From a virus: DNA of 64,000 bases. How positions within the stretch are numbered: the first letter of the stretch is position 1; every line of letters starts with the position of its first letter. The notes beneath the pieces were generated by a model. The model worked only from the letters and a program-made list of their open reading frames with translations. It was not told the DNA's origin and searched no databases. Location of the stretch: UHGV virus genome UHGV-1366123; one strand, written 5' to 3'. Both the position numbers and the translations under genes were made by a program. Shown here piece by piece: positions 1 to 64,000 of this stretch.

Positions 1-23
1 TCGTAGAATCTGACTTCGATGTC

Positions 24-665
24 ATGTGCCAAGAGATTGTCTCAAAGTCGGAATACAACCACATTAAGATTCCGTTCATTGAAATCAAGAAGTTTGTCGA
101 ACTTCTGAAAATCTACACCGATGATGAGCAAGTGAACATTAATCTTTCTTGTGATGAAAAGGGAGAATCGCTTGTTGTGGTGAAACTTGAAGTGAAATCC
201 AAGAGAAAATCTTCAAGAATGCCAATGGCGGACATTTCTCTTGTTCCATATCTCCCGAAGGACATCTGGGAGAATCTGCTCCAAAGCACAGAACGCTTGT
301 CATTCTTTGGTCTTTCTCAGAATGACGTAACAGACGTGAAGAAGCTGATGAAGTACGCTTCTGAATCACAGGCATCGGCAAAGGTCAAGGAGATCTCGAA
401 GTTTAGAGTAAAGTTTGAAGATGATCAGACAACGATTATGTCATATGAAGATCGTTGGAACATTGACATTCCAACAGATGGTTCATTCACTGGGGATTTT
501 GTCTTCCCTGCTATTCTCTTCAAGCATCTCTCTTCAACGAACGTTTATGATTGCTCGTTTGTGAAGGCAATGGGCAGAGATACCAAGTTCCTAATCGTCT
601 CGAATGAAACATTAAGAACCACGTGCGTTGTTATCGCAGAAAAGTTCGATATCAACAAAAAATAA
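24..665 (+). CDS. hypothetical protein (reading frame is open back to the window start, so likely 5'-truncated by the window)
   Basis: 213-aa ORF in the track; the frame stays open upstream to position 3; followed by a hairpin terminator; no confident motif. Confidence 0.4.
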   Translation: MCQEIVSKSEYNHIKIPFIEIKKFVELLKIYTDDEQVNINLSCDEKGESLVVVKLEVKSKRKSSRMPMADISLVPYLPKDIWENLLQSTERLSFFGLSQNDVTDVKKLMKYASESQASAKVKEISKFRVKFEDDQTTIMSYEDRWNIDIPTDGSFTGDFVFPAILFKHLSSTNVYDCSFVKAMGRDTKFLIVSNETLRTTCVVIAEKFDINKK

Positions 666-684
666 GATAGGTAACAATTTATAA

Positions 685-735
685 GATGAATGAGGGTGTA
701 CGAACAAGTGCATCCTCATTCATCTGTATTTTCTC
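685..735 (+). terminator. rho-independent-type terminator hairpin
   Basis: Stem gatgaatgagg (685-695) pairs with cctcattcatc (714-724), followed by a T-rich tgtattttctc. Confidence 0.45.
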
Positions 736-744
736 GAAGACTTT

Positions 745-1827
745 ATGCGATACATCCTCGACAAACTGATAATCTTTCTCACAATAATACGATACAAACT
801 TTGGCGATTTCCAATAAACGATGACGGAATAATCGATTCAGTTGTGCTTGATAACCACGAGACACTCACGATAAACGGTTGGAAGCCACTTTCTTCTGTA
901 CATCTAAAAGCTGTTCATGACATATTGGAGGTCGGTGCAGGTGAGTACAAGGTGAGTGGATCTGTCAATCATCTCGTCTATTCTTCCAAGAGTTCACTTG
1001 AAAGCTATCAACCTACGAAAGTCCGAGATCTCTCTTTAGGTGATATCTTAATGACTGTCGATGGTGCACGGAAAGTCTCTTCTCTCAAAAAGTCTCATCA
1101 ACAGATCGTGTTCGATTTATCTGTCGTGGATGAGACTTTGTCGTATTTCTCTGATGGCATACTTTCTCATAACTCTGTAATGAGTGGTATTTTCATTGCG
1201 TGGTACATCTTGACTAACTACGACAAGACCGTTCTTTGTACCAGTGTCAATGCAGACAAGGTCGATGAGCTTGTTGACAAGATTAACTCGATCTTTATGC
1301 ATCTTCCGTTCTATATGAAGCTCGGGATTGAAGTCGATAACGTATCCAAGAAGAAATGGGACAATGGTTGCAAACTGATCGGTGAAACTGCCACTGAGAA
1401 CTCTGGTGCAGGTGAAACCGCAGATCTTCTTTATGCTGACGAGTTTGCACTTATTGAACCAAACATCATCAACGAGTTCTTCCGTGTAGTTTATCCTACA
1501 CTTTCGGCAAGTAAGAAGTCGAAGATGATAATCACCAGCACGGCAAGAGGTATGAACAAGTTCTATCAGCTTTATCAAGATGCACTTGATGGTAAGAACA
1601 ACTTCAACCCAATAAGAATCGACTGGTGGGAAGTCGAAGGAAGGGATGAACAATGGAGACTTGACCAGATTGCAGACCTTGGTTCTGAAGCAGACTTTAA
1701 TCAAGAATATGGCAACTCGTTTATGAGTGGATCGACACTTCTTCTCTCCACTGCTGTCCTCAAGAAACTCGGGAAATACCAGAAGAAGTTCATAAATGGT
1801 GTGTTCTCGAATGACGGTTCTTTATGA
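745..1827 (+). CDS. terL: large terminase (TerL) middle fragment: a 143-aa intein C-fragment (Hint domain from block B to the terminal HN) fused to the ATPase core
   Basis: Hint block B (DNHETLTINGWKPLSSVHL) and blocks F/G (IVFDLSVVDETLSYFSDGILSHN followed by +1 Ser). After the intein the sequence is TerL ATPase-like: SVMSGIFIAWY (post-P-loop), Walker B LLYADEFALI, coupling motif IITSTARG. No Walker A is present in this ORF. Confidence 0.75.
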   Translation: MRYILDKLIIFLTIIRYKLWRFPINDDGIIDSVVLDNHETLTINGWKPLSSVHLKAVHDILEVGAGEYKVSGSVNHLVYSSKSSLESYQPTKVRDLSLGDILMTVDGARKVSSLKKSHQQIVFDLSVVDETLSYFSDGILSHNSVMSGIFIAWYILTNYDKTVLCTSVNADKVDELVDKINSIFMHLPFYMKLGIEVDNVSKKKWDNGCKLIGETATENSGAGETADLLYADEFALIEPNIINEFFRVVYPTLSASKKSKMIITSTARGMNKFYQLYQDALDGKNNFNPIRIDWWEVEGRDEQWRLDQIADLGSEADFNQEYGNSFMSGSTLLLSTAVLKKLGKYQKKFINGVFSNDGSL

Positions 1828-1879
1828 TGAAAATTGTCATTGTTTTTAATTTATAAAAATTAAAAGATAGACGGAAGGA

Positions 1880-2698
1880 ATGATAGAAGATGTTCTCCTT
1901 GAATACGACCAGTACTTTTTTATTCACCCCAACTTTGAACTTCAGTGGTTTAAAGATGAGCGCAATGCGTTCGTTCTATCAATAGACATTGCGGAAGGTA
2001 AAGGAGGTGACTACACGATTATCAACTTCTTCCAAGTCCTTCCAATGACACCTTTAGAAATTGAAGGTGTGAAGATCTTCAACGACGAAGAATCATTCTT
2101 CAAGTTGGTACAAGTCGCCATGTTTAGATCGAACATGGTAGAAACACCAGAATGTGCAAATTGGCTGTATCATTTCATAAACGGTTACATGATACAGGAC
2201 AACTTGAAGATCGTTATCGAGAACAACTTTGAAGGGAATTACTTCCGAAACACACTAATGAACATTTATGGAGAACAGAATGAACTCGACGAAGATGTCA
2301 TATTCTGCAAGTTTCTCTATAATGCTCGAGACGATAACGCCCGAACTTTCAGAGTTGGGATTTATCAAACAGAACCCCGAAAGCAACATTCTTGTAAGAT
2401 ATTCTCCGATCAGCTAAAGAACAATCAACTTGTTCTTACTGAGTTTATGACAATTCAAGAAGCTATGACCTTTGCACGATCAGAAAAATCGTCTTCTTAT
2501 CGTGCAAGCTCGGGACATGACGATTGTGTTATGACGTGTGTAAACGTTGTAAACATTCGAGATATCGAAGAATGGTCAGAACTCGTGGAAATTGTCAGTG
2601 AAAATTGTACAAACGAGTTTTGGAAACTGGTCGACAAGAAGCTCGGGAAACAAGCCGAAAGAAACGACGAACTCGACATATCAGACTATTACGATTAA
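1880..2698 (+). CDS. terL: large terminase nuclease domain (RNase H-like) as a separate ORF
   Basis: FVLSIDIAEGKGGDYTII (first catalytic Asp region) and SSGHDDCVMTCVNV (C-terminal hDDxv motif). Own RBS ggaaggaATG; an in-frame stop lies at 1868, just upstream. Confidence 0.65.
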   Translation: MIEDVLLEYDQYFFIHPNFELQWFKDERNAFVLSIDIAEGKGGDYTIINFFQVLPMTPLEIEGVKIFNDEESFFKLVQVAMFRSNMVETPECANWLYHFINGYMIQDNLKIVIENNFEGNYFRNTLMNIYGEQNELDEDVIFCKFLYNARDDNARTFRVGIYQTEPRKQHSCKIFSDQLKNNQLVLTEFMTIQEAMTFARSEKSSSYRASSGHDDCVMTCVNVVNIRDIEEWSELVEIVSENCTNEFWKLVDKKLGKQAERNDELDISDYYD

Positions 2699-2702
2699 AC
2701 AT

Positions 2703-3353
2703 ATGGACAAAACAACTACCCTCAATGTCTCATCGAAGGCGAAGATAGAAGATGAACAACAGGAGGAGGACATGCTCTTCATACCACAGTCAAAGACTGG
2801 TGGCAACATGTACAAAGAGAACTCTTGTGGTACTTCTTTCTCTGCTGATCAAGATTATCAAGATCAGTTCCTTGATGACATTTATAACCCCGATGAATAC
2901 AGAACAAGACAGAACTTCTGTGAAAAGTTCTATTCATCCTTGCAATCGATCATCAACAAGCATAAGCGATTCTCGTATATACGATCGTTCGATATGAATC
3001 ATGTGAGATGTGGCGACAATGTTTGTCACCTCGATAAAACATCACCATTTATGATAAACTTTGTACTTCATAATGGTGATGTTGTCGTATCTGACGATTC
3101 TTGTACTTTCTATCGTGAAGATAAGAGTCATCTGAAGCCATATGAAAAGCTGATGAACTCGTTCTTCAAGAATGATAGATCTGATCTTTATGATGTCGTC
3201 TATCGGAAAATGGTCGATTTCGATTTCGATCATAAGCTTTATTTTTGCATCTATTGCGAATACTTCAAGATAACAGACCATGAAGCGTTTTTTGATTCTC
3301 TTCCAAAGTTCCATCAAGACAACATAGAACGAATGTATAGACGGAGACGATAA
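2703..3353 (+). CDS. hypothetical protein
   Basis: ORF 2592-3353 trimmed to the first ATG after the upstream gene stop (MDKTTTLNV...). Confidence 0.35.
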   Translation: MDKTTTLNVSSKAKIEDEQQEEDMLFIPQSKTGGNMYKENSCGTSFSADQDYQDQFLDDIYNPDEYRTRQNFCEKFYSSLQSIINKHKRFSYIRSFDMNHVRCGDNVCHLDKTSPFMINFVLHNGDVVVSDDSCTFYREDKSHLKPYEKLMNSFFKNDRSDLYDVVYRKMVDFDFDHKLYFCIYCEYFKITDHEAFFDSLPKFHQDNIERMYRRRR

Positions 3354-3384
3354 GAAAGAGGACAAAAAAACAACACGGAGAGAA

Positions 3385-4881
3385 ATGATCAATTGTAAAC
3401 AGATCAGAGACAAGATGTCGGTGTCTTATTTCGACGAAAACGGAAACATTGCGATATCTGACATAACAATAGACGATCGTGAAAAGTACGTATGGACAAA
3501 GACAACCGAAGATGATAAGTTTCGTGATAAGACTTACGTATCCCAAGACGGATTTCCAGTTAAAAAGGAACGTAAGTCCTATCTCGACAAATATCGCAAG
3601 ATCGAGTTCTTGCTGTCTCTGCCAGAACGTTTACAAGCGAAGATTTTCTCAAACAATCAACCACGTAAGTTCTTCTGGGATATAGAAACCGAGGTGTTTG
3701 ATGATTTCCCCGATGCAGGAAACCCTGTGGGACGAATCTTCACGCATCAGTATTGTGATGAGTTCGGGAATGGTACTGTCATGGGGATCAAGCCACTTTC
3801 ACAGGTGCAAATCGAATCTATCGAACAGAAGATCAACGACTATCTTTCACAAATCACCGATAAAACACTTCATCAGAGGTATAAGTTCCGTTACATTTAC
3901 TACCCCGATGAGTTCACGATGAATAAAGACTTCGTCGAGAATCACGCAACACGGATGCCGTGTATTTTCGGCTGGAACGTGCTGAAGTTCGATACAAGAT
4001 ATCTCGTCAACAGGTGTAAGAAGACGAACATTGATCCTACGATTTTGTCCCCGAAGAGGATGCTTTACTCGACGATTGCGAAAGATAAGTTTGATCATTC
4101 ATCGAAAATTGAAATCGAACTTCCTCTTCATCGACCAATCATCGACTACATGCAAATCTTTGAGTTCTTTGATAGATCGATTAAGCAGAAGTCATCAATG
4201 TCACTCGACTTTATCGCATCGGAGATCCTTGGTGTCAAGAAGATCCATCATTCCGAAACTCTGATGGAACTCTATGAGAAGGACTATGAACGTTACGTGC
4301 TTTATGGTATCATCGATACCTTCCTCGTGGCGTTGATCGATAAGAAGTGCAGAACATTCGAATCAATGAGCGTTCTTGCAAACCTTCTACGTGTCGAAGT
4401 CGCTCAATCGATGTTCGTCAGTGTTGGGATCGAAACACTCTTGTGTGACTACTATTACAAGCATTACAACAAAGTGTTTGTAAAGGATTATGACAAGCAG
4501 ATTCCCGAAGGTGAAACTTACAGTGCAGGATTCGTTCTACAACCAGGTATTGGTGTTTATGACGGCATCGTCATCTATGACTACGAATCACTGTTCCCTT
4601 CAATTATGCAGATGTTGAACGTTGGTGAAGATGTTTACCTCGGTCATACCGATGATCAAGGTAAAACTTACGTGGACAAACTCGGTGAAGAACACGAACT
4701 TGACGAATCGATGTGTTATTCATCAAGTGGTGCAGTTTACTCAAAAAACAGAGATTCCGCAATTCGAACGATGATTTCGAACATGTTCAACAAACGAGTA
4801 GAAGCAAAACACAAAGAAGCAGAAATCAAAGCAGATATTAATCACTTAAAGCAGATATTAAAAGATAACTTCGGACATTAA
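3385..4881 (+). CDS. family-B DNA polymerase, N-terminal fragment (3'-5' exonuclease domain plus polymerase motif A only)
   Basis: Exo I FFWDIETEV, Exo II CIFGWNVLKFDTRYL, Exo III YGIIDTFLV, pol motif A IVIYDYESLFPSIM. The ORF terminates about 100 aa later, before motifs B (KxxxNSxYG) and C (YGDTDS). Confidence 0.7.
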   Translation: MINCKQIRDKMSVSYFDENGNIAISDITIDDREKYVWTKTTEDDKFRDKTYVSQDGFPVKKERKSYLDKYRKIEFLLSLPERLQAKIFSNNQPRKFFWDIETEVFDDFPDAGNPVGRIFTHQYCDEFGNGTVMGIKPLSQVQIESIEQKINDYLSQITDKTLHQRYKFRYIYYPDEFTMNKDFVENHATRMPCIFGWNVLKFDTRYLVNRCKKTNIDPTILSPKRMLYSTIAKDKFDHSSKIEIELPLHRPIIDYMQIFEFFDRSIKQKSSMSLDFIASEILGVKKIHHSETLMELYEKDYERYVLYGIIDTFLVALIDKKCRTFESMSVLANLLRVEVAQSMFVSVGIETLLCDYYYKHYNKVFVKDYDKQIPEGETYSAGFVLQPGIGVYDGIVIYDYESLFPSIMQMLNVGEDVYLGHTDDQGKTYVDKLGEEHELDESMCYSSSGAVYSKNRDSAIRTMISNMFNKRVEAKHKEAEIKADINHLKQILKDNFGH

Positions 4882-4884
4882 AAG

Positions 4885-5142
4885 ATGGAAATAAAGCTAT
4901 TAGGAAAGAAGATCCTCATTAAGCTCAATGAGGTCGAAAAGCAGGTCGATGGCTTCGAACTGGTACAACATAACGATGTAGACCAAACAGCAGGTGTCGT
5001 CACGAATGTTGGTATTGGTGTCACAGAAGTCAAAGTCGGTGATAAAGTAATCGTCAACAAGTTCTCTGGTATTGAGGTGCTTATCGAGGGTGATAAGTTC
5101 AAGGTAGTAGAGGAACACGAAATATTAATCATTGTAAGATAA
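4885..5142 (+). CDS. groES: GroES-like co-chaperonin
   Basis: 85 aa; LGKKILIKL...VKVGDKVIVNKFSGIEV...EHEILIIV matches the GroES pattern. Confidence 0.7.
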   Translation: MEIKLLGKKILIKLNEVEKQVDGFELVQHNDVDQTAGVVTNVGIGVTEVKVGDKVIVNKFSGIEVLIEGDKFKVVEEHEILIIVR

Positions 5143-5151
5143 ACAGACTGA

Positions 5152-6741
5152 ATGAACGCTGTAGATGTAAAAAGTGGATCAGAAGCCAGAGAGCTGATCC
5201 TCGTTGGTGCAAAGACGATCCACGACGTTGTTGGGTCTACTCTGGGACCTGGCGGTCGAAATGTCATCATCAAGCACAACACGTACGATGTACCACAGGT
5301 CACTAAAGATGGTGTGACTGTAGCAAGAAAGATGAAGCTACAGAACTATTGGCACAACATAGGCTGTCAACTCGTAAAGCAAGCATCAATGCGAACTGCA
5401 GTTGATGCAGGTGATGGAACAACGTCTTCTGTTGTGATGGCGTATACGATGATGAAACTAATCGACGGACTTCTAAATGAGAATCCCGAGATTGATGTTC
5501 ATCGACTTCGTCACGAAATGGAAAAGATGAAGGATGTTCTCATTGAAAAGCTTCGGGAAATCGCCACACCGATCGTTGATATTCAGCAGGTCTTCGATAT
5601 CGCAAAGATCTCCACGAACAATGATGAGAAACTTGCAGGTCTTCTTGCAGAGATCTATGGGAAGATCGGTAAAGATGGGATAATCGTTCTTGAACAATCA
5701 CAACTTTCTGATATCACCTATTCGATCGAATCTGGATTCCGATTTGATGGCGGTTGGCAGTCTCATTATTTCGTAAAGGACAAATCAAAGATGTCGTTTG
5801 GATCTGACGATTGTGCAATCTTCATCACAAATCACAAGATCCAAGACGGAAAGACGATGCTCTCGGCACTTTCAAGAATCTATGGTACAGGTGTCCGTGA
5901 CCTTTTGATCATTGCGGAAAACATCGAAGGTGAAGCACTATCGACCTTGATCGCCAATAACCAGAGTGGGAAGATGAACATTTGTCTCGTCAATCCACCA
6001 TATTACGGACAGAAGCGTGAAGAATACCTCACTGACCTCTCCATTTCTCTTGATATGAAGCCACTGATGGTGGGAGACCAATCCGTCACCCCTCTTTCGT
6101 TCACAGAAGAGTACTTCTCTTGCGGTCGAAGCGTCTTTGTGGATAAAAACACCACAACGATCAGAAATGACAAGGAAAGTGTATCGTCTGCCGTCGAAGA
6201 GCATATCTCAAATCTGAAGTCTCTTATGGATTCCGACGAGGAAGACAAGGAATGGATCGAGAAGAGAATAGCGACCCTAAGGTCATCAGTTGCCGTCATC
6301 AAGGTCGGTGGGAATTCAGAATCTGAAGTTTATGAACACAAGGATAGACTTGAAGATGCGATTTGTGCTATAAGATCAGCATACAAGGATGGAATAGTCG
6401 CAGGTTGTGGTATCACGTACCTAAGACTAATCTCTGCACTTGATCCTTCTCTTGACACGTTCCATATCTTGAAATCTGGACTTGAATCCGTGTTCAAGAA
6501 GATTATGATCAACTCATGCATATCAGAGGAAGAAGAATCGTCGATTCTCTACTTCATAGGTGAAGATGAAGCGTATGGTTATGATGCCAAGAAACGTCAG
6601 AAGTCGTATAACTCGATCCAAGATGGCATCATCGACTCGGCACGTGTTATAAAAAACTGTATCGAGAACTCGATATCGGTCGCTATCATGTTTATGATCT
6701 CTGACAACATCGTTATGGAAATCGATGAATCGATTATTTAG
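5152..6741 (+). CDS. groEL: GroEL-like chaperonin (Hsp60 family)
   Basis: 529 aa; AVDAGDGTTSSVVMAYTMM (GroEL ATP-binding DGTTT-like motif); equatorial/apical/intermediate domain pattern. Confidence 0.8.
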   Translation: MNAVDVKSGSEARELILVGAKTIHDVVGSTLGPGGRNVIIKHNTYDVPQVTKDGVTVARKMKLQNYWHNIGCQLVKQASMRTAVDAGDGTTSSVVMAYTMMKLIDGLLNENPEIDVHRLRHEMEKMKDVLIEKLREIATPIVDIQQVFDIAKISTNNDEKLAGLLAEIYGKIGKDGIIVLEQSQLSDITYSIESGFRFDGGWQSHYFVKDKSKMSFGSDDCAIFITNHKIQDGKTMLSALSRIYGTGVRDLLIIAENIEGEALSTLIANNQSGKMNICLVNPPYYGQKREEYLTDLSISLDMKPLMVGDQSVTPLSFTEEYFSCGRSVFVDKNTTTIRNDKESVSSAVEEHISNLKSLMDSDEEDKEWIEKRIATLRSSVAVIKVGGNSESEVYEHKDRLEDAICAIRSAYKDGIVAGCGITYLRLISALDPSLDTFHILKSGLESVFKKIMINSCISEEEESSILYFIGEDEAYGYDAKKRQKSYNSIQDGIIDSARVIKNCIENSISVAIMFMISDNIVMEIDESII

Positions 6742-6820
6742 ATGAAACTATGACACCAAGCAGATTCATAAGAAACTCGAAAACAGAACTTTTAAACAAC
6801 ATCATCAGTCAATCATTATT

Positions 6821-7963
6821 ATGAGCAACGAAGTTTTTGATTTTGGTGGGATTTTCGATATGAAGTCCGATGACTTCAAGCAGAAGGAAACCACCCAATT
6901 CTCCAACCCAGACTTTTACTCTCCTCGCATCGACGACGAGAATGTAAAGGACAACATCTATCAGTCAAAGCTGAGATTCCTACCAAATGTCAACGTCGCC
7001 CCCAACGGAGAGCGCACGAACATCGTAGTAAAGCACGTCTACTACGTTCCCGATCCAGATAACCCTGGGCAGAAGTGCTACATCGATGCACCATCGAACG
7101 AGCCTAAGGCGAAGGATATCGCATCTGTAGCGTTCATGATGTTCGGCTACGATAAGAGCAAGATCTACAGATCAGATGCTCCTGCAATCGTCAAGAAGAA
7201 TGCAAAGCAGTTGAAGCGCAACACCTACCACTACTCTTTGGTGCAGGTCATCAAGGACACACAACATCCAGAACTCGAAGGATCGGTAAAGATCTTCAGA
7301 TACGGTGGTGTGATCTACGAAAAGATCATGCAACTTATCAACGGTAACCCAGCTCTTGGGATCAATCCAATCATCCCATTCGATCCTCTCAATGGTAAGG
7401 AATTCATCATGGTTCTTTCCAAGGGTCAGAATGATCAAGGTCAAGAACTTAACACCTACATGCAGTCGAGATTCGTCGATGATCGTTCCGCAATCACGAT
7501 TGATGGACGAGAAATGACCGATTCTAATGAGGACAAGCAGGAGATCTTCAACTTCCTCAAGGAAAAGTCTCCCGATCTCTCACAGACGATGTTCCAAAAG
7601 ATGACGGAAGACGATGTTGAACGTCTCAATCGAGCAGTCCGTGATGTCATTGACGATGATAAGTGGTTCGGTATGGCTTATCAAGCATGTTATGGGAAGC
7701 CATTCATTCCCGATGCAGTCCGTGAATCTGTCGTGTCCACAGAGAAGTACGATGATGAAGATATCGAAGTCGAAGAACAGGTAGTCGAAGAACCAGTGAA
7801 GAAATCTCCACGACGAGAAGAACCAGCTTCCTCTACGATGTCCAAGTTCAAGTCCCTCAAGGAAGAAGCTGAAAAGCCTGCACCTGCAAAGAAGCCGACT
7901 GATAAGCAACCATCGATCTCTGACATGATGGAAGATATCGATGACGATCTCGACTTTGAATAG
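6821..7963 (+). CDS. single-stranded DNA-binding protein, T4 gp32-like
   Basis: KLRFLPNVN...KHVYYVPDP...KCYIDAPS core, with a long acidic C-terminal tail ending DDDLDFE. Confidence 0.6.
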   Translation: MSNEVFDFGGIFDMKSDDFKQKETTQFSNPDFYSPRIDDENVKDNIYQSKLRFLPNVNVAPNGERTNIVVKHVYYVPDPDNPGQKCYIDAPSNEPKAKDIASVAFMMFGYDKSKIYRSDAPAIVKKNAKQLKRNTYHYSLVQVIKDTQHPELEGSVKIFRYGGVIYEKIMQLINGNPALGINPIIPFDPLNGKEFIMVLSKGQNDQGQELNTYMQSRFVDDRSAITIDGREMTDSNEDKQEIFNFLKEKSPDLSQTMFQKMTEDDVERLNRAVRDVIDDDKWFGMAYQACYGKPFIPDAVRESVVSTEKYDDEDIEVEEQVVEEPVKKSPRREEPASSTMSKFKSLKEEAEKPAPAKKPTDKQPSISDMMEDIDDDLDFE

Positions 7964-7989
7964 CTAATTGATTGATGTTTAGTTGAAGC

Positions 7990-8031
7990 TTGAAGCCCCC
8001 TTGGATGTGAAAATGTTCAAGGGGGCTTCTG
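7990..8031 (+). terminator. terminator hairpin followed by a CTGTATAAGA motif
   Basis: gaagccccctt (7991-8001) pairs with aagggggcttc (8019-8029). Confidence 0.45.
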
Positions 8032-8041
8032 TATAAGATGA

Positions 8042-9220
8042 ATGATGGAAAATGTACAAGGAATCTTCGATTTTTCTACGGAAACAGAGTCGTTTTCTCA
8101 TGACGAGTTCATAAGAAAGTTCATCCCTTTGTTCAAGTCTGTGCTCGTATCCAAGTTCGGTACGTCATACAAAGCGAAGATAAGTATGACAAGCCGTGAT
8201 ATTAATTGTGGATGTCCACATTGTGGAGATGGTAGCAGTTCATACAAGAGGAGATTTCACATATACTTCCAAAACTACTCTTATAAATGCTACAACGATT
8301 GTCACAAGCCGTTTGGCTCTTTGTACAATCTCATACATGAGTACGGACTTCAGTACAGTTTCACGCATGTAGAACTTTCTCACATCAAGCGAGTTTTCGA
8401 GGACTTCATGAAAAGTGGTCTTGCGAAAACCGACAAATCGATCAAAGTCACTGGTCGTGACATTATCGACAAAGATGGTCACATATCGACGCAAGTCCCA
8501 GAAGTCAACGATTACGCATTTCCAAGAGAAGAGATAATGGGCGCAAAACATCTCCGAGAAGTCAGAAGATCACCTGCGCTCATCGAATATCTCCGAAAAA
8601 GAGCAGTGATCACCGATAAAACCGATCTTTACGAAAACAGATTGAGGACGTTTGCATATAACGAGAAGTATGAAGACCTTTATGTTTTCAATCTTGCGAA
8701 GAATATGCGTGATGTGATAGGTGTGCAGATCAAGCACCTCTCTCCGAAGTCACGGAGAAGGTTTACAACGATGTCATGGTCTAAAATATGGACTGACATT
8801 TTCCAGCTTCAGCCGAAGGGTTTCGAAGAGCTTTCCGTGAAGTTTGACAAGATATCAATGATATGGAACTCGTTGCATATTGACTTCTCTCGAAGATACA
8901 ACATTCTTGAAGGGACTTTCGATGCCTACTTCGTGGACAATTCGATCGCATGTTGGGGACTTTCAAACTTTGTCTATAACAAGAGCGCATACTACATCAC
9001 CGATAATACGCTCCTTGATATGGCAGGCAAAAAGAAGTCATTGGAACTGATAAATGGTGGTTACAACACCTTCTTGTGGGCAAAGTTTGCAGAAGATTTC
9101 CCAGATATTGCTTACACGTGCAAAGATATGAACGACATAGTCAGAAAATTCCCAAACTTCAATATGGGTGTCTTGGAGAAGTACTTTGGTAATGATGAAT
9201 TTGATACACTTTACATATGA
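8042..9220 (+). CDS. zinc-ribbon protein, possible DNA primase (gp61-like)
   Basis: CGCPHCGD...YKCYNDCHK zinc-binding pairs near the N-terminus; sits among replication genes; no clear Toprim motif seen. Confidence 0.35.
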   Translation: MMENVQGIFDFSTETESFSHDEFIRKFIPLFKSVLVSKFGTSYKAKISMTSRDINCGCPHCGDGSSSYKRRFHIYFQNYSYKCYNDCHKPFGSLYNLIHEYGLQYSFTHVELSHIKRVFEDFMKSGLAKTDKSIKVTGRDIIDKDGHISTQVPEVNDYAFPREEIMGAKHLREVRRSPALIEYLRKRAVITDKTDLYENRLRTFAYNEKYEDLYVFNLAKNMRDVIGVQIKHLSPKSRRRFTTMSWSKIWTDIFQLQPKGFEELSVKFDKISMIWNSLHIDFSRRYNILEGTFDAYFVDNSIACWGLSNFVYNKSAYYITDNTLLDMAGKKKSLELINGGYNTFLWAKFAEDFPDIAYTCKDMNDIVRKFPNFNMGVLEKYFGNDEFDTLYI

Positions 9221-9336
9221 ACAAGAAGAAAAGAAAGAAGAATGTTGACGTGACGAAAATAGTCACCAACGGCATAATTGCGACTATTGTCTTGATGCTC
9301 GTGATGGTGATTATTCAATCGATCATTCTCATCTGA
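9217..9336 (+). CDS. small membrane peptide (39 aa)
   Basis: ATGA start/stop overlap with the upstream gene; MNKKKRKKNVDVTKIVTNGIIATIVLMLVMVIIQSIILI has a basic N-terminus then one TM helix; below the ORF-track length cut-off. Confidence 0.25.
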   Translation: MNKKKRKKNVDVTKIVTNGIIATIVLMLVMVIIQSIILI

Positions 9337-9382
9337 GAAGATTAGAAGGTTAGAAGAAATAGAAACGTTTTTTATATGTTAT

Positions 9383-9430
9383 GGAGGGTGGTCGTGAGAA
9401 ATCTGGCCACCCTCCACGACATATAAAAAC
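9383..9430 (+). promoter_or_regulatory. hairpin followed by an ACATATAAAAACG promoter-like motif
   Basis: ggagggtgg...ccaccctcc stem flanked by the inverted pair ttttatatgt / acatataaaa. Confidence 0.35.
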
Positions 9431-9626
9431 GACGAAAGAAACACAAGAACAATCGATAACAAATAACAACCCCACAAAATGATCCGTAAGATCTTAAATA
9501 CGTTAGTAGTGATCGGTGCATCACTTTTCCTCATCTTGATCATGTCCATGATCGTTTTCATTGTATCGTGTGTTATGGTCATCATGAGTTTCTTCATGTA
9601 AAACCACGACGATACTAACAAGAAAA

Positions 9627-9842
9627 ATGGACGATTTAAAGCAAAACGTAGTAATAGCCGTAATCTCGATAATAATAACCGCAATATTCGGATTGTTAGT
9701 GATTTCGATATCGGACTTCATAGATGCGAGATCATCAAAAGACAACCTCATCCACTACAACTTCCAGATATCAGAACCAGAACCCACAATAGTTATTGGC
9801 GTAGGTGAAAATGCTGAAGGTAGCGACACGTGGTCGTTCTGA
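9627..9842 (+). CDS. small membrane protein
   Basis: VVIAVISIIITAIFGLLVISI TM segment. Confidence 0.3.
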   Translation: MDDLKQNVVIAVISIIITAIFGLLVISISDFIDARSSKDNLIHYNFQISEPEPTIVIGVGENAEGSDTWSF

Positions 9843-9898
9843 AAACATATCGTCTTTTAAATAACGAAACCTTTATACCTCGGTGTTGAAAGACGATT

Positions 9899-10123
9899 AT
9901 GACGATCAAGGATTGTATAATAGACATTTGTAAGTCTATAGGAAAAATCTCAGTTTCTGATATCTTGAAATATGTTCGGAACAATGGATGGTTTGAAAAA
10001 GATCTCTCCATTGACATTGATGACGATGACCAGACCAGTATTGGAAAAATACAAAAGTTCGTAAGAGATGGTATAGACACCATAACGGAATCGGAATCGG
10101 AAGAAGTAAACTCTGAAGAATAA
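9899..10123 (+). CDS. small acidic protein, weak member of the downstream paralogue family
   Basis: MTIKDCI N-terminus resembles the MTxxEYI family start; acidic tail. Confidence 0.3.
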   Translation: MTIKDCIIDICKSIGKISVSDILKYVRNNGWFEKDLSIDIDDDDQTSIGKIQKFVRDGIDTITESESEEVNSEE

Positions 10124-10128
10124 CGACA

Positions 10129-10539
10129 ATGACGATCAAATCATACATCAATCAACTCGAAGACAGAGACATCATCCGAGCATATGTCGCCTGTGTGATA
10201 CACCAATACGAGGACAAAGTCGGAACTAAAGATCCCGATGAGTTCTTGAAACTGGAATATGAAGATGTTTCCAAACATATCGATGAAATAATCAAGAATG
10301 CTCGTACGACGTTCATGTGTTACGCCACTAATGAGGAGGAAATGGTAGAGTTCGTCAAGAGCGACGGATATATCGAACTTCTCCGAGAAGGAGGTGACTA
10401 TGAAGATGTCCTTCAAATGTACGGAGGTGATGAAAACGCAATGATGGTTGCTTACTTCTATGATCTTATAGAAGATGATGTGTTTGAACACGACGGTTAC
10501 TTTTTCTATATGATGGAAAATGACTACGAACGTGGATAG
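10129..10539 (+). CDS. acidic paralogue family member P1
   Basis: MTIKSYINQLEDRDIIRAYV...DGYFFYM; very D/E-rich. Confidence 0.55.
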   Translation: MTIKSYINQLEDRDIIRAYVACVIHQYEDKVGTKDPDEFLKLEYEDVSKHIDEIIKNARTTFMCYATNEEEMVEFVKSDGYIELLREGGDYEDVLQMYGGDENAMMVAYFYDLIEDDVFEHDGYFFYMMENDYERG

Positions 10540-10581
10540 CTTCCGCAACAAATAAAGAAACAATCTTAATAAGAAACAAAT

Positions 10582-10983
10582 ATGACCGCAGAAGAATATG
10601 TCGGATCGTTACCCGACAAAGATCTCATCTTTGCGTATATCAATTGCATCATCTTCGAATATCTCACAGGTGCGGAATTCGAAGATTTTGATATCTTCAT
10701 ATTCCACAAACAGTATGAAGATGTTAAAGATTATATCGATGCATTTGTGGAAGAAGCTCGTGATCGTGCACTCACCGACTACCCAATCACATCTGAAAAA
10801 GATGTTCTCAGATACTACGATGAAACTTGTTATGGTCATGAAAACGATCCAGATGTCGATATCCAAGAAGGAAGAAAGAGATTCGAAGATGATCCATTAG
10901 GAATGCTCCACCAATTACTCGATACGATGAGTGATAACTGGGCTGAATACAACGGTTATTATTTCGTGGTTGGTGCTTGGTAA
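10582..10983 (+). CDS. acidic paralogue family member P2
   Basis: MTAEEYVGSLPDKDLIFAYI...EEARDRALTDYPITSEKD...NGYYFVV. Confidence 0.6.
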   Translation: MTAEEYVGSLPDKDLIFAYINCIIFEYLTGAEFEDFDIFIFHKQYEDVKDYIDAFVEEARDRALTDYPITSEKDVLRYYDETCYGHENDPDVDIQEGRKRFEDDPLGMLHQLLDTMSDNWAEYNGYYFVVGAW

Positions 10984-11010
10984 TATAAAAAATCGTAAAA
11001 GAAAGAAACA

Positions 11011-11400
11011 ATGACTGTAAGAGAATACATCAACACATTTGAAGACGCAGGTCTCATTCTTGCGCATATCGAACTTGTCAAAGATGGGAAGTATGGGAAA
11101 GAAACCGTAGATTTTGATATCGACAACGATGAAATCGAAGATGTCAAAGACCAAGTCGATAAGCTCATATACAAATCATTCGATAGGTGCGTGTATCCAG
11201 ATCCAATAAGAACTGAGGAAGACATCTACGAGTATCTCAAGACTTGTGTTGGTTATGGTACTGATGATGATCCAACATACTTAGAATATAAGGCAATATG
11301 GGAAAAAGATCCATGGACTAAGTTCTTCCAATCGATTGACGAACAGTGTCCTTGGTTTGAACAAGATGGTTACTACTTCATGGACACTTATAACATGTAA
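11011..11400 (+). CDS. acidic paralogue family member P3
   Basis: MTVREYINTFEDAGLILAHI...DPWTKF...DGYYFMD. Confidence 0.6.
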   Translation: MTVREYINTFEDAGLILAHIELVKDGKYGKETVDFDIDNDEIEDVKDQVDKLIYKSFDRCVYPDPIRTEEDIYEYLKTCVGYGTDDDPTYLEYKAIWEKDPWTKFFQSIDEQCPWFEQDGYYFMDTYNM

Positions 11401-11419
11401 AAAGGAAAGAGAAAGAAAT

Positions 11420-11821
11420 ACGACTGCAGAACAATATATCAAGACACTACCAGATTCGGAGCTTATTCTCTCTTATATCGCATTGGTAGTATCTGAAGAC
11501 ATCGAAGGAACGGAAGGTATGGATGCCGACATCAACAACGATGAATACGAAGATGTCAAAGACCAAGTCAACACACTCATCGAACAAGCTCGTGATCGTG
11601 CGATCATCAATTATCCTATAAGATCCGAAGAAGATACTCTCAAATATTTCGAAGACACCTATGGTGAATTCATTGAGAATAATGAGGATCTCCAAGAATA
11701 TGAGAAGAAATGGAAAGAAAACCCATGGAAGGAATTCAAAGATTCTCTTAATGAAGTGAAAGCTTATTACAAGAATGGTAAGTGGTACGAACACAATGAT
11801 TATTACTTCATAGTCTGGTAA
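11420..11821 (+). pseudogene. acidic paralogue family member P4 with ATG->ACG start
   Basis: Paralogues begin atg-act-g..; here it reads aat-ACG-act-gca (T-to-C at start-codon position 2). The track ORF 11336-11821 only extends upstream by chance, inside P3. Confidence 0.4.
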
Positions 11822-11848
11822 TTCGTATTCATAGAAAAGATAAAGATT

Positions 11849-11891
11849 GACGTGGCGAAATGTTTGATTTCGCCACGTCTGTATATAAAAG
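11849..11891 (+). promoter_or_regulatory. terminator hairpin plus TGTATATAAAAG promoter-like motif (cassette boundary)
   Basis: gacgtggcgaaat...atttcgccacgtc stem, then tgtatataaaag. Confidence 0.45.
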
Positions 11892-11907
11892 AAAATTCTG
11901 ATATAAA

Positions 11908-12252
11908 ATGAAAACGAGATTAAGAGAATATATCGAAACGCTACCAGATTCATACATCGTTTCTCAATATCTTACATGTGTTGAACTTGGATATACGCAC
12001 GATAAAGAGATTATCGATCTATACGAACAACATGCTCATGATCGTCTACTCATCGATCGTCCAATACACACTAGTTATGACGTTATGGAATACTTTGATG
12101 ATACCTTTCCCGATTGGGAAAACGATCCAGATCTCGTAGAAGAAAGAAAGAAATGGGAAGAAGATCCATGGGGAAAATTATACAAAGTACTCGACGAAAT
12201 GGGTACTTGGTGTGGATATGGTGGTTGTTATTTCTTGGCTGAAAAACGATAA
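11908..12252 (+). CDS. acidic paralogue family member P5
   Basis: MKTRLREYIETLPDSYIV...FPDWENDPDLVEERKKWEEDPWGKL. Confidence 0.6.
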   Translation: MKTRLREYIETLPDSYIVSQYLTCVELGYTHDKEIIDLYEQHAHDRLLIDRPIHTSYDVMEYFDDTFPDWENDPDLVEERKKWEEDPWGKLYKVLDEMGTWCGYGGCYFLAEKR

Positions 12253-12292
12253 CACAACTTCTGATAGATATATAAAAAATAACGATAGAAAA

Positions 12293-12643
12293 ATGGAAAA
12301 TTTAACGCTAATAGAATATATAAGGACGCTACCTAATAGTGAACTCATCGAAGCGTACATGGGATCTCTCGCAATTGGACAAATGAGAGATAAGGAAATT
12401 ATTGATATGTACGAACAACATGCTCGTGAACGTTTAATCTTTGATCATCCAGTGCATAAAGAAGATATTATTGGAATCTTTGATGAAATGTTTCCAGATT
12501 GGGAAAACAACCCAGACCTCGTAGAAGAGAGAAAGGAATGGGAAGAATATCCATGGTATAAGCTACGACAAGCACTTGATGCAACGTACGGTAATAATTG
12601 GCATGAATACCAAAGTTATTATTTCGTTGACAATGTTCGATAA
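12293..12643 (+). CDS. acidic paralogue family member P6
   Basis: MENLTLIEYIRTLPNSELIEAYM...FPDWENNPDLVEERKEWEEYPWYKL; near-duplicate of P5. Confidence 0.6.
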   Translation: MENLTLIEYIRTLPNSELIEAYMGSLAIGQMRDKEIIDMYEQHARERLIFDHPVHKEDIIGIFDEMFPDWENNPDLVEERKEWEEYPWYKLRQALDATYGNNWHEYQSYYFVDNVR

Positions 12644-12685
12644 CACAGTTCACTCACGAAAACACTGATAGAAAATAACAAGTCG

Positions 12686-12730
12686 GATGTGACGAAAGGT
12701 TCAAACCTTTCGTCACATCTGTATATAAAG
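12686..12730 (+). promoter_or_regulatory. terminator hairpin plus TGTATATAAAG motif
   Basis: gatgtgacgaaaggtt-caa-acctttcgtcacatc, then tgtatataaag. Confidence 0.45.
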
Positions 12731-12763
12731 AAAGAAAAACAATCTTAATAGAGAAGAGAGAAA

Positions 12764-13156
12764 ATGACTGTAGAAGAATATATCAAGACGCTACCCGACG
12801 CAGATCTCATCTTTGCGTACATTGCGTGTGCTGGAACAGAAGATATCGACGTTGGTGAAGACCTTCGTGAACTCGATATAGAAAACGACGAATATGAAGA
12901 CTTTAGTGATGAGGTCGAAGAACTCGTAGAACAAGCACGTGACCGTGCCATAGCTGAATATCCTATCAGCTCTAAGGAAGATGCTCTGAGATACTTCGAC
13001 GAGTGCTATGGTGATGATCTTGAGGATGATGAAGAACTCCAAGAATGGAGAGAGAAATGGGAAGAAGACCCATGGACACATTTCTATCATGTACTTGACG
13101 AAATGGGTGATTGGTATGAAGACAACGGTTATCACTTCAGAGCTGAAGAGTGGTAA
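12764..13156 (+). CDS. acidic paralogue family member P7
   Basis: MTVEEYIKTLPDADLIFAYI...EQARDRAIAEYPISSKEDALRYF...DPWTHF...NGYHF. Confidence 0.6.
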   Translation: MTVEEYIKTLPDADLIFAYIACAGTEDIDVGEDLRELDIENDEYEDFSDEVEELVEQARDRAIAEYPISSKEDALRYFDECYGDDLEDDEELQEWREKWEEDPWTHFYHVLDEMGDWYEDNGYHFRAEEW

Positions 13157-13174
13157 TAAGAAGAAAAGAGAAAT

Positions 13175-13621
13175 ATGACTGTAAAAGAACATATCAACAC
13201 ACTTAAATATCCAGGTGTCGTCTTTGCGTATATCGAATGTGTTTTAAAAGAAGGCATCGATGTAGTTGAGAATTTACGTGATCTCGATATAGAGAACGAC
13301 CAGTATGAAGATGTTAAAGATCTGGTCGATGAACTCGTAAAACAGGCAGACTATTGTTCTCTCGCTGATTATCCAATCATAACCAAAGAAGATGTTCTGA
13401 CATACTTTGAGGATTCCTATTGGGAATACCATGGTGAAAACGGAGAGTACATAAAACTCGTGGAATATAAGCGTGAATGGAAGAAAGATACATGGAACAA
13501 GTTCCGTCGATTGATTGAGAGAACTGTAGAGGATGTCAGAAGGGAAAATAATAGTAACGATACTTTGTATGAATGCAGAGGTTACTACTTTATAATCGAT
13601 CCTCAAGGGCACAACTCGTGA
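13175..13621 (+). CDS. acidic paralogue family member P8
   Basis: MTVKEHINTLKYPGVVFAYIECV...YPIITKEDVLTYFED...RGYYFII. Confidence 0.6.
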   Translation: MTVKEHINTLKYPGVVFAYIECVLKEGIDVVENLRDLDIENDQYEDVKDLVDELVKQADYCSLADYPIITKEDVLTYFEDSYWEYHGENGEYIKLVEYKREWKKDTWNKFRRLIERTVEDVRRENNSNDTLYECRGYYFIIDPQGHNS

Positions 13622-13646
13622 GCTGACCATAATAGAAAATCGAGAC

Positions 13647-13690
13647 GGTGGCGAAAGGTTTAAACCTTTCGCCACATCTGTATATAAAAG
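13647..13690 (+). promoter_or_regulatory. terminator hairpin plus CTGTATATAAAAG motif
   Basis: gtggcgaaaggttt / aaacctttcgccac stem, then tgtatataaaag. Confidence 0.45.
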
Positions 13691-13722
13691 AAACGAAAAA
13701 GAACAAAAACCTCCGTGAAATT

Positions 13723-14058
13723 ATGACTATTAAAGAATACTTAGAAGGTCTCTTCGAATCGAAGATGTATCTCAAGTTTTACGAGTTGTTCGGTGACAGA
13801 TTCGGATTCTCTCTTGAAGATGACTATTCTCAGTTTGAAAAGAAAGTAGACTATTTCGTCGAAACTGCAGATATCGAATTCTTCTGTCTTGAAGAAAACC
13901 TCGAAGACACTGTTGACAAATTCTTCATCATTCCAATGTTGAAGAACATGAGCGACATCAGTTATATTCGAAAGTTCTTCGATTATGAATCGTATAAGCA
14001 GATGCTCATTGATCGTGGTTACACAGTCAAAGACAACTACGTGTTCTCACCATTCTAA
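13723..14058 (+). CDS. acidic paralogue family member P9 (divergent)
   Basis: MTIKEYLEGLFES...; track ORF 13648-14058 trimmed to the ATG after the hairpin. Confidence 0.5.
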   Translation: MTIKEYLEGLFESKMYLKFYELFGDRFGFSLEDDYSQFEKKVDYFVETADIEFFCLEENLEDTVDKFFIIPMLKNMSDISYIRKFFDYESYKQMLIDRGYTVKDNYVFSPF

Positions 14059-14078
14059 ACAATAAGAAACAAAAGATC

Positions 14079-14459
14079 ATGACTATCAGAGATTATATCA
14101 GAGAAAACTGTCATATTCCTTACGAAGCAATAATTGCCTATTACGAATATGATACCAGTGTCAGTGGTATCGATATCGACTTCGAATACGACGAAAAGGA
14201 AGCAGGAGGATTCGAAGCCATGGAAATTGATATTCAGAAGGAACTTGCAGATAAACTCATCGACAAGGCTGAAAGCGTTTATCAATGTGATGAAGATTCG
14301 TTTGAAGACATGGTAAACGATCACTATATCGATCAATACATAGCCGATGGGGCTGATCCGAAGGGGATTTATCGCTTCTTCGATTATGATAAGTTCAGAG
14401 AACACCTTTTCAATGACGGTTTCTTCGAACATAACGGTTATTGGTTCATCGGGTATTAG
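14079..14459 (+). CDS. acidic paralogue family member P10
   Basis: MTIRDYIRENCHIPYEAIIAYYE...NGYWFIGY. Confidence 0.55.
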   Translation: MTIRDYIRENCHIPYEAIIAYYEYDTSVSGIDIDFEYDEKEAGGFEAMEIDIQKELADKLIDKAESVYQCDEDSFEDMVNDHYIDQYIADGADPKGIYRFFDYDKFREHLFNDGFFEHNGYWFIGY

Positions 14460-14487
14460 TCGAAAGAAACTAATAAACGTAAGAATC

Positions 14488-14543
14488 GAACGATGGGGGG
14501 GGGGTCACGTAGTTATCTTTTATTACATGACCCCCCCTCGTTC
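14488..14543. repeat. hairpin with a G10/C7 homopolymer stem
   Basis: gaacgatgggggggggggtca ... tgaccccccctcgttc. Confidence 0.45.
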
Positions 14544-14576
14544 ATTTAAATAACAAAATCTAAAGAAACAAAAATT

Positions 14577-14990
14577 ATGACGACGACTATTAGAGACTAT
14601 ATCAGAGAAAACTGTCACATCGACTATGAAGCAGTGATCGCCTACTACGAAAGTGGCTATTGTAATGTTGAAGTCGATATCGACTTCGAATACGACGACG
14701 AAAAGGAAGCAGGGGAATTCGAGACTTCGGAAGATTACGATAACTACTACTCAGAAATCGACGTTCAGAAGGAACTCGCAGATGCGATCATCGAGAAGGC
14801 AGAAGAAAACTATCAGTGTGATGATGATGGATTCGAAGACATGGTAAACGAACTCTACATCGACCCATGTATTGAAGGTGCAGCTGATCCAGACACGATC
14901 TATCGTTACTTCGACTATGATAGTTTCAGACGTGACCTTCTGATGGGTGACTACTTCTATCAAGACGGTTATTACTTCCTCGCCTACTAG
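14577..14990 (+). CDS. acidic paralogue family member P11
   Basis: MTTTIRDYIRENCHIDYEAVIAYYE...DGYYFLAY; near-duplicate of P10. Confidence 0.55.
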   Translation: MTTTIRDYIRENCHIDYEAVIAYYESGYCNVEVDIDFEYDDEKEAGEFETSEDYDNYYSEIDVQKELADAIIEKAEENYQCDDDGFEDMVNELYIDPCIEGAADPDTIYRYFDYDSFRRDLLMGDYFYQDGYYFLAY

Positions 14991-15020
14991 TCGAGAGATT
15001 CATAATATCATAAAAATCAG

Positions 15021-15052
15021 AGAGGGCAAGGAAAACTATTTCCTTGCCCTCT
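15021..15052. terminator. bidirectional terminator hairpin between convergent genes
   Basis: agagggcaaggaaa-actatt-tccttgccctct. Confidence 0.45.
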
Positions 15053-15126
15053 CCTTGTGTTTGAGCCTATTTCTCCTTGCCGAACTACCTTCACAGTCGT
15101 CAGAGATCAAGGAAAGTACCTCTCCG

Positions 15127-15834
15127 TCATTTCCTCGATTCTCTCTTCTTCACATAGTCTTGTACTTCTTTTATCTTTGTTTTTACAATTTCCACATCTT
15201 TATGCTTTCCTATACCACTTCCGTCAAGATTTCTCCAATATCTCCAATAGATCGCTCTTATCTGCATCTTCTCGATGTATCTTATCGGGAACGTACAAAT
15301 CTTGTACCAATCTTCATATGAAACAATCATTGGTTTCGATTGGAATCTTTCAAGTCTGTATGATCTGATTGCAAATTCGAAACCGCTGTTTTGAAGGACT
15401 TTCTTTGCCACATCATAATAAAGCGGAATATCCAAGATCGGTGTTTCTCCAGCGTTTATCTTTTCTATGTTTGGACTTATGACTTGCGTATTCCAAAGCC
15501 TTATTATCGTGTCGAGAACCTTTATACGCATCGACGGAGGGATAAACGACAGGTTTATCCCATAAGGAAGAAGATGACCTTCCGATGTTATCTTATAACC
15601 TATTATGAAAGTCAATGGACACCATGAGAAGAAGTCCATTTCATCCTTAGTTATAGGATCATAGAACCACGTATAAATCTTGCCTATCTTTGGAATAGGT
15701 GTTCGAGATTCTTCTCTGGGGTTCTTCTCTTTCATAACATAAACGTCATCAAACCACTTCTTTGATCTACTGACGATAGTAGAGTAAGGCGTGGTCTCGG
15801 ACATTTTCATTATGGTTTCTGATACAAGCTCCAT
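15127..15834 (-). CDS. hypothetical protein
   Basis: 235-aa minus-strand ORF, convergent with the paralogue array. Confidence 0.4.
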   Translation of the reverse strand: MELVSETIMKMSETTPYSTIVSRSKKWFDDVYVMKEKNPREESRTPIPKIGKIYTWFYDPITKDEMDFFSWCPLTFIIGYKITSEGHLLPYGINLSFIPPSMRIKVLDTIIRLWNTQVISPNIEKINAGETPILDIPLYYDVAKKVLQNSGFEFAIRSYRLERFQSKPMIVSYEDWYKICTFPIRYIEKMQIRAIYWRYWRNLDGSGIGKHKDVEIVKTKIKEVQDYVKKRESRK

Positions 15835-15882
15835 CGTACTTTTCTTTTATTTGACGGTTAAATAAAAGAAACTCGGAAAAGA

Positions 15883-17490
15883 ATGATTGCGGATTTCTTA
15901 TCAAAATTGAGAATTAAGGCATACGACACACTCAACGACACCATAAACTTCCTAATCCAAAAGTACAAGACTGATATTCGTTCATTCTCGTATTCATCAC
16001 CCTTTGGTCAGATTCTTATTGTTTTGCAGAACCATATGCAAAACATTTACTATTATATCACAGATTCCGCAAATCAGACAAATTTCCACACTGCAAACAG
16101 ACAATCTTCCGTTTATGGCTTGGCCAGACTTCAAGGTTATAACGCTTATCGTGGGAAATCTGCGACTGGTGTCATAAATCTGAAAGTCAAACCAGATGCA
16201 AAGACGAATCTCATAACTGGGAATCGTGTTTTTATACCGAATTATTCAAAGCTTACGTGTCTGCAGAATGGTCTCGTTTACATGCTCGATCTTGGTAAAG
16301 ATTACGAGATCTTCGACATTCAAAAAAGAGTAGACGTTTCCTTGAACATAATAGAGGGAAAACTTGAGTACCAAACGTTCACAGGGACAGGTGAAGATAT
16401 TCAGTCTTATGAAGTTCATGCATCCCAATGGAACATGTTTGACAATGACTTCGTTATTGTTACTGTAAATGGGAAAGAATACCCTCAGTACGATTCACTT
16501 TACGACATACCTTACGGAGAATGCGGATGTTTGGTGAAAACTGGGATGACTTCTGGGATCGATGTCATCTTCGGGAAATCATCTCATAACGAAGTACCTC
16601 CTCTTGGTGCAGAAATACGAGTGGACTACATCACTACGAGTGGTTCTGTGGGGAACGTTTTCGAAGATACGGTCTTGTTTTCCCTCAATGACACTTGCTT
16701 TGACACTTATGGAAACGAGATAAACATGTCCGATATCTTTGTTGCCGTCAATGAGGTCAATCCTTCATTTGGTGCAGATTCAGAACCAATAGAAATGACA
16801 AAGATTCTCGCACCAAACATTTCTCGCAACTTTGTAATACACGACAAACGAACAATTGAGAACTTCTTCCGTCGTATGAACTACTTCTCATTGATAGATG
16901 TTTTCAAGAGAGAAGTGAATCATCACAATGAGTATTCCGTCGTTCTTGTTCCAAAGCTCAAATCCCTCATACTTCGAAACGAAGACTACTTCGATTTCAA
17001 CACAGATCACCTTTTTATAAAGGAAAATGAAAAGCAGAAACTGATCGACACGATAAAGTCGTATGGTAACAAATCGTTAGATATTTCAATAAGCATTGTA
17101 AACCCAGAGATTAGAAGATTTGTGGTTTATCTTTATGTTGAACTTTTCCGAGAAGTGAAAGGAAAACCGACGGACTTTGAACGTGTACAATCCGACATTC
17201 GTCATGCACTTTCTGCTTATCTTCTCGATTCACAGAAACTGACGAAGATAACTCATTCTGACATAGTTTCACAGATTGACGGTATAGTTGGTGTCGATAG
17301 CGTCAAAGTGGTGTTTGTTCCAGAGTACGAAGGTGATGTGGATGAAATCGGCAACATTTCTCTGAAGCCATCACAGATCGCAGTCCTTCGTGGAGGTTTT
17401 ACAGATTCTCAAGGCATCTCTTACAAGGACACTTTCACGACACCAAACGAGATGTCATCGGTCAACATAGCAATAGAGTATTCCAAATAA
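15883..17490 (+). CDS. hypothetical protein, possibly a virion structural protein
   Basis: 535-aa ORF; no catalytic motif recognised. Confidence 0.35.
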   Translation: MIADFLSKLRIKAYDTLNDTINFLIQKYKTDIRSFSYSSPFGQILIVLQNHMQNIYYYITDSANQTNFHTANRQSSVYGLARLQGYNAYRGKSATGVINLKVKPDAKTNLITGNRVFIPNYSKLTCLQNGLVYMLDLGKDYEIFDIQKRVDVSLNIIEGKLEYQTFTGTGEDIQSYEVHASQWNMFDNDFVIVTVNGKEYPQYDSLYDIPYGECGCLVKTGMTSGIDVIFGKSSHNEVPPLGAEIRVDYITTSGSVGNVFEDTVLFSLNDTCFDTYGNEINMSDIFVAVNEVNPSFGADSEPIEMTKILAPNISRNFVIHDKRTIENFFRRMNYFSLIDVFKREVNHHNEYSVVLVPKLKSLILRNEDYFDFNTDHLFIKENEKQKLIDTIKSYGNKSLDISISIVNPEIRRFVVYLYVELFREVKGKPTDFERVQSDIRHALSAYLLDSQKLTKITHSDIVSQIDGIVGVDSVKVVFVPEYEGDVDEIGNISLKPSQIAVLRGGFTDSQGISYKDTFTTPNEMSSVNIAIEYSK

Positions 17491-17496
17491 AGAAGA

Positions 17497-17868
17497 ATGG
17501 AAAAATCAATCAAGTTAACAAGAAACAACTTTCTTGTAGAAGAATTGTGTAAAGATGCGCTCCTCGATTTCGATTCTCCGAGAAATGTTGGTGTTGTCGT
17601 ATGTGGTAACGAGAAATATGAAGATGTGAAAGTCGGGGACAAGGTCTTCTTCGGTGAAACCAATGGTTACATGATAGAACTCAACGGCATTCGTTATTGT
17701 CTTCTGTCATATTCCGAAATGCTCGGCATTATCGAGGGTGAATGTGGTCGGGAAGATATTATCGTTGGGAGATACCGAGACCTTGATGACTACATAGACA
17801 AGCTCACACAGAAGAATCTTCTCGGTGATAATCCGATCAACATACACGAAGGTATGTTTTATAAATAA
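17497..17868 (+). CDS. hypothetical protein (weak GroES/gp31-like flavour)
   Basis: VGDKVFFGETNGYMIELNGIRYCLL; weak. Confidence 0.3.
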   Translation: MEKSIKLTRNNFLVEELCKDALLDFDSPRNVGVVVCGNEKYEDVKVGDKVFFGETNGYMIELNGIRYCLLSYSEMLGIIEGECGREDIIVGRYRDLDDYIDKLTQKNLLGDNPINIHEGMFYK

Positions 17869-17903
17869 CGAAATCATAAAAAAGAATTAAAACAAGAATA
17901 ATT

Positions 17904-18743
17904 ATGCTTAGAAATAAATCACTAAAGCGATATTCAGCTGGTGCAAGAAGAGCATTCGAAAGCGCATCGAATCCTTCAGTAAAGCAGGCTAGCAGAGCAT
18001 CTTCAAAGAAGCAGGTCACTGATGCATCTGTAAAGCAGGCTTCTTTCCGTGAAGCTGTAACACGCACGATTGAGAAGCAGAAGGCATCTTCAAAGAGACA
18101 GGCTTCTCTCCGTGAAGCAGTTTCTCGTACGATTTCGAAGGAAGCTTCTGCTCGTCAGAAGTCACTCGCCAAGCAGGCTTCTCTTCGTGAAGCTGTTTCA
18201 CGTTCTATCTCAAAGCAGAAGGCATCTGCCAAGCAGTCATCAATTCGTGAAGCTATCGCAGAAATGTCCGCCAAGCAGGCATCTTCTGCAAAGCAGGCAA
18301 CCTCTGCAAGCCGTAAGACTCGTCTGTCTTATAAGGAAGCATCTGCAAAGCAGGCATCTCGTCAGTCTCAGAAGGCAGTATCACTCAAGAGCGCTGATGA
18401 ACTCGTACAGCAGGACATCCTCAACTCTGAAGATGTAGAAAACGTACTGAAGCAGGCAGAACTCTCTACGAAGCAGATCGACGCAGTCATCGACGCTCTC
18501 CCAGAGAAGAAGGAAGTTTCACTTGAAGAAGTTGTAACTGAACTCACCGAACAGAGCGTTGAAAAGGAAGTTATCGATGATGTCATTGAAATTGCAACTG
18601 AAGAAGCTGTCAAGGTTTCTGTCAAGGATACGCAGGTCAACGAATCACAGGCTCGTCGACTTCGTAGAGCAATTAGAGAATCGCTCTCGAGAAAAGCTAA
18701 TCGTGCAGTCTACGAAAAGCGTCTTTCAAGAATCCGTCGCTAA
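17904..18743 (+). CDS. highly basic Ser/Lys/Ala-rich protein with internal ~20-aa repeats
   Basis: Repeats ASFREAVTRTIEKQKAS / ASLREAVSRTISKEASA / ASLREAVSRSISKQKASAKQ, followed by an acidic coiled C-terminal half. Confidence 0.5.
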   Translation: MLRNKSLKRYSAGARRAFESASNPSVKQASRASSKKQVTDASVKQASFREAVTRTIEKQKASSKRQASLREAVSRTISKEASARQKSLAKQASLREAVSRSISKQKASAKQSSIREAIAEMSAKQASSAKQATSASRKTRLSYKEASAKQASRQSQKAVSLKSADELVQQDILNSEDVENVLKQAELSTKQIDAVIDALPEKKEVSLEEVVTELTEQSVEKEVIDDVIEIATEEAVKVSVKDTQVNESQARRLRRAIRESLSRKANRAVYEKRLSRIRR

Positions 18744-18770
18744 AAGACAAAACTAACATACAAAAGAAAC

Positions 18771-18820
18771 TGTTTCAGCCCGACCATAATAAGAATGGTC
18801 GGGCTGAAACTTTTTATATG
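18771..18820 (+). terminator. terminator hairpin plus T-run
   Basis: gtttcagcccgacca ... tggtcgggctgaaac tttttatatgg. Confidence 0.5.
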
Positions 18821-18861
18821 GTTCAATTGATAAGAATCATATAAAAAAGGCGTATACACCA

Positions 18862-19608
18862 ATGGCTAAAAAATCACAGTACATAAACCCTTCGGAATAC
18901 AATGATGAACTGGTTAAATGTGTGAAACAAGATAAGTTGTCGGCAAAGATGATAGAAATGTTCTCCATTCATGCGAAGAATGTCTGCAGACGTTTCTATT
19001 TCCCAGATGATGACGATAAGAATGATGCAGTTTCTACGTGCATGGTCGATTTTCTCCACAATTGGAAATCTTTTGCCGTACAAAACAACGTGTTCCTAAA
19101 GTTCAATAGAAACTTTCAAATTGGTGAAAAACTTGAGCTGATAATCGAAAACTCGGGAACGTTCATCTTTACTGCTGGAGAACATCTCGATAAGGAAACG
19201 ATGACCTTCGAGATCAGAGATACCGCAAACAAGTCGATCAGATCGCTTATGATACTCTGCCAAGAAAAGCCACTTTCGGACATCATAAGAGTGACAAACA
19301 ACACATCTAACCACAAGATGATGATTAGAGACCTTCATAATCAAGAAGATCTGACAGTGTTCTCAAAGTTGATCGTCCATGAGCTTCCAAATGAACAACC
19401 ACTAATCCTTGAAGATGGCTATTATAACATTATCGGTGAAAATGTCTACTCATTTGTTCCATTTTCTCCTGCATTCCAATTCTTAACATCTTTGTGTAAC
19501 AACTCGATAAAGAAATCGCTTGACTACACATCACCCAAAGCCTTGAGAGGTGGGAATCAAGTAAGACTCTCGTGTAACGCAGAAGATAACGGAATCTACA
19601 CGCTATAA
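18862..19608 (+). CDS. hypothetical protein
   Basis: 248-aa ORF. Confidence 0.35.
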   Translation: MAKKSQYINPSEYNDELVKCVKQDKLSAKMIEMFSIHAKNVCRRFYFPDDDDKNDAVSTCMVDFLHNWKSFAVQNNVFLKFNRNFQIGEKLELIIENSGTFIFTAGEHLDKETMTFEIRDTANKSIRSLMILCQEKPLSDIIRVTNNTSNHKMMIRDLHNQEDLTVFSKLIVHELPNEQPLILEDGYYNIIGENVYSFVPFSPAFQFLTSLCNNSIKKSLDYTSPKALRGGNQVRLSCNAEDNGIYTL

Positions 19609-19622
19609 AAAGGTTAAAGAAA

Positions 19623-19844
19623 ATGAAGATAAAGATTTTCGAAAGCATTAAGAACATCAAGATCAAACCGATCCACATGTTACTGATTGCGGTGTTACTT
19701 ATCATCGCATCAAGGTATGTCTTTGAATACGTCAACCCATGGCTGGGGTGGATGTCTTATGGAGGGTCGATTTATGTCCTCTACAAATCTCTGACAGGAA
19801 TCTATAAAACTCATATCGAAAAAGAAGATGAAGAAGATCGCTAA
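19623..19844 (+). CDS. small membrane protein with an N-terminal TM helix
   Basis: HMLLIAVLLIIASRYVF TM segment; 3' end overlaps the next gene. Confidence 0.35.
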   Translation: MKIKIFESIKNIKIKPIHMLLIAVLLIIASRYVFEYVNPWLGWMSYGGSIYVLYKSLTGIYKTHIEKEDEEDR

Positions 19845-20631
19845 ACTTCTGTCTATCGGTGCACTTGCAACACTTTCCATCTCATGTGAGAGAGTTGCAC
19901 CAAACTATGCTGGTGTTCTCATGGAGAACTATGGCAAGAATGGTAAATCCGACTTCAACATAGTAACTGGCCGTGTCAACACGTTTGCACCAGGTACTGA
20001 ACTTTTCCAAGTCCCTCTGTTTGAACAACGTGGGGAATTCTCGGAAAAGGTAACTCTCAAAAGTTCTGATAACACCGAGTTCACTGCTCGACCAACGTAT
20101 TCTTACAAGGTTATCAAGGATCGTGCAATTGATGTCGTGTTTGATAACAAGCATATCGAATCAAGTCCTCTGAATGATTCTACAAACTTCATCTCATCAA
20201 TCGAGGACAACATCATAGAGCCAAGAATCTATGACCTCATCAAGGAAGAATCTCGAAAGCATAAAACGGATGAACTCATGGCGGACGGTGGTTCACTTTC
20301 CTTTGAAAAGTCTCTTGAAGATGTCATCCGTGAGGAATTCAAAAAGCGAGGATTCGAACTACTGACTTTCTCTGCACAACTCGAATTTTCCGAAAAAGTC
20401 AGAGAGAAGATCGATTCTCGAAATGAGGTCAACACCAATCTTTCTGTCCTTGATCAACAGATAGAAGAACAAAAGAAAAGAAACCAACTCGAACAGCTTC
20501 GTGCAGAACAGAACAAGATCCGTTCGAGTGGAATTGATGAAAAACTTCTGATGAAGGAATTTATAGAAAAGTGGGATGGTAAGACACCAATCTACGGTAA
20601 AATCCCAGACATCATCAAGTTAGAGAAATAG
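19828..20631 (+). CDS. putative lipoprotein
   Basis: MKKIAKLLSIGALATLSISC signal peptide with lipobox; C-terminal coiled coil EEQKKRNQLEQLRAEQNK. Confidence 0.45.
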   Translation: MKKIAKLLSIGALATLSISCERVAPNYAGVLMENYGKNGKSDFNIVTGRVNTFAPGTELFQVPLFEQRGEFSEKVTLKSSDNTEFTARPTYSYKVIKDRAIDVVFDNKHIESSPLNDSTNFISSIEDNIIEPRIYDLIKEESRKHKTDELMADGGSLSFEKSLEDVIREEFKKRGFELLTFSAQLEFSEKVREKIDSRNEVNTNLSVLDQQIEEQKKRNQLEQLRAEQNKIRSSGIDEKLLMKEFIEKWDGKTPIYGKIPDIIKLEK

Positions 20632-20794
20632 CAGGTTATAGAAATAACAGACAAATCGCCCCCAGACGAGAAAGAGCCGTGCTAAGGAGAAAGTTCCTTC
20701 AGCACGGCTCTTGGTGTATAGATGAAACCATGCTGATTATAAGATTAATGAATGATGAAGAAATATCAATCAACTAATCAATCAAAGTAAGAAT

Positions 20795-21049
20795 ATGAAA
20801 AAGATAGGTCGCATAGGCTTTAGAGTGGTTTCCGTCTATGAAGTAGAAGAATGTGAAGTTCCCGATCACGTATACGAATCATTCAAAAAACTGGAAGAGA
20901 TGGGTGTTGATGAAATAAGCAACTTCTCCTCGGATGATGATGAATGTCGAGTTTATGACTACATCATGAGAAACTATGACAGTCCGCACGAATCTATCAC
21001 GTGTGAAGTAAAGCTCGATGAGATCTATCTTGACGAGAATAACTATTAA
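20795..21049 (+). CDS. hypothetical small acidic protein
   Basis: 84-aa ORF. Confidence 0.3.
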   Translation: MKKIGRIGFRVVSVYEVEECEVPDHVYESFKKLEEMGVDEISNFSSDDDECRVYDYIMRNYDSPHESITCEVKLDEIYLDENNY

Positions 21050-21060
21050 CAACAGACAAA

Positions 21061-22407
21061 ATGGAAAAGATGGAAAACAACTATCCTCAGATGCCAAATG
21101 GTCTCCTGCTCACCGAAGAGTTCAAGAAAGCGTATGACCTTCTTGAACACACGAAGGAATTCGTGTTTTTGACTGGGGATGCAGGATCTGGCAAGACCAC
21201 ATTCCTAAAATGGTGGTTAAGTAACACTTCAAAGAAGACAGTCGTTCTGTCTCCAACTGGTATGGGAGCTGTAAATCTTCTCCCAATCAAGGCATCAACC
21301 GTCCATAAGTTCTTCAAGTTTGGCAATAAGCCATTGTTCACATCGAACATCCCCCGACTTTCGTCTCAGAAATACAAGGAGAACAGACAGTTGTATCTCA
21401 ATGTCGACACGATCATCATTGATGAGTGTTCGATGGTATCTTCCATGATGATGCAGGCAATCGATGATTTTTATCGAATTAACTTTGATTCTGATGAACC
21501 ATTCGGTGGAAAGCAGATAGTCCTTGTCGGTGATATGGCACAGCTCCCACCAGTTATTGGGTCTGATGCCGAAAGACAATACACTAAGGACAGATTTGGT
21601 GGGAAATACTTCTTCTATGCGAATATCTTCAAGGAGGTAAGTATCAAGTTTGTCGAGTTCACAGAAATCTTCAGACAGAATGATCCCGAGTTCATTGGAT
21701 ACCTCAACAAGATCAGAACTGGGACGATAACACAAAGTGATATCATAAAGCTCAATGACATCTTCACATCAAACAAGGTGTCTGATGATGCTATGGTGAT
21801 CTCGTTCAGAAATGATGTCGTCGACATGATCAACGACTATAAGCTCAATGAGATCAAAGCAGAAGATGTGTTCCTCTATTCATCGATCAATGGCTTCTTC
21901 AATCCAAAGTCTTGTCCAGTCAAGGAAATCACACGTGTAAGACCTGGGTGCCGTATAATGTGCAGAAACAACGACAAGGAAGAAAGATGGGTGAATGGAA
22001 CGATCGCAAAGTTCGTCAAGAAGATCAATGACGATAAGATTATGATCGAACTTGAGGGAGGTGACAAGCAGATTATGGAAAAGGTCGAGTTCACCGATTC
22101 CAAGTTCGAGTACAACTCAAAGACTGGGGAAATCGAAGCCAAGGAAACATCTTCCATGACCTGCTTCCCTATCGTTGTGTCTTATGCAATGACTGCACAT
22201 AAATCGCAAGGGATCACACTTGACGAGGTGAAGATCGACATTGGTAAAGGTGCTTTCGACACAGGTCAGCTTTATGTAGCACTGTCACGTTGTCGGTCGA
22301 TGCGAGGAATACAGCTTATATCAAACATGTCGATACGAGACGTGAAAGTTGATGATAAGATTTATGAATTCTATAAAAAAATGAGAGAAAACAATGGAGT
22401 ACTTTAA
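21061..22407 (+). CDS. SF1 helicase, Dda/Pif1/RecD-like
   Basis: Walker A GDAGSGKTTFL, motif II IIIDECSMVS, motif III VLVGDMAQLPPV, C-terminal YVALSRCRS. Confidence 0.7.
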   Translation: MEKMENNYPQMPNGLLLTEEFKKAYDLLEHTKEFVFLTGDAGSGKTTFLKWWLSNTSKKTVVLSPTGMGAVNLLPIKASTVHKFFKFGNKPLFTSNIPRLSSQKYKENRQLYLNVDTIIIDECSMVSSMMMQAIDDFYRINFDSDEPFGGKQIVLVGDMAQLPPVIGSDAERQYTKDRFGGKYFFYANIFKEVSIKFVEFTEIFRQNDPEFIGYLNKIRTGTITQSDIIKLNDIFTSNKVSDDAMVISFRNDVVDMINDYKLNEIKAEDVFLYSSINGFFNPKSCPVKEITRVRPGCRIMCRNNDKEERWVNGTIAKFVKKINDDKIMIELEGGDKQIMEKVEFTDSKFEYNSKTGEIEAKETSSMTCFPIVVSYAMTAHKSQGITLDEVKIDIGKGAFDTGQLYVALSRCRSMRGIQLISNMSIRDVKVDDKIYEFYKKMRENNGVL

Positions 22408-22816
22408 GGTAGTAATTGCTTACCGTGCGTCAGATGATGAAGGTAAGCTGAAGAAATTCACCAAGCAGATCATCGTGAATTCCAAGAACTTCGCAGAAGC
22501 AGAAAAGGACGCTATGCACGCCTTTGGGGAAGCAGTTCCCGAAGGTCATGCCGAATTCGAGATGAAGTCCATCTCAAAGGTACATTTCGAATACATCTTC
22601 GGCATGGACAATCAACAGATCCTCCACCGCCCACAATGGTATAAGGCGACAGTAAAGACTGATTCTGAGAAGTTCCAGATTCTAATCTGTGGTGATAACA
22701 ACATTTCTGATATCTCAAACGATATCTCCGAGAGAATGAGCAACGAGGTGGTTATTCCTTTTGGTGTGGTTCAAGTCACCTCCACCAACATTCTCACTGT
22801 AGAACTCACGGCATAA
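22394..22816 (+). CDS. hypothetical protein
   Basis: 140-aa ORF. Confidence 0.35.
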   Translation: MEYFKVVIAYRASDDEGKLKKFTKQIIVNSKNFAEAEKDAMHAFGEAVPEGHAEFEMKSISKVHFEYIFGMDNQQILHRPQWYKATVKTDSEKFQILICGDNNISDISNDISERMSNEVVIPFGVVQVTSTNILTVELTA

Positions 22817-22840
22817 GCCATCAACCAATAACCACGACAA

Positions 22841-22900
22841 GATATTCTTGAAGGCACAGAGAGGTATTTCCGTTGCGCTCTGTGCCTTCAAGAATATAAA
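22841..22900. terminator. 20-bp perfect inverted repeat hairpin carrying the TTTCC..TTGCGCTCTG core, followed by AATATAAAAAATCG
   Basis: atattcttgaaggcacagag ... ctctgtgccttcaagaatat. Confidence 0.45.
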
Positions 22901-22915
22901 AAATCGATACAAAGT

Positions 22916-23674
22916 ATGGGAAAAAGAAAGAAGATACAAGAAAAGTTCAAGAAACTGAGGAAGTCGGGGTGTCTTAAAGATATCGCATCGATCAGAAATA
23001 CAAACCCCGAAATGATGGGCAAAGGGGTGACTATCACAAACATGGCAGACACCTTCAACCTCTTCGATTTCAAGGCAGAAAACATCAACATTCATGCGGT
23101 GGCCAGATCACTGTCGAATCAATGCAGATACAATGGATCGACGAATGGGTTCTACTCTGTGGCTCAACATTGCGTTCGTATGGCAGAATCCGCTTTGCTT
23201 GCATATGGTGACGTTCGACTTGCTCTCGCAATTCTGCTCCACGACGCTACAGAGTGCTACGTTTCCGATATCCCTTACACGTTGAAGAGGGAACTTCCCG
23301 ATCATATCAAGCAGATCGAGAAGGATATCGAGAAGGTGATTTTCTCACACTTTGGTGTGGGTGAATACCTCGATTCAAAGCTTATGAAGTTCATCGACAC
23401 ACAAATCTGTAATGATGAACTCGAGTTCCTTCTTGGTCAGCAGATCGGCATTGACGAGTATCTCTCAGACAAACTCAGAGATCTCGACAATCGTGATTGG
23501 TCACGTGGTGGCATTTACCCATATCAAAAGCCAATCGTGTTCGAGTTCGACTATTGGTCTCCAGAGAAGGCATATGAACAATTCATCACACACTTCTATA
23601 AGTACACTTACCTCATCGAAAAGTATAAGGGAAAGGAAGTGTTGACGAAGTTTGGTGTTAACACAGAGAAATAA
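22916..23674 (+). CDS. HD-domain phosphohydrolase (YfbR-like 5'-nucleotidase family)
   Basis: HAVARSLSNQCRY ... LAILLHDATECYVSDIP (H...HD motif). Confidence 0.55.
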   Translation: MGKRKKIQEKFKKLRKSGCLKDIASIRNTNPEMMGKGVTITNMADTFNLFDFKAENINIHAVARSLSNQCRYNGSTNGFYSVAQHCVRMAESALLAYGDVRLALAILLHDATECYVSDIPYTLKRELPDHIKQIEKDIEKVIFSHFGVGEYLDSKLMKFIDTQICNDELEFLLGQQIGIDEYLSDKLRDLDNRDWSRGGIYPYQKPIVFEFDYWSPEKAYEQFITHFYKYTYLIEKYKGKEVLTKFGVNTEK

Positions 23675-23689
23675 AAAACCTCCGCACTT

Positions 23690-24661
23690 ATGATAGATCA
23701 GTTATTCGTATCAAAGTTCTCTCCGAAGAAGCTATCCGCATTTGTTCTTCCACAGAGAATTAAGGACATGTTCAAAGATGAAGATGATCCACTCAGACAG
23801 TCTATGATCTTCTATGGTCTTCAAGGATGTGGGAAGTCAAGTCTTGCGAAATACCTCGGTAAGAAGTACGTTTTCTTGTACATCAATGCATCGACAAACG
23901 GAAGAATTGAAGATCTTCGAGACATGGTCACAGAATTCTGTGATTCTTCCCCACTTATCTGGGATGATGGGGTGAAATCTGATCGAAAGGTAGTCCTTTT
24001 TGATGAGATAAATGGCGCATCCGCACAATTCTTTGAAGGTCTCAAAGGGTTCATGGAAGAATACTCATCAGTTATCTTCCTTGCAACAACGAACCACTTC
24101 CACAAGATACCAGATCCGATCAAGTCAAGAATGGTTTCGGTCGACTTCACACCTCAGAACAAAGAAGAAGAAGAACAGATCTTGAAAGGATACAAATCAA
24201 GAATTGGGAAGATCCTCGAAGGTTGTGGGATCGAGTGCTCGGAAGAAGGATTCGAAATGCTGATGAAGAAGTATTACCCAGATTTTCGATCAACCTTGAA
24301 CTTCCTGCAGAGCGTCTACAACGGATCGAAGATAGTCGACAAGAACTCGATATCGTCCTATGGTGACAGATTCTCCGAAATCTACGACATGATTCTTGAC
24401 AAATCGGCAAATCCTGTCGACATTCATAAGCTCCTCGGTGGTGACTATTCATCAATGGCTTCCGAAATCATAGAATCGCTAGATACTGACTTCATCGAAT
24501 ACATGACTGGGAAACTCGGTTCTTCGATGACATCTGCAATTCCCACGATTTGTATTGTGGTCTGTGATCATCTTTACAAACTGCAAATGTCGGTCGATCC
24601 TATGATCGTCTTGAAGTCATGTGTATTCACGCTAAACAACTATTATAAATCCCTGAAATGA
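23690..24661 (+). CDS. clamp-loader AAA+ ATPase (gp44/RFC-like)
   Basis: Walker A GLQGCGKSSLAKYL, Walker B VVLFDEINGA. Confidence 0.6.
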   Translation: MIDQLFVSKFSPKKLSAFVLPQRIKDMFKDEDDPLRQSMIFYGLQGCGKSSLAKYLGKKYVFLYINASTNGRIEDLRDMVTEFCDSSPLIWDDGVKSDRKVVLFDEINGASAQFFEGLKGFMEEYSSVIFLATTNHFHKIPDPIKSRMVSVDFTPQNKEEEEQILKGYKSRIGKILEGCGIECSEEGFEMLMKKYYPDFRSTLNFLQSVYNGSKIVDKNSISSYGDRFSEIYDMILDKSANPVDIHKLLGGDYSSMASEIIESLDTDFIEYMTGKLGSSMTSAIPTICIVVCDHLYKLQMSVDPMIVLKSCVFTLNNYYKSLK

Positions 24662-24960
24662 AAGCCATGGATTCAATAAAAGTGAGACAATCACTTCTCA
24701 GTGTTTACAAGAAATACGGATTATCGTGTAAGTATGAAAGTTCATCAATATCTTCTGGGATTATGAAGATACACCAAGAGACCTGCCATAAGTTAGGAAG
24801 TGTCGTCACGAATATCACTTTCGACGACAAGTCCAACATCTGCACCATAACACATAACGATGGTGAGAAATGGTCTACGAAGTCATTCAGATTCACGTCA
24901 TCTGAAGAATTCTTGTCATTGTACGACAAAACGATCGATGAGCTTCTGAACAAAAAGTAG
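24658..24960 (+). CDS. hypothetical protein (position fits a clamp-loader small subunit)
   Basis: ATGA overlap with the clamp-loader gene; 100 aa. Confidence 0.3.
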   Translation: MKAMDSIKVRQSLLSVYKKYGLSCKYESSSISSGIMKIHQETCHKLGSVVTNITFDDKSNICTITHNDGEKWSTKSFRFTSSEEFLSLYDKTIDELLNKK

Positions 24961-25045
24961 GAAGACAAAAAAGAACGGTAGTTGGAAGATTGGTGATGAG
25001 CAATGCCTAAAAAACGTTGCTCATCATCTGTATTATAGAACTTAT

Positions 25046-25384
25046 GTGGAAACTAATAATAACAACAAATCAATCAGTCAAACACTTATGGACAAACAAG
25101 AACTCGAAAAGATCGTAAAACCACTCTGTTGGAGAAGCTATGACAACGGAAGAGTTATCACCGCAGAAACAGTCTTGAAGTACAATCTGAAACTTGAAAA
25201 GGTAGGTGAATGCTACTTGGTTCACAGAATATACTCGGATAATGACTGCTTAGAGTATAACAAACCAGTCACGCTTCAAACTGCAAAAGATATCGCATGG
25301 ACTGCTTATCTTCATACGATAGGTTGTATGATGGAAACTGTAACACAAGACGACAACGATAATGGCAAAGGCAAGAGTAAGTAA
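25046..25384 (+). CDS. hypothetical protein
   Basis: 112-aa ORF. Confidence 0.3.
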   Translation: METNNNNKSISQTLMDKQELEKIVKPLCWRSYDNGRVITAETVLKYNLKLEKVGECYLVHRIYSDNDCLEYNKPVTLQTAKDIAWTAYLHTIGCMMETVTQDDNDNGKGKSK

Positions 25385-25763
25385 AGGAGCGTTTTCTTTT
25401 ATCGATAAATTCCTCGATGATTGGCGCAAGGAAAAGGTAAGTGATGTCGATGAGGTCGTCGCATTTGTGAATGATTGTATTGACAAGCTACAGTCGTTGA
25501 CAAACTTTGAAGTGTACTCACGAGAAACAAAAGTGTCTGATGGAACGTTCAATATAAGTTGCGAAATGGAGGGAGACGAATACGGATTCGTGAGAGTTTA
25601 TGCAACGCTGTTCGACGATCATAGTTACTACGCATCTTTGACTTATATCGACAACGACACCCACGAGATTATCGATGGTCAGATATCAGTAAAGAAGAAG
25701 ACGACAATGATCCAGAAGATGCAAGAGTTCGTGGAAAGTGTAGAACGTAAAATCGGGAAGTAG
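25362..25763 (+). CDS. hypothetical protein
   Basis: 133-aa ORF. Confidence 0.3.
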   Translation: MAKARVSKGAFSFIDKFLDDWRKEKVSDVDEVVAFVNDCIDKLQSLTNFEVYSRETKVSDGTFNISCEMEGDEYGFVRVYATLFDDHSYYASLTYIDNDTHEIIDGQISVKKKTTMIQKMQEFVESVERKIGK

Positions 25764-25766
25764 TTT

Positions 25767-26207
25767 ATGGGATTTTTAAAGGCATTGAAGGATTTCGTGA
25801 ACAAGAGAGGTGTTGTGAACACGAAAAGATCGTATGTTCACACAGATGATCTTCGTCTCAATCCTTCTTCTGAGCACCAAATATCAGAGGTCACAAAGTA
25901 TGACATTGTACCTCATAACATGGTCGTGATAGCCACTCATGGAACTGGCTACTTTGTACGTAGTGAAGATTGTCACACATACAAGGAAACAAACACGACG
26001 TGCTATGACTTCATACTTGAGAATCAATATGATGGATCGTTTGTGGATATCGTCATAAACTACGAAAGTGATGGAAATGGAGAAGGGAAGATCTGTAACA
26101 TTTCCATGGCGTACGAATATGAAAACGACTCATCAATCGAAAACGTATCGAAAGATGAAGCGATAAAGTTTATGGCTTCATTCCTACAAAGAACTCTGCT
26201 ATTATGA
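25767..26207 (+). CDS. hypothetical protein
   Basis: 146-aa ORF. Confidence 0.3.
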   Translation: MGFLKALKDFVNKRGVVNTKRSYVHTDDLRLNPSSEHQISEVTKYDIVPHNMVVIATHGTGYFVRSEDCHTYKETNTTCYDFILENQYDGSFVDIVINYESDGNGEGKICNISMAYEYENDSSIENVSKDEAIKFMASFLQRTLLL

Positions 26208-26300
26208 CAGAGTATGACACGAACGGATATGACAGACATATGACAAAGATGACAGACGTATGACAAAGATGACAGACGTATGACAATTTTGTCATGACAA
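26204..26300. repeat. iteron-like array: nine ATGACA(R) copies including 2.5 copies of a 20-bp unit GTATGACAAAGATGACAGAC
   Basis: tatgacagagtatgacac...atatgacagacatatgacaaagatgacagacgtatgacaaagatgacagacgtatgacaattttgtcatgacaa. Confidence 0.5.
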
Positions 26301-26387
26301 CGATAATTTGGCACGATTTTTGTTATAATTATTATGAAAGATCGATCACTCGGATCAATCAACTTCAACCCAACATAAACAACAACA

Positions 26388-27068
26388 ATGACTATGACAA
26401 CAACGGCAACCATACAAGACAAACTCGACAAGAACGTAGAGTTTGTTTGTTCATTGTACAAGGCACGATTCGAAAAGTCGAAGGCTGTACAAGACGAATC
26501 GTTATACCACGTAACGTACACGATCACCTGTGAAGATTCCCACACTATCATCTTCCACGCAAACCTCTTTCCGAAAATGTTCGGGATGGTCATCAATGAT
26601 CTACTGAATAATAATGAATCTTCAATGATCGTGGAGACACTTGAAAACGAAGATGACTACGCAGAAAAAGTCGTGTCGACGCTTTCGGGTCTCATGTCTT
26701 ACAAGAAATCAGAAGATGAAGAGGATCATTCTTCTGCAGACATGTACGACCTCGTAGGTTTTGCGGTTGGTGCAACAAAGAACGCCACGTGGGAACACAA
26801 ATACGGAAAAGACGATATCAAGAAAACCTCATATGATCACTTCATCATCAATATCAACTATGAGGTGACAATGACTATCACACTTGAATATTGGGCAGAT
26901 GGTCGTCCGTACGTTTCCGAAGTCGATATCCTCACGTTCACCGTACGTACTCTCAGTGGGACTTATGAGAAGAAGACACTCAACACTACGATATCGGACG
27001 CTATGCTTGAATCTGTCGATTTCATCAATCTTGCCAACAGGTTCTCGGGTGGTAGAATGATAAAATAG
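26388..27068 (+). CDS. hypothetical protein
   Basis: 226-aa ORF. Confidence 0.3.
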   Translation: MTMTTTATIQDKLDKNVEFVCSLYKARFEKSKAVQDESLYHVTYTITCEDSHTIIFHANLFPKMFGMVINDLLNNNESSMIVETLENEDDYAEKVVSTLSGLMSYKKSEDEEDHSSADMYDLVGFAVGATKNATWEHKYGKDDIKKTSYDHFIININYEVTMTITLEYWADGRPYVSEVDILTFTVRTLSGTYEKKTLNTTISDAMLESVDFINLANRFSGGRMIK

Positions 27069-27225
27069 AAACCTCCGTCTCCGTCGAGATCGACATTGAC
27101 GTTTTTAAATAACACAAGCAAGTGAAACCTCGTGATAACAATTATCACGAGGTTTCACTTTTTTCGAAAATATCAATATCAATATCGATCATCGATCATA
27201 ATCATCATTATCAACATCCATCAAT

Positions 27226-27858
27226 ATGTTAGAGGTAGATTTAGCAAAGCTGGTAGTCTCTCATTTCTCCAAAGACTGTGAAGTGTATCAAGAAGTGAAA
27301 GCTTGTTCTTCACGTGTCATTGATATCGTGGTTCGTAGGAAATCGGGACTTATGGCAATAGAAACCAAAGTGACGTTGAATATGAAACTTTGGGAACAGG
27401 CATTCAAGAACAAGAAGTGGTGTAATTACTCTTTCATCGCAATTCCCGAGAACATCTATAGGAAATCTCGACGAAAGATGATCTCTGGTATATGCAGAGG
27501 TCTGAACATTGGTATCATTGTTGTAGATTTTGATGGAAATGTAAGCATTCAGTACAACCCTGCAGAAGAAATCCCCACACAAACCTTAAAGCTGTACGAC
27601 GAACAGAAGTCGTTCGCTCTTGCAGGAAGTGGCGGTGTTCCATACTTTACACCATTTAAGAAGACCGTCTCCGAGATCAAGAAGTATCTCGAAAAGCATG
27701 GGAAGTCAGAACTGGTAACCGTGATCAAGTCTATTGATCATCACTACAAAACAGAGCAATCTGCAATACAGTCGATTCGAAATTATGCTTCCAAAGGTGT
27801 TTTAAAAGGTATTGTCTCGTCGGAAGACGGTAGGTATTTAGAGCTTTCCCAACCTTAA
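27226..27858 (+). CDS. putative PD-(D/E)xK-fold nuclease
   Basis: RVIDIVVRRKSGLMAIETKV (D...E.K arrangement). Confidence 0.3.
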   Translation: MLEVDLAKLVVSHFSKDCEVYQEVKACSSRVIDIVVRRKSGLMAIETKVTLNMKLWEQAFKNKKWCNYSFIAIPENIYRKSRRKMISGICRGLNIGIIVVDFDGNVSIQYNPAEEIPTQTLKLYDEQKSFALAGSGGVPYFTPFKKTVSEIKKYLEKHGKSELVTVIKSIDHHYKTEQSAIQSIRNYASKGVLKGIVSSEDGRYLELSQP

Positions 27859-27888
27859 ATAAGCAAACAATTCAAGAAAGACTATCCA

Positions 27889-29844
27889 ATGAGTAACAAT
27901 AAAAATGTTGTAATCTTTGAGAACCATAGCGTTCCAATGAATCGTGTAAATGAATCGTTGGAAACCGCAAATGGGGTCAAAGATTACGTCTTTGAGGGTG
28001 TCTGTGCTACCTTTAATGGGAAAAACGAAAACGCAAGATTCTACGATAGAGACGAGTATCTTCGTCATGTTGAATACCTTCAGAAGGAAATAGAACAGAA
28101 CTCTCTGGCAGGATCTCTTGATCACCCAGATGGTGATGAAGAGGACGAAACGAAGGACATCTTCACCCCTAAAATGAAGGATCTGTCCCACCTCATCACA
28201 AAGCTTTGGTACAAGCCAGAGACTGATGAAGTCTGGATCAGAATCAAGCTTCTTGATACTGAATGGGGTAAGGATGCTAAGGCTTGTGTTGATGCTGGTA
28301 TGCCACTGTTCATTAGCTCAAGATCATCTGGTTTCATTGACAAAGATGGGCGAGTATGGCTTGCACAAATTCACACATACGATATCGTCTACAGACCTGG
28401 GTTTGGTAACGCTAAACTTTCTCCAGTCCTCGAATCATTCGATGGAAAGAGCACATATCTCAGCGTCTACTCACGCCAGAAGGAAGTAGACAGCACTGAA
28501 TCTGAAAATACTAATATGGAAAAAAAGACTTATAAACTAAGCGAACTCACAAAGGAAGATGTTCTCTCGCTTCTGTTCAATCCTTCGGTGAAGGGAGCTT
28601 ATGATTTCACGAGTGATGTGATCGAAAAACTCGACGAATTCTTCGATTATCCAAAGTTTATCGATTACTTCAATGAAAACGATCCAATGCTTTCTGACGC
28701 AATCGTGAACTACTTCATGGATTGTGGAAGATACGTTTATGATGATGGTACTTCTTGTGAAAATATCGCCGACTTCATAAAGATCGAAGTTGGTCGTGCA
28801 TGTGACGACTATTTCGCAGAAATCAAGCAGACGTTCAAGGACAACTTCGGGGATTTTGTTGAAGAAGGTGATGGAAAGGTAGACATCGATCGTTATGCTC
28901 GCATCATCGAAGAAAGCAAGAAATCAAAGAGAAATGTTCTGCGCAAGATCCAGTCGGTGAACGAATGCGAATCTGTGAAGTTGGTAGTTTCTGATTTCTG
29001 CAATGATCCTTCTTACGGATATGAAGATAAGTTCGAAGTCGCCAGAGAGTTCTTCGTCAAGTATCCCGAATATGGCGTAGTTGTCGATGATTGTTCTATG
29101 GAAGATGTTGTTCTTATCGCTTGTGATATGAAGAACGACTGCATCTATGACGAGATCGAGAACTCTGAAGTCAGAACCAAGAACGAAATCGCAGATGTCA
29201 AGCGTATTGTCAACAAGCTTTATGCTCAGATCAACCAAGACAGAGCAGAATATAAGCAGACGATAAACTCACTCGTTCGAAATGTAAACCAAGTCCTCGA
29301 AGAGTACAAGGCAGATATCGAAAGTGCATTCATCACGATTGATGAAATCCGTGACGATGTTTACAACATAATCTCATGGATCGAATCAAACAACAGTGCA
29401 CTTGACAAGTCAGAGGAAGTTGCACAGATCTCCAAGAAGCTGGATGATGCTACCCAGAGCTTTAGTCAGAAGATTGGTGAAATCGAAGCATCACAGGATG
29501 CGGTAATGTCTCACGTAGACAATATCGAAAGTGATGTTTCCCTTATTGCCGAATCTGCAAACAGAACGAAGCAGATGGTGAAGGAATCTGCAACGGCACG
29601 AAAGATTGAAGATGCGACAAGCATTGGTTCAAGAATCAACAACGTCATCGAGACGATCAAGGCACAAACACCCGCTTTCCGTGTGTTTGAATCTGACGGT
29701 TCTCTCTACGTTCCTAACAGATTTGCAAAGAGTTATAACTCGCTCGACGAAGACCAGAAGACTTTCGTCAAGTCTGTTTTTGAAACAAAGAATCCGAGAT
29801 CTAAATCGGAATTCTTCTCCATTTGGGATTCTCTCGGTCTTTAA
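27889..29844 (+). CDS. prohead protease (T4 gp21-like) fused to a long coiled-coil scaffold-like C-terminal region
   Basis: VIFENHS...FEGVCATFNGKNENARFYDRDEYL...LAGSLDHPDG matches the gp21 family N-terminus; 651 aa with a heptad-rich tail. Confidence 0.55.
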   Translation: MSNNKNVVIFENHSVPMNRVNESLETANGVKDYVFEGVCATFNGKNENARFYDRDEYLRHVEYLQKEIEQNSLAGSLDHPDGDEEDETKDIFTPKMKDLSHLITKLWYKPETDEVWIRIKLLDTEWGKDAKACVDAGMPLFISSRSSGFIDKDGRVWLAQIHTYDIVYRPGFGNAKLSPVLESFDGKSTYLSVYSRQKEVDSTESENTNMEKKTYKLSELTKEDVLSLLFNPSVKGAYDFTSDVIEKLDEFFDYPKFIDYFNENDPMLSDAIVNYFMDCGRYVYDDGTSCENIADFIKIEVGRACDDYFAEIKQTFKDNFGDFVEEGDGKVDIDRYARIIEESKKSKRNVLRKIQSVNECESVKLVVSDFCNDPSYGYEDKFEVAREFFVKYPEYGVVVDDCSMEDVVLIACDMKNDCIYDEIENSEVRTKNEIADVKRIVNKLYAQINQDRAEYKQTINSLVRNVNQVLEEYKADIESAFITIDEIRDDVYNIISWIESNNSALDKSEEVAQISKKLDDATQSFSQKIGEIEASQDAVMSHVDNIESDVSLIAESANRTKQMVKESATARKIEDATSIGSRINNVIETIKAQTPAFRVFESDGSLYVPNRFAKSYNSLDEDQKTFVKSVFETKNPRSKSEFFSIWDSLGL

Positions 29845-29903
29845 TGACCGAGAGAAATCTCTCCTAAATAACGAAATCAAAATTATAACAAAAGAAGATT
29901 TAT

Positions 29904-31526
29904 ATGACTAAGATAAATGAAGGTCTTCTCAACAGAGTGGTCAATGAACACTCTTCTAAGTTGAGAAAGCTGTTTAAGGACAGAGGTTATTCTGTCAATG
30001 AGTCTCGACTTCGTGATATCGCCCTCATGGCTCACACCAGAAAGATTTACGAAAGTGCTTCTAATGGTGCTAATGTCCCAGGTCGTGGTGCATTCTCATT
30101 CGGATCGGCTACTGAGCGTGGTTCTGCAGAAATGTTCGACAGACTCTTCACGGTGTTCGTAGACACTGCAGCTACTAACGTTGGTTTCGACCTCCTGCAC
30201 GTAGCTCCTATGACGAAGAGCAACATCACGATGGTTGTCGCAGAACCAGTTTATGCTGGTGGTAAGAAGGAATCTGCAAATGGTAATCACCTGCAGGTCT
30301 TCCAGATCAAGGCAAAGACCACGACGAGTGCTGATCCTCTGAAGGTAGGTACGAAGTACGAAATCAAGGAAACTGGTGGTGCAACGAAGGTTGCTGAAGC
30401 CAAGTTCATCGGCATCCATCAGTACAATGGTAACTTCATCTTCGATCTCGTAAGTGTTGAAGCCACTCATAAGGACAAGGTTCTTGCAGAAATCCTCGAA
30501 AACGCAGAAATCACCTCGGGTAGCGGTAAGTGGGTTCTCAGTGGTAACACTGTAGACTACGTAAACGGCTTCACGAACTTCATCGCTGGTTTCTCGGGTT
30601 CTGGTCTTCAGAACAACGATCCTTTCCACGTTGGTCGTAACAACGGTAAGACGCTGTTCAAGCCAATGTCACGTGAAGTTGGTGAAACGCAGGGTGCACG
30701 TACTCTTGGTACGAAGATGTGGAACAGAACGTTCTCTGCAGAAACCTTCCACGTTGACCTCTCTCTGACGACGGAGCAGATTCAGGATGCTCGCATGGAT
30801 CACGACTTCGACATGCTTGAATTCTCTGAAGAAATCATGAAGAATGACCTCGATCAGTCTATCAATGATCACATTCTTTCTATGATCTTCGCTTCGGGTT
30901 GGGATCATCACGTTGCTATCAACAAGCTCTCCAACATCAACCTCAACGCAAACTTCGGTACTGGTACTGGTGCAACGCAGGAATTTGTTGGTCTTGATGG
31001 TGAACTCAAGCAGATCTCTGGTGCAACCTCTGTTCTCCCTGCTGTTGGTGCAATCGCAGAAAACCTTTCCACCCTGCAGAAGAGAATCATCACGAGAATG
31101 TTCTTCGCTTCTACGATCATCAAGAATCGTGGTCGTGTAGGTGCAGGTAACACCGCTGTTGTCAATGGTACGAACTCTACGGCTATCCGTGACGTTCGTG
31201 GTTTTGCTATCGCCCCATTTGAAAACACGCTTCAGACGCAGTCATCCCTCGCCCACCTCGGTCAGTTCTACGGAATTGATGTCTTCGAAGATGGTCTGAT
31301 GGATCTGAACGACTGCCGTGTGGCTGTCTTCAACAAGGGTGGTGAAAAGACCCCAGGTCTCGCATTCTGCCCATACATCCTCGGTGAAAAGGTTGAAACC
31401 GTCGCTGAAGGTACGATGGAGAAGAAGTTCAGACTTAAGTCTCGCTACGTTATCGCTGAACGTGGTTCTCATCCAGAAGCTCAGTACATGACGTTCGTAG
31501 TAGAAGGTAGCGACAAGCTCGTCTAA
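29904..31526 (+). CDS. putative major capsid protein
   Basis: 540 aa; immediately downstream of the protease-scaffold gene; codon use looks highly expressed; strong terminator after it. Confidence 0.5.
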   Translation: MTKINEGLLNRVVNEHSSKLRKLFKDRGYSVNESRLRDIALMAHTRKIYESASNGANVPGRGAFSFGSATERGSAEMFDRLFTVFVDTAATNVGFDLLHVAPMTKSNITMVVAEPVYAGGKKESANGNHLQVFQIKAKTTTSADPLKVGTKYEIKETGGATKVAEAKFIGIHQYNGNFIFDLVSVEATHKDKVLAEILENAEITSGSGKWVLSGNTVDYVNGFTNFIAGFSGSGLQNNDPFHVGRNNGKTLFKPMSREVGETQGARTLGTKMWNRTFSAETFHVDLSLTTEQIQDARMDHDFDMLEFSEEIMKNDLDQSINDHILSMIFASGWDHHVAINKLSNINLNANFGTGTGATQEFVGLDGELKQISGATSVLPAVGAIAENLSTLQKRIITRMFFASTIIKNRGRVGAGNTAVVNGTNSTAIRDVRGFAIAPFENTLQTQSSLAHLGQFYGIDVFEDGLMDLNDCRVAVFNKGGEKTPGLAFCPYILGEKVETVAEGTMEKKFRLKSRYVIAERGSHPEAQYMTFVVEGSDKLV

Positions 31527-31554
31527 ACGAAGCCACGAAAATACACTCTCCTTT

Positions 31555-31600
31555 TTTGAGGGGCTGATGAACCATCTTGAGGTTTGTCAGCCCCTCAAAG
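31555..31600 (+). terminator. terminator hairpin
   Basis: ttttttgaggggctga ... tcagcccctcaaag. Confidence 0.5.
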
Positions 31601-31657
31601 TGTTTCTAAAATATAAGAAACGTGGAGAAAAATGGTAACATCCATTTATGAATTAAT

Positions 31658-33427
31658 ATGGCAAAAACTATCTTTAACGGAAACGCAAAGAGTTTTTCAG
31701 AGATCAACCAATTCATAGGAAACTTTGATAAATCTGGTGGTCTGCTCTCTGAACACACAACAGCAGAAATCCGAGAATGGGTTCACACAGGTTCTTATGT
31801 CCTCAACGCCTGCATATCGGGATCAATCCTCAAAGGTGTACCTTCTGGCAGAATCATCACAATATCTGGTGATCCAAAGACTGGGAAATCCTTCGTTCTT
31901 CTGTCATGTATGGCACAGTTACAAAAGAAGGGTTATTTCTGCATCTACTTCGACACCGAGAACGCCACAAGCTATGACAGATTCATAGCACAAGGTGTTG
32001 ATCCTCAAGGCGTACGTGTGATTGTACCAGAGACTGTGGCAGACATCACTGTACAGCTCACACAGCTCACACAATCACTGCTTGACACCAAGAAGGAATA
32101 CGAGCAGAAGAACAAGAAGCTTTCCGAAGATGAAAAGCTCGAAATCCCAAAGGTTGCAGTTTTCATCGATTCACTTTCTGCACTGAACTCATCGAAGCAA
32201 TTCTCCGATGCTCTAAGTGGTGAAATGAAGCAGGACATGGGGACAGTAGCCAAGGAAATCAAGCTTCTGTTCAACATGATCACACCTCGTCTTGGGAAGC
32301 TCGACATCCCAATGCTCTGTACTGCACATGAATACGAAGCCGATCAAGGGTATCAGAAAGTTCGTGTAACAAGCGGTGGTAAAGGGATCACTTACATGGC
32401 ATCTGTTCTTGTATCTCTTCGTAAGAAGTTCGACCGAGATGAAAACAAGCAGAAGATGGGTGTCATTGTAACGGCAGGGATCAACGAATCTCGATTCTCG
32501 ATTCACAGACCAGTAGAGTTTTACATCTCCTTCACAAAGGGGCTTAATGCTTACATGGGTTTGCAGGAATTCGTATCATGGAACATCTGTGGGATCGATC
32601 GAGGGAGAATGGTGGCGTATATCGACACTGCATCAGAGATATCGAAGAAGATCGGTCTTGACAAAACGAAGACTTACTCGACGAAGGAAATAGAACGAGA
32701 ACTTGCACAGGCAAAGAAGCAAACGTTCTATCAATCTCTGTCATACGACCTCTACAATGGTCATATTCGAATTGTATCGTCAGATAACACGATCGTACTG
32801 CCCGACCTCGTACGTATGATGGAGCAAGATGGGTTTGACTTCACAGAAGATCTCGAAACAAAGACGATCAAGGACAAACTGATCGTGCACGGCATCTATT
32901 CTGATGAAGCAATGGCGAAGATGATCTCGAGCTATATCGACAGCGGTGATGCTTATATGGTCGGGAATGTGAAACTCGACGTTGCAAAGAATCAGAAACT
33001 CAAGTTCAAGAAGTCGATCATCCAGTCGATAAATGATAATTCTTACGAGGAAAGACTCGTGGAAGTCGAATCTGAACAGACGCAGGAAATCAACGAAAAG
33101 AAGGATCAGAAATTCGTATTCACCGAGAAGTTCTTCACAGAAAGATTCGAAGATGGAAAGCTTATCCCATCGTCTGTCGAGAAGGTCTGTTTCCCCACAC
33201 CTACTGGGACTGAATGGGTAGTCCGACATCTCAACAAGTCCTTCAAGAATCTGGAAATCTTCAACAAACATGTCTTCACTGACGAAATCTTGAAAACGCT
33301 TGATGAGAAGGTCATGATTCCTCTGTTCTCTTACAGAGATAAAGAATATGAGGACATGGACGGTGATCTTTCAAACACCGATATTGAAGAACTTTCCGAA
33401 ATGGACAAGATTATGAGCGGATTATGA
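31658..33427 (+). CDS. RecA/UvsX-like recombinase with an extended C-terminus
   Basis: Walker A GDPKTGKSFVLL, Walker B VAVFIDSLSAL. Confidence 0.6.
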   Translation: MAKTIFNGNAKSFSEINQFIGNFDKSGGLLSEHTTAEIREWVHTGSYVLNACISGSILKGVPSGRIITISGDPKTGKSFVLLSCMAQLQKKGYFCIYFDTENATSYDRFIAQGVDPQGVRVIVPETVADITVQLTQLTQSLLDTKKEYEQKNKKLSEDEKLEIPKVAVFIDSLSALNSSKQFSDALSGEMKQDMGTVAKEIKLLFNMITPRLGKLDIPMLCTAHEYEADQGYQKVRVTSGGKGITYMASVLVSLRKKFDRDENKQKMGVIVTAGINESRFSIHRPVEFYISFTKGLNAYMGLQEFVSWNICGIDRGRMVAYIDTASEISKKIGLDKTKTYSTKEIERELAQAKKQTFYQSLSYDLYNGHIRIVSSDNTIVLPDLVRMMEQDGFDFTEDLETKTIKDKLIVHGIYSDEAMAKMISSYIDSGDAYMVGNVKLDVAKNQKLKFKKSIIQSINDNSYEERLVEVESEQTQEINEKKDQKFVFTEKFFTERFEDGKLIPSSVEKVCFPTPTGTEWVVRHLNKSFKNLEIFNKHVFTDEILKTLDEKVMIPLFSYRDKEYEDMDGDLSNTDIEELSEMDKIMSGL

Positions 33428-33687
33428 AAATCGATGAACTCGTAGATAAGCAGGATCTGAAGATAAAGCACATCTCTGGTGAATATCTTCACTATACGAA
33501 CCACTCGATAGATGATGTCGTTTATGCTATCTTATCGAAAGGTAGGAAATCGATGAAGTTCAACGATATCGTGAAAGTGTTCGGTGAAGAGAAACGTGAT
33601 CAACTTTGGTCTCTTGTGGACGATATGGTCTCGCTTGATTATGCTTCCGTTATAGGCGAAGAAGACAAGACGATTTCTCTCTTATAA
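33424..33687 (+). CDS. hypothetical small protein
   Basis: 87-aa ORF, start/stop overlap with the upstream gene. Confidence 0.3.
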   Translation: MKIDELVDKQDLKIKHISGEYLHYTNHSIDDVVYAILSKGRKSMKFNDIVKVFGEEKRDQLWSLVDDMVSLDYASVIGEEDKTISLL

Positions 33688-33692
33688 AGAAT

Positions 33693-35159
33693 GTGGGGGC
33701 TTTTCTGGAAATAAAAAGCAGAAAGCCCCCACTAACTATCTTCAAAAATTACAACAAGAAAATGGCTGTTGGATTTGGTCAGAACTTTGAGAACATAGCT
33801 TACGTTTACATAAACTCACAACCTCACCTTTGGAAATCTGTTGATCATGAGTTCTTCAAATCTCCAACTCTGAAGGCACTATCAAAGCTCACCAAACAAT
33901 TCTACGAAAGATTCCACGAGCAGATATTCTCTCCCGAAAATCCAAGTGTAGAGCAGATCGAATATCTCGTAATGGAAGACAAAAAGTCGTTTATGATTGA
34001 CTTGAACATGTCAGAGGACGACAATGCGAAGACTTTCATTGCGAACGCATCATACATCATCAAGACAAACATAAAAGCATTCTCTGAGGAATGGCTTGAC
34101 GAGACTGTTGGTGCATGGATAATGTGGCAAAACAACCAGCGAGCATATAAAGAATCAATCTCTTATATGCAGACACAGAATATCACACCCGAGAATGTAA
34201 AGGAAGTGATCTCCAAAGCACGAGAGATTGTGGTCAGAGGTTCATCTCTATCGTTTGGTGATGAGGAGGTCTTTGACTTCTATGATCCTCAATCTCACAA
34301 GCAGATTTCCGTGGAAGACTACATCGACACTGGCTACGAGATGCTCAACCAGATGCTCACGGAAGACAGACATAACGGATTCATACCTGGTACTCTCAAC
34401 ATGTTCATGGGTTCTACAAACTCTGGGAAATCGGTGATCCTTGGTAATCTTGCACTCAACATTTCAAGATCGGGTAAAAACGTGTTGTTTGTATCTGTGG
34501 AAATGTCAATCCCAAGAACTTTCCGACGAATCGGCTCTAACGCTTTTGACATTCCAATATCGGAATATGACACGTTCTCAAACGACGACGCACTTCTATC
34601 AGAATCTATACAAAAGTTCAGAGCAAAGAACATGAACATTGGTGTACCACCAGGCAAGTTCCTCGCCTTGAAGTTCCCAAAGACTGGTGTCTCAAACATT
34701 TATGGAACTGCAAAGCGACTGGAAGAGAAGCATGGGATAAAGTGGCATGCAATCGTAATTGACTATTTCACGGAACTACAAAACGATCACGGCACGGCAC
34801 AAGATAAAACGTATCAATACCACAAGCAAAATGCTGATGATCTCTACCAAATGGCTTCAGAGACGAATTGGTGTGTGATAACTGCCCATCAGTTAAATCG
34901 AGGTGCTTTGAACATGTCCGATATGACACTTTCATCTGTTGCTGAATCTTACGGTATTGTTTACAGATGCGATAGTGTTATCGGGATGATTGCCACTGAG
35001 AAGATGCAGGTCGAACACACGATGTACATGAAGAATCTGAAATGTCGTGATTCGAAATACAAGAACTTCTTCGCAAAGTTTGATACAGAATTCTCAAAGA
35101 TGAGAATCATAGAAACTGGGGAACTCATAAGCCCAGAAGATTATCAGATCTTCACATAG
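33693..35159 (+). CDS. DnaB-like replicative helicase (gp41-like)
   Basis: Walker A MFMGSTNSGKSVILGNLALN; VLFVSVEMS; RecA-fold C-terminal domain. Confidence 0.7.
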   Translation: MGAFLEIKSRKPPLTIFKNYNKKMAVGFGQNFENIAYVYINSQPHLWKSVDHEFFKSPTLKALSKLTKQFYERFHEQIFSPENPSVEQIEYLVMEDKKSFMIDLNMSEDDNAKTFIANASYIIKTNIKAFSEEWLDETVGAWIMWQNNQRAYKESISYMQTQNITPENVKEVISKAREIVVRGSSLSFGDEEVFDFYDPQSHKQISVEDYIDTGYEMLNQMLTEDRHNGFIPGTLNMFMGSTNSGKSVILGNLALNISRSGKNVLFVSVEMSIPRTFRRIGSNAFDIPISEYDTFSNDDALLSESIQKFRAKNMNIGVPPGKFLALKFPKTGVSNIYGTAKRLEEKHGIKWHAIVIDYFTELQNDHGTAQDKTYQYHKQNADDLYQMASETNWCVITAHQLNRGALNMSDMTLSSVAESYGIVYRCDSVIGMIATEKMQVEHTMYMKNLKCRDSKYKNFFAKFDTEFSKMRIIETGELISPEDYQIFT

Positions 35160-35332
35160 GTCTCCGAACTCAAGGAAGGTACTTTCCTTGCACTCTGATG
35201 GTATTGGTGGTACTTACATAGCATCGAAGGCAAGAAAGCCCAAGGAAAAGGCAAAGAGAAAGCCCAACAACTTCTATCAAGTTGTTGGGCTTTCTCGTTA
35301 TTAATCAATGATTATTGGTTGATGGATGGTTT

Positions 35333-36679
35333 TTATTTCCCACTTCCTTCTTCTTCATCGTCTCCTTTCCAAAAGTCACGTTTTACACACTTTAGTCGTG
35401 TATAAAAACCTCTATCAGACCTGTAAACGTAAGAAAGATCATCAGAGACGTATTGGCCAGATAGCATGTTGTCGAATCTGATCCCTTCTTCTCTGTCTCC
35501 TGCTCTGTCTCTCTCTTCTCTTTCTCTTTGGATAAAAATTGGGATCTGTTGACATACACGAACGTAGTTGTTTATGTCCATCAAGTGACACTCAAGACCA
35601 AATCGTGAAGATGACTTTCTTTGTAGGAGGTTTGACATCTTTGAGAAGTAATAGTTCTTGTGAACATTTTCGGAATATTGCTCGATGAAGTTCACTGATT
35701 TATGAACCGTTCGATCGGTGAGTTTGTGGCTATCACCTTCAGTTTCCAAGCTCTTTTGGAAGAACTCTTTATATTCCGAGGAATCGTGATCATAATAATG
35801 ACAGCTTATTTTGTTACCGTCTTCTGTCATATCTCCGATAGAGTTCACAACACGATAATACGAGATTCCGTTCTCTGTCAAGAGCTTTATGTTAGCATTT
35901 GACAAGAAGAATGGTGTCATCTCAGATTTTTCCTCATCACTCGTATCGAAATCACGATCACCATACTTCAGTGATTCTCTTACTTTTCGAAGATCGATAT
36001 CAATATCAAAAAGCTCGTTGACCTCGACAACATTTAAGTAGTAATACTGATCAACAAAAACTCTGAAGAAAGATTTATCGTCTTTGTACATTGAAGGTAT
36101 GAGATCAGTCTGCAGGAACTCTTGAATGGTGATGTTCGGACAGATCCTCGTCATCACGTCATCAGTTTTCGTGTCGTTTGATGCAAATCCAAGACCGAAC
36201 ATTTTTGCAATATCTTGAAGTGTATCAAACGAAGATTTCTTCCCGAACGATTTCACAAGATCATGGTGGAAATCTTCTATTTCAAGAATACCAAAGATCG
36301 TGATTCTCGCATTTTCTGATCCAGATGAAGATGACGAGTTTATGATTCTGAAGTTCTGTCTTATTGGTTTGAAGTCTTTGTTATCGGAACGAATGAACAA
36401 CTTTAATACATCATCTGTCAGAGTTCCATAATATCTCATCACCCCGAAAGTGTCTTGGAGAGTACAAGAAATCGTAGGTAAAAAAGACTTACCAATTGAA
36501 AGTTCAAAGCTCTCAATTGAACCGTGGTCAAATTGGAATCCATTGATATCAATAAACGGAGCGTATCTACCGACACGCTTCTTTGTTTCTACTGGGATAT
36601 CCTTGATATCTGGGATTTTTATATCACCATGCTTCTGGATATCAATGGAAGGATCAAAAATAACGACTACTTCTTTCAT
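35333..36679 (-). CDS. hypothetical protein, possibly structural (baseplate or tail)
   Basis: 448-aa minus-strand ORF overlapping the next gene by 4 nt. Confidence 0.35.
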   Translation of the reverse strand: MKEVVVIFDPSIDIQKHGDIKIPDIKDIPVETKKRVGRYAPFIDINGFQFDHGSIESFELSIGKSFLPTISCTLQDTFGVMRYYGTLTDDVLKLFIRSDNKDFKPIRQNFRIINSSSSSGSENARITIFGILEIEDFHHDLVKSFGKKSSFDTLQDIAKMFGLGFASNDTKTDDVMTRICPNITIQEFLQTDLIPSMYKDDKSFFRVFVDQYYYLNVVEVNELFDIDIDLRKVRESLKYGDRDFDTSDEEKSEMTPFFLSNANIKLLTENGISYYRVVNSIGDMTEDGNKISCHYYDHDSSEYKEFFQKSLETEGDSHKLTDRTVHKSVNFIEQYSENVHKNYYFSKMSNLLQRKSSSRFGLECHLMDINNYVRVCQQIPIFIQREREERDRAGDREEGIRFDNMLSGQYVSDDLSYVYRSDRGFYTRLKCVKRDFWKGDDEEEGSGK

Positions 36680-37140
36680 CTCTTCTCACCCTTGAATTCG
36701 CTCTTGGGAATCTGTTCGATTATGGTCGACATTGCGATATCGGTCGTACCGTTATAACCTTTACGGAAGTATGAGAACTTTCGACGATGAACGTACATGT
36801 TCGACATAGAATCGACCCTATAAAGTCTCCAGCCCGATTCGGCAGACCATTCACGTCTCCCACGTCTTCCAGATTTTGAAACAGATCGAATCTTCACTTT
36901 TCCTCGGAGGTTATCTTCTTTGTCTGTCGATGCCACCATCCACGCACGGAGATATTGACGAATCTTGCCGTCGACAACTGAATAACCATAACAATAGGGT
37001 TCTACAAATCTGGGACCTGGGAGCACACCGTCGTCATCTCGAGAATAGTAGAATTGTACGTAGTATCTTTGCCGTATAGCAGATTGTAGAACACTTCCGT
37101 TTATCTCTCCAATCCCCTCAAAGATCTTCAATTTCTTCAT
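36676..37140 (-). CDS. hypothetical protein
   Basis: 154-aa minus-strand ORF. Confidence 0.35.
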   Translation of the reverse strand: MKKLKIFEGIGEINGSVLQSAIRQRYYVQFYYSRDDDGVLPGPRFVEPYCYGYSVVDGKIRQYLRAWMVASTDKEDNLRGKVKIRSVSKSGRRGRREWSAESGWRLYRVDSMSNMYVHRRKFSYFRKGYNGTTDIAMSTIIEQIPKSEFKGEKR

Positions 37141-37223
37141 ACCTGTCGAATATACATTTCGTTATTTACAAATGTTTCCGAAATACGGTCAGAACGAAAC
37201 TCTAAATAACGAAACTCGTTCTG

Positions 37224-38804
37224 ATGAATATCAAGAAACTATACGACAATATAGCCGACGGCAATCTTACAACAGGTATTGTCGATGATCTCTTATGGAA
37301 AGATGCAGAGAGGATCAAGACTGGGAAAGACAGACCACAAGACCTTGATTCACTGCTGGAGATGTACTCAAAGTGGTATCTTTCGAAGAAATCACTGATC
37401 AGAATCGAAGATCCAACATTCCTCTCTTTTAAGATAATCATCGATTGGACATCACCACTTTTTAGGAACAACGACAAGCGTGTTCAAGTGAGGAAAGAGA
37501 AAATGGGAGGTGGTGAAAGTCTGTCGTATTACTTAGAATCGGTAAACCAGACTTGGAGAAAGGAAAAACTTCTGAGTTTCCAAGGAAAGATGCGAGAACT
37601 GATGACCAATCGATTCCACTACATGAAGTCAATGGATGGTCTTGGAAGTTTTTGGAAGATACAGCCAAAAGTCGCATTTCTCCCACAAGAGATAACGATT
37701 AGCACGATAGAATCGATGGACATGTTCATATCTTCGATGGCAGATGACTATCTTCATGCAACGTACGACTATCAGAACATGAAGAATGTTGCACCGATCA
37801 ATCTTCGACGGTTTGATATGATTATTGTTATCCACGAAGTCAGAAATATAAAGTCGCTCCTCTCTAACTATTTCAATAATGATGAGAAGTACAAGAAGAC
37901 AATGGAAGAACATGGCGGTGAATCTGAGAGATTCATAAAAGACAAAGATGGGATGGTCTTCCTCAATCCTTACCTCGGAACTCATGCCTACAAGTTCACA
38001 GATTGTGAGTTCGACTTTTCAGAAACTTTCTCCTATCTTTCCAGTGTCTCCAATGAAGGAGGTAAAGAAGTGTCCACAAAGTTCAAGATATCGCTTGGTC
38101 GTATGGACTTCAGATATCACGACCTTGATGTCTTCTCAGAATCGGCAAGAAAGAAGAGATTCCTTGAGGAAGTAGAACCACACGTTTATCAGAGATCAGA
38201 CAAACAATCTGAAATCTCGAGAGAGGTCAGAAGATTTACCGTCGGTGGAGAAAAATCTTCATCTTCGGGGATTGGTGATATTCTCAAGAAGGTAGCAATT
38301 GAAGAAGCTCGCAAAACATCAGAAGCTATTACAAGAGCAATTGATAATCAGATCAAGGGGACTGTTTCACATGCAACAAAAGCTCTGAAGAAGAAGCTTG
38401 ATGAACTTGAGACCGAGTTCAGACCTTCCAACGTTGCAGGAAGATTCGCAAACAAACAAGCAAAGAAAGCAGGTGACTCGGCAAAACGTGCAATCGATAA
38501 AGTAGAATCGGGAGCAGATACCGCAATTTCGAAGTTGAAGGCTTTTATGGGTGACACAGGTAGTGCAGGGAATGATAGTGAACAAGGTGGGCAGATCATC
38601 AAGAGCCATAACGATCAGTTCGGCACATCAAAGGAAGAGACTGCAAAAGCACTGAAGTCGATAAAGGAGAGTTCCGAATTCGAATTCCCAAGACACCAAG
38701 AAGATGATACTCGTGAACAGCTCCGTGAAATAATAACCGAGAATAAATCGAAGTTTGAATATGTTCGATCTGTTCTTGAAGAATCGATGAGACAAAATGG
38801 ATAA
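37224..38804 (+). CDS. hypothetical protein with a C-terminal coiled coil
   Basis: 526-aa ORF. Confidence 0.4.
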   Translation: MNIKKLYDNIADGNLTTGIVDDLLWKDAERIKTGKDRPQDLDSLLEMYSKWYLSKKSLIRIEDPTFLSFKIIIDWTSPLFRNNDKRVQVRKEKMGGGESLSYYLESVNQTWRKEKLLSFQGKMRELMTNRFHYMKSMDGLGSFWKIQPKVAFLPQEITISTIESMDMFISSMADDYLHATYDYQNMKNVAPINLRRFDMIIVIHEVRNIKSLLSNYFNNDEKYKKTMEEHGGESERFIKDKDGMVFLNPYLGTHAYKFTDCEFDFSETFSYLSSVSNEGGKEVSTKFKISLGRMDFRYHDLDVFSESARKKRFLEEVEPHVYQRSDKQSEISREVRRFTVGGEKSSSSGIGDILKKVAIEEARKTSEAITRAIDNQIKGTVSHATKALKKKLDELETEFRPSNVAGRFANKQAKKAGDSAKRAIDKVESGADTAISKLKAFMGDTGSAGNDSEQGGQIIKSHNDQFGTSKEETAKALKSIKESSEFEFPRHQEDDTREQLREIITENKSKFEYVRSVLEESMRQNG

Positions 38805-39030
38805 CTACAAGGTACTTCATAGAAGAAAGACAAAGCTGAAGAATCTCGGGTACGATTATCGAGGAAAGATCATGCAAAGATCGCTTTCGTCGATAATCTA
38901 CCTTAATGAAAACGTCGAAGGATTCTTGGGGTATATCGAAGACATAATGACGCATCTGGTCTATTCAGTGAAATCTATCAAGAAGAGAGTGAACTTCCTT
39001 GTCGATAAAGATGAAGACCACATCAATTAA
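38797..39030 (+). CDS. hypothetical small protein
   Basis: 77-aa ORF overlapping its neighbours. Confidence 0.3.
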   Translation: MDNYKVLHRRKTKLKNLGYDYRGKIMQRSLSSIIYLNENVEGFLGYIEDIMTHLVYSVKSIKKRVNFLVDKDEDHIN

Positions 39031-40417
39031 AGACATCCTCGGTGAGGATCTTTTCAAGGAATATGAACGTGTGATGAGGAGCACGGCAGAAGTCGACATG
39101 TGTAAGATACACTTCGATGAGATTCCTGCATGTCCTCTGGAAGGATGTCACTTGACGATACCTTCCGACATAAAGCCTGTGATTGACAAGTCGTTATTAG
39201 ACGCTGTCGACAAACTCACAAAGCAAGAAGAACCACCATTTTCAATTGATGAATGTTTGTCTTCGATTAGTTCTACTATAAGTAACGTATCTACAAGAGT
39301 AGAGAAAGATAAAGGAACAATTCGAAGAATACTTGAACTTTCCAAAGATCTGTCTTTGATTTATGCTTGCTCTTTTATCCACGAGAAATCTTTAAAAGAT
39401 AGATCGAAGATAACTGGTCTTGAAGCGGGTATCCCTTCGAGAGTTTATGATGTGATTAAAAATGCCCATCAAAAATCATCATCACCAATAGAGAGAGTTG
39501 AAGATCTCTCTCGAAAACTCAACTTTGAGAGTTTGGAGAAACTTCTCGAATCTCTTGATTATGCTCTTCGTATATTCAACAATTGTACAAACAGCAAGAG
39601 GAAGTACGATTCGAAGAATGCGATAAAGATCTTCGGGAAGAAGGATGGTAAAAAACTGAAGTCGAGAATCTTCCATCAGTCTTACGTAGAACACTTCATT
39701 ATAGACTTTTGTAACAAGTTCGTAGTTTTCGATACAGAACTCAAAGAGAAACAGATCGTGGATGATCTTCGAGCGGTGAAATGTGTAATACAGTCAATGA
39801 TCGGTGACGAAGGTGTTAAAGATCAATCGAACATCAACACTAACACTAATCAAGATGCTGATATGTCTTTACGTGAAATCTCCAGAAATCCAAAGGCTTA
39901 TGACATCACAAAGCCTGCATATTGGAGAAAGTTCACGAGTTTCTTGAACATTGTCTCGGTGATCCCTACGTATTGGACAACTGGTATAATCCTTCCACCT
40001 TCCACACCTATCAAGCTTCCGATCATCCACAAGTTCATGGTGGTCATTCCTGCAGTCATAATTGGGAAGATCTTCGTGATATGGCTAACTATCAATGGTG
40101 TTGTGGTTTTCCCCACGATGCTTGAAATAGACCTTAATCGAAAAGTCTCGTCCACATGGAGGATTCTCTTCCGTGGAGGATCTGTGAAGATAAAAGACAA
40201 TGGAGGATCGATTGTTATAAACACAAACTTAAAGACGGAGACGGAAAATGGAGGATCTGCAATAGTCGACACGAATCCTTCCGAATTCCAATCTCTTGCT
40301 ATACAATCTGACGATTTCCCACCTTTTGAGAGAATGGGAATGAATAATTTACAATTCATAGCTTTCCTCAACGAAATGATGAGGAAGCAAGTGCCTTATA
40401 TGGGCTTCCCTGTGTAG
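38999..40417 (+). CDS. hypothetical protein with a hydrophobic segment
   Basis: 472 aa; IIHKFMVVIPAVIIGKIFVIWLTINGVVVF TM-like stretch. Confidence 0.35.
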   Translation: MSIKMKTTSIKDILGEDLFKEYERVMRSTAEVDMCKIHFDEIPACPLEGCHLTIPSDIKPVIDKSLLDAVDKLTKQEEPPFSIDECLSSISSTISNVSTRVEKDKGTIRRILELSKDLSLIYACSFIHEKSLKDRSKITGLEAGIPSRVYDVIKNAHQKSSSPIERVEDLSRKLNFESLEKLLESLDYALRIFNNCTNSKRKYDSKNAIKIFGKKDGKKLKSRIFHQSYVEHFIIDFCNKFVVFDTELKEKQIVDDLRAVKCVIQSMIGDEGVKDQSNINTNTNQDADMSLREISRNPKAYDITKPAYWRKFTSFLNIVSVIPTYWTTGIILPPSTPIKLPIIHKFMVVIPAVIIGKIFVIWLTINGVVVFPTMLEIDLNRKVSSTWRILFRGGSVKIKDNGGSIVINTNLKTETENGGSAIVDTNPSEFQSLAIQSDDFPPFERMGMNNLQFIAFLNEMMRKQVPYMGFPV

Positions 40418-40435
40418 TTAGAAAGAAAACAGAAG

Positions 40436-40912
40436 ATGCTTCAAAATCCTAATCCGAATAACGTCAGAGGTTATAAACAAGGTTACTACATTCCAATCAA
40501 TAAGGACAAGTTTGTTGGTCATTTGAATAAAGAAGGTGTTCCGTACAGATCATCTTTGGAACTCAAGTTCATGAGACTTATTGATTCGAATCCGAATGTA
40601 GAAAAGTGGACATACGAACACCCCGACACAAAGATCTCATATTTCGATCCAATGATGCAAAAACAGAGGACTTATTACCCAGATTTTTGGATGCAGATGA
40701 GAGTGAAGGGAGAACTTAAAACGTTCCTCATAGAAGTAAAACCCTACTCTCAAACCCAGATTCCGAAGAAATCTACAAGGAAATCGAAATCGACATATAG
40801 TAGAGAACTACAGACAAATCTGAATGTTGAAGTAAAGAGAAGATCTGCAGAAAAGTTCTGTGCAGAGAGAGGTTGGAAATATCTCTTTGTGACAGAGAAG
40901 TTCTTCAAGTGA
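40436..40912 (+). CDS. putative PD-(D/E)xK nuclease
   Basis: YYPDFWMQMRVKGELKTFLIEVK (D..E.K). Confidence 0.35.
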   Translation: MLQNPNPNNVRGYKQGYYIPINKDKFVGHLNKEGVPYRSSLELKFMRLIDSNPNVEKWTYEHPDTKISYFDPMMQKQRTYYPDFWMQMRVKGELKTFLIEVKPYSQTQIPKKSTRKSKSTYSRELQTNLNVEVKRRSAEKFCAERGWKYLFVTEKFFK

Positions 40913-40935
40913 AGGATACCTCTTCTGATTAAAGA

Positions 40936-41027
40936 GAGGTACTTTCCTTGAGCTTGGAGGTACTTGGAGGTACTTTCACCCCACCGATAATTCTCGAATG
41001 CAAGGAAAGTACCTCTCTTTAATTCGA
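40936..41027. repeat. palindromic ~90-bp element copy
   Basis: agaggtactttccttgagc ... gcaaggaaagtacctctc, flanked by cctcttctgatta / tttaattcgac. Confidence 0.5.
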
Positions 41028-41145
41028 CAAACCAGAATAACTTCGAAGGTTGATCTAAAGACAATCCCGATATACAGAAAAGGCGACAACTCTCTAAATC
41101 GAGTTGTCGCCTTTTCAACAACAAAAAGTGGTATCACATACGATG

Positions 41146-41216
41146 TTGTCCCTCATTGATTCGAACAAAGACTAACAGAGCCAAGGTCTGTTGTGCTACC
41201 ATTACACCAAAGGACA
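41146..41216 (-). tRNA. tRNA-Gln(TTG) candidate
   Basis: Acceptor TGTCCTT/AGGGACA with 2 GU pairs; D-arm GTGTAATGGTAGCAC; anticodon stem ACAGA/TCTGT, loop CCTTGGC (C33 is unusual); T-loop TTCGAAT. Confidence 0.5.
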
Positions 41217-41260
41217 ATTCGAATGTCCCTCCGCCGTCTACTACGTTCAAGGGACTGATG

Positions 41261-41335
41261 GGTGATGGATGGGACTTGAACCCACAACCAATAGAACCAC
41301 AACCTATTGCTCTAACCAATTTGAGCTACCATCAC
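41261..41335 (-). tRNA. tRNA-His(GTG)
   Basis: GTGATGG acceptor; D-arm GCTC-AAATTGGTTA-GAGC; anticodon loop TTGTGGT; T-arm GTGGG-TTCAAGT-CCCAT; 3' CCATCAC. Confidence 0.7.
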
Positions 41336-41423
41336 AGACGTAGTGAGAGGTTTCGCTCCTCTGAATATCTTCATCAAGAAGCACTACGTTTGATAAAAAG
41401 GTGGCGAGTTGTCCATACTCTTC

Positions 41424-41496
41424 TCAGTCTGGTAGGATTCGAACCTACATCATCTAAGAACCACCTTATAGGAATTTCCGATTATTCTACAGACTG
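41424..41496 (-). tRNA. tRNA-like gene with an aberrant anticodon arm (4-bp stem, 6-nt loop)
   Basis: Perfect acceptor CAGTCTG/CAGACTG, D-arm GAAT-AATCGGAA-ATTC, T-arm GTAGG-TTCGAAT-CCTAC, but the anticodon region TATAAGGTGGTTCTTAG does not fold canonically. Confidence 0.4.
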
Positions 41497-41862
41497 AACA
41501 ACAAACGATAATGAAGATTCAAAATGCTGAATATCTGCAAATCGGAAACTATGATTGATTCATCTTTTAGACAGCTATGGACAATACCGAATGGGGTATC
41601 AAACCAGTAACTTGAAGATTTTTATAGATTGCTGTAAGTCCATAATCTAAAAGACGTTTTTTCTATCTTTTTCGTCGAAATCTTTACTGCAGACGTTATC
41701 TATGAGCCAATTATGAAGATTCTGTTTGCTGTGTGTCTACAGATCCCGACATTAAGAATTCTTTAAAAGAACGCTTTGTGAATGATGACTTCCCAGTGGA
41801 CTACGTAGTTTTAGGAGCAATTGCATAGTAATTTGCTGTGAATCCAATAGATCATCATTTTG

Positions 41863-41947
41863 AGGAAGAACAGGGATTCGAACCCTGGGAACCTTGCAGT
41901 TCAACGGTTTTCAAGACCGTCGCAATCGACCACTCTGCCACTCTTCC
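41863..41947 (-). tRNA. tRNA-Ser(TGA), type II with long variable arm
   Basis: Acceptor GGAAGAG; anticodon arm ACGGT-CTTGAAA-ACCGT; long variable arm; T-arm CAGGG-TTCGAAT-CCCTG. Confidence 0.65.
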
Positions 41948-42292
41948 AATATTGAGAAAACGATGGAAATCAGACTTACACTATAATCCCGAAACGTCAC
42001 GATCTCGATCATCCAACCCCGTGGAAATCAGTACCACTTAGAGATTTAGCTTTAGAAAGTTGGACGACTTTCATCGATTTTCTCAAGCACCTTTTTTGTT
42101 GACAACCAGCAACTTAGGAGATAACACCCATTAGAGCAATGACCTTCCCATATTCATAGGTCTTCTCTGGATAGAGTTGATGTTCAATATTGCGATGCCT
42201 TCTCAAAATCCCAACCCTATGAAAGACTTCTCAAAGACAACCGTTGTATATCGTTTCAAACGGTACTAAGTCGCTTTTTCTTTTTATTTTTG

Positions 42293-42362
42293 CGAAGAGA
42301 AGAGGGATCGAACCTCTCTGATCTTTATGGCTAGATCATCAGACCTTTTTCTGAATCTCTTC
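42293..42362 (-). tRNA. tRNA-like gene with a non-canonical anticodon arm (8-nt loop AGCCATAA, or 10-nt loop)
   Basis: Acceptor GAAGAGA/TCTCTTC, D-arm CAGA-AAAAGG-TCTG, T-arm AGAGG-TTCGATC-CCTCT; the anticodon arm folds as GATCT-AGCCATAA-AGATC. Confidence 0.35.
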
Positions 42363-42405
42363 ATAAGTCTTATTATTTGATCTTCTTATCGGTTTCGTTT
42401 CTTTT

Positions 42406-42873
42406 TTATGTCCGTACAATATAAGCATCATAACCATACTGCAAACCATCAAAATAAGAGCTTATGTATTCATAACAACCTCGTAATGTTAGATATGCGT
42501 AATAGTCTGATCTTGAATTGTAGTTGCCATTTTGATAGCTATAACAAGCATTGGAGAAGTTGCTTATAAGCCGTTCCAATTTGGCAATGGTTTCATCAAC
42601 CTCTTCAGACGACTTCCAACGTAAGTGACTTAGTTTCACTCCTATAATGAAATCATCGATTTCTCGTTGATTTCTTTTTATCGTGAGCTTAAACTCATAG
42701 GGGCTGTCATAAGGATCGTCTTTGATATGTTCACGTGTCTTTGTTGTTGTTATTTCAACTTCAAACATCGGTTCTCCATCGTAATATATCGTCTGTACAG
42801 ATTGGAATATCTTGATGTTTGTCTTGTACACACCTCTATCAAGACCTTCATAAAACTCTGTAGGGCTAATCAT
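42406..42873 (-). CDS. hypothetical protein
   Basis: 155-aa minus-strand ORF. Confidence 0.35.
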   Translation of the reverse strand: MISPTEFYEGLDRGVYKTNIKIFQSVQTIYYDGEPMFEVEITTTKTREHIKDDPYDSPYEFKLTIKRNQREIDDFIIGVKLSHLRWKSSEEVDETIAKLERLISNFSNACYSYQNGNYNSRSDYYAYLTLRGCYEYISSYFDGLQYGYDAYIVRT

Positions 42874-42892
42874 TGATCTCTGTTTGATCAGT

Positions 42893-43846
42893 TCATTTAG
42901 TCGTAGTTTGTTTCTTCTTGATGATCATTCTAAAATAAGTCTGCTCGCCATTCACAGACAAATATTTCCCGTCGTTTCCCCTTCTGGATGTCACAATCTC
43001 AAATTGTTGAGGATTGAATTTATACAAGAATGTTATCGGAACCCCCATGCAACCATTGTAATCTCGTGGTATATCCTTGACCCTATCGACATTTATACCA
43101 TCATAATTGTCGTATTTGGGATATTCATGTTCGTGTCCATAGTAGTTTTTTGTAAGCGGAATATCTTCATGTCGCATAGAGTGGTTCAAATTCGTAAACC
43201 ACAGACAATTATTGGTGGGCGTGATCATATTACCAGATTCGTCCATCCATGTTTTTTTCATGTAGGGTTCATAATGGGCTGGTATGATAAACCCAGAAAA
43301 TTCGTTCCCACGATTTACACCAAGCCATGCCTTACCATCTTGAACGGATTTGAAGATTTCTTTGTTGGTGATAGAATTGATATTCCCAATAATGAGAAAG
43401 AGCTTATCGTATCTGATCAGTTGTGTCATATATTCACGGAACAACGAAAATGGTGGATTTGTAACAACTATGTCAGATTGTTCCAGCAAATCGATACTTT
43501 CTTGACTACGAAAGTCGCCATCACCATTGAAGTAAACAACATCAGCTGTCTTTGGATCTGTATCGACGAGTTCTGTCCCTGTGTATTCAAAGAAAAAACC
43601 ACGACTGTTTTCCTTATAACAAGATGCAATCACCTTCCGAAGTCCCAATTCTTTGAAATTGGAAACGAAGTATTTGAAAAAGTTACTCGTCAGAGGATCA
43701 TCACAATTGCAATACACAACTTTCCCTTTAAAATGGCTTTCATAATGTCGCAATTCTCTTTCGATATCAATAAGTTGCGTATAGAACTCGTCGTTCTTTT
43801 GCTTTCTAGCATTACGAAGTAACTTGCTGGTTGTTGCCCTTGCCAT
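42893..43846 (-). CDS. DNA N6-adenine (amino) methyltransferase
   Basis: DIVVTNPPF catalytic motif IV (NPPF), DEFYTQ N-terminal motif, CNCDDP. Confidence 0.55.
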   Translation of the reverse strand: MARATTSKLLRNARKQKNDEFYTQLIDIERELRHYESHFKGKVVYCNCDDPLTSNFFKYFVSNFKELGLRKVIASCYKENSRGFFFEYTGTELVDTDPKTADVVYFNGDGDFRSQESIDLLEQSDIVVTNPPFSLFREYMTQLIRYDKLFLIIGNINSITNKEIFKSVQDGKAWLGVNRGNEFSGFIIPAHYEPYMKKTWMDESGNMITPTNNCLWFTNLNHSMRHEDIPLTKNYYGHEHEYPKYDNYDGINVDRVKDIPRDYNGCMGVPITFLYKFNPQQFEIVTSRRGNDGKYLSVNGEQTYFRMIIKKKQTTTK

Positions 43847-43849
43847 ATT

Positions 43850-44300
43850 TCCGTCTTTTAATATAAATCTTCAGAATAGAGAATCGTCTTATCTTTTACA
43901 TCTTCTATTTGATCAGCTTCTTTAGCTATCTTACAAACTTCATACCTATCAACAAATATCACTTTAGAAGTGTAGAAGCCTTATCGTATGTGAAAAATCT
44001 GCGTTTTATCCAGTTCTCACTTCTTGTTTCAACCTGCCATTACTTTTTAGGAACACGAGGTTCGGTCATCCATAAGAGGGCAGTCCGCAAGCGTAAATTC
44101 GGTGCTACGAACACCTACTCGATTTTTTATATGTTAGACAGTTTGAAGTTTTCTTTGTCCTTCAATGAGAATGTTCTTCGAAGCGTTTATATCTCTGTCG
44201 TGATATTCACCACATTCGGGACAAGTCCAAAACCTATCACCGAGTTTCAAGTCTTTCTTCTTGTAACCACAACATAAACAAGTCTTTGAACTTGGATAGA
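43850..44300 (-). ncRNA. putative omega-RNA/right-end region of the TnpB element (boundaries unknown)
   Basis: Inference only: omega-RNAs of IS200/IS605 TnpB overlap the 3' end of tnpB and extend into the downstream non-coding DNA; a 287-bp non-coding stretch follows the tnpB stop. Confidence 0.25.
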
Positions 44301-45276
44301 ACCTATTGATAAGAACAACTCGCTTATCATTCATAAGAGCCTTATATTGCAATATCGACTTGAACCGATAAAATCCAGACTCTTGGATAGCATTCGCAAG
44401 ATAACGATTTCCAAGCATCCCTTTAATATTCAAGTCTTCCATGAACACCACGTCGTATGATTTGAGGATCTCGTTCACAACTGAGTGGATGTAGTTCTCT
44501 TTCTTGTTCGTTATATTCGCAATCACTTTTGCAAGTCTGATTCTCTGTTTGTTCCTATTGTTTGAACCTTTGACCTTTCTGGATAGTTGACGATGAAGTC
44601 TTGTGATCTTCTTTTCCTCCTTCTTGAAGAAGTGTTTGTTTTCAAACACAAATCCATCAGAGGTTATGACGAAATCTTTCACACCAAGATCAATACCGAC
44701 TTGCTTGTTGGTCTTTTCAAACTTTACAAATTCTGCTTCGGGAATGTCGATAAGGATTGATAAGAAGAAATTCCCACTCTTGGTTTTCGAGAGAGTTGCA
44801 CTTCTTATGTTATCTTTGTACTTCTGTAAGCGTTTGTGATACAAGTCAGAACAACGGAATCTGAGTTTTTGAAGAGAAGTGATTAGTGTTATATGTTTCG
44901 TTTCGAAAGTGTTCCTCTTTGAAATAGCATTACGAGGAAACAATGCTGATTGTTTGTCTTTCTTTGATTTAAACTTTGGAAAGCCTTTATGATGATTGAA
45001 GAAGTTTTGATAAGCACCGACCATCTGTTTGATTGCTTGGTTCATCACCTTTGTGTTCTGTTCTCTCAACCAAGCATATTGTTCATCTTTCAACAATGAT
45101 CCGTGGAAATATTTCGATAGATCGCTTTCGCTTAGGTTTGTCTTGTCCGTTTCATAAGCCTTTTGTTTTCTATCGAGCATGTGATTATAGACAAAACGAT
45201 AAGCACCAAGAACCTTGTTGAGTTCTTGTTCCTGCGCTTTGTTTGGATATAACCTTATTTTAATCGCTCTAAACAT
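44134..45276 (-). CDS. tnpB: TnpB (IS200/IS605-family OrfB, RNA-guided RuvC-like endonuclease)
   Basis: N-terminus MFRAIKIRLYPNKAQEQELNKVLGAYRFVYN; C-terminal zinc finger CLCCGYKKKDLKLGDRFWTCPECGEYHDRDINASKNI. Confidence 0.8.
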   Translation of the reverse strand: MFRAIKIRLYPNKAQEQELNKVLGAYRFVYNHMLDRKQKAYETDKTNLSESDLSKYFHGSLLKDEQYAWLREQNTKVMNQAIKQMVGAYQNFFNHHKGFPKFKSKKDKQSALFPRNAISKRNTFETKHITLITSLQKLRFRCSDLYHKRLQKYKDNIRSATLSKTKSGNFFLSILIDIPEAEFVKFEKTNKQVGIDLGVKDFVITSDGFVFENKHFFKKEEKKITRLHRQLSRKVKGSNNRNKQRIRLAKVIANITNKKENYIHSVVNEILKSYDVVFMEDLNIKGMLGNRYLANAIQESGFYRFKSILQYKALMNDKRVVLINRFYPSSKTCLCCGYKKKDLKLGDRFWTCPECGEYHDRDINASKNILIEGQRKLQTV

Positions 45277-45295
45277 GCCTATGATTGATTATCCA

Positions 45296-45520
45296 TTACA
45301 GATCTTTTTCTTCTGCTAATATCCTATCGAATTCCAATCTCAGACAGCGAAGATAGCCGTTCATGTATTCATACTTAGTCTGCTGGAAGAACTTCTCATC
45401 TGGTGTCAACTTCTCAAACTCTAAAGATTGGATGAAATCGAGTTGCTTCAAAGTGACTTCTTTGAACCTTTCATAGCTCTTTAAAGCTTTCCGTCTCCTC
45501 TGTCCAAATTCTTCAAACAT
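45296..45520 (-). CDS. hypothetical small protein
   Basis: 74-aa minus-strand ORF ending 19 bp before tnpB. Confidence 0.3.
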   Translation of the reverse strand: MFEEFGQRRRKALKSYERFKEVTLKQLDFIQSLEFEKLTPDEKFFQQTKYEYMNGYLRCLRLEFDRILAEEKDL

Positions 45521-45526
45521 AACCTA

Positions 45527-45739
45527 TTAATCATTAGAGATTTTTGTAACAGCACCGAACTTCTTCAACTTTTCTGCAAGATCAAGGACATCTTGATCGT
45601 TCTCTGATTCATATAGAACTGGTTCATTCTGACGGACAAGTTCCATGGCATAACTCAAAGAAATCTTTCGATAATCCATCAAGCACTTTATAACTTGAAG
45701 AGGTGCTTGACCTTTGTCTATGAGAATCAGCTTATACAT
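45527..45739 (-). CDS. ribosomal protein bL12 (L7/L12) C-terminal-domain-like or ClpS-like mini-protein
   Basis: YKLILIDKGQAPLQVIKCLMDY..ISLSYAMELVRQNEPVLYES..DVLDLAEKLKKFGAVTKI aligns by eye to the bL12 CTD ([52 protein letters not shown]); ClpS has the same fold and a similar N-terminal pattern. Confidence 0.5.
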   Translation of the reverse strand: MYKLILIDKGQAPLQVIKCLMDYRKISLSYAMELVRQNEPVLYESENDQDVLDLAEKLKKFGAVTKISND

Positions 45740-45764
45740 TTTGCTTGTTTTTATTTTTAAAAAG

Positions 45765-45831
45765 TGCTTCGTGAAGGATTCGAACCTTCATCAATTCCGT
45801 CGAATCGCTCTGGCCATTGAGCTAACGAAGC
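45765..45831 (-). tRNA. truncated tRNA-like gene; the anticodon arm is replaced by a short tetraloop hairpin
   Basis: Acceptor GCTTCGT/ACGAAGC, D-arm GCTC-AATGGCCA-GAGC, T-arm GAAGG-TTCGAAT-CCTTC, but only 16 nt (GATTC-GACG-GAATT) lie between the D-arm and T-arm. Confidence 0.4.
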
Positions 45832-46033
45832 CCTCATAGATTCCCAGTTTTAACGGAAACTGTGGCGGACTATGAACCCCTGCGTGAAACCGCACTTGAA
45901 CTTCAACCAAGATCTGTACGTACTTTAACCCAAGTGATAGGTTTTGAACCCTAATTGAAGCAGAACTATTCCCATTCTGAGAGGGGACGTTATCAACTTA
46001 AAAATTGGTGAAACGTCCTAAAGTCAACATCGG

Positions 46034-46106
46034 TACGCCATGAAGGATTTGAACCTTCGACCGCCAAGGTATAAGCTTGGAACTCTAACCACTGAGTTAA
46101 TGGCGC
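46034..46106 (-). tRNA. tRNA-Ile(TAT) candidate
   Basis: Acceptor GCGCCAT/ATGGCGT; D-arm ACTC-AGTGGTTA-GAGT; anticodon arm CCAAG-CTTATAC-CTTGG; T-arm GAAGG-TTCAAAT-CCTTC. Confidence 0.6.
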
Positions 46107-46141
46107 ATTTTCATCTTTCTATTTTCTTATTGATGGATCTT

Positions 46142-46687
46142 TTAGAACGTTTTACTGTATCCAAAAACGTCGGAAAGATCTCTCAGAGAATCATTCATAA
46201 GTATCTCGTGGACATTGTTGTAAACCGTACCAAGAAGATTCGATCCTCTCCATTTCGATTTATCAACTATACGAATATCAGTTTCAGAAAGTCCACATCC
46301 CCAGATTTTGTCATAAGGACTGGCTTCTACAAACTCATAACCTTCATTAATTAGTTGTGTGTAGTGATCTCTGATTTTCTTTGAAGATCTTAGTTTCATC
46401 AGTACCACAAAGAGCATCACATCATATCTGACAGATGACCAACGACCATCATTGTAGTTTCGAACAAGTCTTCCAAGCTCTTTACAAAAACGTGGGTTAT
46501 CAGAATTCTTGAGGATCTGCATTGCGATATCTTCGTCTCCGAAGTACTTTGCTTTCAAGAACATGAACAATGATTCACCGCAATGGAAAACAAGACCATT
46601 ATAGTTGATCTCGGATTTATAGAAGTTGCTGTAAAAATCCGAACCAGTGAAGAAAGTCACCAATTTATGATCTTTGAAAATCTTCAT
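46142..46687 (-). CDS. NADAR/YbiA-like (DUF1768) protein
   Basis: FFTGSDFYSNFYKSEINYNGLVFHCGESLFMFLKAKYF...PRFCKELGR...RWSSVRYDVMLFVVLMKL...DKIWGCG matches the NADAR pattern. Confidence 0.55.
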   Translation of the reverse strand: MKIFKDHKLVTFFTGSDFYSNFYKSEINYNGLVFHCGESLFMFLKAKYFGDEDIAMQILKNSDNPRFCKELGRLVRNYNDGRWSSVRYDVMLFVVLMKLRSSKKIRDHYTQLINEGYEFVEASPYDKIWGCGLSETDIRIVDKSKWRGSNLLGTVYNNVHEILMNDSLRDLSDVFGYSKTF

Positions 46688-46709
46688 CGTGTCTCTTGTT
46701 CTTTTTTTG

Positions 46710-46782
46710 TGATTCCAGTGGGGCTTGAACCCACAACCCCTGCATTAAAAGTGCAGTGCTCTACCTGTTGAGCTATGAAATC
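46710..46782 (-). tRNA. tRNA-Lys(TTT)
   Basis: Acceptor GATTTCA/TGGAATC; D-arm GCTC-AACAGGTA-GAGC; anticodon arm CTGCA-CTTTTAA-TGCAG; T-arm GTGGG-TTCAAGC-CCCAC. Confidence 0.65.
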
Positions 46783-46922
46783 TAAACCATTGTTCTAAGC
46801 GAATCTCTTCAAGTGAATGATTAATCGCTTCGGTATTCTTATTGTGAATGTCAAGATATTAGTTTCAATGATAGTTACCAACAGCTATTGGAGATTATCA
46901 ACAAATATTAGCAGTTCCCATG

Positions 46923-46998
46923 CCAAGAAGACCCCCCCCCGATGAATTGATTCTTTTTTATCAAAAAGAATCAATTCATCGGGGGGGGGTCTTCTTGG
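46923..46998. repeat. 76-bp perfect palindrome (36-bp arms, 4-nt loop) with C9/G9 tracts
   Basis: ccaagaagacccccccccgatgaattgattcttttt-tatc-aaaaagaatcaattcatcgggggggggtcttcttgg. Confidence 0.7.
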
Positions 46999-47016
46999 AG
47001 ATTATCGTTTATGGGT

Positions 47017-47067
47017 GAAGATTGAAGATTGAAGATTGAAGATTGAAGATTGAAGATTGAAGATTGG
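47017..47067. repeat. tandem heptamer repeat (GAAGATT) x7
   Basis: gaagattgaagattgaagattgaagattgaagattgaagattgg. Confidence 0.7.
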
Positions 47068-47120
47068 CTTCCGCATATTGAAGAAATGTGTTAAAGTGTA
47101 TTATCAACTGATACGCTTTA

Positions 47121-47203
47121 AAGGAAGGTATTTTCCTTGCGCTCTGAGAGGTTCAAGAATATGAAAATAGCGGAGAATAGATCAGAGCGCAAGGAAAGTA
47201 CCA
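47121..47203. repeat. palindromic ~85-bp element, copy A
   Basis: aaggaaggtattttccttgcgctctga ... tcagagcgcaaggaaagtacc, with inner core gaatatgaaaatagcggaga. Confidence 0.6.
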
Positions 47204-47411
47204 AGGAAAGCCAAGGAGACATATCCTTTGGAATGATGGGTTTCTGTCGGGAGACAATGACTATTTCCAAGGATTATGAGAAGACTATGACAATAATGGA
47301 GGACAATGGAAGATTATCAATGACTTGAAAGACAATGGTTGGAAAATGACTGATTTTTAGAGGATTATCAGAGGACTATCTTTTGGAAAATGGTTGGTGA
47401 TTATCGAATTA

Positions 47412-47493
47412 AAGGAAGGTACTTTCCTTGTCCTCGAAGCTATTCGAGAATATGAAAATAGCGGAGACCATACTCGAGTTCAAGGAAAGTACC
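47412..47493. repeat. palindromic ~85-bp element, copy B
   Basis: aaggaaggtactttccttgtcctcgaag ... ctcgagttcaaggaaagtacc; same inner core. Confidence 0.6.
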
Positions 47494-47559
47494 AAGGAAA
47501 TCCAAGGAGACATATTTTCGAGGATTATGGTCTCTGTGGCTAATGGGAGGAATATCTTG

Positions 47560-47960
47560 GAAAGAGAATATCAGTTTAAAGGTGTTAAAAGGTGTTAATC
47601 TGTTCGGGGATTTAGTGAAGGTCTTTTTTAAAGTTTTACGCATGCGTTTTTTAAAGTTTTACGTGCGTGCGCTTTTTTTTGGAGTTTCACGCATGCGTTT
47701 TTTAAAGTTTCGCAACACGCACCTGGTACTTTTGGTTTAAACTGGAGATTTAAAAACATGCGCACGACATGTTTCTGCGCTCAATGTATGGTTTGGGGCA
47801 GCCTGGCTTGGCACTATCGTGCCAAGGCTGACCCCAAACCAGTTGTAAATACTTTGTATTTACGATAAAACTGGAAAAAAATAACGCATGCGTATACGGG
47901 TATACACGGGAATTCGCGCGTTTTTTCAAAGTTTCGTGTATACGCACGGTTTGTCGGCAA
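47560..47960. repeat. GC-rich island with a triplicated ACGCATGCGTTTTTTAAAGTTTT motif and multiple palindromes
   Basis: Three copies of (c)acgcatgcgttttttaaagttt; long hairpin ggtttggggcagcctggcttggcac-tatc-gtgccaaggctgaccccaaacc; gtatacgggtatacacg / cgtgtatacgcacg. Confidence 0.55.
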
Positions 47961-48229
47961 ATTCCGAGATTAGTCTGATTATCTTTCAATTTCAGTCTTT
48001 CAATTTTCAACTTTCCATTCAAAATCAGTTAACAATTCTTAACAATTCTCTGTTCTTGGAATGATTATCTTTCAATTTCAATCTTTCAATCTCTCTTTGA
48101 ATAATCATCCATTGTCTTTCCAAGAATCATAGTCTTTCCAAGAATCATAAATATCTCGGGAATCATCAATGGTCTCTTTCAATTGTTCTGGTCTGTTCTG
48201 GGATTAAAAAGACTAATTTTGATTTTCAA

Positions 48230-49340
48230 CTTTCCCTTTCCACAATAAAACCATTTAGTGATTGTCTTTTGTCTTCAAAACGATTATCATTAAAGGGGCG
48301 GAAATCTATGATTCAGACAAAAGTCATCTTCTATTAACAAATCTTTAGAGAATTCTTTCAATCTTTAGAGAAATTTTTCAAAGAGACTATGACTTTTTCT
48401 ATTGTCTTTGATAATCTTTTCACGATCCTCTATTGTCTTGGTGATTCTTTGATGATCAGTCATTGTCTTTGATTATGGTTGATTGTCTTCCATAGTCTTC
48501 TGATAATCACTGACAATAGTCATTGTCTTCCGACAATCATACCACCATTCAACAGAATACCTCTTCTGATTACAGGAAGGTACTTTCCTTGCGCTCTGAT
48601 CCATTTTCCGCTATTTCTATCCCACCGAATGTCTTCGAGGACAAGGAAAGTACCTTCCTTTAATTCAACCATTCTCAACCATTTTCTGGTAGATCATCTT
48701 CATAATCATTCAAAGAACCAGTTGTGAAGACGGTCATCATTGTCTTTCCATAATCCTTTGATGGTCAGTCATTGTCTTTGATTGTTTTCCATAGTCAGTC
48801 ATTGTCTTTGATTATGGTCGATTGTCTTTCCATAGTCTTCTCATAATCCTTCGAAATAGTCATTGTCTCCCGACAGAAACCCATAATCCTCGAGAATATG
48901 TCTCCTGATTACAGGAAGGTACTTTCCTTGAACTCGAGTATGGTCTCCGCTATTTTCATATTCTTGAATATCTCAGAGCGCAAGGAAAGTACCTCGTCTT
49001 AATTAATGAATCAGAACTATTGTCTCTTCATAGTCTTCTGATAATACTTCAATAATCGTCCATTGTCTTTCAATAATCAGCCATTGTCTTCCGATTATGG
49101 TCGATTGTCTTTGATGATTGTTGATTGTCTTTGATGATTGTTGATTGTCTTCCATAATCAGTCATTATCTTGGATAGTCTTCCATAATCCTTCGAAATGG
49201 TCTATTGTCTTCGGATGATGACCCATAGTCCCCGAGAATACCTCTCCTTGGCTCTCCTTGGTACTTTCCTTGCATTCTGATACACTTTCCGCTATTTTCA
49301 TATTCTCGGGCTATTTCGAGGACAAGGAAAGTACCTCTCT
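48230..49340. repeat. three tandem ~340-bp direct repeats rich in CATTGTCTT(T/C) sub-repeats; each ends in a palindromic element copy (C 48573-48660, D 48912-48996, E 49251-49338)
   Basis: Repeated gtcattgtctttgattatggtcgattgtctt(c/t)ccata(g/a)tc... blocks; each terminates with (c)ctcttctgattacaggaaggtactttccttg...caaggaaagtacct...ttaatt. Confidence 0.55.
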
Positions 49341-49479
49341 TTAATTCACAACTCTGTGACCATTTCTCCAGCCAATTTTCTGATTATTGCTGGAAGGTCA
49401 ATGTTTGGATACAGATGTGGGGAGAAGAAATCAAACTTCTCCCCACATTCTTCTTTTTGATTTGTAGGTTTCTTTTCTT

Positions 49480-51285
49480 TTAGTGAATGGTTCTTCTTTT
49501 AAGGAAACTTTCGTTGATTTCTCTGAAAAGTGATCTTGATTTCTTGTCCAAGTTCAATGGATCACGACAATCGTCGATTATGAAGAACTTCGAAGGTGTC
49601 TTCACAAGGGATTTCGACATGATGTAAGAATGATAAGTTTCATCAACTTCGTGATTTGCGACACGGATCTGTCGAATTGCGTATTTCCCAGTGATAAGTG
49701 AAACCTGTCCATCAATCTCCAAAACAGATGATCTTTCTCTATAAAGAAGTTTCATGACCTTCTCCAATGGTTCTGTATGATTAAGCAAACTCTTGAGAAT
49801 TGTTGAATCGTTATCATTTACAGAGTAAACGTTGAACCTCATGAATCCGTGCTCATTGTTGATCCCTACGACAACACAATAGAACTTTCTCTTCTCAAGA
49901 TCAACGTTCAAAGAGAATGAATATTCACCACTGACGACTATGTTCTTTGTCGATATAGAAATTGAGAATGGTTTCCCATCAACTTCGATCACCTTCGAAA
50001 GACTCTCGTCGAGAAGTTCTATCCAGAACATGAATGACAATCCCTGCTTTGAGGAAACTCTCTGTTGATACTTGATAGCTGTTTCTCCAGTTTTCCCTAC
50101 TGACATGTCGTAGATGAACTTCCCAAGTGAATTTCCATTGTTATCATAGTCACATCTTTCAGATTTTACAAGACTTGGATCGAACTCTGAGTGCAAGAGA
50201 TCATCGATACCTACGTTGTCCAGATTTTGTTTCGTGTTCTGTATGTCTTCCATTTCGTCCAGCTGTTCATCTGAATAGTCGTCGATTTTCACGTTTTCTT
50301 TTAAAAACTGGAGATCATCGTCTCTTTTGTCGACATTCGTCATGTCCTCATACTTCTTGATTGTACAGACATAGAAGCTTCCATGTTCACCTATCCCATG
50401 ATTCAGATAAACGTCTTGGATCATGTACATTCTGTTAATCTCTGAGAAGTAAAGGTAGTCCATTCTTCTTGGTTCTTCTCGGACACCAAACACTTCTTCG
50501 AAATAGGTCTTCTCAAAGTAAACTTCCAGTTTTTCAAACTCGATCCCCCATTGTGAAAATTCGTGCCGAGGTTCTGGGATCTGGTTGTCTTTCAAGACAA
50601 CTTTGAGAATCTTCATCGCCACAACATTGTGCAACGAATATTCTCTTAAGAATTCATCTTTGGACTTCAAATCTGGATTTGTGTGCCAATACTTAACACT
50701 CACCGCTGAATGTTGCTGGATGTAATAGTTCATGTCGATCTCCAGCTTCTGAAGACCTATCGACATTCGAGCATAATCTTGAAGAGAATCCACACCAGAC
50801 AGCAGGAACGATTCTCCTTGATCTATAAAAGTCGTCTGTGGAGATTTGTACTTAATAAGTGGCTTCTCGATCTCTATTTTTGATCCTAAGAAGTTCTCCA
50901 CGAGGACATATCTGACTTTGATGTATTTTCCGTGGATTCCAACAAGAGAATCTCTGTTATACGCTTTCCACGTATCCCAATTTTTCCCATCGGAAGATGT
51001 TGTATAATCTCGAAGAAGCAAGGAAGATGAGTTTTCACCTTCCACTTTCTCCATGACATATTCGATCTCTCTTGCGGATTTCTCTATATCGAATATAGCA
51101 ACAGAACCTACGGTCTCCAGTTTTTTCATACTTTTTAAAGAAACGTTTTGTTGTTTATCTTCTATAAGACGTTGCAGATGGTGCATAAAGCCGAAAGATT
51201 TACAATAAACAACGATTAGGTAAAAATGAAGATTCTCATAATTGGTGACGTTCACGAAAGCGACTTCTGGATAGACCACGTTCAA
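49480..51285 (-). CDS. hypothetical large protein; the true start is probably internal (Met at 51186 or 51129)
   Basis: 601-aa minus-strand ORF whose first 60 nt overlap the convergent-start + strand gene at 51226; internal Mets MHHLQ and MKKLETV. Confidence 0.4.
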   Translation of the reverse strand: MNVVYPEVAFVNVTNYENLHFYLIVVYCKSFGFMHHLQRLIEDKQQNVSLKSMKKLETVGSVAIFDIEKSAREIEYVMEKVEGENSSSLLLRDYTTSSDGKNWDTWKAYNRDSLVGIHGKYIKVRYVLVENFLGSKIEIEKPLIKYKSPQTTFIDQGESFLLSGVDSLQDYARMSIGLQKLEIDMNYYIQQHSAVSVKYWHTNPDLKSKDEFLREYSLHNVVAMKILKVVLKDNQIPEPRHEFSQWGIEFEKLEVYFEKTYFEEVFGVREEPRRMDYLYFSEINRMYMIQDVYLNHGIGEHGSFYVCTIKKYEDMTNVDKRDDDLQFLKENVKIDDYSDEQLDEMEDIQNTKQNLDNVGIDDLLHSEFDPSLVKSERCDYDNNGNSLGKFIYDMSVGKTGETAIKYQQRVSSKQGLSFMFWIELLDESLSKVIEVDGKPFSISISTKNIVVSGEYSFSLNVDLEKRKFYCVVVGINNEHGFMRFNVYSVNDNDSTILKSLLNHTEPLEKVMKLLYRERSSVLEIDGQVSLITGKYAIRQIRVANHEVDETYHSYIMSKSLVKTPSKFFIIDDCRDPLNLDKKSRSLFREINESFLKRRTIH

Positions 51286-51951
51286 AAAAACAAAGATCGT
51301 GTCGAGAAGATCGTTTTCATGGGGGACTATTTCGATTCATTCAAGAAAGTCTCTGCGCAGGTGGCTTTCGAGAACTTTAAGAAGATCCTCGCTCTTCGTC
51401 AGACTTTAGGAGAAGAGAAGGTCATCCTCCTTATTGGCAACCACGACTTCCATTATACAAAGTTCTGTATGGGAAGATATAGCGGATTTTCAACCACGAC
51501 TTTTGTCCTTGTAGGGAGCTTCCTTGATGAACTGGTTGATAATGGAACTTTGGTTCTCTCCTATGAATCTGGCGGTTATCTTTTCTCTCATGCTGGGGTC
51601 TCCGAGACTTGGTTTAAGGAGATGACTGGTGAAGATTCAAGTGTCGAAGATATCAACCCATTGTTCAAGCAATCTCCAAGAATCGTCGAATTCCGAAATG
51701 ATGAACGAACCACGTCGCAATATGGCGACAACGAGCATCAGTCTCCGATTTGGATTCGACCAAATGCTCTCTCAGAGAATCCTTACGGAGATTATCATCA
51801 AATAGTTGGTCATACTGCTTTCGATTTCTCGAATATCGATTCTAATCGTGTGACTATGGACAATGGTAAGAACCTCTATTTCACAGATTCTAATCAACAC
51901 GAAGCATTCATCTTGGATACCGAGACTGGAGAGTGTGAAATCCTAAGATAA
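51226..51951 (+). CDS. calcineurin-like metallophosphoesterase
   Basis: ILIIGDVHE, VFMGDYFD, LLIGNHDF motifs. Confidence 0.6.
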   Translation: MKILIIGDVHESDFWIDHVQKNKDRVEKIVFMGDYFDSFKKVSAQVAFENFKKILALRQTLGEEKVILLIGNHDFHYTKFCMGRYSGFSTTTFVLVGSFLDELVDNGTLVLSYESGGYLFSHAGVSETWFKEMTGEDSSVEDINPLFKQSPRIVEFRNDERTTSQYGDNEHQSPIWIRPNALSENPYGDYHQIVGHTAFDFSNIDSNRVTMDNGKNLYFTDSNQHEAFILDTETGECEILR

Positions 51952-51969
51952 AACAATAATCCGAACACA

Positions 51970-52013
51970 GATTGGGCGTAACAACTTTCTATTTTTGTTG
52001 TTACGCCCAATCT
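51970..52013. terminator. bidirectional terminator hairpin between convergent genes
   Basis: agattgggcgtaacaac ... gttgttacgcccaatct, then ttatttttaa. Confidence 0.5.
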
Positions 52014-52019
52014 TTATTT

Positions 52020-52616
52020 TTAATCGATAAACTCGTAATTGTCGGGATTGTTCACAATGTAGCAACCTACATCAATGTAGTAAAACTCACCACCACTTTT
52101 TATAACGTTTGATTCTCGAACGTCATCTATTAAGTAATAACCATCAAAGTAGATGTTTCGAGAATAACCAGTTTCTTTGTTTTTACATGGTCTAAAACCT
52201 CTCTTGCGAAGATCTCTTCTTATTTCTTCTTCTGTAGCATCAACACCTTCGATGAACTTCTGAGTGGTCATAAAGTAACTGCTGTCGTTCTCGATTATGC
52301 AGAAAGCTATCGGTGTTATCTTACTCTCGGGGAAAACTTTGTTATAAGTTTTAAGAGATCTGCACCAGAAATCAGCGTTTACTTCATAGTCGCAAGATAC
52401 ACCAAGAAGTCTTGTGGATGTGCTTTTGACAACCTTGTCTCCGTCGATATGCTTCCAAACGAAACTTTCACCACCTGTGTTTAATGGTTGCATAATGTCA
52501 CCATCAATCACCGAAGCGAGTATTTCGTCATAGATATCAACATCATAGCCACAATCAATAACCCTTGTGAAATCTGATCTCCAACTTTCAAAGATTGGTT
52601 TTATTAGGCGGTTCAT
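52020..52616 (-). CDS. hypothetical protein with a faint protein-kinase-like catalytic-loop pattern
   Basis: YYLIDDVRESNVIKSGGEFYYIDVG (HxD..N / DFG-like spacing); weak. Confidence 0.3.
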   Translation of the reverse strand: MNRLIKPIFESWRSDFTRVIDCGYDVDIYDEILASVIDGDIMQPLNTGGESFVWKHIDGDKVVKSTSTRLLGVSCDYEVNADFWCRSLKTYNKVFPESKITPIAFCIIENDSSYFMTTQKFIEGVDATEEEIRRDLRKRGFRPCKNKETGYSRNIYFDGYYLIDDVRESNVIKSGGEFYYIDVGCYIVNNPDNYEFID

Positions 52617-52718
52617 GATGATTTTTCCGTTTCTTTATGTAAAATAAAGAAACGTTTCCGTCGGGCAAATATACCACCTTAAATAAGCAAAATATCTAAA
52701 AGAAAGACGAATTAAAAT

Positions 52719-53303
52719 ATGAGTAACAATACAAGAGATTATCACTTCTCCAAGAGTAGAGTGAATAATTCGCTGGATGAACCATTGTTCCTTACGAAGT
52801 TCTCTGCCAACATCATACTTCCAGACATCCTCAAAGAAAAGTACGGTACTGCAGAACTTCTCCATGAACAGATGCTGAAAATTGGTGGTCTTGATCTCGA
52901 TAAGGTACCAGGTACTGTCACACAGAAGTTCCGCTATAACGATAGATCGTTCATTGGTACTATTCTTGATACTAAGGTCGAACTATCGTTTGACTTTGAA
53001 GTAAACGTCGATTCAGAAACGAACGTTCCTTATCCTTACAACCTCCTGCAGGATTGGCTTCGTCTATGCTATGACCCTAACACTGGCTTCCAATCTCTCA
53101 AGAAAGACTATGCAGGGAAATGTACGATAGATGTCACTGACAAGATCGGCAGACTTATCAGACACGTCGACGTTGGTATCATGTTCCCAAAGTCAAATCT
53201 ACCTGCATGGGAACTGAACAACACACAGGAAGCGATCTATAAGATCACTGGTTTTAAGTTCCAGTGTGAAAATGTGAAGTCATACAGAGCAGAAGACATC
53301 TAA
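52719..53303 (+). CDS. hypothetical protein
   Basis: 194-aa ORF. Confidence 0.35.
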   Translation: MSNNTRDYHFSKSRVNNSLDEPLFLTKFSANIILPDILKEKYGTAELLHEQMLKIGGLDLDKVPGTVTQKFRYNDRSFIGTILDTKVELSFDFEVNVDSETNVPYPYNLLQDWLRLCYDPNTGFQSLKKDYAGKCTIDVTDKIGRLIRHVDVGIMFPKSNLPAWELNNTQEAIYKITGFKFQCENVKSYRAEDI

Positions 53304-53327
53304 AAACGTCTCAGATTTCATAATTAC

Positions 53328-53384
53328 CATTTATCAGATTGGGCTGTCGGGGAGAAATCTCGACAGCCCAATCTGTATAAGAAC
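53328..53384 (+). terminator. terminator hairpin plus CTGTATAAGAAC motif
   Basis: gattgggctgtcgg...ccgacagcccaatc. Confidence 0.45.
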
Positions 53385-53406
53385 AAAAAACCAATCACTC
53401 TTAACA

Positions 53407-53757
53407 ATGAAAGTCTTAGAATTAGTACAGAATCTGAATCACGAGGTCATAACACTCTTTCACGATTCTATAAGCTCATCACTGATATCCAACAACTTCC
53501 CTTTTGATGCTTTGAAGGTGTCAGTGTCCTTGCATGAAGGTAAGTCCACTCATGTCGATTGCGAAATATCTCAAGAAAACATGGAGAAGACGTACACGAT
53601 CTGTGTCGTAGAAGATGGTGTTCTCTATGCTCTGTGTGACACATCGATCTATGGGAAATACCACGATGAAAATCAGAGTGTCATGGAAATCGTGGATGAA
53701 TCTACAACTGTAGATGATGTAGTTGAGAGATTTTTACGGTACATCACTCACAGATAG
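53407..53757 (+). CDS. hypothetical protein
   Basis: 116-aa ORF. Confidence 0.3.
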   Translation: MKVLELVQNLNHEVITLFHDSISSSLISNNFPFDALKVSVSLHEGKSTHVDCEISQENMEKTYTICVVEDGVLYALCDTSIYGKYHDENQSVMEIVDESTTVDDVVERFLRYITHR

Positions 53758-53842
53758 CTTATAGGTTGTTTTCTGATAAGTTTTAACGTGTCGTGTTGAT
53801 GGGTTTCCGTGCCACATCAACACGACACGATTTATAAGAAAG

Positions 53843-55069
53843 ATGGAAAATCAAAAAGTGATGGAAAATATAACAACAAATCTGACAACAATAGACGACA
53901 ACAGATTAAAAAGGTATCTTCTACTGATTGGTGACTTACACTTTGGTCGTGCTTCTAATGATCAGTCCGAACTCGATGAAAGTGTGAGATATTTTCATGA
54001 GTTTTTGTTCCCACTTCTCGAGAGAATGAATGAGAAATGCGGAGGGAACATGTCGATCATTCAGATGGGTGATGTCTTTGATAATAAGTCATCTGTTGGA
54101 ACACTGACTGGTAACAACGTCATCGATATCTTCCTAAGACTTGCGTCAAAGAACGACGTTTATGTTCTTGTTGGAAACCACGACACTGTTTATAAGGACA
54201 TCCGTCATATCAACAACAACAAATCGATCTCCTTGATCCCAAGAGTGAATGTCATCCCGAACATCACAAAGATCCTCACAGAATCTGGGACACCTGCTTT
54301 CCTCTTACCTAACTATGGGAACAAGGAACTGTTCAAGAAGGCAGTTGATCTTTGTGAAGATTCTTCTTACATCTTTGGTCATGACGAGATCTCTGGCTTC
54401 CATTATGAAGGTAAGGAAGTTTCTGAGATTCACTCTTTACCAATGTCTGAGTTTGAAAGGTTCAAGCATGTCTTCATGGGTCATATTCACAAGCCACAAG
54501 ACAGTGCAAATATCACCTACGTTGGAAGTGCTTATCACACAAGAGTCAACGAATGGAGAAATGTCCCACAGATCGTGATTCTTGACACAGAAACTGGGAA
54601 GATTCAGAAGATCGAGAACAAGGTATCTTCGAGATACGTGAAAATAGACCTCTTCAAGTTCCTCGACATGAGGAGATCAGAAGCCTTGGAATTCGTCAAA
54701 GGAAACAAGGTCGTTATCCAATGCCCTAACGACACCATTATGCGATTCCAGACACCAAAGATCACCCAGTCCGTTGAAGGTTATAAGAAGATCGACTACA
54801 AACAGGTGTTCGATAAAAATCAAAGGATTGGTGATGGTGGTGAAAGTGTTGACTTGGATGAAGACGAAGATCTTCAAGATATCTCTGGTGTGGAACTATC
54901 TTCTGACATTTTTAGCTACATCAATGACTACATTGAAAGCATCGATTCAGTTGTTATCCAAGGCACGCTGATCCCCTTGTCTGAAAAATCGAAGTTGAAG
55001 ATTTCGGAATCACTCAAAAAGGTCTACGATTCAGTCTCCGAAAAGTCAAAGCCCGAAGATCAAGAATAA
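53843..55069 (+). CDS. Mre11/SbcD-like nuclease (gp47-like)
   Basis: LLIGDLHFGRA, MGDVFDN, VGNHD, MGHIHKP phosphoesterase motifs. Confidence 0.7.
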   Translation: MENQKVMENITTNLTTIDDNRLKRYLLLIGDLHFGRASNDQSELDESVRYFHEFLFPLLERMNEKCGGNMSIIQMGDVFDNKSSVGTLTGNNVIDIFLRLASKNDVYVLVGNHDTVYKDIRHINNNKSISLIPRVNVIPNITKILTESGTPAFLLPNYGNKELFKKAVDLCEDSSYIFGHDEISGFHYEGKEVSEIHSLPMSEFERFKHVFMGHIHKPQDSANITYVGSAYHTRVNEWRNVPQIVILDTETGKIQKIENKVSSRYVKIDLFKFLDMRRSEALEFVKGNKVVIQCPNDTIMRFQTPKITQSVEGYKKIDYKQVFDKNQRIGDGGESVDLDEDEDLQDISGVELSSDIFSYINDYIESIDSVVIQGTLIPLSEKSKLKISESLKKVYDSVSEKSKPEDQE

Positions 55070-55072
55070 GCA

Positions 55073-57697
55073 ATGAAAATTAAAAAGATAGAGTTTCAGA
55101 ACATCTTCTCGTTTGGTAATAAGAAGATGGTCGTCGATTATGACAATCTTGGTGATGGTTCTCTCAACATGATCCTTGGGAAGAATGGTTGTGGGAAGTC
55201 ATCTTTTATCAAGCTCCATAAGTTAGCTCTTTATTTCGATGCCGATGGTGTCACAATGGACAGTATCGCAAACGACATAAACGGCAACGGATTCCTCTCG
55301 ATCGATATCGAATCGAGAGGAAACGACTGGAGGATCGAATCGGAATACACTCGTACAAAGCTGTCCACGATCCGTGTTTACAAGAACGGAATAGAGCAAG
55401 ACTGGGGGAAGATTCCAGATACAAAGAAGATGATAAAGTCGGAGGTTGTTGACATTCCTTATCACATCTTCTCCAACATCCTCAGTCTCTCGGTCAATGA
55501 CTTCAAATCATTCCTGTCAATGTCTCCAAAGGACACGAGAAACATTCGTGACAGAATCTTCGGCTTCTATGTCTTGAATGACATGATGGAAAGTTTGAAA
55601 CTTTCTCTGAAGTCTCAATCGGAAATCCACAAGACCAATCTTCTCTCGCTTCAATCTCTTGAAGAAACTCGTGATGATCTACGTGCAGAGATTGAAGAGA
55701 TTGAAGCAAATAGCGATTCTCGAGAGAAGATCGATGAACTTGAAGGAAAGATCGAAGAGAAGAAAGAGGAAATCAAGGAAACCGACGAGACTATTTCTGA
55801 CCTCGAGAACAAGCGTCATCGTCATCTCTCGTATGAGAATAAGAGGAAGAACGAGAAGCTCAAGGAAGATATACAAAGATTATCGGAAGAGATATTGAAG
55901 ATGAACGAAGATAAAGATTCGCTCGAATCCGAATCTGAAGAATCAAAGAAGAAACTTTCGGAGGTATCTTCAAAGATCGCTTTACATTCTAAGCATAGAG
56001 AATATGCAAGGAAAGTGAAAGCAATGGAGGAAGCAGAAAAGTTGCAGGGAGAAATCGACACTTTGAAGTCGGAGATTTCCGAACATGAGGAGAGACTTTC
56101 CGAACTGATCTCCGAGAGATCTGTCTATCACGTAAAGCAAGACATCCGATCAAAGATTAATGAATCCGATCATCTTCGTGAAACGATCGATTCCCTTGTA
56201 AAGGAAAAGGAAGATCTTGAGAAAGATAAAGATGATGCTGTGCAGAAGCGTGATGACGCTCAAAAGACCGTCGACGATCTTTCTACGAAAATTGCAGATC
56301 TTCACGTTTCATACAAATCTATAAAGAGAAAGAAGGAGACTTATGAATCTGGCCATTGTGATCAATGTGGATCAGAATTCAAAGATCCTCAGTCTCTGTC
56401 GAAGATCAGTGAATTCGAGGATGAACTTGAGAATATCGAATCTCACATCTCAGAACTTGAAGAGAGCAAGAAAGAATACAGATCGATTGTTTCTGAGTAT
56501 AACGAGAAGATCACGAACCTGACATCGAGAATAAGAAACACCGACACAGACATCGAAGATTCGAAGATTGGTGTTGAAGACATTGATAAGGAAATCTCCA
56601 CACTTCTTCTTCAGAACGACCTTTCTCAAGAGGATATTCTCGGATCTTCGGAAAATGTCGACTATGACACACCGATCGATGAGTTGAAGTCGAAGATCTC
56701 TGAAAAGAAGTCTTTAAGAGATTCACAGATTTCTAAGATGAACTACATCATTGATCAAGTCTCCGACGTTGAAGATTCTGATGTGGAAATCCCCGAAGAA
56801 TCTGAAGAAGAACTCATAGGCGAGAAGTCCTATCTTGAATCTATGAGAGAGAAGTACAACGAGGACATCCGTCAGAAGATCGAGGACATCTCTCATAAAA
56901 ACCTCGCAATGGAGAATGCGAAGATGAGACTGATCGATGGAGACTTCGAAGATTTCACAGAATCTGACCTTCTCCCAGATTCCGAGTTCTCTGCAATTGA
57001 TCAGACAATCCGTGATTTTTCCAAGAAGATCAACACTTTGAAGTCAGAGATTTCGGAGATCAAGATCGAGATCTCCAAGATCAATGTTGCAGAAGAATCT
57101 CAGATCGAAGCGAAGAAGTCTGTGATAAAGAAGTATGATGACAAACTTGAGGAAACTCGAGAGAATATCAAGCGTTGCTACAAGTCTATCAGATTTTACA
57201 ACGTCATGGAGAACATCATCTCCGACGATGGTGTGAAGTCTTACATTATCCGCAACGTAGTCCCTTACATCAACAAATCAGTCAACGACATCCTCTCCAA
57301 TCTTGAGATACCTCTCGTTGTCAGATTCGATGACAACTTCAAGCCTTCGATTTACAGATTTGGGAAGCAGGTTTCAACATCATCAATCTCCACTGGACAG
57401 ACAAAGATGATCGATTCTGCCATTATCTTCACTATCACGAAGTTCTTGATTTCGAAGTGTGGTGGTATTAACATCGTGTTCTATGATGAGATCTTCTCGT
57501 CGCTCCACACATCTGCCGTTTCTCAGATGATGGAAATCATTCACCGTGAACTCAAGGCGGAGATGAAACTGCACGTGTTCCTTGTCAACCACTCTTTTAT
57601 CTCATCCTCGTTCTTCGATAACATCTTTGAACTTGAGATGGTTGACCACTTCTCACGTCTTCAGATTCGATCAATTGATGAGTACAACCAGAAGTAG
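55073..57697 (+). CDS. Rad50/SbcC-like ATPase (gp46-like) with zinc hook
   Basis: Walker A GKNGCGKSSF; long coiled coil; CDQCG zinc-hook CxxC; Walker B IVFYDEIFSSL. Confidence 0.75.
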   Translation: MKIKKIEFQNIFSFGNKKMVVDYDNLGDGSLNMILGKNGCGKSSFIKLHKLALYFDADGVTMDSIANDINGNGFLSIDIESRGNDWRIESEYTRTKLSTIRVYKNGIEQDWGKIPDTKKMIKSEVVDIPYHIFSNILSLSVNDFKSFLSMSPKDTRNIRDRIFGFYVLNDMMESLKLSLKSQSEIHKTNLLSLQSLEETRDDLRAEIEEIEANSDSREKIDELEGKIEEKKEEIKETDETISDLENKRHRHLSYENKRKNEKLKEDIQRLSEEILKMNEDKDSLESESEESKKKLSEVSSKIALHSKHREYARKVKAMEEAEKLQGEIDTLKSEISEHEERLSELISERSVYHVKQDIRSKINESDHLRETIDSLVKEKEDLEKDKDDAVQKRDDAQKTVDDLSTKIADLHVSYKSIKRKKETYESGHCDQCGSEFKDPQSLSKISEFEDELENIESHISELEESKKEYRSIVSEYNEKITNLTSRIRNTDTDIEDSKIGVEDIDKEISTLLLQNDLSQEDILGSSENVDYDTPIDELKSKISEKKSLRDSQISKMNYIIDQVSDVEDSDVEIPEESEEELIGEKSYLESMREKYNEDIRQKIEDISHKNLAMENAKMRLIDGDFEDFTESDLLPDSEFSAIDQTIRDFSKKINTLKSEISEIKIEISKINVAEESQIEAKKSVIKKYDDKLEETRENIKRCYKSIRFYNVMENIISDDGVKSYIIRNVVPYINKSVNDILSNLEIPLVVRFDDNFKPSIYRFGKQVSTSSISTGQTKMIDSAIIFTITKFLISKCGGINIVFYDEIFSSLHTSAVSQMMEIIHRELKAEMKLHVFLVNHSFISSSFFDNIFELEMVDHFSRLQIRSIDEYNQK

Positions 57698-57927
57698 AAG
57701 CTTTATTGTCCCAGATTCCTTTGATGACCTCGAGGATGAATCTGGGACAATAAAACTCAAAGTCGGCTTTGATCTGTCAACGGATGTTATAGAATCGAAG
57801 TCAATCGACAAAGAAATGGACATCGACTTCGAGAAAAGTGTAAAACAAGAAGATGCTACTGAAAGTGTTATAAGAATAATAGAAACAAAGAAGAAGAATA
57901 GCAATCCACTTTGGTGAAGATCTATCA

Positions 57928-58449
57928 ATGGAGAAAGAAATAAACCTTGAAGAATTCTCACATTCCGTAAGATATCTTCTCACAAACGGCATACTTCAAG
58001 ACACCTCGGAAATCTACGAGTATTCTTGTGGTAGAAAGACAAAGGATGTCTCATCCATATCGAACGCTATCTCATCATTCTCCAAGTCGATGGTTTCCAT
58101 TGGTGATCTTTCGAAGATAAGTTCTAAGTTCTACAATTATAGACAAAAGCTCATCACAAGAAAGCAACTTATCCTTGATGATCAATCTTTCATTGTTGCA
58201 GAAATGGCAAAAATGAAAAAGAAGGAGATGATCTCGTATAAGGTGGGTAGCAATGAAGATGGGATTCGCCCTTCAAATGACACAGAGCGCAGGATGATTC
58301 TTGATGGAAATCTTTCTGACATGCAACTCGTTGTGGACACACTTGACAACCACATCCAGTTTATAACTGATTCAGTAAAGAACATCACTGACATGATCTA
58401 CGGCTTCACGTACGTCATCCAGTTTGAAGAATATCGTAAAAACTACTAA
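57928..58449 (+). CDS. hypothetical protein
   Basis: 173-aa ORF. Confidence 0.3.
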   Translation: MEKEINLEEFSHSVRYLLTNGILQDTSEIYEYSCGRKTKDVSSISNAISSFSKSMVSIGDLSKISSKFYNYRQKLITRKQLILDDQSFIVAEMAKMKKKEMISYKVGSNEDGIRPSNDTERRMILDGNLSDMQLVVDTLDNHIQFITDSVKNITDMIYGFTYVIQFEEYRKNY

Positions 58450-58491
58450 CTAATCATCAATCAATAAGCAACTTTTAACAACAACGAACAA

Positions 58492-59037
58492 ATGAAGAAA
58501 TCTGGGTACACAAAAGCACGTAACAACTATTACACATGGTTGGGGAAAATGTTCTTCGATCTCCTATGTCTCGCCATCATTCTCTACCTCGTGTTCTATG
58601 CAGTTGATCGTGATCATTCGTCTGTGTACAGACTGAGATTTGTCATATCAGTGAGTGTCGTTGCAATGTTCTATGTTCATGCAATCACTTACAAGAACTT
58701 CCTCGATTCAAGGACAAAATACAACTTCTATAAGTCTGTGATGAAGGCTTATGAGTTCAACCTCGAAAACTATGAAAATGTGATCGAGGTCATCCGTCGA
58801 CATGAGTACAAATCAGAAGAATACAAGGCAGATATTAATAGCTTGATGAATGCCGAAGATGAAGAAACGTTCTTCATTGTTGGTGAGAAGATCTTCAAAA
58901 ATCTGACAGATGGTGTTTATGTCGATGAGATTGATTTCATCTATGAGCTTCTTGAATCCACCTCTTACATTGTCAAGTACGTCGATGAAGACTTCTTGAA
59001 GAAGACTTTCTTGAAAGAAAAATATAAGTGTAAGTAA
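58492..59037 (+). CDS. hypothetical membrane protein
   Basis: Two hydrophobic helices: FFDLLCLAIILYLVFYAV and VISVSVVAMFYVHAI. Confidence 0.35.
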   Translation: MKKSGYTKARNNYYTWLGKMFFDLLCLAIILYLVFYAVDRDHSSVYRLRFVISVSVVAMFYVHAITYKNFLDSRTKYNFYKSVMKAYEFNLENYENVIEVIRRHEYKSEEYKADINSLMNAEDEETFFIVGEKIFKNLTDGVYVDEIDFIYELLESTSYIVKYVDEDFLKKTFLKEKYKCK

Positions 59038-59134
59038 ATAAACAGGTTCATAGTAAATAACTGTTTATAGATTCGTTGCGTATCTACAGAATATAAGAAA
59101 GTAGGTACGCAACGATATCTGTTTAAATGACAAT

Positions 59135-60742
59135 ATGAAAGCAATACTTTCTGAAGACAAGATGTTTATCGACCTTCATTATGAAAATGAAGGAGAAATG
59201 TTACAGACAAACGACTACTTCCATAGGAAAGTAAAAAACTACCATTTCATGAAGAAGAAATTCAAAGGATGGAATGGTATTGTTGCTTATATCTACAAAG
59301 GGAAACGTATAAGATCGACGATGTGGTCGAAGCTTATCGAAATGTGTGAGAAATATCACTTCCCACTTGAGTTTGAGAACTTTGATGGTTTTATCCGTGA
59401 GGAGATCACCTACGAATTTGTAGAAAAGTTCTGTAAGAAGCTTCTCTCTTGTCATCCAAAGATCAGACCATACGACTATCAGATTGACACTGTCTATAAA
59501 GCAATCAGGTCTCGTTTCAGTTGTGTAGAGGTCGCAACGAGTGGTGGTAAAACGTTGATAATGTACATGTACATGATGCTTCTGAGATACTTGAAAATCT
59601 CGAAGAACATCCTTATCATTGAACCCGACCCAGGTCTTGTTATTCAGTCTTATGATGAATGGCGAGATTATGCTTGTGGAAAATACAACCTCAATGTTGC
59701 AATGATCCATGGTGGTTCTAAGGACAAGCTCTCGGCAAACGATTTCCCACACGCAATAGGAAACTTTGCATCACTTATAAATCTTCCCGATGAGTTCTTT
59801 GAGAAGTTTGACACTGTAATCTGTGACGAAGCACACAGATCCGTTGCCACAACCATCAAGCAGATTCTTGCGAGATGTGGTGCAACAGAAAACCTTCTTG
59901 GATGTTCGGGATCATTCTACAAAGGAAAAGGCGATGCCGATGAGTTCACTGTAGAAGAGAACTTCGGACCAGTTGTGAGAGTTATCAAGAAAACTGATCT
60001 GATCAATAGAGGTGCAGCGACTAACATAACGATCAGAATGATAAACGTCAAGTTCTGTAGTAGACAAGAACTCATCCATTTAGCATCAGAAAAAGACTAT
60101 ATCGAAGATGGTGAGAAGTCGCTGAGATATGAACAACAGTTCATCCGAAATCATAAACGTCTTCTTGAATGGAAATGTCAGTTCATCTGCTCCTTGAAAG
60201 GTAACACCCTTGTCTACTTCAATGACAAGAAGGGTGGTTATGGTCGAAAGATCTATGAAAGACTTCAAGAGATCTCCTTCCAAAGAGGACTTTCTAAGAA
60301 AGTGTTCTATATTGATGGCGACATTTCTGCCACGGAGAGAGAAGTGATTAAAGACTACATGAGAAACGACACCACAGGTCAATCGATTCTCGTGGCGAAT
60401 TATTCAGTTTTCTCTACTGGTCAATCGATTAAAAACCTTGTGAATGTTGTCACTGGTGAAGCAATTAAGAGTGATATTCTTCTTAACCAGTCATCTGGTC
60501 GACTTTTGAGACTTTCTGATGGTAAGGAGATGTCATACTTTTACGATATAACAGAAGATACTACTGTAGTTCGTTCAAATCCGATGACTGGACAAAAGGA
60601 AACCAAGAAATGTTTCATGGTGAATTGGTCAAAGTCGAGACTTGAATACTACAGATCTGAAGATTTGATCGTAGAATCCTACAATGTTGATATAACAAAG
60701 GAAGGTTCTATGGAAATCAAAGAATCAGAGACTATCTTTTAA
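59135..60742 (+). CDS. SF2 helicase, UvsW-like
   Basis: Motif I VATSGGKT, motif II VICDEAHRS, motifs V/VI region QSSGRLLR. Confidence 0.7.
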   Translation: MKAILSEDKMFIDLHYENEGEMLQTNDYFHRKVKNYHFMKKKFKGWNGIVAYIYKGKRIRSTMWSKLIEMCEKYHFPLEFENFDGFIREEITYEFVEKFCKKLLSCHPKIRPYDYQIDTVYKAIRSRFSCVEVATSGGKTLIMYMYMMLLRYLKISKNILIIEPDPGLVIQSYDEWRDYACGKYNLNVAMIHGGSKDKLSANDFPHAIGNFASLINLPDEFFEKFDTVICDEAHRSVATTIKQILARCGATENLLGCSGSFYKGKGDADEFTVEENFGPVVRVIKKTDLINRGAATNITIRMINVKFCSRQELIHLASEKDYIEDGEKSLRYEQQFIRNHKRLLEWKCQFICSLKGNTLVYFNDKKGGYGRKIYERLQEISFQRGLSKKVFYIDGDISATEREVIKDYMRNDTTGQSILVANYSVFSTGQSIKNLVNVVTGEAIKSDILLNQSSGRLLRLSDGKEMSYFYDITEDTTVVRSNPMTGQKETKKCFMVNWSKSRLEYYRSEDLIVESYNVDITKEGSMEIKESETIF

Positions 60743-60753
60743 TTAATAGAAGA

Positions 60754-61377
60754 ATGAAACAGAAAAAAACAATCTATCTTGTAGGTGCTGTAGTACTTTT
60801 GTTTGTGATTACAGTCATCTGTGTAAAAAGCTGTAATGGTAGTTCTGGTAAATCTATCACTGACACTACCGCTCTTGAATCGACTGTTGTAGATTCTCTA
60901 CCACAGGATTCATTAGAATCTGTAATCACGATCGAACAAGAGATCGAAGCTCCCTTGAAGGTCGATTCTTCAAAGTTCCCCGACTACGTTTATTCTTATG
61001 AATACATCGAAGTCTATGAAAAATTCAAGCCACTACTTTCCGCAATAGCACATGTTGAATCTCGTGGGATTCCAAACATGGTCTCCAAGAGTGGAAAGTA
61101 TCAAGGTCTTCTCCAACAGTCAATCATCAATGTTGATGATTGTAACCAATCGACGAACTCTGCGTTCAAGTACGAAGATCGAAAGAATCCCAAGAAGGCG
61201 GTGCAGATGTTCCTCATAACTCAGAAGAAGTACAATAAGAAGATGTCTTACGAAATGGCTTGTAGAATCTGGTCACGTCACGACATCAGTGGGACAGACC
61301 CCGAAGCTGGGAGATACTGGGAAAGAGTAAAACAAGAACTCGATAAGCACGATTATTCCCCACTTTGGGAGAACTAA
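60754..61377 (+). CDS. membrane-anchored lytic transglycosylase (SLT domain), putative endolysin
   Basis: N-terminal signal-anchor TIYLVGAVVLLFVITVICV; SLT motif AHVESRGIPNMVSKSGKYQGLLQ. Confidence 0.5.
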   Translation: MKQKKTIYLVGAVVLLFVITVICVKSCNGSSGKSITDTTALESTVVDSLPQDSLESVITIEQEIEAPLKVDSSKFPDYVYSYEYIEVYEKFKPLLSAIAHVESRGIPNMVSKSGKYQGLLQQSIINVDDCNQSTNSAFKYEDRKNPKKAVQMFLITQKKYNKKMSYEMACRIWSRHDISGTDPEAGRYWERVKQELDKHDYSPLWEN

Positions 61378-61395
61378 TAACCAAGAGATAAATCG

Positions 61396-61440
61396 AAAAG
61401 TGTCGGAGGTATCTGAAAAAGGTATCTCCGACATTTCTCT
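61396..61440 (+). terminator. terminator hairpin followed by an AATATAAAGAAAAA promoter-like motif
   Basis: gtcggaggtatc...ggtatctccgac, then atttctctttttg. Confidence 0.45.
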
Positions 61441-61473
61441 TTTTGAAAATATAAAGAAAAAACCGAGAGACAT

Positions 61474-61935
61474 ATGGCGAAGAAGGTTGTAGAGAACATG
61501 CTGTGGTCTACAGAACGTGTAGAGAAGCTCATACAGGAATTCAACGACAAGGGTGTACTTCCCAAGAAGAATCCGTTTTATAGTGGTGATGTTCGCTTGA
61601 GGAAACCACGTATCAACTTCTCATACACAGAGGATGAACTTCTTGAACTTGCAAAGGTTCAAGATTCTGTCTTGTACTTCTCAGAAAATCTGGCCAAGGT
61701 AAAAACTGATGATGGTATCAAGCATATCAAACTGAGACCATATCAGACAAGAATCATCCAACAGCTTCAGTATTACAGACACAACGTCATCCTTGCTTCA
61801 CGTCAGATTGGGAAAAGTAAAGGCTGGGGATCTGTTATAAATGGACTCGAAGGTGACTTCAAGATTTCTGACCTCTTCCCTCGAACACTCATCAATAGAC
61901 TAAGATCAAAGCTGTATTCGACGATCTATGGGTAA
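61474..61935 (+). CDS. terL: large terminase N-terminal fragment (N-extein with Walker A) fused to a 39-aa intein N-fragment
   Basis: LRPYQTRIIQQL...NVILASRQIGK, then SKGWGSVINGLEGDFKISDLFPRTLINRLRSKLYSTIYG (Hint block-A-like). Its partner, the IntC-plus-ATPase ORF, is at 745-1827. Confidence 0.7.
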   Translation: MAKKVVENMLWSTERVEKLIQEFNDKGVLPKKNPFYSGDVRLRKPRINFSYTEDELLELAKVQDSVLYFSENLAKVKTDDGIKHIKLRPYQTRIIQQLQYYRHNVILASRQIGKSKGWGSVINGLEGDFKISDLFPRTLINRLRSKLYSTIYG

Positions 61936-61944
61936 ACGACTTCA

Positions 61945-62028
61945 CGGAAGGCACTTTCCTTGCGCTCTGAAGATTTCGGTGTTGTTCTCATAGCTCTTTG
62001 ATATACAGAGCGCAAGGAAAGCACCTCG
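61945..62028. repeat. palindromic ~85-bp element, copy H
   Basis: cggaaggcactttccttgcgctctga ... cagagcgcaaggaaagcacc. Confidence 0.55.
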
Positions 62029-62039
62029 TCTTTATCCGA

Positions 62040-62098
62040 AGATATATTCGAAAACCGATTGGGGTCATCTGATGCTATTTTCAGATGACCCCAATCGG
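62040..62098. terminator. bidirectional terminator hairpin
   Basis: aaaaccgattggggtcatctga ... tcagatgaccccaatcggtttt. Confidence 0.5.
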
Positions 62099-62119
62099 TT
62101 TTCTTATTTCTCTTTCCTT

Positions 62120-62926
62120 TTAAGGAGAAACTTTACACGTGCCACTGAGCACGGACTGTTCCATAGATTGAACAAGCGTTGATGCACTTGGATCGATCGG
62201 CAGTTTAGTGCCTATTATCTGCGCCAGACCCTTCAGAAGAATCATAAGTGGTTCACCATTCACCATTTTGTAGGAAGGATTCGCACCTGCCATGTACTCA
62301 GAACCATTGTCGTGTATCTTCTGTGAGTTCACGGTGACGCTATTCTCTGAAGAGATGTTGATCTGATTCTTGGAGACAATGTCGATATCGTCACCTCTGA
62401 GTTCTATAACTGCAGATCCTCCACGATGCGTGATCACTATCGACCCATCTGGCTTGATGTTTACGTTTGATTCGTTATAATCGATCATCATACCTTTCTT
62501 TTTACTGTAGAAGATCTTCATCTTCTCATCAGTATCGAACAGAAGTGAATGGAAGTTCTCGGGATCATTCTTGATCTCCTGCCGAAGTTCCTCGTCTAAC
62601 CATTCAATAGAAAAGTAACGAGGGTGATAAATGTCGTCCTTGAACACCACTCTTACAACACTTCCCACCTTTGGTGCAGAATACGCACCTGCACCACTTT
62701 TGCTACCAAATGAAAGGGTTTCTATTGGATAAGCGTATGGAAGATCTTCATCTGGTATGCTTCCGAGATCTTTGGAATCGAATACACCAAAGACCCTAAT
62801 CTTCACTCTGCCTGGGTCTTTGTCTGTTCCCTCAAGAGAGACGATTTCTCCAAGATGACTGCATGACATCATCTCCTTGAGTTCACCAAAAAGGTCTCTG
62901 TGGATTATTTCACTTCTATTAGACAT
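62120..62926 (-). CDS. hypothetical protein, probably baseplate/tail
   Basis: 268-aa minus-strand ORF in an operon with a gp25-like gene. Confidence 0.35.
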   Translation of the reverse strand: MSNRSEIIHRDLFGELKEMMSCSHLGEIVSLEGTDKDPGRVKIRVFGVFDSKDLGSIPDEDLPYAYPIETLSFGSKSGAGAYSAPKVGSVVRVVFKDDIYHPRYFSIEWLDEELRQEIKNDPENFHSLLFDTDEKMKIFYSKKKGMMIDYNESNVNIKPDGSIVITHRGGSAVIELRGDDIDIVSKNQINISSENSVTVNSQKIHDNGSEYMAGANPSYKMVNGEPLMILLKGLAQIIGTKLPIDPSASTLVQSMEQSVLSGTCKVSP

Positions 62927-63482
62927 TTTCCAGTTTGTATTGTACTTCTCTTATGTCTTGAGGTCTTACAACGTCAAGACCGTAGTAGATCGCTTTCCTT
63001 TTGAATTCGTCTGCTTCTTTTCTCACCTTTATATTTGTCGATATCACAACTACAACATTGTCTTGGAATCTCGAGAACTCGTTCGTCTCTGTCATCGATC
63101 CATAATTCGTCGATCGGATTCCATAGTTGAAGATTCTCGGGATTTCGTCTATCGCTCTTTTTGGAAGGTACATGTAGAAAATCGTCTCCCCTCCTTCATC
63201 TTCATAGTTTGGATTCTTCTCGATCTTGTAGCCATTCGTGATAATCGTCTGATTACCATTATCACCACGGACTATTGCAGATGTTGACTTTTCGAGAATA
63301 TGCTCCATAGAAATCTTCCCTTGGTAGTACCTCTCGACGATGTTCTTGACACCATAGTACTTCTTTTGTGGAACATCTTGAAGTCTCATTCCGCCTTTGA
63401 TAACTTTCAAGCACAATGCGAAAAGTTCACGCTGTTTTGAGCTTGTGGTGAATTGTCGCCCATCTATTCTTGCCGAAGTCAT
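62919..63482 (-). CDS. hypothetical protein, probably baseplate
   Basis: 187-aa minus-strand ORF. Confidence 0.35.
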   Translation of the reverse strand: MTSARIDGRQFTTSSKQRELFALCLKVIKGGMRLQDVPQKKYYGVKNIVERYYQGKISMEHILEKSTSAIVRGDNGNQTIITNGYKIEKNPNYEDEGGETIFYMYLPKRAIDEIPRIFNYGIRSTNYGSMTETNEFSRFQDNVVVVISTNIKVRKEADEFKRKAIYYGLDVVRPQDIREVQYKLENV

Positions 63483-63525
63483 AAAGAATCGTTATTAGTT
63501 GTTTTTAACACTTCCTTTATGATTC

Positions 63526-63867
63526 TTATCGTATAACGAATGACAGTTTTTTAGTATAGTTTATTGTTATGTCAATTATGCAAGTATCTCGCTCCTCGGT
63601 TTCCATGAAGCTAACTTCAACCTCAGTGTGGAACATGTCGTAATAAGTAGAATATTCTCTTATCTTCGTCATTATCTCACGTTCCAGCGCCTTATTATCG
63701 ATGTTTGTCTCATAAACCAGTCTTTCAAGATCAAGTGGCATTCCAAAAGATCCCATGACTTCATGGGGTGAAGTGTTGAGGATCATGACAATTTCTTGGA
63801 TGTATTTGTTGATATTGTCATTTATGTCCATTTTTGTTGCACTTGGATCGATGTTGATATCTTTCAT
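63526..63867 (-). CDS. baseplate wedge protein, gp25/GPW-like
   Basis: NDNINKYIQEIVMILNTSPHEVMGSFGMPLDLERLVYE matches the GPW_gp25 family core. Confidence 0.5.
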   Translation of the reverse strand: MKDINIDPSATKMDINDNINKYIQEIVMILNTSPHEVMGSFGMPLDLERLVYETNIDNKALEREIMTKIREYSTYYDMFHTEVEVSFMETEERDTCIIDITINYTKKLSFVIR

Positions 63868-64000
63868 CTTTTTGTTTTTATCTACAGCCTTTATTTAAAG
63901 ATATACGTCGGGAAAAGATATCGTAAATAACGAAATCGCTGACGGAAGATGCTTTCTAATCCAGTTTTTAACAGATTTCACTTATACTTTTCGAGACAAT

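Follow-up and report, generated by a model that had tools for sequence, protein, structure and literature searches.

The large terminase (TerL) of the human-mouth phage UHGV-1366123 is distributed over three ORFs (61474-61935, 745-1827 and 1880-2698), and the enzyme is very likely made from three separately encoded polypeptides, two of which are ligated by predicted protein trans-splicing, with the nuclease as a separate third protein. We analysed a 64,000-nt stretch, hereafter the window, of this genome of ~150 kb; a complete genome of the phage, IMGVR_UViG_3300009964_000001, is 150,601 bp long, and the same-species contigs (n = 5) measure 145-151 kb. The preliminary description of this DNA had TerL assembled from two partial ORFs. 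Both of these halves were confirmed, but the end of the protein at 1827 was not, since the nuclease domain lies in the third ORF. The features to which the following text refers are given below, with the evidence for each in brackets.

680 to 725, plus strand: 5' leader of the C half, with TATAAGA at 680-686, hairpin arms at 684-695 and 714-725 and a T-rich run (sequence)
745 to 1173, plus strand: predicted IntC, 143 aa (profile against PDB, Pfam, AlphaFold, Foldseek, dN/dS)
1174 to 1827, plus strand: TerL C-extein, comprising Ser+1 (1174-1176), the remaining ATPase domain and a TGA stop (Pfam, PHROG, P0022)
1828 to 1879, plus strand: 52-nt spacer separating the ATPase and nuclease ORFs (sequence)
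1880 to 2698, plus strand: TerL nuclease domain as a separate 272-aa ORF (P0022, 3c6a, PHROG 24361, dN/dS)
61474 to 61815, plus strand: TerL N-extein, residues 1-114, with the truncated Walker A ...ASRQIGK at its end (PHROG 5989, tblastn with P0022, dN/dS)
61816 to 61935, plus strand: predicted IntN, 39 aa and a TAA stop (alignment with Cys1-type IntN relatives and with contiguous inteins inserted at this site, invariant residues, dN/dS)
61936 to 62119, no strand assigned: two strong hairpins 3' of the N half (fold energy -90.5 kcal/mol, z = -11.9)

In tblastn searches, an intein-less contiguous TerL (P0022, 603 aa) covers exactly the three ORFs of the window: its residues 1-119 correspond to 61474-61839, residues 114-321 to 1174-1797 and residues 326-582 to 1880-2653. 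The TerL pieces total 603 aa, which is the length of this contiguous relative. Moreover, the profile PHROG 5989 (terminase large subunit) is split at a single profile position, with the N half matching positions 91-170 (E = 1e-15) and the C half matching positions 170-330. The same search with P0022 revealed no second TerL copy in the 64-kb window of the ~150-kb genome; an intact terL, named in the preliminary description as evidence that would speak against its reading, was looked for in the window and ~20 kb of flanking DNA.

The C-half ORF ends 59.6 kb before the N-half ORF starts, close to the ~59.5 kb originally given. Both halves lie on the same strand, with the C half upstream of the N half, and the DNA between them contains ordinary phage genes. 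A spacing of 55-61 kb recurs in independent assemblies and in relatives at 73-74% identity; in two IMG/VR contigs, the halves are both present, at distances of 55.1 and 58.2 kb, with order and strand unchanged. Identical proteins were present in at least five independent assemblies, and both gene neighbourhoods are retained in relatives at 73-74% identity. We also considered the window as a circle of ~64 kb, which would place the halves 2.8 kb apart; this was rejected, as other genes flank both ends and the same-species contigs have the lengths given above.

The ORF 61474-61935 encodes 153 aa, and its match to the TerL profile stops at residue 115-116. The N-extein ends with ...ILASRQIGK at residue 114 and is followed by a 39-aa tail, SKGWGSVINGLEGDFKISDLFPRTLINRLRSKLYSTIYG, and the TAA stop, so the reading of this ORF as a TerL N-terminus joined to a Ser1-type IntN of 39 aa, proposed in the preliminary description, holds. 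The tail consists of Ser1 (Ser115 of the ORF, directly after ...SRQIGK), block A (SKGWGSVINGLEGDFKISDLF) and a C-terminal helix (TLINRLRSKLYSTIYG), with a core of ~21 of the 39 aa, and it contains no cysteine. Its intein-like nature, also claimed earlier, is supported by homology to the block-A region found both in Cys1 IntN relatives and in contiguous inteins that occupy this site in TerL. One such contiguous intein, L022, aligns with the IntN and has its split-site helices connected through a short loop. Ser1 does not vary among the five full-length relatives of the N fragment (P0121-P0125), which reach down to ~50% identity, and the Leu-Tyr of the helix is invariant in the same proteins. 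The first of the two hairpins that follow the N half (61950-62025) is a copy of a repeated element of ~80 nt, other copies of which lie at 47.1, 22.9, 48.6 and 49.0 kb, while the second (62052-62098) resembles a bidirectional terminator shared by the convergent genes on either side.

In the ORF 745-1827 (360 aa), the match to the TerL profile begins at residue 144 (PHROG 5989), and residues 1-143 finish with ...GILSHN, immediately followed by Ser144 (+1). Thus, the division into a 143-aa head and an ATPase opening with Ser+1 was correctly recognised at the outset. The C-extein (residues 144-360) carries the Walker B motif LLYADEF and ITSTARG, matches Pfam Terminase_6N (E = 1.9e-7, residues 148-330) as well as PHROG 2, 5989 and 36964, and is 55% identical to residues 114-321 of P0022. 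Joining the two halves, as had been suggested, would give ...SRQIGK/SVMSGIFIAWY, which rebuilds Walker A and matches ...SRQIGKSWVTAIFIVWY of the contiguous relative; the Walker A motif of this TerL is complete only after ligation. The frame upstream of 745 is closed by a TGA at 691-693, and no alternative start codon is present in the sequence between this stop and 745, which bears out the statement that an in-frame N-extein is missing there. The leader at 680-725 could serve either to terminate the upstream gene or as a leader structure; its arrangement is shared by two relatives (L110 and L112), with a different stem sequence.

A key question is whether the 143-aa head is indeed a Hint domain. 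Pfam did not see such a domain in single sequences; it was seen with the family profile, by which Intein_splicing was found in 18 of 19 family members. Compared with PDB, the IntC family profile matched VidaL (8e-15, also 1e-15), gp41-1 (4e-14) and CatC (4e-9, also 1.4e-9). A word-indexed protein search with a truncated IntC query of 154 aa returned no match, whereas the full ORF as a query did match. The AlphaFold model of the fused IntN and IntC reached a pLDDT of 80.5 overall and of 86-97 across most of the Hint part of IntC. In this final model, the alignment had depth in IntC only and none in the block-A part of IntN, and the latter part, with a pLDDT of 52-58, displayed no strands and no confident docking; a single-sequence model of the fused intein was uninformative (pLDDT 41). 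All 45 Foldseek matches in PDB with E<=0.001 were inteins or Hint domains, the best being VidaL (E = 6e-8, rmsd 1.2 Å over 106 columns). Profile and predicted fold therefore support the Hint assignment made in the preliminary description, but its placement of block B at NHETLTINGW proved wrong: the stretch taken for this block, NHETLTINGWKPLSSVHL, lies upstream of the true block B, SGSVNHLVY.

IntC comprises an N-terminal helix (~ residues 1-24) and blocks B, F and G. By alignment to VidaL and gp41-1, block B is ...SGSVNH76LVY (His76 codon at 970-972); block F is ...VFD124LSV (Asp codon at 1114-1116) and block G is GILSH142N143 (1168-1173). His76 is invariant in sets of 19 and of 26 aligned sequences, Asp124 is invariant, and His142-Asn143 is kept in 90% of sequences or more. 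Every C-half protein (22 of 22, namely 21 relatives and that of the window) has Ser or Thr at position +1, and the catalytic residues of IntC are conserved down to ~25% identity. At the position of the block-B Thr, the window has Ser (S73); most Cys1 relatives have Ala there, as does VidaL, which is an active intein. The features of a class 1 intein are thus present: Ser1 with block A, the block-B His, the block-F Asp, His-Asn-Ser+1 and, as predicted, the Hint fold. IntC, like IntN, has no cysteine, so the intein residues (39 + 143) are cysteine-free, and the nucleophiles are Ser115 and Ser144. Ser1/Ser+1 inteins typically have an 'NX' histidine that follows Lys or Arg (PMC10189870). Such a residue is not recognisable upstream of block B in IntC, where the histidines H38, H53 and H57 are preceded by Asn, Val and Val, respectively, and never by Lys or Arg; H53 is nearly invariant, yet it is also found in Cys1 relatives. 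The lack of a recognisable NX residue and the Ser in block B speak against the trans-splicing reading, as does the undocked block-A part of IntN in the AlphaFold model.

Both intein halves are under strong purifying selection. In comparisons with same-species contigs, dN/dS was at most 0.016 for the N-extein, 0.09-0.28 for IntN, 0.05-0.075 for IntC and 0.015-0.047 for the C-extein. The least constrained segment of the intein is the block-A part of IntN (up to 0.28).

The nuclease ORF (dN/dS 0.02-0.05) is 40% identical to residues 326-582 of P0022, matches the terminase profile PHROG 24361 and is similar to the nuclease domain of RB49/T4 gp17 (3c6a, E = 4e-7). Its Asp-containing motifs, SIDIAEGKGGDY and HDD, align with LDCSEGRGQDY and HDD of gp17. 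The ATPase and RNase-H-like nuclease domains are thus common to this enzyme and to T4-type TerL (gp17), but here, unlike in gp17, they are separate polypeptides. The spacer at 1828-1879, which is conserved in same-species contigs, is closed by stop codons in each of the three frames and bears a TATAAAA motif as well as a purine-rich run, ggaagga, ahead of the ATG; these stops, a TAA among them, rule out stop-codon recoding or a frameshift as a way of connecting the ATPase ORF to the nuclease ORF. ATPase and nuclease are also two ORFs in L110 and L112, with spacers of 56 and 82 nt.

Given the sequence anatomy, homology, predicted fold, conservation, purifying selection and recurrent layout, we infer the following course of fragment association, splicing chemistry and nuclease assembly. 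Gene A (61474-61935) would produce the TerL N-terminus through the Gly-Lys of Walker A, fused to the 39-aa IntN with its Ser1, and gene B (745-1827) would produce the 143-aa IntC fused to Ser+1 and the remaining ATPase domain. After translation, the intein fragments would associate, with the block-A strands of IntN completing the Hint fold of IntC, and the helix that ends IntN and the helix that opens IntC would probably raise the affinity. Class-1 splicing could then proceed with oxygen nucleophiles only: an N-O shift at Ser1 would be followed by transesterification to Ser+1, and cyclisation of Asn143 and an O-N shift would finish the reaction. The intein would be released, and the two exteins would form an ATPase domain of 331 aa whose P-loop, ...SRQIGKSVMSG..., is intact; the expected spliced-junction peptide in this product is ...ASRQIGKSVMSGIF.... 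The nuclease domain from gene C (1880-2698) would be a separate protein and a non-covalent partner of the ATPase.

Co-expression of the three genes is assumed in this scheme, since they have no one obvious promoter motif in common. TATAAGA, found in the leader of the C half, occurs 21 times in the window against 9.9 expected (~2-fold enrichment); TATAAA[AG] lies upstream of the N half and of the nuclease ORF and also ahead of replication genes, and the head genes carry another motif, TAAATAA[CG]NAAA. A single late promoter type for all three TerL ORFs was therefore considered and found to be unsupported, as the motifs differ.

Another important question is whether the halves are ligated at all. 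The intein halves and the flanking helices could merely associate, with the remnants serving as a dimerisation handle, much as a fragmented ribonucleotide reductase is described as being assembled via interaction domains derived from a mobile element (PMC3045599). The conserved helix pair at the split site would be in line with this, as would the weak constraint on the block-A part of IntN and its lack of confident docking in the AlphaFold model, and the nearby break between ATPase and nuclease, where no intein is present, must be bridged non-covalently in any case. We nevertheless regard association without ligation as improbable. A handle would not need the splicing residues, all of which are conserved (to ~25% identity in IntC and ~50% for Ser1). 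Moreover, the P-loop itself is interrupted, with the Lys of GK(S/T) on one side of the break and the Ser/Thr on the other, and ~180 intein residues left between the loop and the next helix are, judging from the P-loop NTPase fold, hard to square with an active ATPase.

Trans-splicing would also be superfluous if the split pieces were relics in decay and the work were done by another, intact terL located elsewhere in the ~150-kb genome. The window and the fetched flanks (~20 kb) together leave some ~70 kb of the genome, in which such a gene could lie. However, purifying selection acts strongly on all pieces (dN/dS of 0.00-0.075 for exteins and IntC), their ORFs remain intact in lineages at 97%, 74% and 73% identity, the window holds no second TerL, and the pieces add up to the 603 aa of the contiguous relative, all of which makes this explanation very improbable. 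Least probable of all is an assembly or frameshift artefact, or healing of the breaks by introns at the RNA level, for which a precedent exists in the Jug phages, large phages of Bacteroidota with terL split by group I introns (PMC12880540): the ORF ends are identical in eight or more independent contigs, which come from different samples and assemblers, Rfam found only seven tRNAs and no introns anywhere in the window, a conserved Hint domain is encoded by the sequences on either side of the P-loop break, the 52-nt spacer amounts to an excess of ~70 nt over the contiguous relative, far less than the ~206 nt reported for small introns, and in L015 and L018 the nuclease ORF is not even adjacent to the ATPase ORF.

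With predicted trans-splicing as the preferred reading, the locus is an instance of a familiar type of system whose layout is unusual. GOS-TerL, AceL-TerL and Cat are likewise split inteins of phage TerL with a short IntN, a long IntC and an S2 split. AceL-TerL and GOS-TerL are split after the first short helix (PMC13014065), and the split of the window intein between blocks A and B, rightly recognised in the preliminary description, is at this position. In the published TerL pairs (Thiel 2014; Bachmann & Mootz 2015; Stevens 2018, summarised in PMC11766414 and PMC13014065), IntN is 25-37 aa and IntC 104-115 aa; across atypically split inteins, the published range of IntN is 15-37 aa (PMC13014065). 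The window intein differs from AceL-TerL and GOS-TerL in having one extra helix on each side of the split. CatC (6dsl_B), the consensus of atypically split TerL inteins, is homologous to the window IntC with the E values given above, and its residues 4-7 align at approximately residue 25 of IntC, which indicates that the Cat IntC starts just past this extra helix. In the table of PMC11766414, AceL-TerL is entered as Cys1/Cys+1 and GOS-TerL as Ser1/Cys+1. The latter thus shares Ser1 with the window intein, which is Ser1/Ser+1 and cysteine-free, in contrast to these published Cys+1 pairs. Since the +1 residue in the window is the Walker A Ser, the comparison of these residues suggests that the insertion site within TerL may be different from that of AceL-TerL and GOS-TerL.

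The closest chemical parallel concerns another host protein. PolB16 OarG is described as the sole natural cysteine-less atypically split intein known (PMC13014065, 2026; see also PMC10189870). It resembles the window intein in its Ser1 and Ser/Thr+1 chemistry, its short IntN and its phage-type exteins of DNA metabolism, but it resides in DNA polymerase B and has an S1 split after strand beta2, with an IntN of 15 aa. It also relies on the NX histidine, which is not recognisable in the window intein, and has two non-catalytic cysteines, whereas the window intein has none. VidaL (PDB 6vgv), the host protein of which is not known to be TerL, is the best match among solved structures by both profile and fold and is also atypically split. 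Unlike the window intein, however, it is cysteine-dependent and has an S1 split with an IntN of 16 aa (PMC13014065). In the canonical fractured-gene inteins gp41-1, NrdJ-1 and IMPDH-1 and in DnaE, the canonical split site gives a long IntN and a short IntC, the reverse of the arrangement in the window; in the unlinked split DnaE intein of cyanobacteria, the halves are genomically uncoupled, as they are here. The Klebsiella phages Magnus and Menlow possess contiguous cis-splicing TerL P-loop inteins with 28% identity to the window sequence. Their match is one tblastn segment (query 23-342) that runs from residue 23 of IntC through the junction into the ATPase, which places their C-terminal splice junction where it lies in the TerL of the window, and an intein is annotated at that position in the Magnus records.

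The intein family is abundant in metagenomes, with at least 382 IMG/VR loci, and approximately two-thirds of 150 representative clusters begin at the split site of the window. Several relatives show earlier evolutionary stages. LR756500.1 is a textbook case of fractured genes (Dassa et al. 2009, PMC2677866): its N half is followed by a Vsr-like endonuclease gene and then by the C half, and the intervening ORF has weak MTES_1575/DUF559 matches. In L015 (Cys1), the halves are 1.9 kb apart, and in LR756501.1, they are 12.5 kb apart; for the more distant P0011 and P0014 lineages, the distance is more than 10 kb. The window lacks the intervening endonuclease of LR756500.1, and no endonuclease gene was found between or beside its TerL halves. 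The locus fits the end state of the fractured-gene pathway, in step IV of which the endonuclease is lost and the halves become genomically uncoupled, as for DnaE (PMC2677866). The P-loop intein was probably broken by a free-standing homing endonuclease gene, which would then have been lost as the halves drifted apart.

Taken together, these features would describe a mesophilic, cysteine-free, Ser-only, atypically split intein without an NX histidine that assembles an essential motor from unlinked genes, and a TerL that is a three-gene enzyme in which one break is trans-spliced and the ATPase/nuclease break is never healed; we put forward this combined description only tentatively. A second, unrelated cysteine-less atypically split intein would offer a useful basis for redox-independent protein labelling, and the intein of the window, from a 37 °C habitat, combines Ser1/Ser+1 and freedom from cysteine with a 39-aa IntN. 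It would also probe the generality of the proposed NX-histidine mechanism. For annotation, the implication is that a TerL of this kind is recorded as three genes labelled 'hypothetical' or partial. For the phages themselves, an essential packaging ATPase has been kept over the long term as unlinked gene pieces in three lineages, down to 73% identity, and a separate TerL nuclease protein in this clade bears on packaging models in which ATPase and nuclease are linked in the motor. If the proposed scheme is true, the nuclease would act in trans with the ATPase, and the timing and amount of each piece could gate the maturation of the packaging motor.

Both ORFs named in the preliminary description (61474-61935 and 745-1827) are present in the window exactly as given there, and each encodes a different part of the large terminase (TerL). 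The first matches PHROG 5989 at profile positions 91-170 (E=1e-15); its N-extein terminates in ...ILASRQIGK (Lys114) and is followed by 39 residues (SKGWGSVINGLEGDFKISDLFPRTLINRLRSKLYSTIYG) and a TAA stop. The second, which is also matched by Pfam Terminase_6N, corresponds to PHROG 5989 positions 170-330 from residue 144 onwards, and its residues 1-143 finish in ...GILSHN, with Ser144 next. It had been correctly noted that no in-frame N-extein lies 5' of position 745: TGA at 691-693 closes the frame, and there is no alternative start between. P0022, a contiguous relative of 603 aa that lacks an intein, maps to the window in three segments, indicating that TerL is encoded by three ORFs.

TerL pieces in the window and their correspondence to P0022
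61474-61935: TerL N half, 153 aa; TerL profiles cover residues 1 to 115-116 only
745-1827: TerL C half, 360 aa; TerL profile match starts at residue 144
1880-2698: third ORF, TerL nuclease domain, preceded by a 52-nt spacer
61474-61839: P0022 residues 1-119
1174-1797: P0022 residues 114-321
1880-2653: P0022 residues 326-582

The three TerL pieces add up to the length of P0022 (114 + 217 + 272 = 603 aa). The spacer between the ATPase and nuclease ORFs contains stop codons in each of the three frames, and this second break has no intein, while the nuclease ORF keeps the Asp-containing motifs SIDIAEGKGGDY and HDD, aligned to the matching nuclease motifs of T4/RB49 gp17; thus, the nuclease domain must act as a separate subunit. 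A check of the window for an intact terL elsewhere found none, nor was further TerL-like sequence found within it. Overall, the split of TerL is real, and its interpretation as split-intein assembly is supported.

A key question is whether residues 1-143 of the C half form a Hint domain (the intein fold), as had been claimed. Single-sequence searches gave no intein match in Pfam and a match to VidaL, an intein of solved structure, at E=0.32, which is suggestive only. The whole ORF 745-1827 as a query recovered a protein family with three architectures: IntC and ATPase (346-379 aa, the same as the window C half, 45-97% identity); IntC, ATPase and nuclease in a single chain (605-628 aa); and intein-less TerL (about 603-609 aa). 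In an alignment of 19 IntC segments, block-B His76, block-F Asp124 and Ser141 are invariant and His142-Asn143 nearly so, and the first C-extein residue (+1) is Ser or Thr in 22/22 C-half proteins (21 relatives and the window's own). The profile built from this alignment was run against solved structures, and the search was repeated with a larger alignment. The family profile matched VidaL (E=8e-15), gp41-1 (E=4e-14), CatC, the consensus atypically split TerL intein (E=4e-9), and NrdJ-1 (E=3e-6), confirming the Hint assignment, and Pfam Intein_splicing matches 18 of the 19 family members. Block B itself had been misplaced: the segment first proposed (NHETLTINGWKPLSSVHL) lies upstream of the true block B, ...SGSVNHLVY in intein alignments. 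The AlphaFold model of the fused window IntN and IntC, computed with the family alignment, had a mean pLDDT of 80.5, with 86-97 across most of the IntC beta-structure; the IntN segment, for which the alignment had no depth, gave undocked strands (pLDDT 52-58). All 45 Foldseek PDB matches of this model at E<=0.001 were inteins or Hint domains, the top one being VidaL (E=6e-8, rmsd 1.2 A, 106 columns).

The relatives of the N half (P0121-P0125, 50-94% identity) all finish in ...SRQ[IV]GK-Ser plus 31-47 residues, with Ser1, the first intein residue, and the Leu-Tyr of the C-terminal helix invariant. Among 80 inspected IMG/VR loci encoding the intein, taken from at least 382 confirmed matches, 42 have a TerL N-extein within 10 kb, usually 0.03-3 kb upstream as a separate ORF with GK-Cys and then a block-A-like tail; the N half is downstream on the opposite strand in one locus (L040), and the intein is contiguous in four (L022, L036, L069 and L080). 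The window IntN tail can be aligned with the block-A regions of these loci, as expected if the C-terminus of ORF 61474-61935 is intein-like. One split relative, L072, carries Thr at intein position 1 (…SIRQSGK-TLSFLSF…), an unusual first residue. The short subtype, with an IntN of 30-37 aa and an IntC of 114-123 aa, falls in the same size range as AceL-TerL and GOS-TerL; the long subtype has a helix at the end of IntN and at the start of IntC. Since a short loop connects these two helices in contiguous L022, the split is located within the loop of a helical insertion. The window intein is of the helix-bearing type, yet its block-A hairpin is short; the CatC alignment begins at about IntC residue 25, right after the extra helix.

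These data are best explained by protein trans-splicing through a class-1 intein that is atypically split and relies solely on oxygen nucleophiles (Ser1 and Ser+1). Splicing would join residues 1-114 of the N half to residues 144-360 of the C half, producing a 331-aa ATPase domain; the P-loop of the predicted ligation product, ...SRQIGKSVMSGIFIAWY, agrees with ...SRQIGKSWVTAIFIVWY of the contiguous relative, in line with the earlier proposal that ligation rebuilds Walker A. The rival explanation is a purely non-covalent assembly of the halves, modelled on PMC3045599. The first break falls between Lys and Ser of GK(S/T), so an unspliced complex would hold about 180 intein residues within the P-loop, which is the main argument against such an assembly. 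For trans-splicing, we infer co-expression, fragment association, the chemistry of splicing and a function for the helices; the promoter motifs 5' of the three TerL ORFs differ among themselves.

Contigs of at least five independent human oral metagenome assemblies encode identical proteins. The window is not a wrapped 64 kb circle, since both of its ends are flanked by further genes. In IMG/VR, contigs of the same species (144,765 to 150,601 bp) are circularly permuted relative to one another, which suggests that they are complete genomes, each about 150 kb long. In two of these contigs both halves are present on one strand, the C half preceding the N half, at start-to-start separations of 55,097 bp (UViG_3300006251_000001) and 58,217 bp (UViG_3300045988_118132), compared with 60,729 bp in the window. 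Both gene neighbourhoods are kept in two more lineages with C halves 73-74% identical, one pairing P0002 with P0123 (SRR32496762) and the other P0003 with P0122 (SRR19906134).

Gene neighbourhoods of the two halves
C half: MazG, unknown gene, IntC-TerL, nuclease ORF, unknown gene, DNA polymerase, Cpn10, Cpn60
N half: Metallophos gene, AAA_23 gene, further genes, helicase, unknown gene, N half

In pairwise comparisons of the window with contigs of the same species, dN/dS was 0.05-0.075 for IntC, 0.09-0.28 for IntN, 0.015-0.047 for the ATPase extein, <= 0.016 for the N-extein and 0.02-0.05 for the nuclease ORF; such low values indicate selective maintenance of both intein halves and no decay. 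Among the same-species genomes, dS of the intein-coding parts (745-1173 and 61816-61932) exceeds that of the adjoining exteins (0.42-0.62 vs 0.27-0.45 in the C half; up to 0.64 vs <= 0.31 in the N half), which may reflect recombination or differing codon constraints.

The relatives of the window locus show stages of the 'fractured gene' model (Dassa et al., PMC2677866). In LR756500.1, the N half (with Cys1) is followed by a 366-aa ORF that has weak Vsr-like/REase matches and then by the C half; in L015, a Cys1 member of the three-ORF clade, the halves are 1.9 kb apart with two ordinary genes between; the distance is 12.5 kb in LR756501.1 and 55-61 kb in the window's lineage, where no endonuclease gene is left. 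A homologue of a Vsr-like endonuclease gene lies directly 3' of the L015 ATPase ORF, suggesting that a free-standing homing endonuclease also produced the ATPase/nuclease break. Free-standing Vsr-like/REase-type endonuclease genes flank TerL pieces in L015 (11032-12306) and L001 (392-2239 and 5123-6223), the L015 gene occupying the place where the window has just the 52-nt spacer. In L015 and L018 (P0010-like and P0014-like lineages), no nuclease ORF was found less than 10 kb from the ATPase ORF, and TerL may there be encoded at three dispersed loci.

The gene set of the window is T4-like, in an oral phage of ~150 kb, and includes Cpn10/Cpn60, gp32-like, UvsX-like, DnaB-like, Dda-like and clamp-loader proteins, a head protease, a major head protein and a gp5-like baseplate hub. 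An ORF of 498 aa for a family-B DNA polymerase (3385-4881) spans just the exonuclease domain and about the first 142/453 PF00136 positions; the polymerase thus seems to be split as well, with no C-terminal half in the window. In L015, the ORF immediately before the TerL N half is a polymerase C half (6288-7499). An intergenic hairpin repeat of ~80 nt (GGAAGGTACTTTCCTTGCGCTCTG...CAGAGCGCAAGGAAAGTACC) has a 10-mer core with 9 occurrences vs 1.95 expected; the loop of several copies contains TTCAAGAATAT.AAAA, and one copy is directly 3' of the TerL N-half stop.

Other features of the window
61950-62025, 47127-47200, ~22860-22940, ~48575-48650 and ~48920-49000 (minus strand): hairpin repeat copies
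41146-46782, minus strand: seven tRNA genes
680-725: C-half 5' leader, TATAAGA-type motif, then a hairpin

The leader hairpin, which could be the upstream gene's terminator or a leader structure, keeps its position in L110 and L112 with a different stem sequence, suggesting compensatory change. At least two upstream motifs recur window-wide: TATAAA[AG] precedes the nuclease ORF, the TerL N half and several replication genes (positions -19 to -28), and TAAATAA[CG]NAAA lies 5' of genes that include those for the head protease (27889) and the major head protein (29904). The count of TATAAGA is 21 vs 9.9 expected.

Known atypically split TerL inteins are AceL-TerL (25/104 aa, Cys1/Cys+1), GOS-TerL (37/115 aa, Ser1/Cys+1) and Cat, the consensus of the two (PMC11766414, PMC13014065). 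The window intein has its split just past the first short helix, at the S2 position given for these inteins (PMC13014065), and the short-IntN/long-IntC architecture proposed for it holds. Unlike them, it combines Ser1/Ser+1 with two cysteine-free fragments, has an extra helix pair and a third TerL ORF, and its halves are unlinked inside one phage genome; the insertion site is probably different too, because the +1 residue is the Walker A Ser. In the window intein, no NX histidine of the kind described for Ser1/Ser(Thr)+1 inteins, with Lys or Arg before the His (PMC10189870), can be recognised; the nearly invariant His53 follows Val or Ile within the window's clade and is also present in Cys1 relatives.

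The intein family of the window is common. Searching IntC alone against 1.84 billion representative proteins (E<=0.001) gave 155 matches, and about 103 of the 150 listed begin within 30 residues of the protein N-terminus, indicating IntC-first ORFs. Non-TerL-like C-exteins are fused to an ORF-initial IntC in loci L033, L049-L052, L060, L064, L067, L078, L079, L089 and L090; thus, this atypically split family occupies other host genes in addition to that of the TerL ATPase.

Follow-up and report, generated by a model that had tools for sequence, protein, structure and literature searches.

A probable two-subunit family-B DNA polymerase in a human oral phage, divided at the tip of the fingers and encoded by genes about 23 kb apart

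A roughly 150-kb phage that recurs in human oral metagenomes carries a family-B DNA polymerase (PolB) gene that appears to stop halfway. The gene lies in a 64-kb stretch of the genome, the whole of which was analysed and is called the window here; positions are those of the window unless a locus is named. A first-pass annotation of the same DNA had suggested a split polymerase whose second half would have to be encoded elsewhere, and had named a sequencing error at about position 4880 and a pseudogene as the other possibilities. The locus therefore poses two questions: is the early stop real, and if so, where is the rest of the enzyme?

The gene occupies positions 3385-4881 (+) and encodes 498 aa between an ATG start and a TAA stop. 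Alignment to RB69 gp43 placed the Exo I motif FWDIET (DxE) at aa 97-102 (3673-3690, +; RB69 NFDIEV), the Exo II motif GWNVLKFDTRYLVNR, which conforms to the pattern Nx2-3F/YD, at aa 196-210 (3970-4014, +; RB69 GWNVESFDIPYVYNR), and the Exo III motif YGIIDTFLV (Yx3D) at aa 307-315 (4303-4329, +; RB69 YNIIDVYRV). Motif A, DYESLFPS, with the catalytic aspartate, follows at aa 399-406 (4579-4602, +) and fits the pattern DxxSLYPS with a phenylalanine at the position of RB69 Tyr416. By this alignment and the motif positions, the chain ends 99 aa past the motif A aspartate, close to the 100 or so estimated in the first-pass annotation. The C-terminal tail (4774-4878, +) is the equivalent of the first fingers helix, in which FNKRVEAK aligns to RB69 FNQRKEHK, including the triphosphate contacts R482 and K486, and the chain ends at the fingertip. 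The product, hereafter the N-half, thus contains the N-terminal domain, the 3'-5' exonuclease, the beginning of the palm, including motif A, and the first helix of the fingers. Pfam detected DNA_pol_B_exo1 and DNA_pol_B, the latter at profile positions 26-142 of 453 only. The TAA stop (4879-4881, +) falls at a natural subunit boundary, 3-4 nt before the ATG of groES (Cpn10; 4885-5142, +), and groEL (Cpn60; 5152-6741, +) comes next, the order of genes that had been described before.

Motifs B and C were found nowhere in the 64-kb window by regular expressions applied to all six frames. A tblastn search of the window with the fused polymerase of Flavobacterium phage MaF61 matched the N-half alone, and tblastn searches with sequences of Sphingomonas phage PAU and with P0001 and P0003 did not find a C-half in it either. 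A C-half profile HMM, run against the window with filters off, gave a best match of E=0.06, to GroEL, which is noise. The earlier statement that motifs B and C are missing from the window therefore holds by regular expression, tblastn and profile HMM alike. In megablast the window matched no GenBank phage.

The missing part was located upstream of the window. An alignment of the C-half family was turned into a profile HMM, and this was used to scan upstream along the IMG/VR contigs of the phage. No C-half was detected by the HMM in the 20 kb upstream of the N-half; it appeared one step further upstream, as a 400-aa ORF matched with E about 1e-98 in six loci (L071-L076), for example at L072:4743-5945, outside the window. 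The ORF contains motif B (KVALNSIYG, pattern KxxxNSxYG), motif C (YADTDS, pattern YxDTDS) and SKKKY (pattern KKRY), followed by a thumb region and a C-terminal LIAFDPLW tail. The tail resembles the terminal LIAFKPLF of MaF61 and is a candidate clamp-binding tail. Pfam DNA_pol_B matches the C-half from profile position 156 onward. Five IMG/VR contigs of 145-150 kb carry both halves (IMGVR 3300045988_118132, _122716, _111166, 3300006251_000001 and 3300009964_000001). They are close relatives with 89-94% nucleotide identity to the window, and on all five the C-half and N-half genes share a strand, the former about 23.0-23.1 kb upstream of the latter; some 20 unrelated genes separate them. Projected onto the present genome, the C-half site lies about 19.7 kb before window position 1, the sequence being that of the closely related contigs. 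The wider search proposed in the first-pass annotation, for an ORF with motifs B and C and a thumb, thus succeeded on the very contigs that carry the N-half. In IMG/VR the C-half matched only contigs of the phage and its close relatives (89-94% identity), and the 10 kb downstream of the window contained structural genes only and no polB. A large family of stand-alone C-halves (P0001-P0128), reached through the C-terminal part of MaF61, was also considered as the source of the partner and was rejected; its members occur on different contigs, 150-430 kb long, and no contig of this phage is among these.

Variants of the two genes bear directly on whether the stop is real. The identical 498-aa product was called on eight contigs, and one ENA contig is 99.96% identical to the window at the DNA level. 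Seven IMG/VR contigs, 89-94% identical to the window in nucleotides, encode the N-half over residues 1-498 at 98-99% amino-acid identity. Across eight variants of the N-half gene 219 nucleotide sites are variable, 190 of them (87%) at third codon positions, and the stop codon is at the same place in all eight. N-half relatives at 48-49% identity also stop there, at 492-493 aa. The ratio pN/pS is 0.028 for the N-half (eight variants) and 0.032 for the C-half (seven variants), and all variants of both halves are open through to the same stop. Purifying selection on both halves is strong.

A frameshift from sequencing or assembly, or a premature stop, near position 4880 could in principle have cut short a single full-length polB, and the truncation itself is the sole observation in its favour. 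We exclude a frameshift because the stop is conserved in eight variants that differ at 219 sites; the exact product moreover recurs on eight contigs, and groES begins directly past the stop. The window holds no polB-like sequence downstream of the stop or anywhere else, and the missing part exists as an intact, separate ORF 23 kb away. An error of this kind is next to impossible. The N-half might instead be a decaying remnant in a phage replicated by another polymerase, which would agree with its lack of motifs B and C and hence its inability to polymerise alone. A pN/pS of about 0.03 in each half shows that the N-half is no pseudogene, the matching C-half being as constrained as the N-half itself. 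The concentration of variable sites at third codon positions, the intact Exo motifs and motif A, and the length kept in relatives at 48% identity all argue in the same direction, and decay has only the faintest chance of being the right explanation. Neither of the two fall-back scenarios raised in the first-pass annotation therefore survives.

The position of the break was defined by aligning both halves to intact polymerases. On the profile phrog_262 (856 positions) the N-half matched 12-496 and the C-half 484-841, and on the fused MaF61 polymerase (994 aa) the corresponding ranges were 16-543 and 556-994, the latter reaching the last residue. On RB69 gp43 they were 112-486 and 544-794, and on T4 gp43 182-500 and 524-780. 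RB69 112-486 aligns to aa 97-475 of the N-half, after which 23 more N-half residues follow; this tail maps to about residue 551 of MaF61. The C-half starts some 43 aa before the motif B lysine, with RB69 544 aligned to its aa 29. The helix equivalent to that of R482 and K486 is thus on the first chain and the motif B helix on the second. The match ranges on these references therefore place the chain break at the tip of the two-helix fingers hairpin. Judged from the alignments, the halves are complementary and tile MaF61 with no gap, missing segment or extra domain.

We conclude, with a probability of roughly 0.9, that the ORF encodes the N-terminal subunit of a functional two-subunit replicative PolB, whose C-terminal subunit is encoded about 23 kb upstream and which assembles non-covalently. 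Both genes are present on the same contigs, they are complementary, and their catalytic motifs are intact and held by strong purifying selection. The N-half and C-half would be translated as separate chains that come together non-covalently as one enzyme. Its catalytic site would be composite, the N-half contributing the motif A aspartate and the C-half the aspartates of palm motif C; the C-half would also supply motif B on the second helix of the fingers, along with KKKY, the thumb and the LIAFDPLW tail. Because motifs A and C are on different chains and the fingers hairpin is shared between them, we infer that neither chain alone has a complete polymerase site and that the two proteins must assemble into one enzyme. 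If they behave like phage 25 gp43A/43B, split Pfu polymerase and PhiKZ DNAP-N/C, as is probable, the two halves associate physically and are active together.

Two other ways of using the halves have to be weighed against assembly of two chains. The products could be joined into a single chain, by a split intein or by RNA trans-splicing (fractured genes, MIJ3 polB). The same genome appears to have a split intein in its large terminase, and split-intein polB genes occur in other jumbo phages (PMC6892783). The ends of the present halves argue against joining, since the N-half runs only about 23 aa past the K486 equivalent, the C-half begins about 43 aa before the motif B lysine, and the tiling of MaF61 leaves no residues over for the two parts of an intein. 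A Cys/Ser-led Hint block is absent from the end of the N-half, as is an HN(S/T/C) junction from the start of the C-half, and Pfam finds only DNA_pol_B domains in the halves. Joining into one chain is therefore extremely unlikely. Alternatively, each protein could work on its own, the N-half as a separate proofreading exonuclease and the C-half as the core of a polymerase with another partner. The 23 kb between the genes, which could be regulated separately, is compatible with this, as is the finding of halves 281 kb apart on opposite strands in the phage LR756504. Independent action is nevertheless very unlikely: the established RB69 structure, taken with the alignments, indicates that the palm is divided and the fingers hairpin shared, leaving no complete polymerase site on either chain; congruence between the N-half tree and the C-half tree suggests co-evolution; and the split PolBs tested so far form stable complexes. 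A two-chain enzyme thus remains our reading of the locus.

The genes around the two halves were also compared. Upstream of the window (L003 391-4086 and L066 584-1369) there are genes of nucleotide metabolism: between the halves lie PurA-like, PurB-like, MazG and HU-like genes and a gene judged from its sequence motifs to be thymidylate synthase-like, and a guanylate kinase gene is found just upstream of the C-half gene. The 1.5 kb directly upstream of the C-half gene (L072:3205-4742, outside the window) is non-coding, is packed with roughly 10-bp-phased, iteron-like repeats of the AAGACAAT type and contains three 127-nt repeats at a spacing of 205-239 nt. No tRNA and no credible Rfam family was found in this spacer, a possible origin of replication or regulatory array. 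Also outside the window, L072:8463-9866 encodes a 467-aa protein with DUF2828 and DUF7788/vWA-like domains, an architecture that we take to be Ro60/TROVE-like. The chaperonin pair, which is immediately downstream of the N-half gene here, is immediately upstream of the fused polB in MaF61 (L001 5354-7619); as the chaperonin genes adjoin polB in both, the linkage has been kept whatever the split state. In relatives and in cyanophage Syn1 (L044, L054, L166), polB or the C-half gene is followed by uvsX and a DnaB-type helicase gene. This synteny was considered as a pointer to the C-half and was abandoned, as it is broken here: the uvsX-dnaB pair (31658-33427 and 33693-35159, both +) follows a putative capsid gene, and the replication module has therefore been rearranged.

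The large terminase gene of the window appears to be in three pieces, at 61474-61935 (+), 745-1827 (+) and 1880-2698 (+), the first two of which are about 60 kb apart. The first is a 153-aa ORF ending in ...ILASRQIGK/SKGWGSVINGLEGDFKISDLFPRTLINRLRSKLYSTIYG and a stop, with Walker A and then a 39-aa tail, and matches the TerL profile phrog_5989 at positions 91-170. The first 143 aa of the second are Hint-like, ending ...DGILSHN/S, with a weak Pfam Intein_splicing match (E=0.1), after which the ORF resumes phrog_5989 exactly at position 170. The third is a separate ORF with terminase nuclease-like motifs (phrog_24361). The arrangement resembles a split intein whose N-part is short and whose C-part is long, presumably as in AceL-TerL. 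Elsewhere in the window, a minus-strand block of lower GC and reversed skew contains a 380-aa TnpB/OrfB-like ORF (44134-45276, -), whose sequence has a C-terminal CxxC...CxxC zinc-finger pattern, and an adjoining 317-aa ORF (42893-43846, -) with an NPPF motif of the kind seen in N6-adenine DNA methyltransferases. At 10129-12252 (+) five small paralogous ORFs of about 114-161 aa stand in tandem; the motifs common to them are ...Y(I/V)xxLxDxxLIxxYIxxV... (N-terminal) and (N/D)GYYF (C-terminal).

The same break was found in PAU, in Lak megaphages, in phages of 630-640 kb, one of which has its halves 281 kb apart, and in hundreds of metagenomic protein clusters. The best 120 relatives of the C-half profile were all stand-alone proteins, of 366-414 aa, and the N-half ends at the same point in Lak-C1, LR756502, LR756504 and PAU gp105. 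In Lak-C1 and LR756502 no C-half was found within 20 kb on either side of the N-half, and in LR756504 the halves were at 255,899-257,320 (+) and 538,016-539,218 (-). A 167-kb environmental relative has a 405-aa C-half (P0136, recovered by protein search) more than 10 kb from its N-half, among other genes than those here and beside a Pif1-like helicase. The distance between the genes thus goes from 2.4 kb in PAU, through 23 kb and a reversed order in the present phage, to 281 kb and opposite strands in LR756504. Such dispersal may allow the subunit genes to be regulated separately. Simple neighbour-joining trees of the N-parts and of the C-parts, with modest support at the deeper nodes, were congruent and placed MaF61 as sister to the group of the present phage, inside the split forms. 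This suggests either an old split with later re-fusion in MaF61 or repeated splitting at a hotspot. A fuller history is possible and is offered tentatively: the fingertip split may be ancestral to a clade of large and huge phages that takes in the oral 150-kb phage, PAU, the Prevotella Lak megaphages and the 630-640-kb phages, after which the genes would have drifted apart and MaF61 would have re-fused them.

In the literature that we searched, the breadth of the split among huge phages and the dispersal of its two genes were not described. Within a large clade of mostly uncultured phages, human-associated megaphages among them, the fingertip split is the common condition, and so extends beyond a few T4-like phages of Aeromonas and Acinetobacter. 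When a polB in this phage group looks truncated, it should be annotated as a subunit of a replicase encoded by two genes, neither as a pseudogene nor as an assembly error, and the whole genome should be searched for its partner; the two PolB genes can be very far apart. As natural split sites tolerate production in fragments, this is of use to replisome biochemistry and polymerase engineering.

Several known split polymerases can be set beside this one. One is that of PAU, in which gp105 (487 aa) and gp110 (404 aa) are annotated as split in GenBank, with the same split position and similar subunit sizes. The PAU genes are 2.4 kb apart in N-to-C order, the N-half is 27% identical to that of the present phage, and by the trees PAU belongs to the same wider clade. 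The halves also match PHROG families end to end, the N-half phrog_2062 (6-497 of 502) and the C-half phrog_1918 (8-369 of 382), which are annotated merely as 'DNA polymerase' and are silent on pairing or gene distance. Among cultured phages MaF61 is the closest relative for each half (32-33% identity); its polB likewise adjoins groES/groEL but is a single gene, and the split is therefore not obligatory in the lineage.

In PhiKZ, DNAP-N (gp82) and DNAP-C (gp50) form a stable 1:1 complex seen by cryo-EM (PMC13648687). [quoted passage not shown] The archaeal PolB of Methanothermobacter is split in the palm and encoded by genes 85 kb apart (Kelman et al. 1999, as cited in PMC3061061), and the archaeal Pfu enzyme, artificially split at the fingertip, was reconstituted from separate fragments (PMC3061061). 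Both splits indicate that PolB tolerates production as two chains.

A close precedent in protein architecture is gp43A/43B of the T4-like phages 25, 31, 44RR, 65 and 133, for which Petrov et al. (2006, 2010, as summarised in PMC3061061 and PMC2988022) describe a natural split at the fingertip, and in which the two proteins co-purify and are active (PMC2988022). The first-pass annotation had drawn this comparison, and it is upheld by a break at the same fingertip site, with one chain carrying the Exo motifs and motif A, the other motifs B and C and the thumb, and no intein. Identity of the present halves to T4-type gp43 is only about 25%. The gp43A and gp43B genes are adjacent and in N-to-C order; according to the same summaries, 2 bp to 3 kb separates them, and in some cases a homing-endonuclease gene lies in the gap (PMC3061061, PMC2988022). 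Here, by contrast, the C-half gene comes first, about 23 kb upstream, a layout that had not been anticipated. Fingertip-split PolB has already been published and its halves are catalogued in PHROGs, so the known principle is unchanged. Judged by sequence, the present polymerase is of the gp43A/43B type at the protein level and departs from it in the adjacency and order of its genes, a difference of gene layout and not of protein.

Follow-up and report, generated by a model that had tools for sequence, protein, structure and literature searches.

According to the usual view, TnpB nucleases persist by helping TnpA-driven transposons to avoid loss. In this process, an empty site is cleaved by the nuclease, and recombination then puts the element back (Meers et al. 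2023, PMC10055086). ISDra2 TnpB-omegaRNA of Deinococcus radiodurans (PDB 8EXA, 8BF8, 8H1J) is a described system of this kind in the IS200/IS605 family. TldRs, the nuclease-dead TnpB-derived RNA-guided repressors, have kept a TnpB relative and a guide RNA without a transposase. In T-even phages, the free-standing homing endonuclease genes (SegA-G, MobA-E) are wedged between or into conserved genes. One of them, SegB, is active in the region of T4 that holds the tRNA genes. It cleaves tRNA genes (PMC13565253). We found no description of a TnpB without a left end as a free-standing phage homing gene in the literature searched.

Here we analyse a tnpB locus in a 64,000-nt stretch (the window) of the ~150-kb virus genome UHGV-1366123. 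The locus is a complete TnpB and omega-RNA module in a T4-like phage; it lacks a transposon left end, and our search detected no TnpA. We propose, with a probability of about 0.58, that the cassette is an RNA-guided free-standing homing endonuclease, the RNA-guided counterpart of the T4 Seg and Mob genes.

Results

The window is from a T4-like phage: its products include a head protease, a baseplate wedge protein and, as recombination machinery, UvsX and an SbcC/gp46-like protein. Megablast against 50,697 phage records gave no match. The tnpB gene (44134..45276, minus strand, with its TAA stop at 44136..44134) has tRNA genes on both sides, at 41.1-41.9 kb and 45.8-46.8 kb. As the preliminary description had it, and as the ORF coordinates confirm, 19 bp separate tnpB from the stop of an upstream 74-aa ORF (45296..45520, minus strand), and a 287-bp gene-free gap (43847..44133) lies between tnpB and an EcoRI-type methyltransferase gene at 42893..43846. 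No ORF is present between tnpB and its neighbouring genes. A scan of 42.8-46.2 kb found no promoter- or terminator-like signals over chance, and the 74-aa ORF and tnpB are probably co-transcribed. Some sister phages have this upstream ORF and others do not.

The assignment of the 380-aa product to TnpB, with RuvC domain and zinc finger, was borne out at each point. Pfam finds HTH_OrfB_IS605 (4e-17), OrfB_IS605 (6e-21) and Cas12f1-like_TNB (2e-22), and PF12323, PF01385 and PF07282 each score over the cut-off, as expected of a TnpB, which has an HTH/REC-like N-terminus, a split RuvC domain and a zinc ribbon at its C-terminus. The protein aligns over its full length with ISDra2 TnpB (8BF8/8EXA/8H1J, E 3e-55). 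In this alignment the RuvC triad is intact, D196, E280 and D362 corresponding to ISDra2 D191, E278 and D361, and the CxxC...CxxC zinc ribbon is formed by C333/C336 and C352/C355. The closest named phage relatives, from Lak megaphages (Prevotella phages), share 50% identity over 99% of the protein; their records carry no annotation. A protein search returned more than 7,900 homologues, many of the closest lying on contigs of ~150 kb and ~250 kb; among the homologues listed, at least five are named 'MAG TPA: endonuclease [Caudoviricetes sp.]'. Relatives number 95 in viral contigs versus 2 in 185,579 species genomes. By this count, the TnpB family appears to be almost confined to phage contigs.

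Downstream of tnpB, on the same strand, an A-rich spacer of 16 nt that varies among relatives (44118..44133) is followed by a 135-nt omega-RNA scaffold (43983..44117), which starts 17 nt past the stop codon. In an alignment of 63 sequences, the scaffold folds into seven helices with 96.9% of cells paired, versus 40-54% in slid controls, and 21 pairs show compensatory change. A covariance model finds a single match in the window, at 44117..43985 (126.7 bits, E 7e-23). Rfam, at gathering and at permissive thresholds, returned only tRNAs and sub-threshold noise and no omega-RNA family, and folding of the 3′ region as a single sequence was uninformative (z = -1.1). The scaffold ends in ...CATACGAT, which is also the right end of the element: conservation stops at ...TACGAT in the window, nearly all of the 63 aligned copies end in ...TACG(A/G/T)T, and the flanks diverge right after it, with several independent flanks adjoining the same end. 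The empty sites differ at the terminal AT, which is therefore counted as part of the element. A conserved right end at which the cleavage point is fixed is characteristic of IS200/IS605 elements, and the locus has one. The earlier placement of the scaffold in the 3′ gap thus holds for part of that gap, namely the first 151 nt (spacer plus scaffold); the other ~125 nt are what is left of a gene.

Both components bear marks of constraint. Against the same-locus copies L013, L065 and L001 (related loci are given by L numbers), tnpB has a dN/dS of 0.11-0.17 at a dS of 0.25-0.58. Among same-locus copies the scaffold differs by a p-distance of 0.02-0.06, versus a pS of 0.21-0.40, so that synonymous sites are 6-10 times less conserved than the scaffold. 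Judged by these rates, the TnpB protein and its scaffold are under purifying selection. The window scaffold is a short variant, with ~9-10 nt missing in the 3′ hairpin region, and the short form recurs across several lineages with intact ORFs (L016/L021/L024, L048, L012, L008).

The gene remnant beyond the scaffold (43858..43980, minus strand) is an in-frame 3′ part of a T4_Y16D-like/phrog_839 gene, with 40 codons and a stop but no start codon. At its position, L079, L080 and L081 have an intact 92-aa gene matching phrog_839 (E 2e-15), and PF26092 T4_Y16D is found in an intact gene of 92 aa in L104, L105, L115 and L116 and of 95 aa in L106. The comparison shows that the cassette replaced the first ~163 nt of this gene. 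On the other side of tnpB, the 19-nt leader TGGATAATCAATCATAGGC (45277..45295, minus strand) is native phage sequence, the ribosome-binding region of the replaced gene: the empty sites L079 and L080 have A(C/T)AAT(C/T)AATCATAGGT(A/G)ATG directly before the intact T4_Y16D-like gene. Across 78 related loci, DNA homology begins at the tnpB ATG. The ATG of tnpB has thus taken over the ribosome-binding site of the gene it replaced and, since tnpB begins at the ribosome-binding site and start codon native to the disrupted gene, there is no left end. The cassette is polymorphic in presence and absence between conserved genes, with empty sites in L079, L080 and L081 and alternative positions in L104-L116. 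One could also suppose an internal deletion of 45 nt in the right flank, through which the guide would no longer match intact alleles. Alignment with L079 and L080 rules this out: the flank is native sequence without interruption, and the guide has a 15/16 match.

Given the right end at ...CATACGAT, the predicted guide is the 16-nt AAGGCTTCTACACTTC (43967..43982, minus strand), the first bases of the gene remnant. It follows the scaffold end at 43983 directly, running from 43982 to 43967, and does not lie near ~43.85-43.95 kb, where it had been expected. The 15/16 match is to the intact gene of the cassette-free L079 and L080, where the guide sequence is preceded by CCAGAAGATC. Across 15 tabulated loci, which have 13 different guides, the comparison with empty alleles gives 0 mismatches in eight loci, 1 in four, 2 in two and 3 in one. 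Such a match on its own is no proof of targeting, because the flank of any insertion trivially matches the homologous empty allele. The bases 5′ of the guide sequence differ, being ...AT in the cassette itself versus ...TC or ...CT in naive DNA. A C stands at the junction or one base before it in 12 of 14 independent junctions (the tabulated loci and L034; P ~5e-6), with two lacking it and a further three having GC instead of TC. The element's own end has T at that position in every case except L113, which ends in C. These junctions suggest a C or TC motif beside the targets, which would be weak and unusual for a TnpB.

Two 16/16 protospacers for the guides of sister cassettes lie in the window itself, which is the empty allele in both cases. 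The guide of L106 matches 41163..41178 (minus strand), inside tRNA-Gln, and that of L107 matches 53624..53639 (plus strand), in the 3′ part of a small gene (118-aa in L107/L108) upstream of an Mre11-like gene. Guides inside tRNA genes are found for L106, L105 and L049, and probably for L112, whose flank reads like a tRNA 3′ half. For the window's own cassette, a 16-mer two bases upstream of the guide (43984..43969) has no second match in the window at ≤3 mismatches besides the cassette's own flank. This 16-mer, ATAAGGCTTCTACACT, which comprises the terminal AT and the first 14 guide bases, has 13 matches in viral contigs, including the orthologue L013; by a rough estimate this is about chance expectation. 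A copy of the guide upstream of tnpB occurs in L034, L055, L046 and probably L041, and not in the window.

The same cassette, at 84-87% nucleotide identity, occupies at least four other positions in sister phages. To call it possibly domesticated or hitch-hiking, as the preliminary description did, undersells a protein and RNA that are both under purifying selection and recur at several sites. In all sister copies but one, flanking DNA begins exactly where the scaffold stops on the right side. This right junction moves within a locus; one locus has three different flush junctions within 40 bp. Homing alone does not explain the flush right junctions, which hint at a site-specific activity, e.g. 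of TnpA in trans. A route in which the cassette jumps through homology of its old guide to the new site was ruled out, because guides at different sites have no similarity to one another. At the 53.6-kb locus, identity in the left flank of L107 drops sharply, from ~100% to ~70%, at a point ~270 nt ahead of the cassette. L107 also has a 95%-identical duplicate of the target to the right of the cassette, and its left copy has seed mismatches to its own guide. The mosaic beside the cassette in L107/L108, a sister locus and not the window's own, resembles co-conversion as far as the alignments can tell.

What does this imply for the relationship to IS200/IS605? The window locus is, by its sequence, not a complete copy of such an element. 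The right end is conserved, but no left end with a subterminal hairpin was found upstream of tnpB, where homology starts at the ATG and the leader is native; the 19-bp 'spacer' of an assumed IS200/IS605 copy is the ribosome-binding region described above. IS200/IS605 elements insert cleanly 3′ of a target of 4-5 nt, with no target DNA lost or duplicated; here, ~163 nt were replaced. The claimed absence of tnpA agrees with our search, a weak test with a single IS608 TnpA sequence as the query, in which tblastn gave no match below E = 2 in the 64-kb window or 103 related loci and no TnpA-like ORF in the window or 803 kb of related loci.

These findings bear on the alternative that survives best, in which the locus is a defective, tnpB-only (IS1341-type) IS200/IS605 copy moved by a Y1 TnpA acting in trans from the host or the rest of the phage genome, with TnpB in a retention role and the junction shifts as one-ended TnpA reactions at the right end. 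This would account for right junctions that are nucleotide-exact in four pairs or triplets with a common left junction, and for a short C/TC motif before the junction in naive DNA, which is like a TnpA target. Furthermore, distant family members keep a conserved upstream segment of ~100-116 nt, with a GGGTT...AACCC hairpin in L034, L049, L058 and L062, and L034 compared with the empty L040 is a nearly simple insertion. For these left-end-bearing relatives, two pattern scans found no empty sites, and inspection of their 5′ flanks by eye for a TAM gave differing contexts and no consensus. However, TnpA requires a left end for excision, and the window copy and the whole 84-93% subgroup have none. 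The sister copies have target deletions or duplications of 16-134 nt, unlike IS200/IS605, and the left junctions of L105 and L109 hold variable bits of former flank, which is not transposase-like. The weak TnpA search counts against this alternative as well, and the mere two relatives among the species genomes give no indication of a host that could supply a matching TnpA. We therefore regard transposition in trans as unlikely. Were it to operate, the shifts between flush junctions would be a record, in phage genomes, of IS200/IS605 reactions at one end only.

Discussion

Our preferred reading, an RNA-guided homing endonuclease, would operate as follows. Read-through from the upstream genes would express tnpB, and TnpB would bind the 135-nt scaffold, with the 16 nt next to it, at the start of the gene remnant, as its guide. 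The predicted target is the intact allele of cassette-free sister phages, ...GATC-AAGGCTTTTACACTTC. The phage's own copy would be spared because its scaffold ends in ...GAT, whereas cassette-free sisters have ...GATC before the same 16 nt; recognition of this difference as a TAM is, like transcription, cleavage and homing, something we infer. Upon co-infection, the TnpB-RNA complex would cut the intact allele, and the break would be repaired from the cassette-bearing genome by the phage's UvsX and gp46/47-type recombination, so that the cassette and adjacent markers are copied.

The same guide matches to sister-phage alleles could also be expected if the cassette were mainly a weapon, one that destroys co-infecting related phages with an intact target and thereby excludes them, while the cassette itself is hardly copied or not at all. 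Purifying selection that persists without transposition machinery fits this idea, and a review notes that, between genomes that have diverged too far for gene conversion, phage homing endonucleases can confer a competitive advantage by killing the rival phages (PMC13565253). Nevertheless, the spread over several loci and many lineages, together with mosaic flanks, indicates that the cassette has been copied into new genomes, and exclusion and homing can coexist. We consider a mainly exclusionary role somewhat less probable still than transposition in trans. An inactive relic, or a TldR-type nuclease-dead regulator repressing a neighbouring gene, would agree with the missing left end, the failure to find tnpA, a guide that points into the phage's own downstream DNA and the short scaffold, but is very improbable given the intact RuvC triad and zinc ribbon, the low dN/dS, the scaffold's conservation and the recurrence of its short form beside intact ORFs.

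More tentatively, the RNA-guided homing proposed for the window may extend to a group of autonomous cassettes in T4-like phages of the gut or mouth. These cassettes would do without TnpA and without a left end and would retarget by moving the post-scaffold junction to a new C/TC-adjacent protospacer, and some would carry a recoded duplicate of the target's end. Such junction shifting, if true, would give them an inherent means of exchanging the guide and evading resistant alleles, and the recoded duplicate of the target gene's end would keep that gene intact and the cassette immune to its own guide. A large phage clade with a selected nuclease and guide RNA, no left end and no detected transposase would mean that an RNA-guided nuclease alone can be a selfish homing element where recombination is very active. 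It would also establish a direct connection between OMEGA systems and the free-standing homing endonucleases long known from T4, and offer a natural model of guide turnover. For practical use, the locus provides a small nuclease (380 aa) with a 135-nt scaffold of defined extent, and many natural guide-target pairs come with it.

Compared with described systems, the phage TnpB shares the architecture and catalytic residues of ISDra2 TnpB over its full length, and the scaffold likewise lies at the tnpB 3′ end on the same strand and stops at the right end, with flanking DNA as the guide. Unlike ISDra2, the phage cassette has no left end and no tnpA that we found, and starts at the ATG. ISDra2 inserts cleanly 3′ of a TTGAT-type TAM, whereas the phage cassette replaced 163 nt of a gene and its inferred target-side motif is only C or TC; its scaffold is without an Rfam match, and the family is almost confined to phage contigs. 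TldRs resemble it in keeping a TnpB relative and guide RNA without transposase, but have lost the RuvC catalytic residues that the phage TnpB retains at D196, E280 and D362. The TnpB homologues of Lak megaphages occur in several copies per genome and are only 50% identical to it. Like the Seg and Mob genes, the cassette is a nuclease gene wedged between or into conserved T4-like genes, in this case close to tRNA genes. Some close relatives have it and others do not, its predicted target is the allele lacking the gene, and a flanking mosaic at a sister locus resembles co-conversion (L107/L108). As with SegB, tRNA genes are involved, several sister cassettes having their guides there. Unlike the Seg and Mob proteins, which are GIY-YIG or HNH enzymes, the phage cassette encodes a RuvC-type TnpB whose target would be recognised by a 16-nt RNA guide and not by the protein, and whose target could change by a shift of the junction after the scaffold.

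Results

The tnpB open reading frame (ORF; 44134..45276, minus strand) encodes a protein of 380 aa that matches HTH_OrfB_IS605, OrfB_IS605 and Cas12f1-like_TNB, the three Pfam families composing a TnpB. Its alignment with ISDra2 TnpB (8BF8/8EXA/8H1J) is full-length (E 3e-55) and places D196, E280 and D362 at the catalytic positions; C333/C336 and C352/C355 make up the zinc ribbon. Hence, the object of the preliminary description is real and was named correctly, and the distances given there are accurate: 19 bp separate tnpB from an upstream 74-aa ORF, and a 287-bp gap separates it from an EcoRI-type methyltransferase gene. Both sides of the locus carry tRNA genes. The genome is that of a T4-like phage (UvsX-like recombinase, SbcC/gp46-like nuclease subunit, baseplate wedge protein, head protease, GroEL), and none of 50,697 deposited phage genomes is closely related to it; by protein, the best named relatives of its TnpB are copies in Lak megaphages (50% identity).

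The 74-aa ORF (45296-45520, minus strand) has no match in Pfam or PHROG. Among the related loci (L-numbers), it is present in L013, L065, L081 and L115 and missing from L079, L080, L001 and L112, and similar AAT.A.T.ATAGG..ATG motifs lie on its bounding sides. A tRNA at 45765-45831 (minus strand) is found by Rfam and absent from the ARAGORN list; ARAGORN places another at 41423-41497 (minus strand), its anticodon undetermined ('gg'). Repeat families of 116-122 nt and ~340 nt, in which a GATTGTCTTT-like sub-motif recurs with a period of 10 nt, occur at 40913-41028, 47118-47530 and 48411-49350, and a TnsA-like gene in sister loci adjoins copies of them. GC skew is +0.26 at 47-48 kb.

In viral contigs, 78 loci with TnpB relatives (49-93% identity) were identified, often several per contig. 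Their DNA homology with the window runs from the tnpB ATG to ~115-150 nt past the stop codon, where a strongly conserved block ends in ...TTTCA(T/C)(A/G)TACG(A/G/T)T; the sequences beyond are unrelated. An alignment of 63 distinct copies was used to test a seven-helix structure, in which 96.9% of cells hold standard pairs, versus 40-54% with the partners slid. Changes on both sides are seen in 21 of 33 pairs, and no shuffle attains the observed values. The covariance model built from the alignment has a single hit in the window (44117..43985, 126.7 bits, E 7e-23) and one behind each tnpB of the related loci. An Rfam search of the window found no family matching this omega-RNA scaffold. In the window, the scaffold is of a short form that lacks ~9-10 nt of the 3' hairpin region, a form also present in other lineages whose genes are intact. 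Extra omega-RNA copies, not behind the tnpB fetched there, lie in L032/L033 (2883-3019), L009/L010 (1689-1837) and L061/L062 (1378-1515); in L032 and L033, the next tnpB's ATG is joined directly to a truncated scaffold.

The boundaries of the cassette (tnpB plus scaffold) are defined by three sister phages, L079, L080 and L081, which have no tnpB at this position and carry instead an intact 92-aa gene matching phrog_839; the corresponding intact gene of other sister loci (92 or 95 aa) is recorded as PF26092 T4_Y16D. Given that ATAATCAATCATAGGC, which precedes the tnpB ATG, is the native sequence preceding the ATG of the 92-aa gene in L079 and L080, the cassette lacks a left end and starts no more than a few bases away from its own ATG. 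The scaffold terminus reads ...CATACGAT, and its terminal AT belongs to the element because empty sites carry TC or CC there. Native gene sequence follows directly (AAGGCTTCTACACTTC in the window versus AGATC|AAGGCTTTTACACTTC in L079 and L080), which puts the right boundary after the AT and the predicted 16-nt guide at 43982..43967. An in-frame remnant of the disrupted gene (40 codons, 43980..43858) fills the rest of the gap. Alignment to L079 rules out that the right flank is an internal deletion rendering the guide useless. The preliminary picture of an IS copy is right about the TnpB and about an omega-RNA in the 3' gap, which the covariation and the single model match bear out; the left end it assumed is missing, the guide lies 30-130 nt closer than its ~43.85-43.95 kb, and half of the supposedly gene-free gap is gene remnant.

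The contigs of ten close homologues were then compared with the window. Nine carry the cassette from ATG through ...TACGAT, at 84-87% nucleotide identity, at other positions: near window 41.78 kb (L104, L106, L109); in the tRNA-Ser region (L105); directly after an intact T4_Y16D gene, the cassette ATG replacing the methylase ATG (L115); joined to sequence reading like a tRNA 3' half (L112); and between a small gene and an Mre11-like gene at window 53.6 kb (L107, L108, L113). The tenth, L111, has a more distant copy (80%) with a promoter-like segment upstream and no flank matching the window; there, on contig NODE_1_length_125843, WYL_2 and HNH_3 genes are flanked by two tnpB genes. Left junctions fall at the ATG or at most ~15 nt from it, with 9-14 nt of the previous leader carried along in L105 and L109, and right junctions are flush with ...TACGAT except in L113, which ends ...TACGAC. 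The same left junction occurs with different flush right junctions in window/L001/L112, L104/L106, L107/L108/L113 and L034/L049; in window coordinates, the right junctions of L107, L108 and L113 are at 53624, 53650 and about 53616. Target DNA is deleted in the window (about 163 nt) and L001 (about 105 nt), and duplicated in L034 (16 nt) and in L107, L108 and L113 (98-134 nt).

When the 16 nt that follow the right end were compared with a cassette-free sister genome, the 15 cassette loci (13 different guides) showed no mismatch in eight cases, one in four, two in two and three in one; the guide of L034, outside this set, also matches perfectly. The window itself contains 16/16 protospacers for the L106 guide (41178..41163, minus strand, inside tRNA-Gln) and the L107 guide (53624..53639, plus strand, in the small gene before the Mre11-like gene), and hence represents the empty allele at both loci. 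At 14 independent junctions (L034 included), the two naive bases before the match are TC in six, CT in five, and GC, GA and AT in one each. Since the T of the five CT sites is also the element's last base, these junctions can be read as C|T, and with this ambiguity allowed C precedes 12 of the 14 (P about 5e-6). The element's own end has T at that position (C in L113), consistent with C being a candidate short TAM that would separate target from self.

At the 53.6-kb locus, the left flank of L107 is nearly identical to the window until about 53485, then ~70% identical over the small gene's last ~270 nt; the gene is intact and ends at the tnpB ATG. Beyond the right end lies a second, 95%-identical copy of its last 134 nt, guide first, and the left copy has five mismatches to the guide, seed positions among them. 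Such a mosaic would be expected if the cassette and its flank were copied out of a diverged donor.

The window, L013, L065 and L001 share a left junction and so descend from one insertion. Among them, tnpB has a dN/dS of 0.11-0.17 at dS 0.25-0.58, and the scaffold has diverged at 2-6% of positions versus 21-40% of synonymous sites, with one change pair in helix 3 retaining pairing through G-U. Both protein and RNA have thus been preserved since the cassette lost its left end, or without its ever having had one.

More distant relatives (~70% identity) have a conserved upstream segment of 100-116 nt, which in L034, L049, L058 and L062 includes a GGGTT...AACCC hairpin, and L034 is nearly a simple insertion relative to the empty L040. 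Canonical-looking elements thus exist in the wider family, with none in the window's subgroup. The guide sequence also lies upstream of tnpB in L034 (the two copies at 1763-1778 and 3206-3221), L055, L046 and probably L041, giving direct repeats 16 to ~25 nt long (a tRNA 3' end in L055 and L041), so that these elements are flanked by target duplicates. Leaders differ by subfamily (L007, L008, L012 upstream of tnpB; the L025, L030, L035 group) and are promoter-like: one type has a Bacteroidota-type TAnnTTTG motif and a GTGGG..CCCAC hairpin, the other a sigma-70-type pair, TTGGAA-N17-TATAAT, which suggests adaptation to different hosts. Early in-frame stops in the L049 copy at 1755 and in L056, L041 and L055 may reflect pseudogenes or stop-codon recoding. 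The protein database holds >7,900 homologues; identity is 74% or higher throughout the best 120. Many come from contigs of ~145-150 kb or ~245-255 kb, and five are named 'endonuclease [Caudoviricetes sp.]'. A species set (one genome for each of 185,579 species) yielded only two relatives.

Discussion

The best-supported reading of these sequence comparisons, at a probability of about 0.58, is that the putatively functional TnpB and omega-RNA cassette is an RNA-guided free-standing homing endonuclease gene. The base-exact new right junctions do not follow from homing alone; they could result from selection for a working guide. A further, rather doubtful option is that a site-specific enzyme works on the right end only, for instance a TnpA supplied in trans. 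A search of the window and of 803 kb of related loci with one IS608 TnpA sequence as query gave no TnpA-like match, a weak negative. Somewhat less probable still is a variant of the homing reading in which the cassette serves mainly to exclude competitors. A dead relic or TldR-like regulator is quite unlikely because the catalytic triad is intact and both protein and RNA are under selection.

Our literature search, limited in coverage and so no proof of absence, returned no account of left-end-less phage TnpB cassettes behaving as a homing endonuclease gene would. TnpB homing has been described in company with TnpA (PMC10055086, PMC10690162), and TnpB has been compared with homing endonucleases in a review (PMC13565253). 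The same review covers co-conversion around the homing endonuclease genes of T4, to which the flank mosaic of L107 is similar.

Follow-up and report, generated by a model that had tools for sequence, protein, structure and literature searches.

The 2.7-kb repeat region described here, which lies in a stretch of viral DNA of 64,000 nucleotides (UHGV virus genome UHGV-1366123, in the following the window), is ordered rather than jumbled: it comprises a core, melt-prone DNA, two arms of opposite polarity and palindromes. It is conserved, and the ~150-kb genome of the phage, an uncultivated T4-like myovirus, has two copies of it. Judging from the sequence, it would be a control region at the level of DNA, and we consider it plausible, if somewhat short of probable, that it serves as a redundant T4-style replication origin. 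A function at the level of DNA is suggested by the helical phasing of its short repeats, by perfect palindromes with mirrored indels and by the absence of G-T pairs from the boundary palindrome and the core hairpins. The phased repeats, together with the flip of their polarity at the core, the melt-prone DNA, the conserved centre and a second copy adjacent to PolB, point to an origin. The initial annotation had offered an origin, a packaging site or a non-coding RNA locus as readings; the origin stays the best of these, packaging is unlikely, and nothing favours the RNA locus.

A large region without genes

No other gene-free stretch of the 64 kb comes close in size to positions 46783-49479; the second-largest gap in the window measures 908 bp and contains tRNAs. 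In a crude gene call it appears as a pair of gaps (46688-47439 and 47644-49479), the sole separator of which is a spurious ORF of 67 aa. The earlier statement that there is no credible ORF over 2.7 kb holds: the longest ORF has 90 aa, the ten small ORFs gave no match in a Pfam search and a single weak one in a PHROG search (E=0.049), and the ORF that spans the core is interrupted by stops in relatives; no ORF of the region is conserved. Nearly every repeat that had been listed for the region was also found where it had been placed. The locus neighbours a tRNA cluster, and GC skew shifts across it only as the repeat composition dictates.

Conserved core and melt-prone DNA

As a yardstick of conservation we used the adjacent gene, in which identity is 0.77 at four-fold sites and 0.88 for its nucleotides. 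The centre of the region (47561-48330) is 0.89-0.99 identical to its orthologues, which is above the four-fold-site level. Its left part (47561-47712, plus strand; identity 0.89-0.96) consists of TTTTTTAAAGTTT repeats that alternate with purine-pyrimidine palindromes (ACGCATGCGT, ACGTGCGTGCGC). These motifs are found nowhere else in the window; the paralogous locus has one or two copies as well. Six of the window's nine purine-pyrimidine-alternating runs of at least 11 nt fall in the 400-bp island. Of the triplicated motif that had been reported, ACGCATGCGT does occur three times; the full 23-mer has one exact copy and one that differs at a single position, and the triplicated part is TTTTTTAAAGTTT. 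The description of the island as GC-rich was not borne out: its GC content (0.40-0.43) is that of the window on average (0.40), and a contrast exists only with the right-hand flanks (0.29-0.33).

The conserved core of ~250 bp (47713-47960) is 0.96-0.99 identical to its orthologues and common to the second locus described below. It contains hairpin 0 (47754-47774), the invariant block CTGCGCTCAATGTATGGTTTG (47775-47795), hairpin 1 (47790-47840), hairpin 2 (47845-47863) and purine-pyrimidine palindromes at 47884-47898 and 47935-47948. The 26 pairs of hairpins 1 and 2 are Watson-Crick in 416 of 416 cells, without a single G-U (G-T) pair; five pairs are altered on both sides and none on one side only, and the observed score was attained by 0 of 500 shuffles. 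The two strands of the core are equal in folding, and the covariation is strand-symmetric as well. A promoter search in the core gave no confident placement.

Next to the core lies the DNA that melts most readily in the 64 kb. When duplex stability was ranked over 200-bp windows, 48203-48402 was the least stable and 47970-48169 came third. The AT-rich segment of 370 bp (47961-48330, GC 0.29-0.33) has direct repeats of its own (a 29-mer twice, an 18-mer in 2.2 copies and a 10-mer twice) and is 0.90-0.93 identical to its orthologues, compared with 0.77 at the four-fold sites of the neighbouring gene. These properties make it a candidate DNA-unwinding element.

Two arms of opposite polarity

Core and AT-rich segment are flanked by two arms that share the motif NATWRTC. 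The left arm (47101-47560, minus strand) has two units with a period of 291 bp and one 76-bp palindrome per unit, while the right arm (48331-49352, plus strand) has three tandem units, each closed by a 76-bp palindrome. The length of ~340 bp that had been given for the latter agrees with the measured spacings of 339 and 342 bp. The CATTGTCTT sub-repeats that had been noted are likewise real: the window has 34 copies of CATWRTCYT where 6.6 would be expected, and 22 of the 34 are inside the region. The motif is on the minus strand in the left arm (5 of 5) and on the plus strand to the right of the core (17 of 17).

In the right arm, the NATWRTC motifs have a best period of 10.2 bp with a vector strength of 0.66 (null mean 0.095, null maximum 0.30), and a best-fit period of 10.2-10.5 bp is found in each right arm, in orthologues and paralogues alike. 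A phasing of 10.2-10.3 bp is meaningful for duplex DNA and meaningless in RNA, and it thus counts for a DNA-level reading and against a non-coding RNA. The unit length of tandem duplication could partly cause the 10-bp period. Between relatives, the arrays turn over by slippage in runs of 6, 10 and 19 bp, which is more typical of a satellite than of fixed initiator sites; the arms contain many indels, and their identity of 0.79-0.87 is slightly higher than the 0.77 of the four-fold sites. The right arm is closed by a terminator hairpin (49414-49449) with a plus-strand T-run, which faces the stop codon of a minus-strand 601-aa gene and is kept in all relatives. The product of this gene belongs to no family; its counterpart in a distant relative is named as a neck protein.

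Palindromes at the boundary and between genes

The left boundary is formed by the perfect palindrome of 76 bp that the initial annotation had placed at 46923-46998. Its 36-nt arms, with C9/G9 tracts, are 100% complementary around the 4-nt centre TATC. The palindrome is present at the primary locus only, and five genomes carry five versions of it (62-76 bp), each with 0 mismatches and 0 G-T pairs: indels and substitutions are mirrored in both arms, and the centre is TATC or GATA. Among about 165 palindrome pairs there is no G-U pair. The neighbouring array, first recorded as (GAAGATT)x7, was delimited by TRF as (TGAAGAT)x7.3 at 47016-47066 on the plus strand, with 100% matches. Its copy number in relatives ranges from 0 to about 3, and it is therefore probably non-functional.

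A palindromic element of ~85 bp had been described in two copies, with another copy at the end of each ~340-bp unit. We find it as a 76-bp element at 47127-47202 and 47418-47493 in the left arm and at 48579-48654, 48918-48993 and 49260-49335 in the right arm. The element is not locus-specific. Further copies, on the plus strand, start 26 nt past the stop of a head-closure gene (40938-41013) and 15 nt past a plus-strand gene (61950-62025), both with a bidirectional terminator after them, and degenerate copies, likewise on the plus strand, lie between a helicase gene and a bidirectional terminator (35168-35250) and between convergent genes (15020-15125). Dispersed copies nearly always sit 15-110 nt past a stop codon, in the same orientation relative to the gene and with a terminator after them; both arms have this orientation, too, if one reads from the core outward. 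The element, of which a genome may contain 10-20 copies, occurs in this phage clade only, following genes at convergent junctions, and a search of 185,579 species genomes of bacteria and archaea found no copy. Mismatches in its stem show no strand bias (22 AC vs 20 GU). Its inner stems are chimeric between copies, which would be a trace of recombination. The 76-bp palindromes are probably a separate, reused module. By analogy with REP/BIME elements, they may be sites for topoisomerase or architectural proteins or structures of transcript ends rather than belong to the origin proper.

Relatives and a second locus

The order of units (two units, island, three units) and the position of the locus are kept in three relatives (L119, L121 and L123), which also have the same two left-arm units. 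Absence or variability in close relatives, with nothing in place of the region, had been named as counting against the proposed functions. One relative is indeed without the central island and one unit at this locus, and it keeps a paralogous island elsewhere.

Most of the related ~150-kb genomes have a second locus, which consists of a core and only one arm, without the 370-bp AT-rich segment. It lies between divergent genes, one of which, with its start immediately next to the locus, encodes the C-terminal half of a split PolB; in the nearest cultured relative, the polymerase gene is intact and there is no second locus. On the circular map, the two cores of a genome are about 68 and 81 kb apart.

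A possible replication origin

The phage is T4-like in its head, terminase, replication and recombination genes, including UvsX-like and gp46/47-like ones, and T4 itself has multiple redundant origins. At an origin of the kind we propose, a phage or host protein would bind the phased 7-mers on one face of the helix and wrap the DNA. The stress of wrapping would go into the cruciform- and Z-prone sequences of the core and into the AT-rich segment, which would open. The phage helicase could be loaded onto the opened segment, or a transcript with its start in the core could stay annealed as a primer, as at T4 oriF/oriG. Later replication would depend on recombination, for which the phage has the UvsX-like and gp46/47-like genes. 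No recognisable initiator gene lies beside either locus, and DnaA boxes are at chance level, without enrichment. The unstable arrays, the one-armed second locus without an AT-rich segment, the lack of a confidently placed core promoter, the relative without an island and the composition-driven GC skew speak against an origin.

Alternative explanations

It is rather doubtful that the region is a REP/BIME-like array, in which phage-specific palindromes and short repeats have accumulated by recombination and slippage at two tolerant spots. Only the core would then be functional, as promoter and leader for downstream minus-strand genes (the C-terminal half of PolB, or the tRNA cluster at this locus). 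REP/BIME elements of enterobacteria are located at convergent gene ends, and these are also the sites of the 76-bp element, whose dispersal over the genome, restriction to a clade and chimeric inner stems would fit. So would the differences in copy numbers and arrays between close relatives, the loss of the island and one unit in one of them, the low identity of the indel-rich arms, and the position of the second locus exactly at the polymerase gene split. However, a phage whose head size is fixed is unlikely to keep about 4 kb of useless DNA, with its units in unchanged order, in five or more genomes that have diverged, and every arm keeps its helical phasing despite the turnover of the arrays. 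The conserved AT-rich segment would be superfluous for a promoter, no Y1 (RAYT-type) transposase was seen in the window, and copies are absent from the species genomes searched.

A non-coding RNA locus is unlikely. Promoters in the core would fire outward and yield a rightward RNA of about 1.4 kb and a leftward one of about 0.8 kb, both untranslated. In each of them there would be two or three copies of a hairpin whose other copies are found in 3' untranslated ends of mRNAs of the phage, and they could be a decoy for a hairpin binder or the precursor of small hairpin RNAs. In line with such transcripts are the constant orientation of the dispersed copies between stop codons and terminators, the same orientation of both arms read outward from the core, the adjoining tRNA cluster, the covarying hairpins and a folding far above the stability of shuffles (z about -6.5). 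The right arm also closes with a hairpin and a good plus-strand T-run, though no plus-strand gene precedes it. However, folding and covariation are equal on the two strands, neither the 416 hairpin cells nor the palindrome pairs include a G-U pair, and the stem mismatches of the 76-bp element lack strand bias. To this are added the helical phasing, the failure of the promoter search and an Rfam search that gave no match up to E = 5.

That the region is a packaging start or genome terminus, with the repeats recognised by terminase or the perfect palindrome as physical end, is very improbable. The locus is repeat-rich, like many pac/cos regions, and two of five ~150-kb contigs of relatives break within one of the two loci, with a third ending 1.2 kb from one. 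The repeats, however, suffice to explain these assembly breaks, and the ends of contig 3300009964_000001 overlap exactly over 119 bp within the locus and join there into a circle, as expected of a circular assembly. Each genome has two of the loci, 45 kb separate this one from the terminase gene, and the head, terminase and recombination genes are of the T4 type; phages of this type use headful packaging with no unique site.

Hardly credible, finally, is a hairpin telomere or snap-back end with the perfect palindrome as resolution or self-priming site, comparable to protelomerase targets and hairpin-ended genome junctions: the palindrome stays perfect through mirrored changes in five genomes and has its 4-nt centre in both orientations, and flip-flop centres are known at hairpin ends, but arm-arm recombination in any inverted repeat likewise flips the centre, no protelomerase-like gene is among the scanned window genes, and the palindrome is confined to the primary locus and internal to circularly closing contigs, with differing flanks.

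Comparison with known systems

Like the T4 origins (oriF/oriG with promoter and unwinding element, oriE with iterons), the loci are redundant in a T4-like phage and combine short direct repeats with a conserved block beside very easily melted DNA. However, there is no sequence similarity, the middle-type promoter and R-loop are T4 features, and this locus is ten times larger, with 30-40 phased sites in arrays of opposite polarity and with large palindromes, which T4 origins do not have. Iteron origins (lambda ori, plasmid oriV/oriR), with helix-phased direct repeats beside an AT-rich region, 13-mer repeats and GC-rich elements, are also similar; unlike there, the locus has no initiator gene within or beside it, DnaA boxes show no enrichment, and the sites, 7-9 nt in length, are much more numerous than usual and unstable in number. 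HSV oriL and the SV40 core origin have inverted initiator sites around an AT-rich centre as well as long palindromes. Our region shares the inverted order of sites around an AT-rich centre and the long perfect palindromes, but hosts and replication proteins are unrelated, and its perfect palindrome is at the edge of the locus instead of the centre.

The injection stop signal region of T5, with eight ordered DnaA boxes, is part of the long terminal repeat (Davison, bioRxiv 10.1101/866236). Here, in contrast, DnaA boxes occur at chance level, the phage is T4-like and contigs close as circles. With REP, BIME and REPIN sequences, the 76-bp element has in common that it is an imperfect palindrome of fixed size, extragenic and dispersed, found at convergent junctions and also clustered. 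It differs in that it is phage-borne, absent from the bacterial genomes searched and tied to a helically phased short motif within two loci, with no RAYT-type transposase seen. The PeSL promoter-terminator cassettes of T4-type phages are repeated intergenic regulatory stem-loops linked with genome plasticity (PMC2839356, PMC4122927). As with these, repeated stem-loops lie between genes of a T4-like phage; the 76-bp element, however, is much larger, has no assignable promoter and is followed by a separate terminator. After its genes, this phage also has many small motifs of the form hairpin + TCTGTATA.

Phage identity and relatives

By gene content, the window phage is a T4-like myovirus. T4-type structural genes (major head protein, prohead protease, baseplate wedge) are accompanied by replication genes for Dda-like and DnaB-like helicases, a UvsX-like recombinase and a gp32-like SSB, and the window also encodes an SbcCD-like (gp46/47-type) nuclease and GroEL. 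Among cultured phages, the nearest relative is MaF61, a Flavobacterium phage whose major capsid protein is 39.5% identical, and the remaining protein matches are to Bacteroidota phages and huge uncultured phages. Searches of the GenBank phages by megablast and blastn with the gene-free region (46783-49479) gave no DNA match. Close relatives were present in IMG/VR and metagenome collections, five of them as contigs of 145-151 kb.

Anatomy of the gene-free region

The region is bordered on the left by tRNA-Lys (46709-46782, minus strand) and on the right by a minus-strand gene of 601 aa with its stop at 49480. The initial annotation had seen no credible ORF here, and this was borne out: the longest ORF between tRNA-Lys and the stop of the 601-aa gene has 90 aa, and no other gap left by a crude gene call comes near it in size. 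Ten small ORFs in the region all lacked Pfam matches, and the sole PHROG match was weak (E=0.049). A coding role of the longest ORF, which crosses the core (47713-47960), was rejected because it is interrupted in relatives and in a paralogous locus. In an Rfam 15 scan only tRNAs reached the gathering scores, and raising E up to 5 yielded merely hairpin-shaped chance matches to microRNA models.

The repeats of the initial annotation were all recovered in place. From left to right, the region consists of a perfect palindrome of 76 bp (46923-46998, the boundary palindrome), a heptamer microsatellite (47016-47066), two units forming the left arm, which ends at 47560, T6AAAGTTT repeats alternating with purine-pyrimidine (RY) palindromes (47561-47712), the core, an AT-rich segment (47961-48330) that has direct repeats of its own, three units of ~340 bp making up the right arm (48331-49352) and a terminator hairpin (49414-49449). 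The ~400-bp centre (47560-47960) had been called a GC-rich island, but its GC content of 0.40-0.43 is no more than the genome average; we retain "island" as a name. GC skew tracks repeat composition only. Between the boundary palindrome and tRNA-Lys, a conserved TTGACA of sigma-70-like type is followed downstream by an AT-rich hexamer (46841-46868, minus strand); the tRNA-Lys/NADAR unit probably has its promoter here.

Conservation and a second locus

In relatives, this primary locus lies between the same two flanking genes. Three orthologous loci (L119, L121 and L123) measure 2.50-2.65 kb and share the layout of two units, island and three units. Identity to them is 0.96-0.99 in the core, 0.89-0.96 in the T6AAAGTTT/RY repeats, 0.90-0.93 in the AT-rich segment and 0.79-0.90, with many indels, in the arms, from which we conclude that the central ~770 bp are strongly constrained and the arms far less. 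In the 601-aa gene, 0.77 of the four-fold degenerate sites and 0.88 of all nucleotides are identical to L123. The copy number of the heptamer ranges from 0 to 7, and in one relative (3300006251_000001) the primary locus is only 1.5 kb long, with four palindromic elements and without the island.

Four of the five large genomes carry two copies of an invariant core block, CTGCGCNCAATGTATGGTTTG, and the island-less genome has one. Besides the core, the second locus comprises a right arm of three units and one or two T5AAAGTTT/RY modules. It sits between divergent genes: on one side a 400-aa PolB C-half gene whose start codon directly adjoins the locus, on the other a 185-aa unknown gene and guanylate kinase. 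The two loci are spaced ~68 and ~81 kb apart on the ~150-kb map. One contig closes on itself by an exact 119-bp overlap within the primary locus, and a different contig has its break in the second locus; we read both as repeat-caused assembly effects rather than physical ends. The two loci explain where assemblies of this phage group break, and they mark the split point of the DNA polymerase gene.

Two genes separated by more than 20 kb encode the split family-B DNA polymerase. Its N-half is found at 3385-4881 of the window (plus strand; profile positions 12-496 of 856) and its C-half at 1829-3031 of L128, a relative's sequence with the second locus (minus strand; profile positions 484-841). 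In MaF61, the polymerase gene is intact (995 aa) and has no large gap alongside. The large terminase may be split as well, since its match covers the C-terminal part of a 360-aa ORF (745-1827, plus strand) with the later part of the profile only, and a separate 213-aa ORF (24-665, plus strand) precedes it.

Core hairpins, AT-rich segment and boundary palindrome

The core aligns over ~250 bp among orthologues and paralogues, with long invariant blocks. Pairing in hairpin 1 (47790-47840) and hairpin 2 (47845-47863) is preserved via double substitutions: over 16 distinct sequences, the 26 pairs are Watson-Crick in 416 of 416 cells; in five pairs both partners have changed, and in none has just one. 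The covariation score was matched by none of 500 shuffles, and every slid register collapses. A further core sequence (L130) shows an additional compensated change from G-C to T-A, and in the paralogues a different hairpin stands in the place of hairpin 0. Alignment folding gave the same result for either strand, with an identical consensus fold of almost equal energy. G-U pairs are absent from the core hairpins and from the boundary palindrome.

Among the 200-bp windows of the 64 kb, nearest-neighbour stability is lowest at 48203-48402 (rank 1), and 47970-48169 has rank 3; this low stability beside the core is a thermodynamic propensity to melt only. By these ranks, the candidate segment has the character of the adjacent AT-rich DNA-unwinding element of iteron origins. 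Of the nine RY-alternating runs that reach 11 nt or more across the window, six lie in the island.

Five genomes have five versions of the boundary palindrome, 62-76 bp long, which differ by many substitutions and indels. No version contains a single mismatch or G-T pair, and the 4-nt centre is TATC or its complement GATA. The two arms of the palindrome are kept identical by some process, and a long palindrome held perfect through mirrored changes is one of two unusual features of the locus.

Phased short-motif arrays in the arms

The arms are composed of the short motif CATWRTC and its variants. The extended form CATWRTCYT occurs 34 times in the window (6.6 expected), 22 of these inside the region, with all five hits in the left arm on the minus strand and all 17 right of the core on the plus strand. 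This strand flip makes the arrays mirror images, directed away from or toward the core. In the right arms of the window, four orthologues and three paralogous loci, the best period is 10.2-10.5 bp, with a phasing vector strength of 0.42-0.83; the null averages 0.095 and does not exceed 0.30. The period arises from mixed spacings of 10/11, 20/21 and 30/31 bp, as expected for sites sharing one face of B-DNA. Phasing persists despite turnover of the arrays, which change by slippage (19-bp x6, 10-bp x7 and TTTGTC x5 in different relatives). The region thus has the direct-repeat array with helical phasing by which iteron origins are recognised. An anti-start-codon sponge, in which CAUUGUCUU would pair with AAGACAAUG at gene starts, was rejected because the motif is not found at the gene starts of the window. 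Another candidate protein-binding array is the intergenic stretch 26208-26300, with about nine ATGACA-type short repeats (..ATATGACAGACATATGACAAAGATGACAGACGTATGACAAAG..).

A dispersed palindromic element of 76 bp

Each arm unit ends with an imperfect palindrome of 76 bp, distinct from the boundary palindrome, with 13-nt arms (GGTACTTTCCTTG / CAAGGAAAGTACC) and a 50-nt spacer. This is the palindromic element of the initial annotation; it is present as claimed, but its copies occur outside the region too. It is intergenic throughout these phage genomes and restricted to the phage clade; a search for host REP elements in 185,579 species genomes of bacteria and archaea recovered no copy of its two-arm pattern. 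The window contains four dispersed copies, two of which are degenerate; they occupy four of its six convergent gene junctions and begin just past the stop codon of the plus-strand gene; a bidirectional terminator follows all three copies whose surroundings were read. The same placement rule holds in relatives with one exception, and the orientation of the element is constant relative to the preceding gene.

Read outward from the core, both arms carry the element in the orientation of the dispersed copies, and the right arm closes with a terminator bearing a plus-strand T-run. The case for transcription running through the arms rests mainly on these two observations. On the opposite strand, the loop contains a nearly invariant ATGAAA and, in 57 of 58 copies, a 16-codon open frame (MKIAE..KESTFL), which was dismissed as a gene because codon periodicity is absent and longer versions are not conserved. 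A first count of G-U vs A-C mismatches (37 vs 13) that seemed to identify the transcribed strand lost its signal after de-replication of orthologous copies: with orthologues counted once, the stems have 22 A-C and 20 G-T mismatches and no strand bias.

The element shares with REP/BIME/REPIN sequences the dispersed, extragenic, imperfectly palindromic character, the position at gene 3' ends and the clustering, at a fixed size of 76 bp. It behaves like them without a known transposase; the window genes scanned include no Y1 (RAYT) transposase. Such a phage-borne, fixed-size extragenic palindrome family behaving like bacterial REP/BIME is the other unusual feature. The PeSL cassettes of T4-type phages are small, unlike the element. 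A TnpB gene (IS605 OrfB / Cas12f-like; 44134-45276, minus strand) lies inside the tRNA cluster of this lytic-type phage and is 92-95% identical in the relative 3300045988_122716. A link to the element was rejected, as its flanks have neither palindrome motifs nor related ends. The 287-bp stretch downstream of it (43847-44133) could be a guide RNA site.

Function of the locus

The region is a real, conserved and unusual non-coding locus. A role as duplex DNA is favoured by the motif phasing, the absence of G-U pairs, the unbiased stem mismatches, the least stable DNA beside the core and the concentration of RY runs in the island. Judged from such sequence features, the locus probably represents an origin whose composite architecture is new; as a replication origin-type nucleoprotein site kept in two redundant copies, as in T4, we put it forward only tentatively. 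Such an origin would combine phased putative binding sites of opposite polarity with a constrained core prone to cruciform or Z-DNA, adjoining the candidate unwinding region, and the second locus would place it next to the polymerase gene. The layout is like that of iteron origins and of the mirror-symmetric origins of some DNA viruses, and the region would share with T4 oriF and oriG a design that pairs a promoter block with an unwinding element. It also looks similar to the injection stop region of T5, from which it differs in its T4-like gene content, in lying outside any terminal repeat and in having no ordered set of DnaA boxes.

Our caution has several reasons: at the second locus both the AT-rich segment and one arm are missing, array make-up is unstable, the primary locus of one relative has no island, and neither an initiator nor a convincing promoter was found. 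Iteron origins have an adjacent initiator and DnaA boxes, whereas the region has no recognisable initiator beside it and no enrichment in DnaA boxes. The neighbours are tRNA-Lys, a NADAR-domain gene and the 601-aa protein at the primary locus, and the PolB C-half, the 185-aa unknown and guanylate kinase at the second; the 601-aa protein was rejected as initiator because it has no family and no solved relative. DnaA boxes (TTATCCACA, at most one mismatch) number 21 in the window vs 18.2 expected, which is chance level, and only two lie in the region. Scans found no sigma-70-type promoter within 47320-48039, and neither a Bacteroidota-type -33/-7 pair nor a late-type TAAATAACGAAA motif in the core. 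A TAAATA in hairpin 2 was discarded as a promoter since it is not preserved in paralogues. We infer that the invariant TGTATGG (47785-47791) and the TGTATAC motifs resemble the phage's own 'TGTATA' class.

It is rather unlikely that the arms are a mere REP/BIME-like accumulation and that the core alone is functional, as promoter and leader for downstream genes. A non-coding RNA locus, with which transcription through the arms would fit, is in our view unlikely too. Distinctly less probable is a more specific proposal in which the phage has its own REP/BIME-like system: the 76-bp element would mark the ends of convergent transcription, and its copies, massed with the phased 7-mers, would form a pair of large nucleoprotein hubs for organising supercoiling and initiating replication. 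The mirrored indels of the boundary palindrome would then point to hairpin- or cruciform-templated copying in phage replication or repair, and this origin architecture, if true, would be undescribed in any phage. A packaging site, also suggested in the initial annotation, is very improbable, as the terminase gene (745-1827) is 45 kb distant, each genome has two loci and the 119-bp overlap that closes a relative's contig lies inside the locus. The boundary palindrome has the form of a protelomerase target (telRL-type), but a hairpin-telomere-like element is scarcely credible, with no protelomerase gene among the scanned window genes and contigs that close as circles.

To our knowledge, phage origins are experimentally known for a handful only and are essentially unknown in uncultivated phages. 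As an origin candidate, the locus is concrete and clonable, has a clear anatomy and is present in at least five related genomes.

Other observations in the window

The motif TAAATAACGAAA (variant TAAATAAGCAAA) is located 20-40 nt upstream of many structural-gene starts (sites of this type at 9858, 14547, 17862, 27856, 29865, 37163, 37203, 52680 and 63924), and is probably the late promoter, comparable to TATAAATA of T4. Downstream of many plus-strand genes, a GC-rich hairpin runs directly into (A)TCTGTATA(T/A)AAGAAA, for example at 700-735, 7990-8035, 12690-12735, 13650-13695, 24995-25040 and 53340-53385. This composite terminator/promoter-like motif is reminiscent of PeSL cassettes.

Three tRNAs deserve mention: ARAGORN assigned an odd two-base anticodon to the tRNA at 41423-41497, the tRNA at 45765-45831 was detected by Rfam (56 bits) and missed by ARAGORN, and tRNA-Ile(tat) at 46032-46106 has tRNA-Met(cat) at the same place in relatives. 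Hexamer palindromes are skewed over the whole window (AAATTT, 3 vs 46 expected; ACCGGT, 0 vs 9; GAATTC, 37 vs 20), and an EcoRI-type adenine methyltransferase is encoded at 42893-43846 (minus strand); together this suggests restriction avoidance plus self-methylation.
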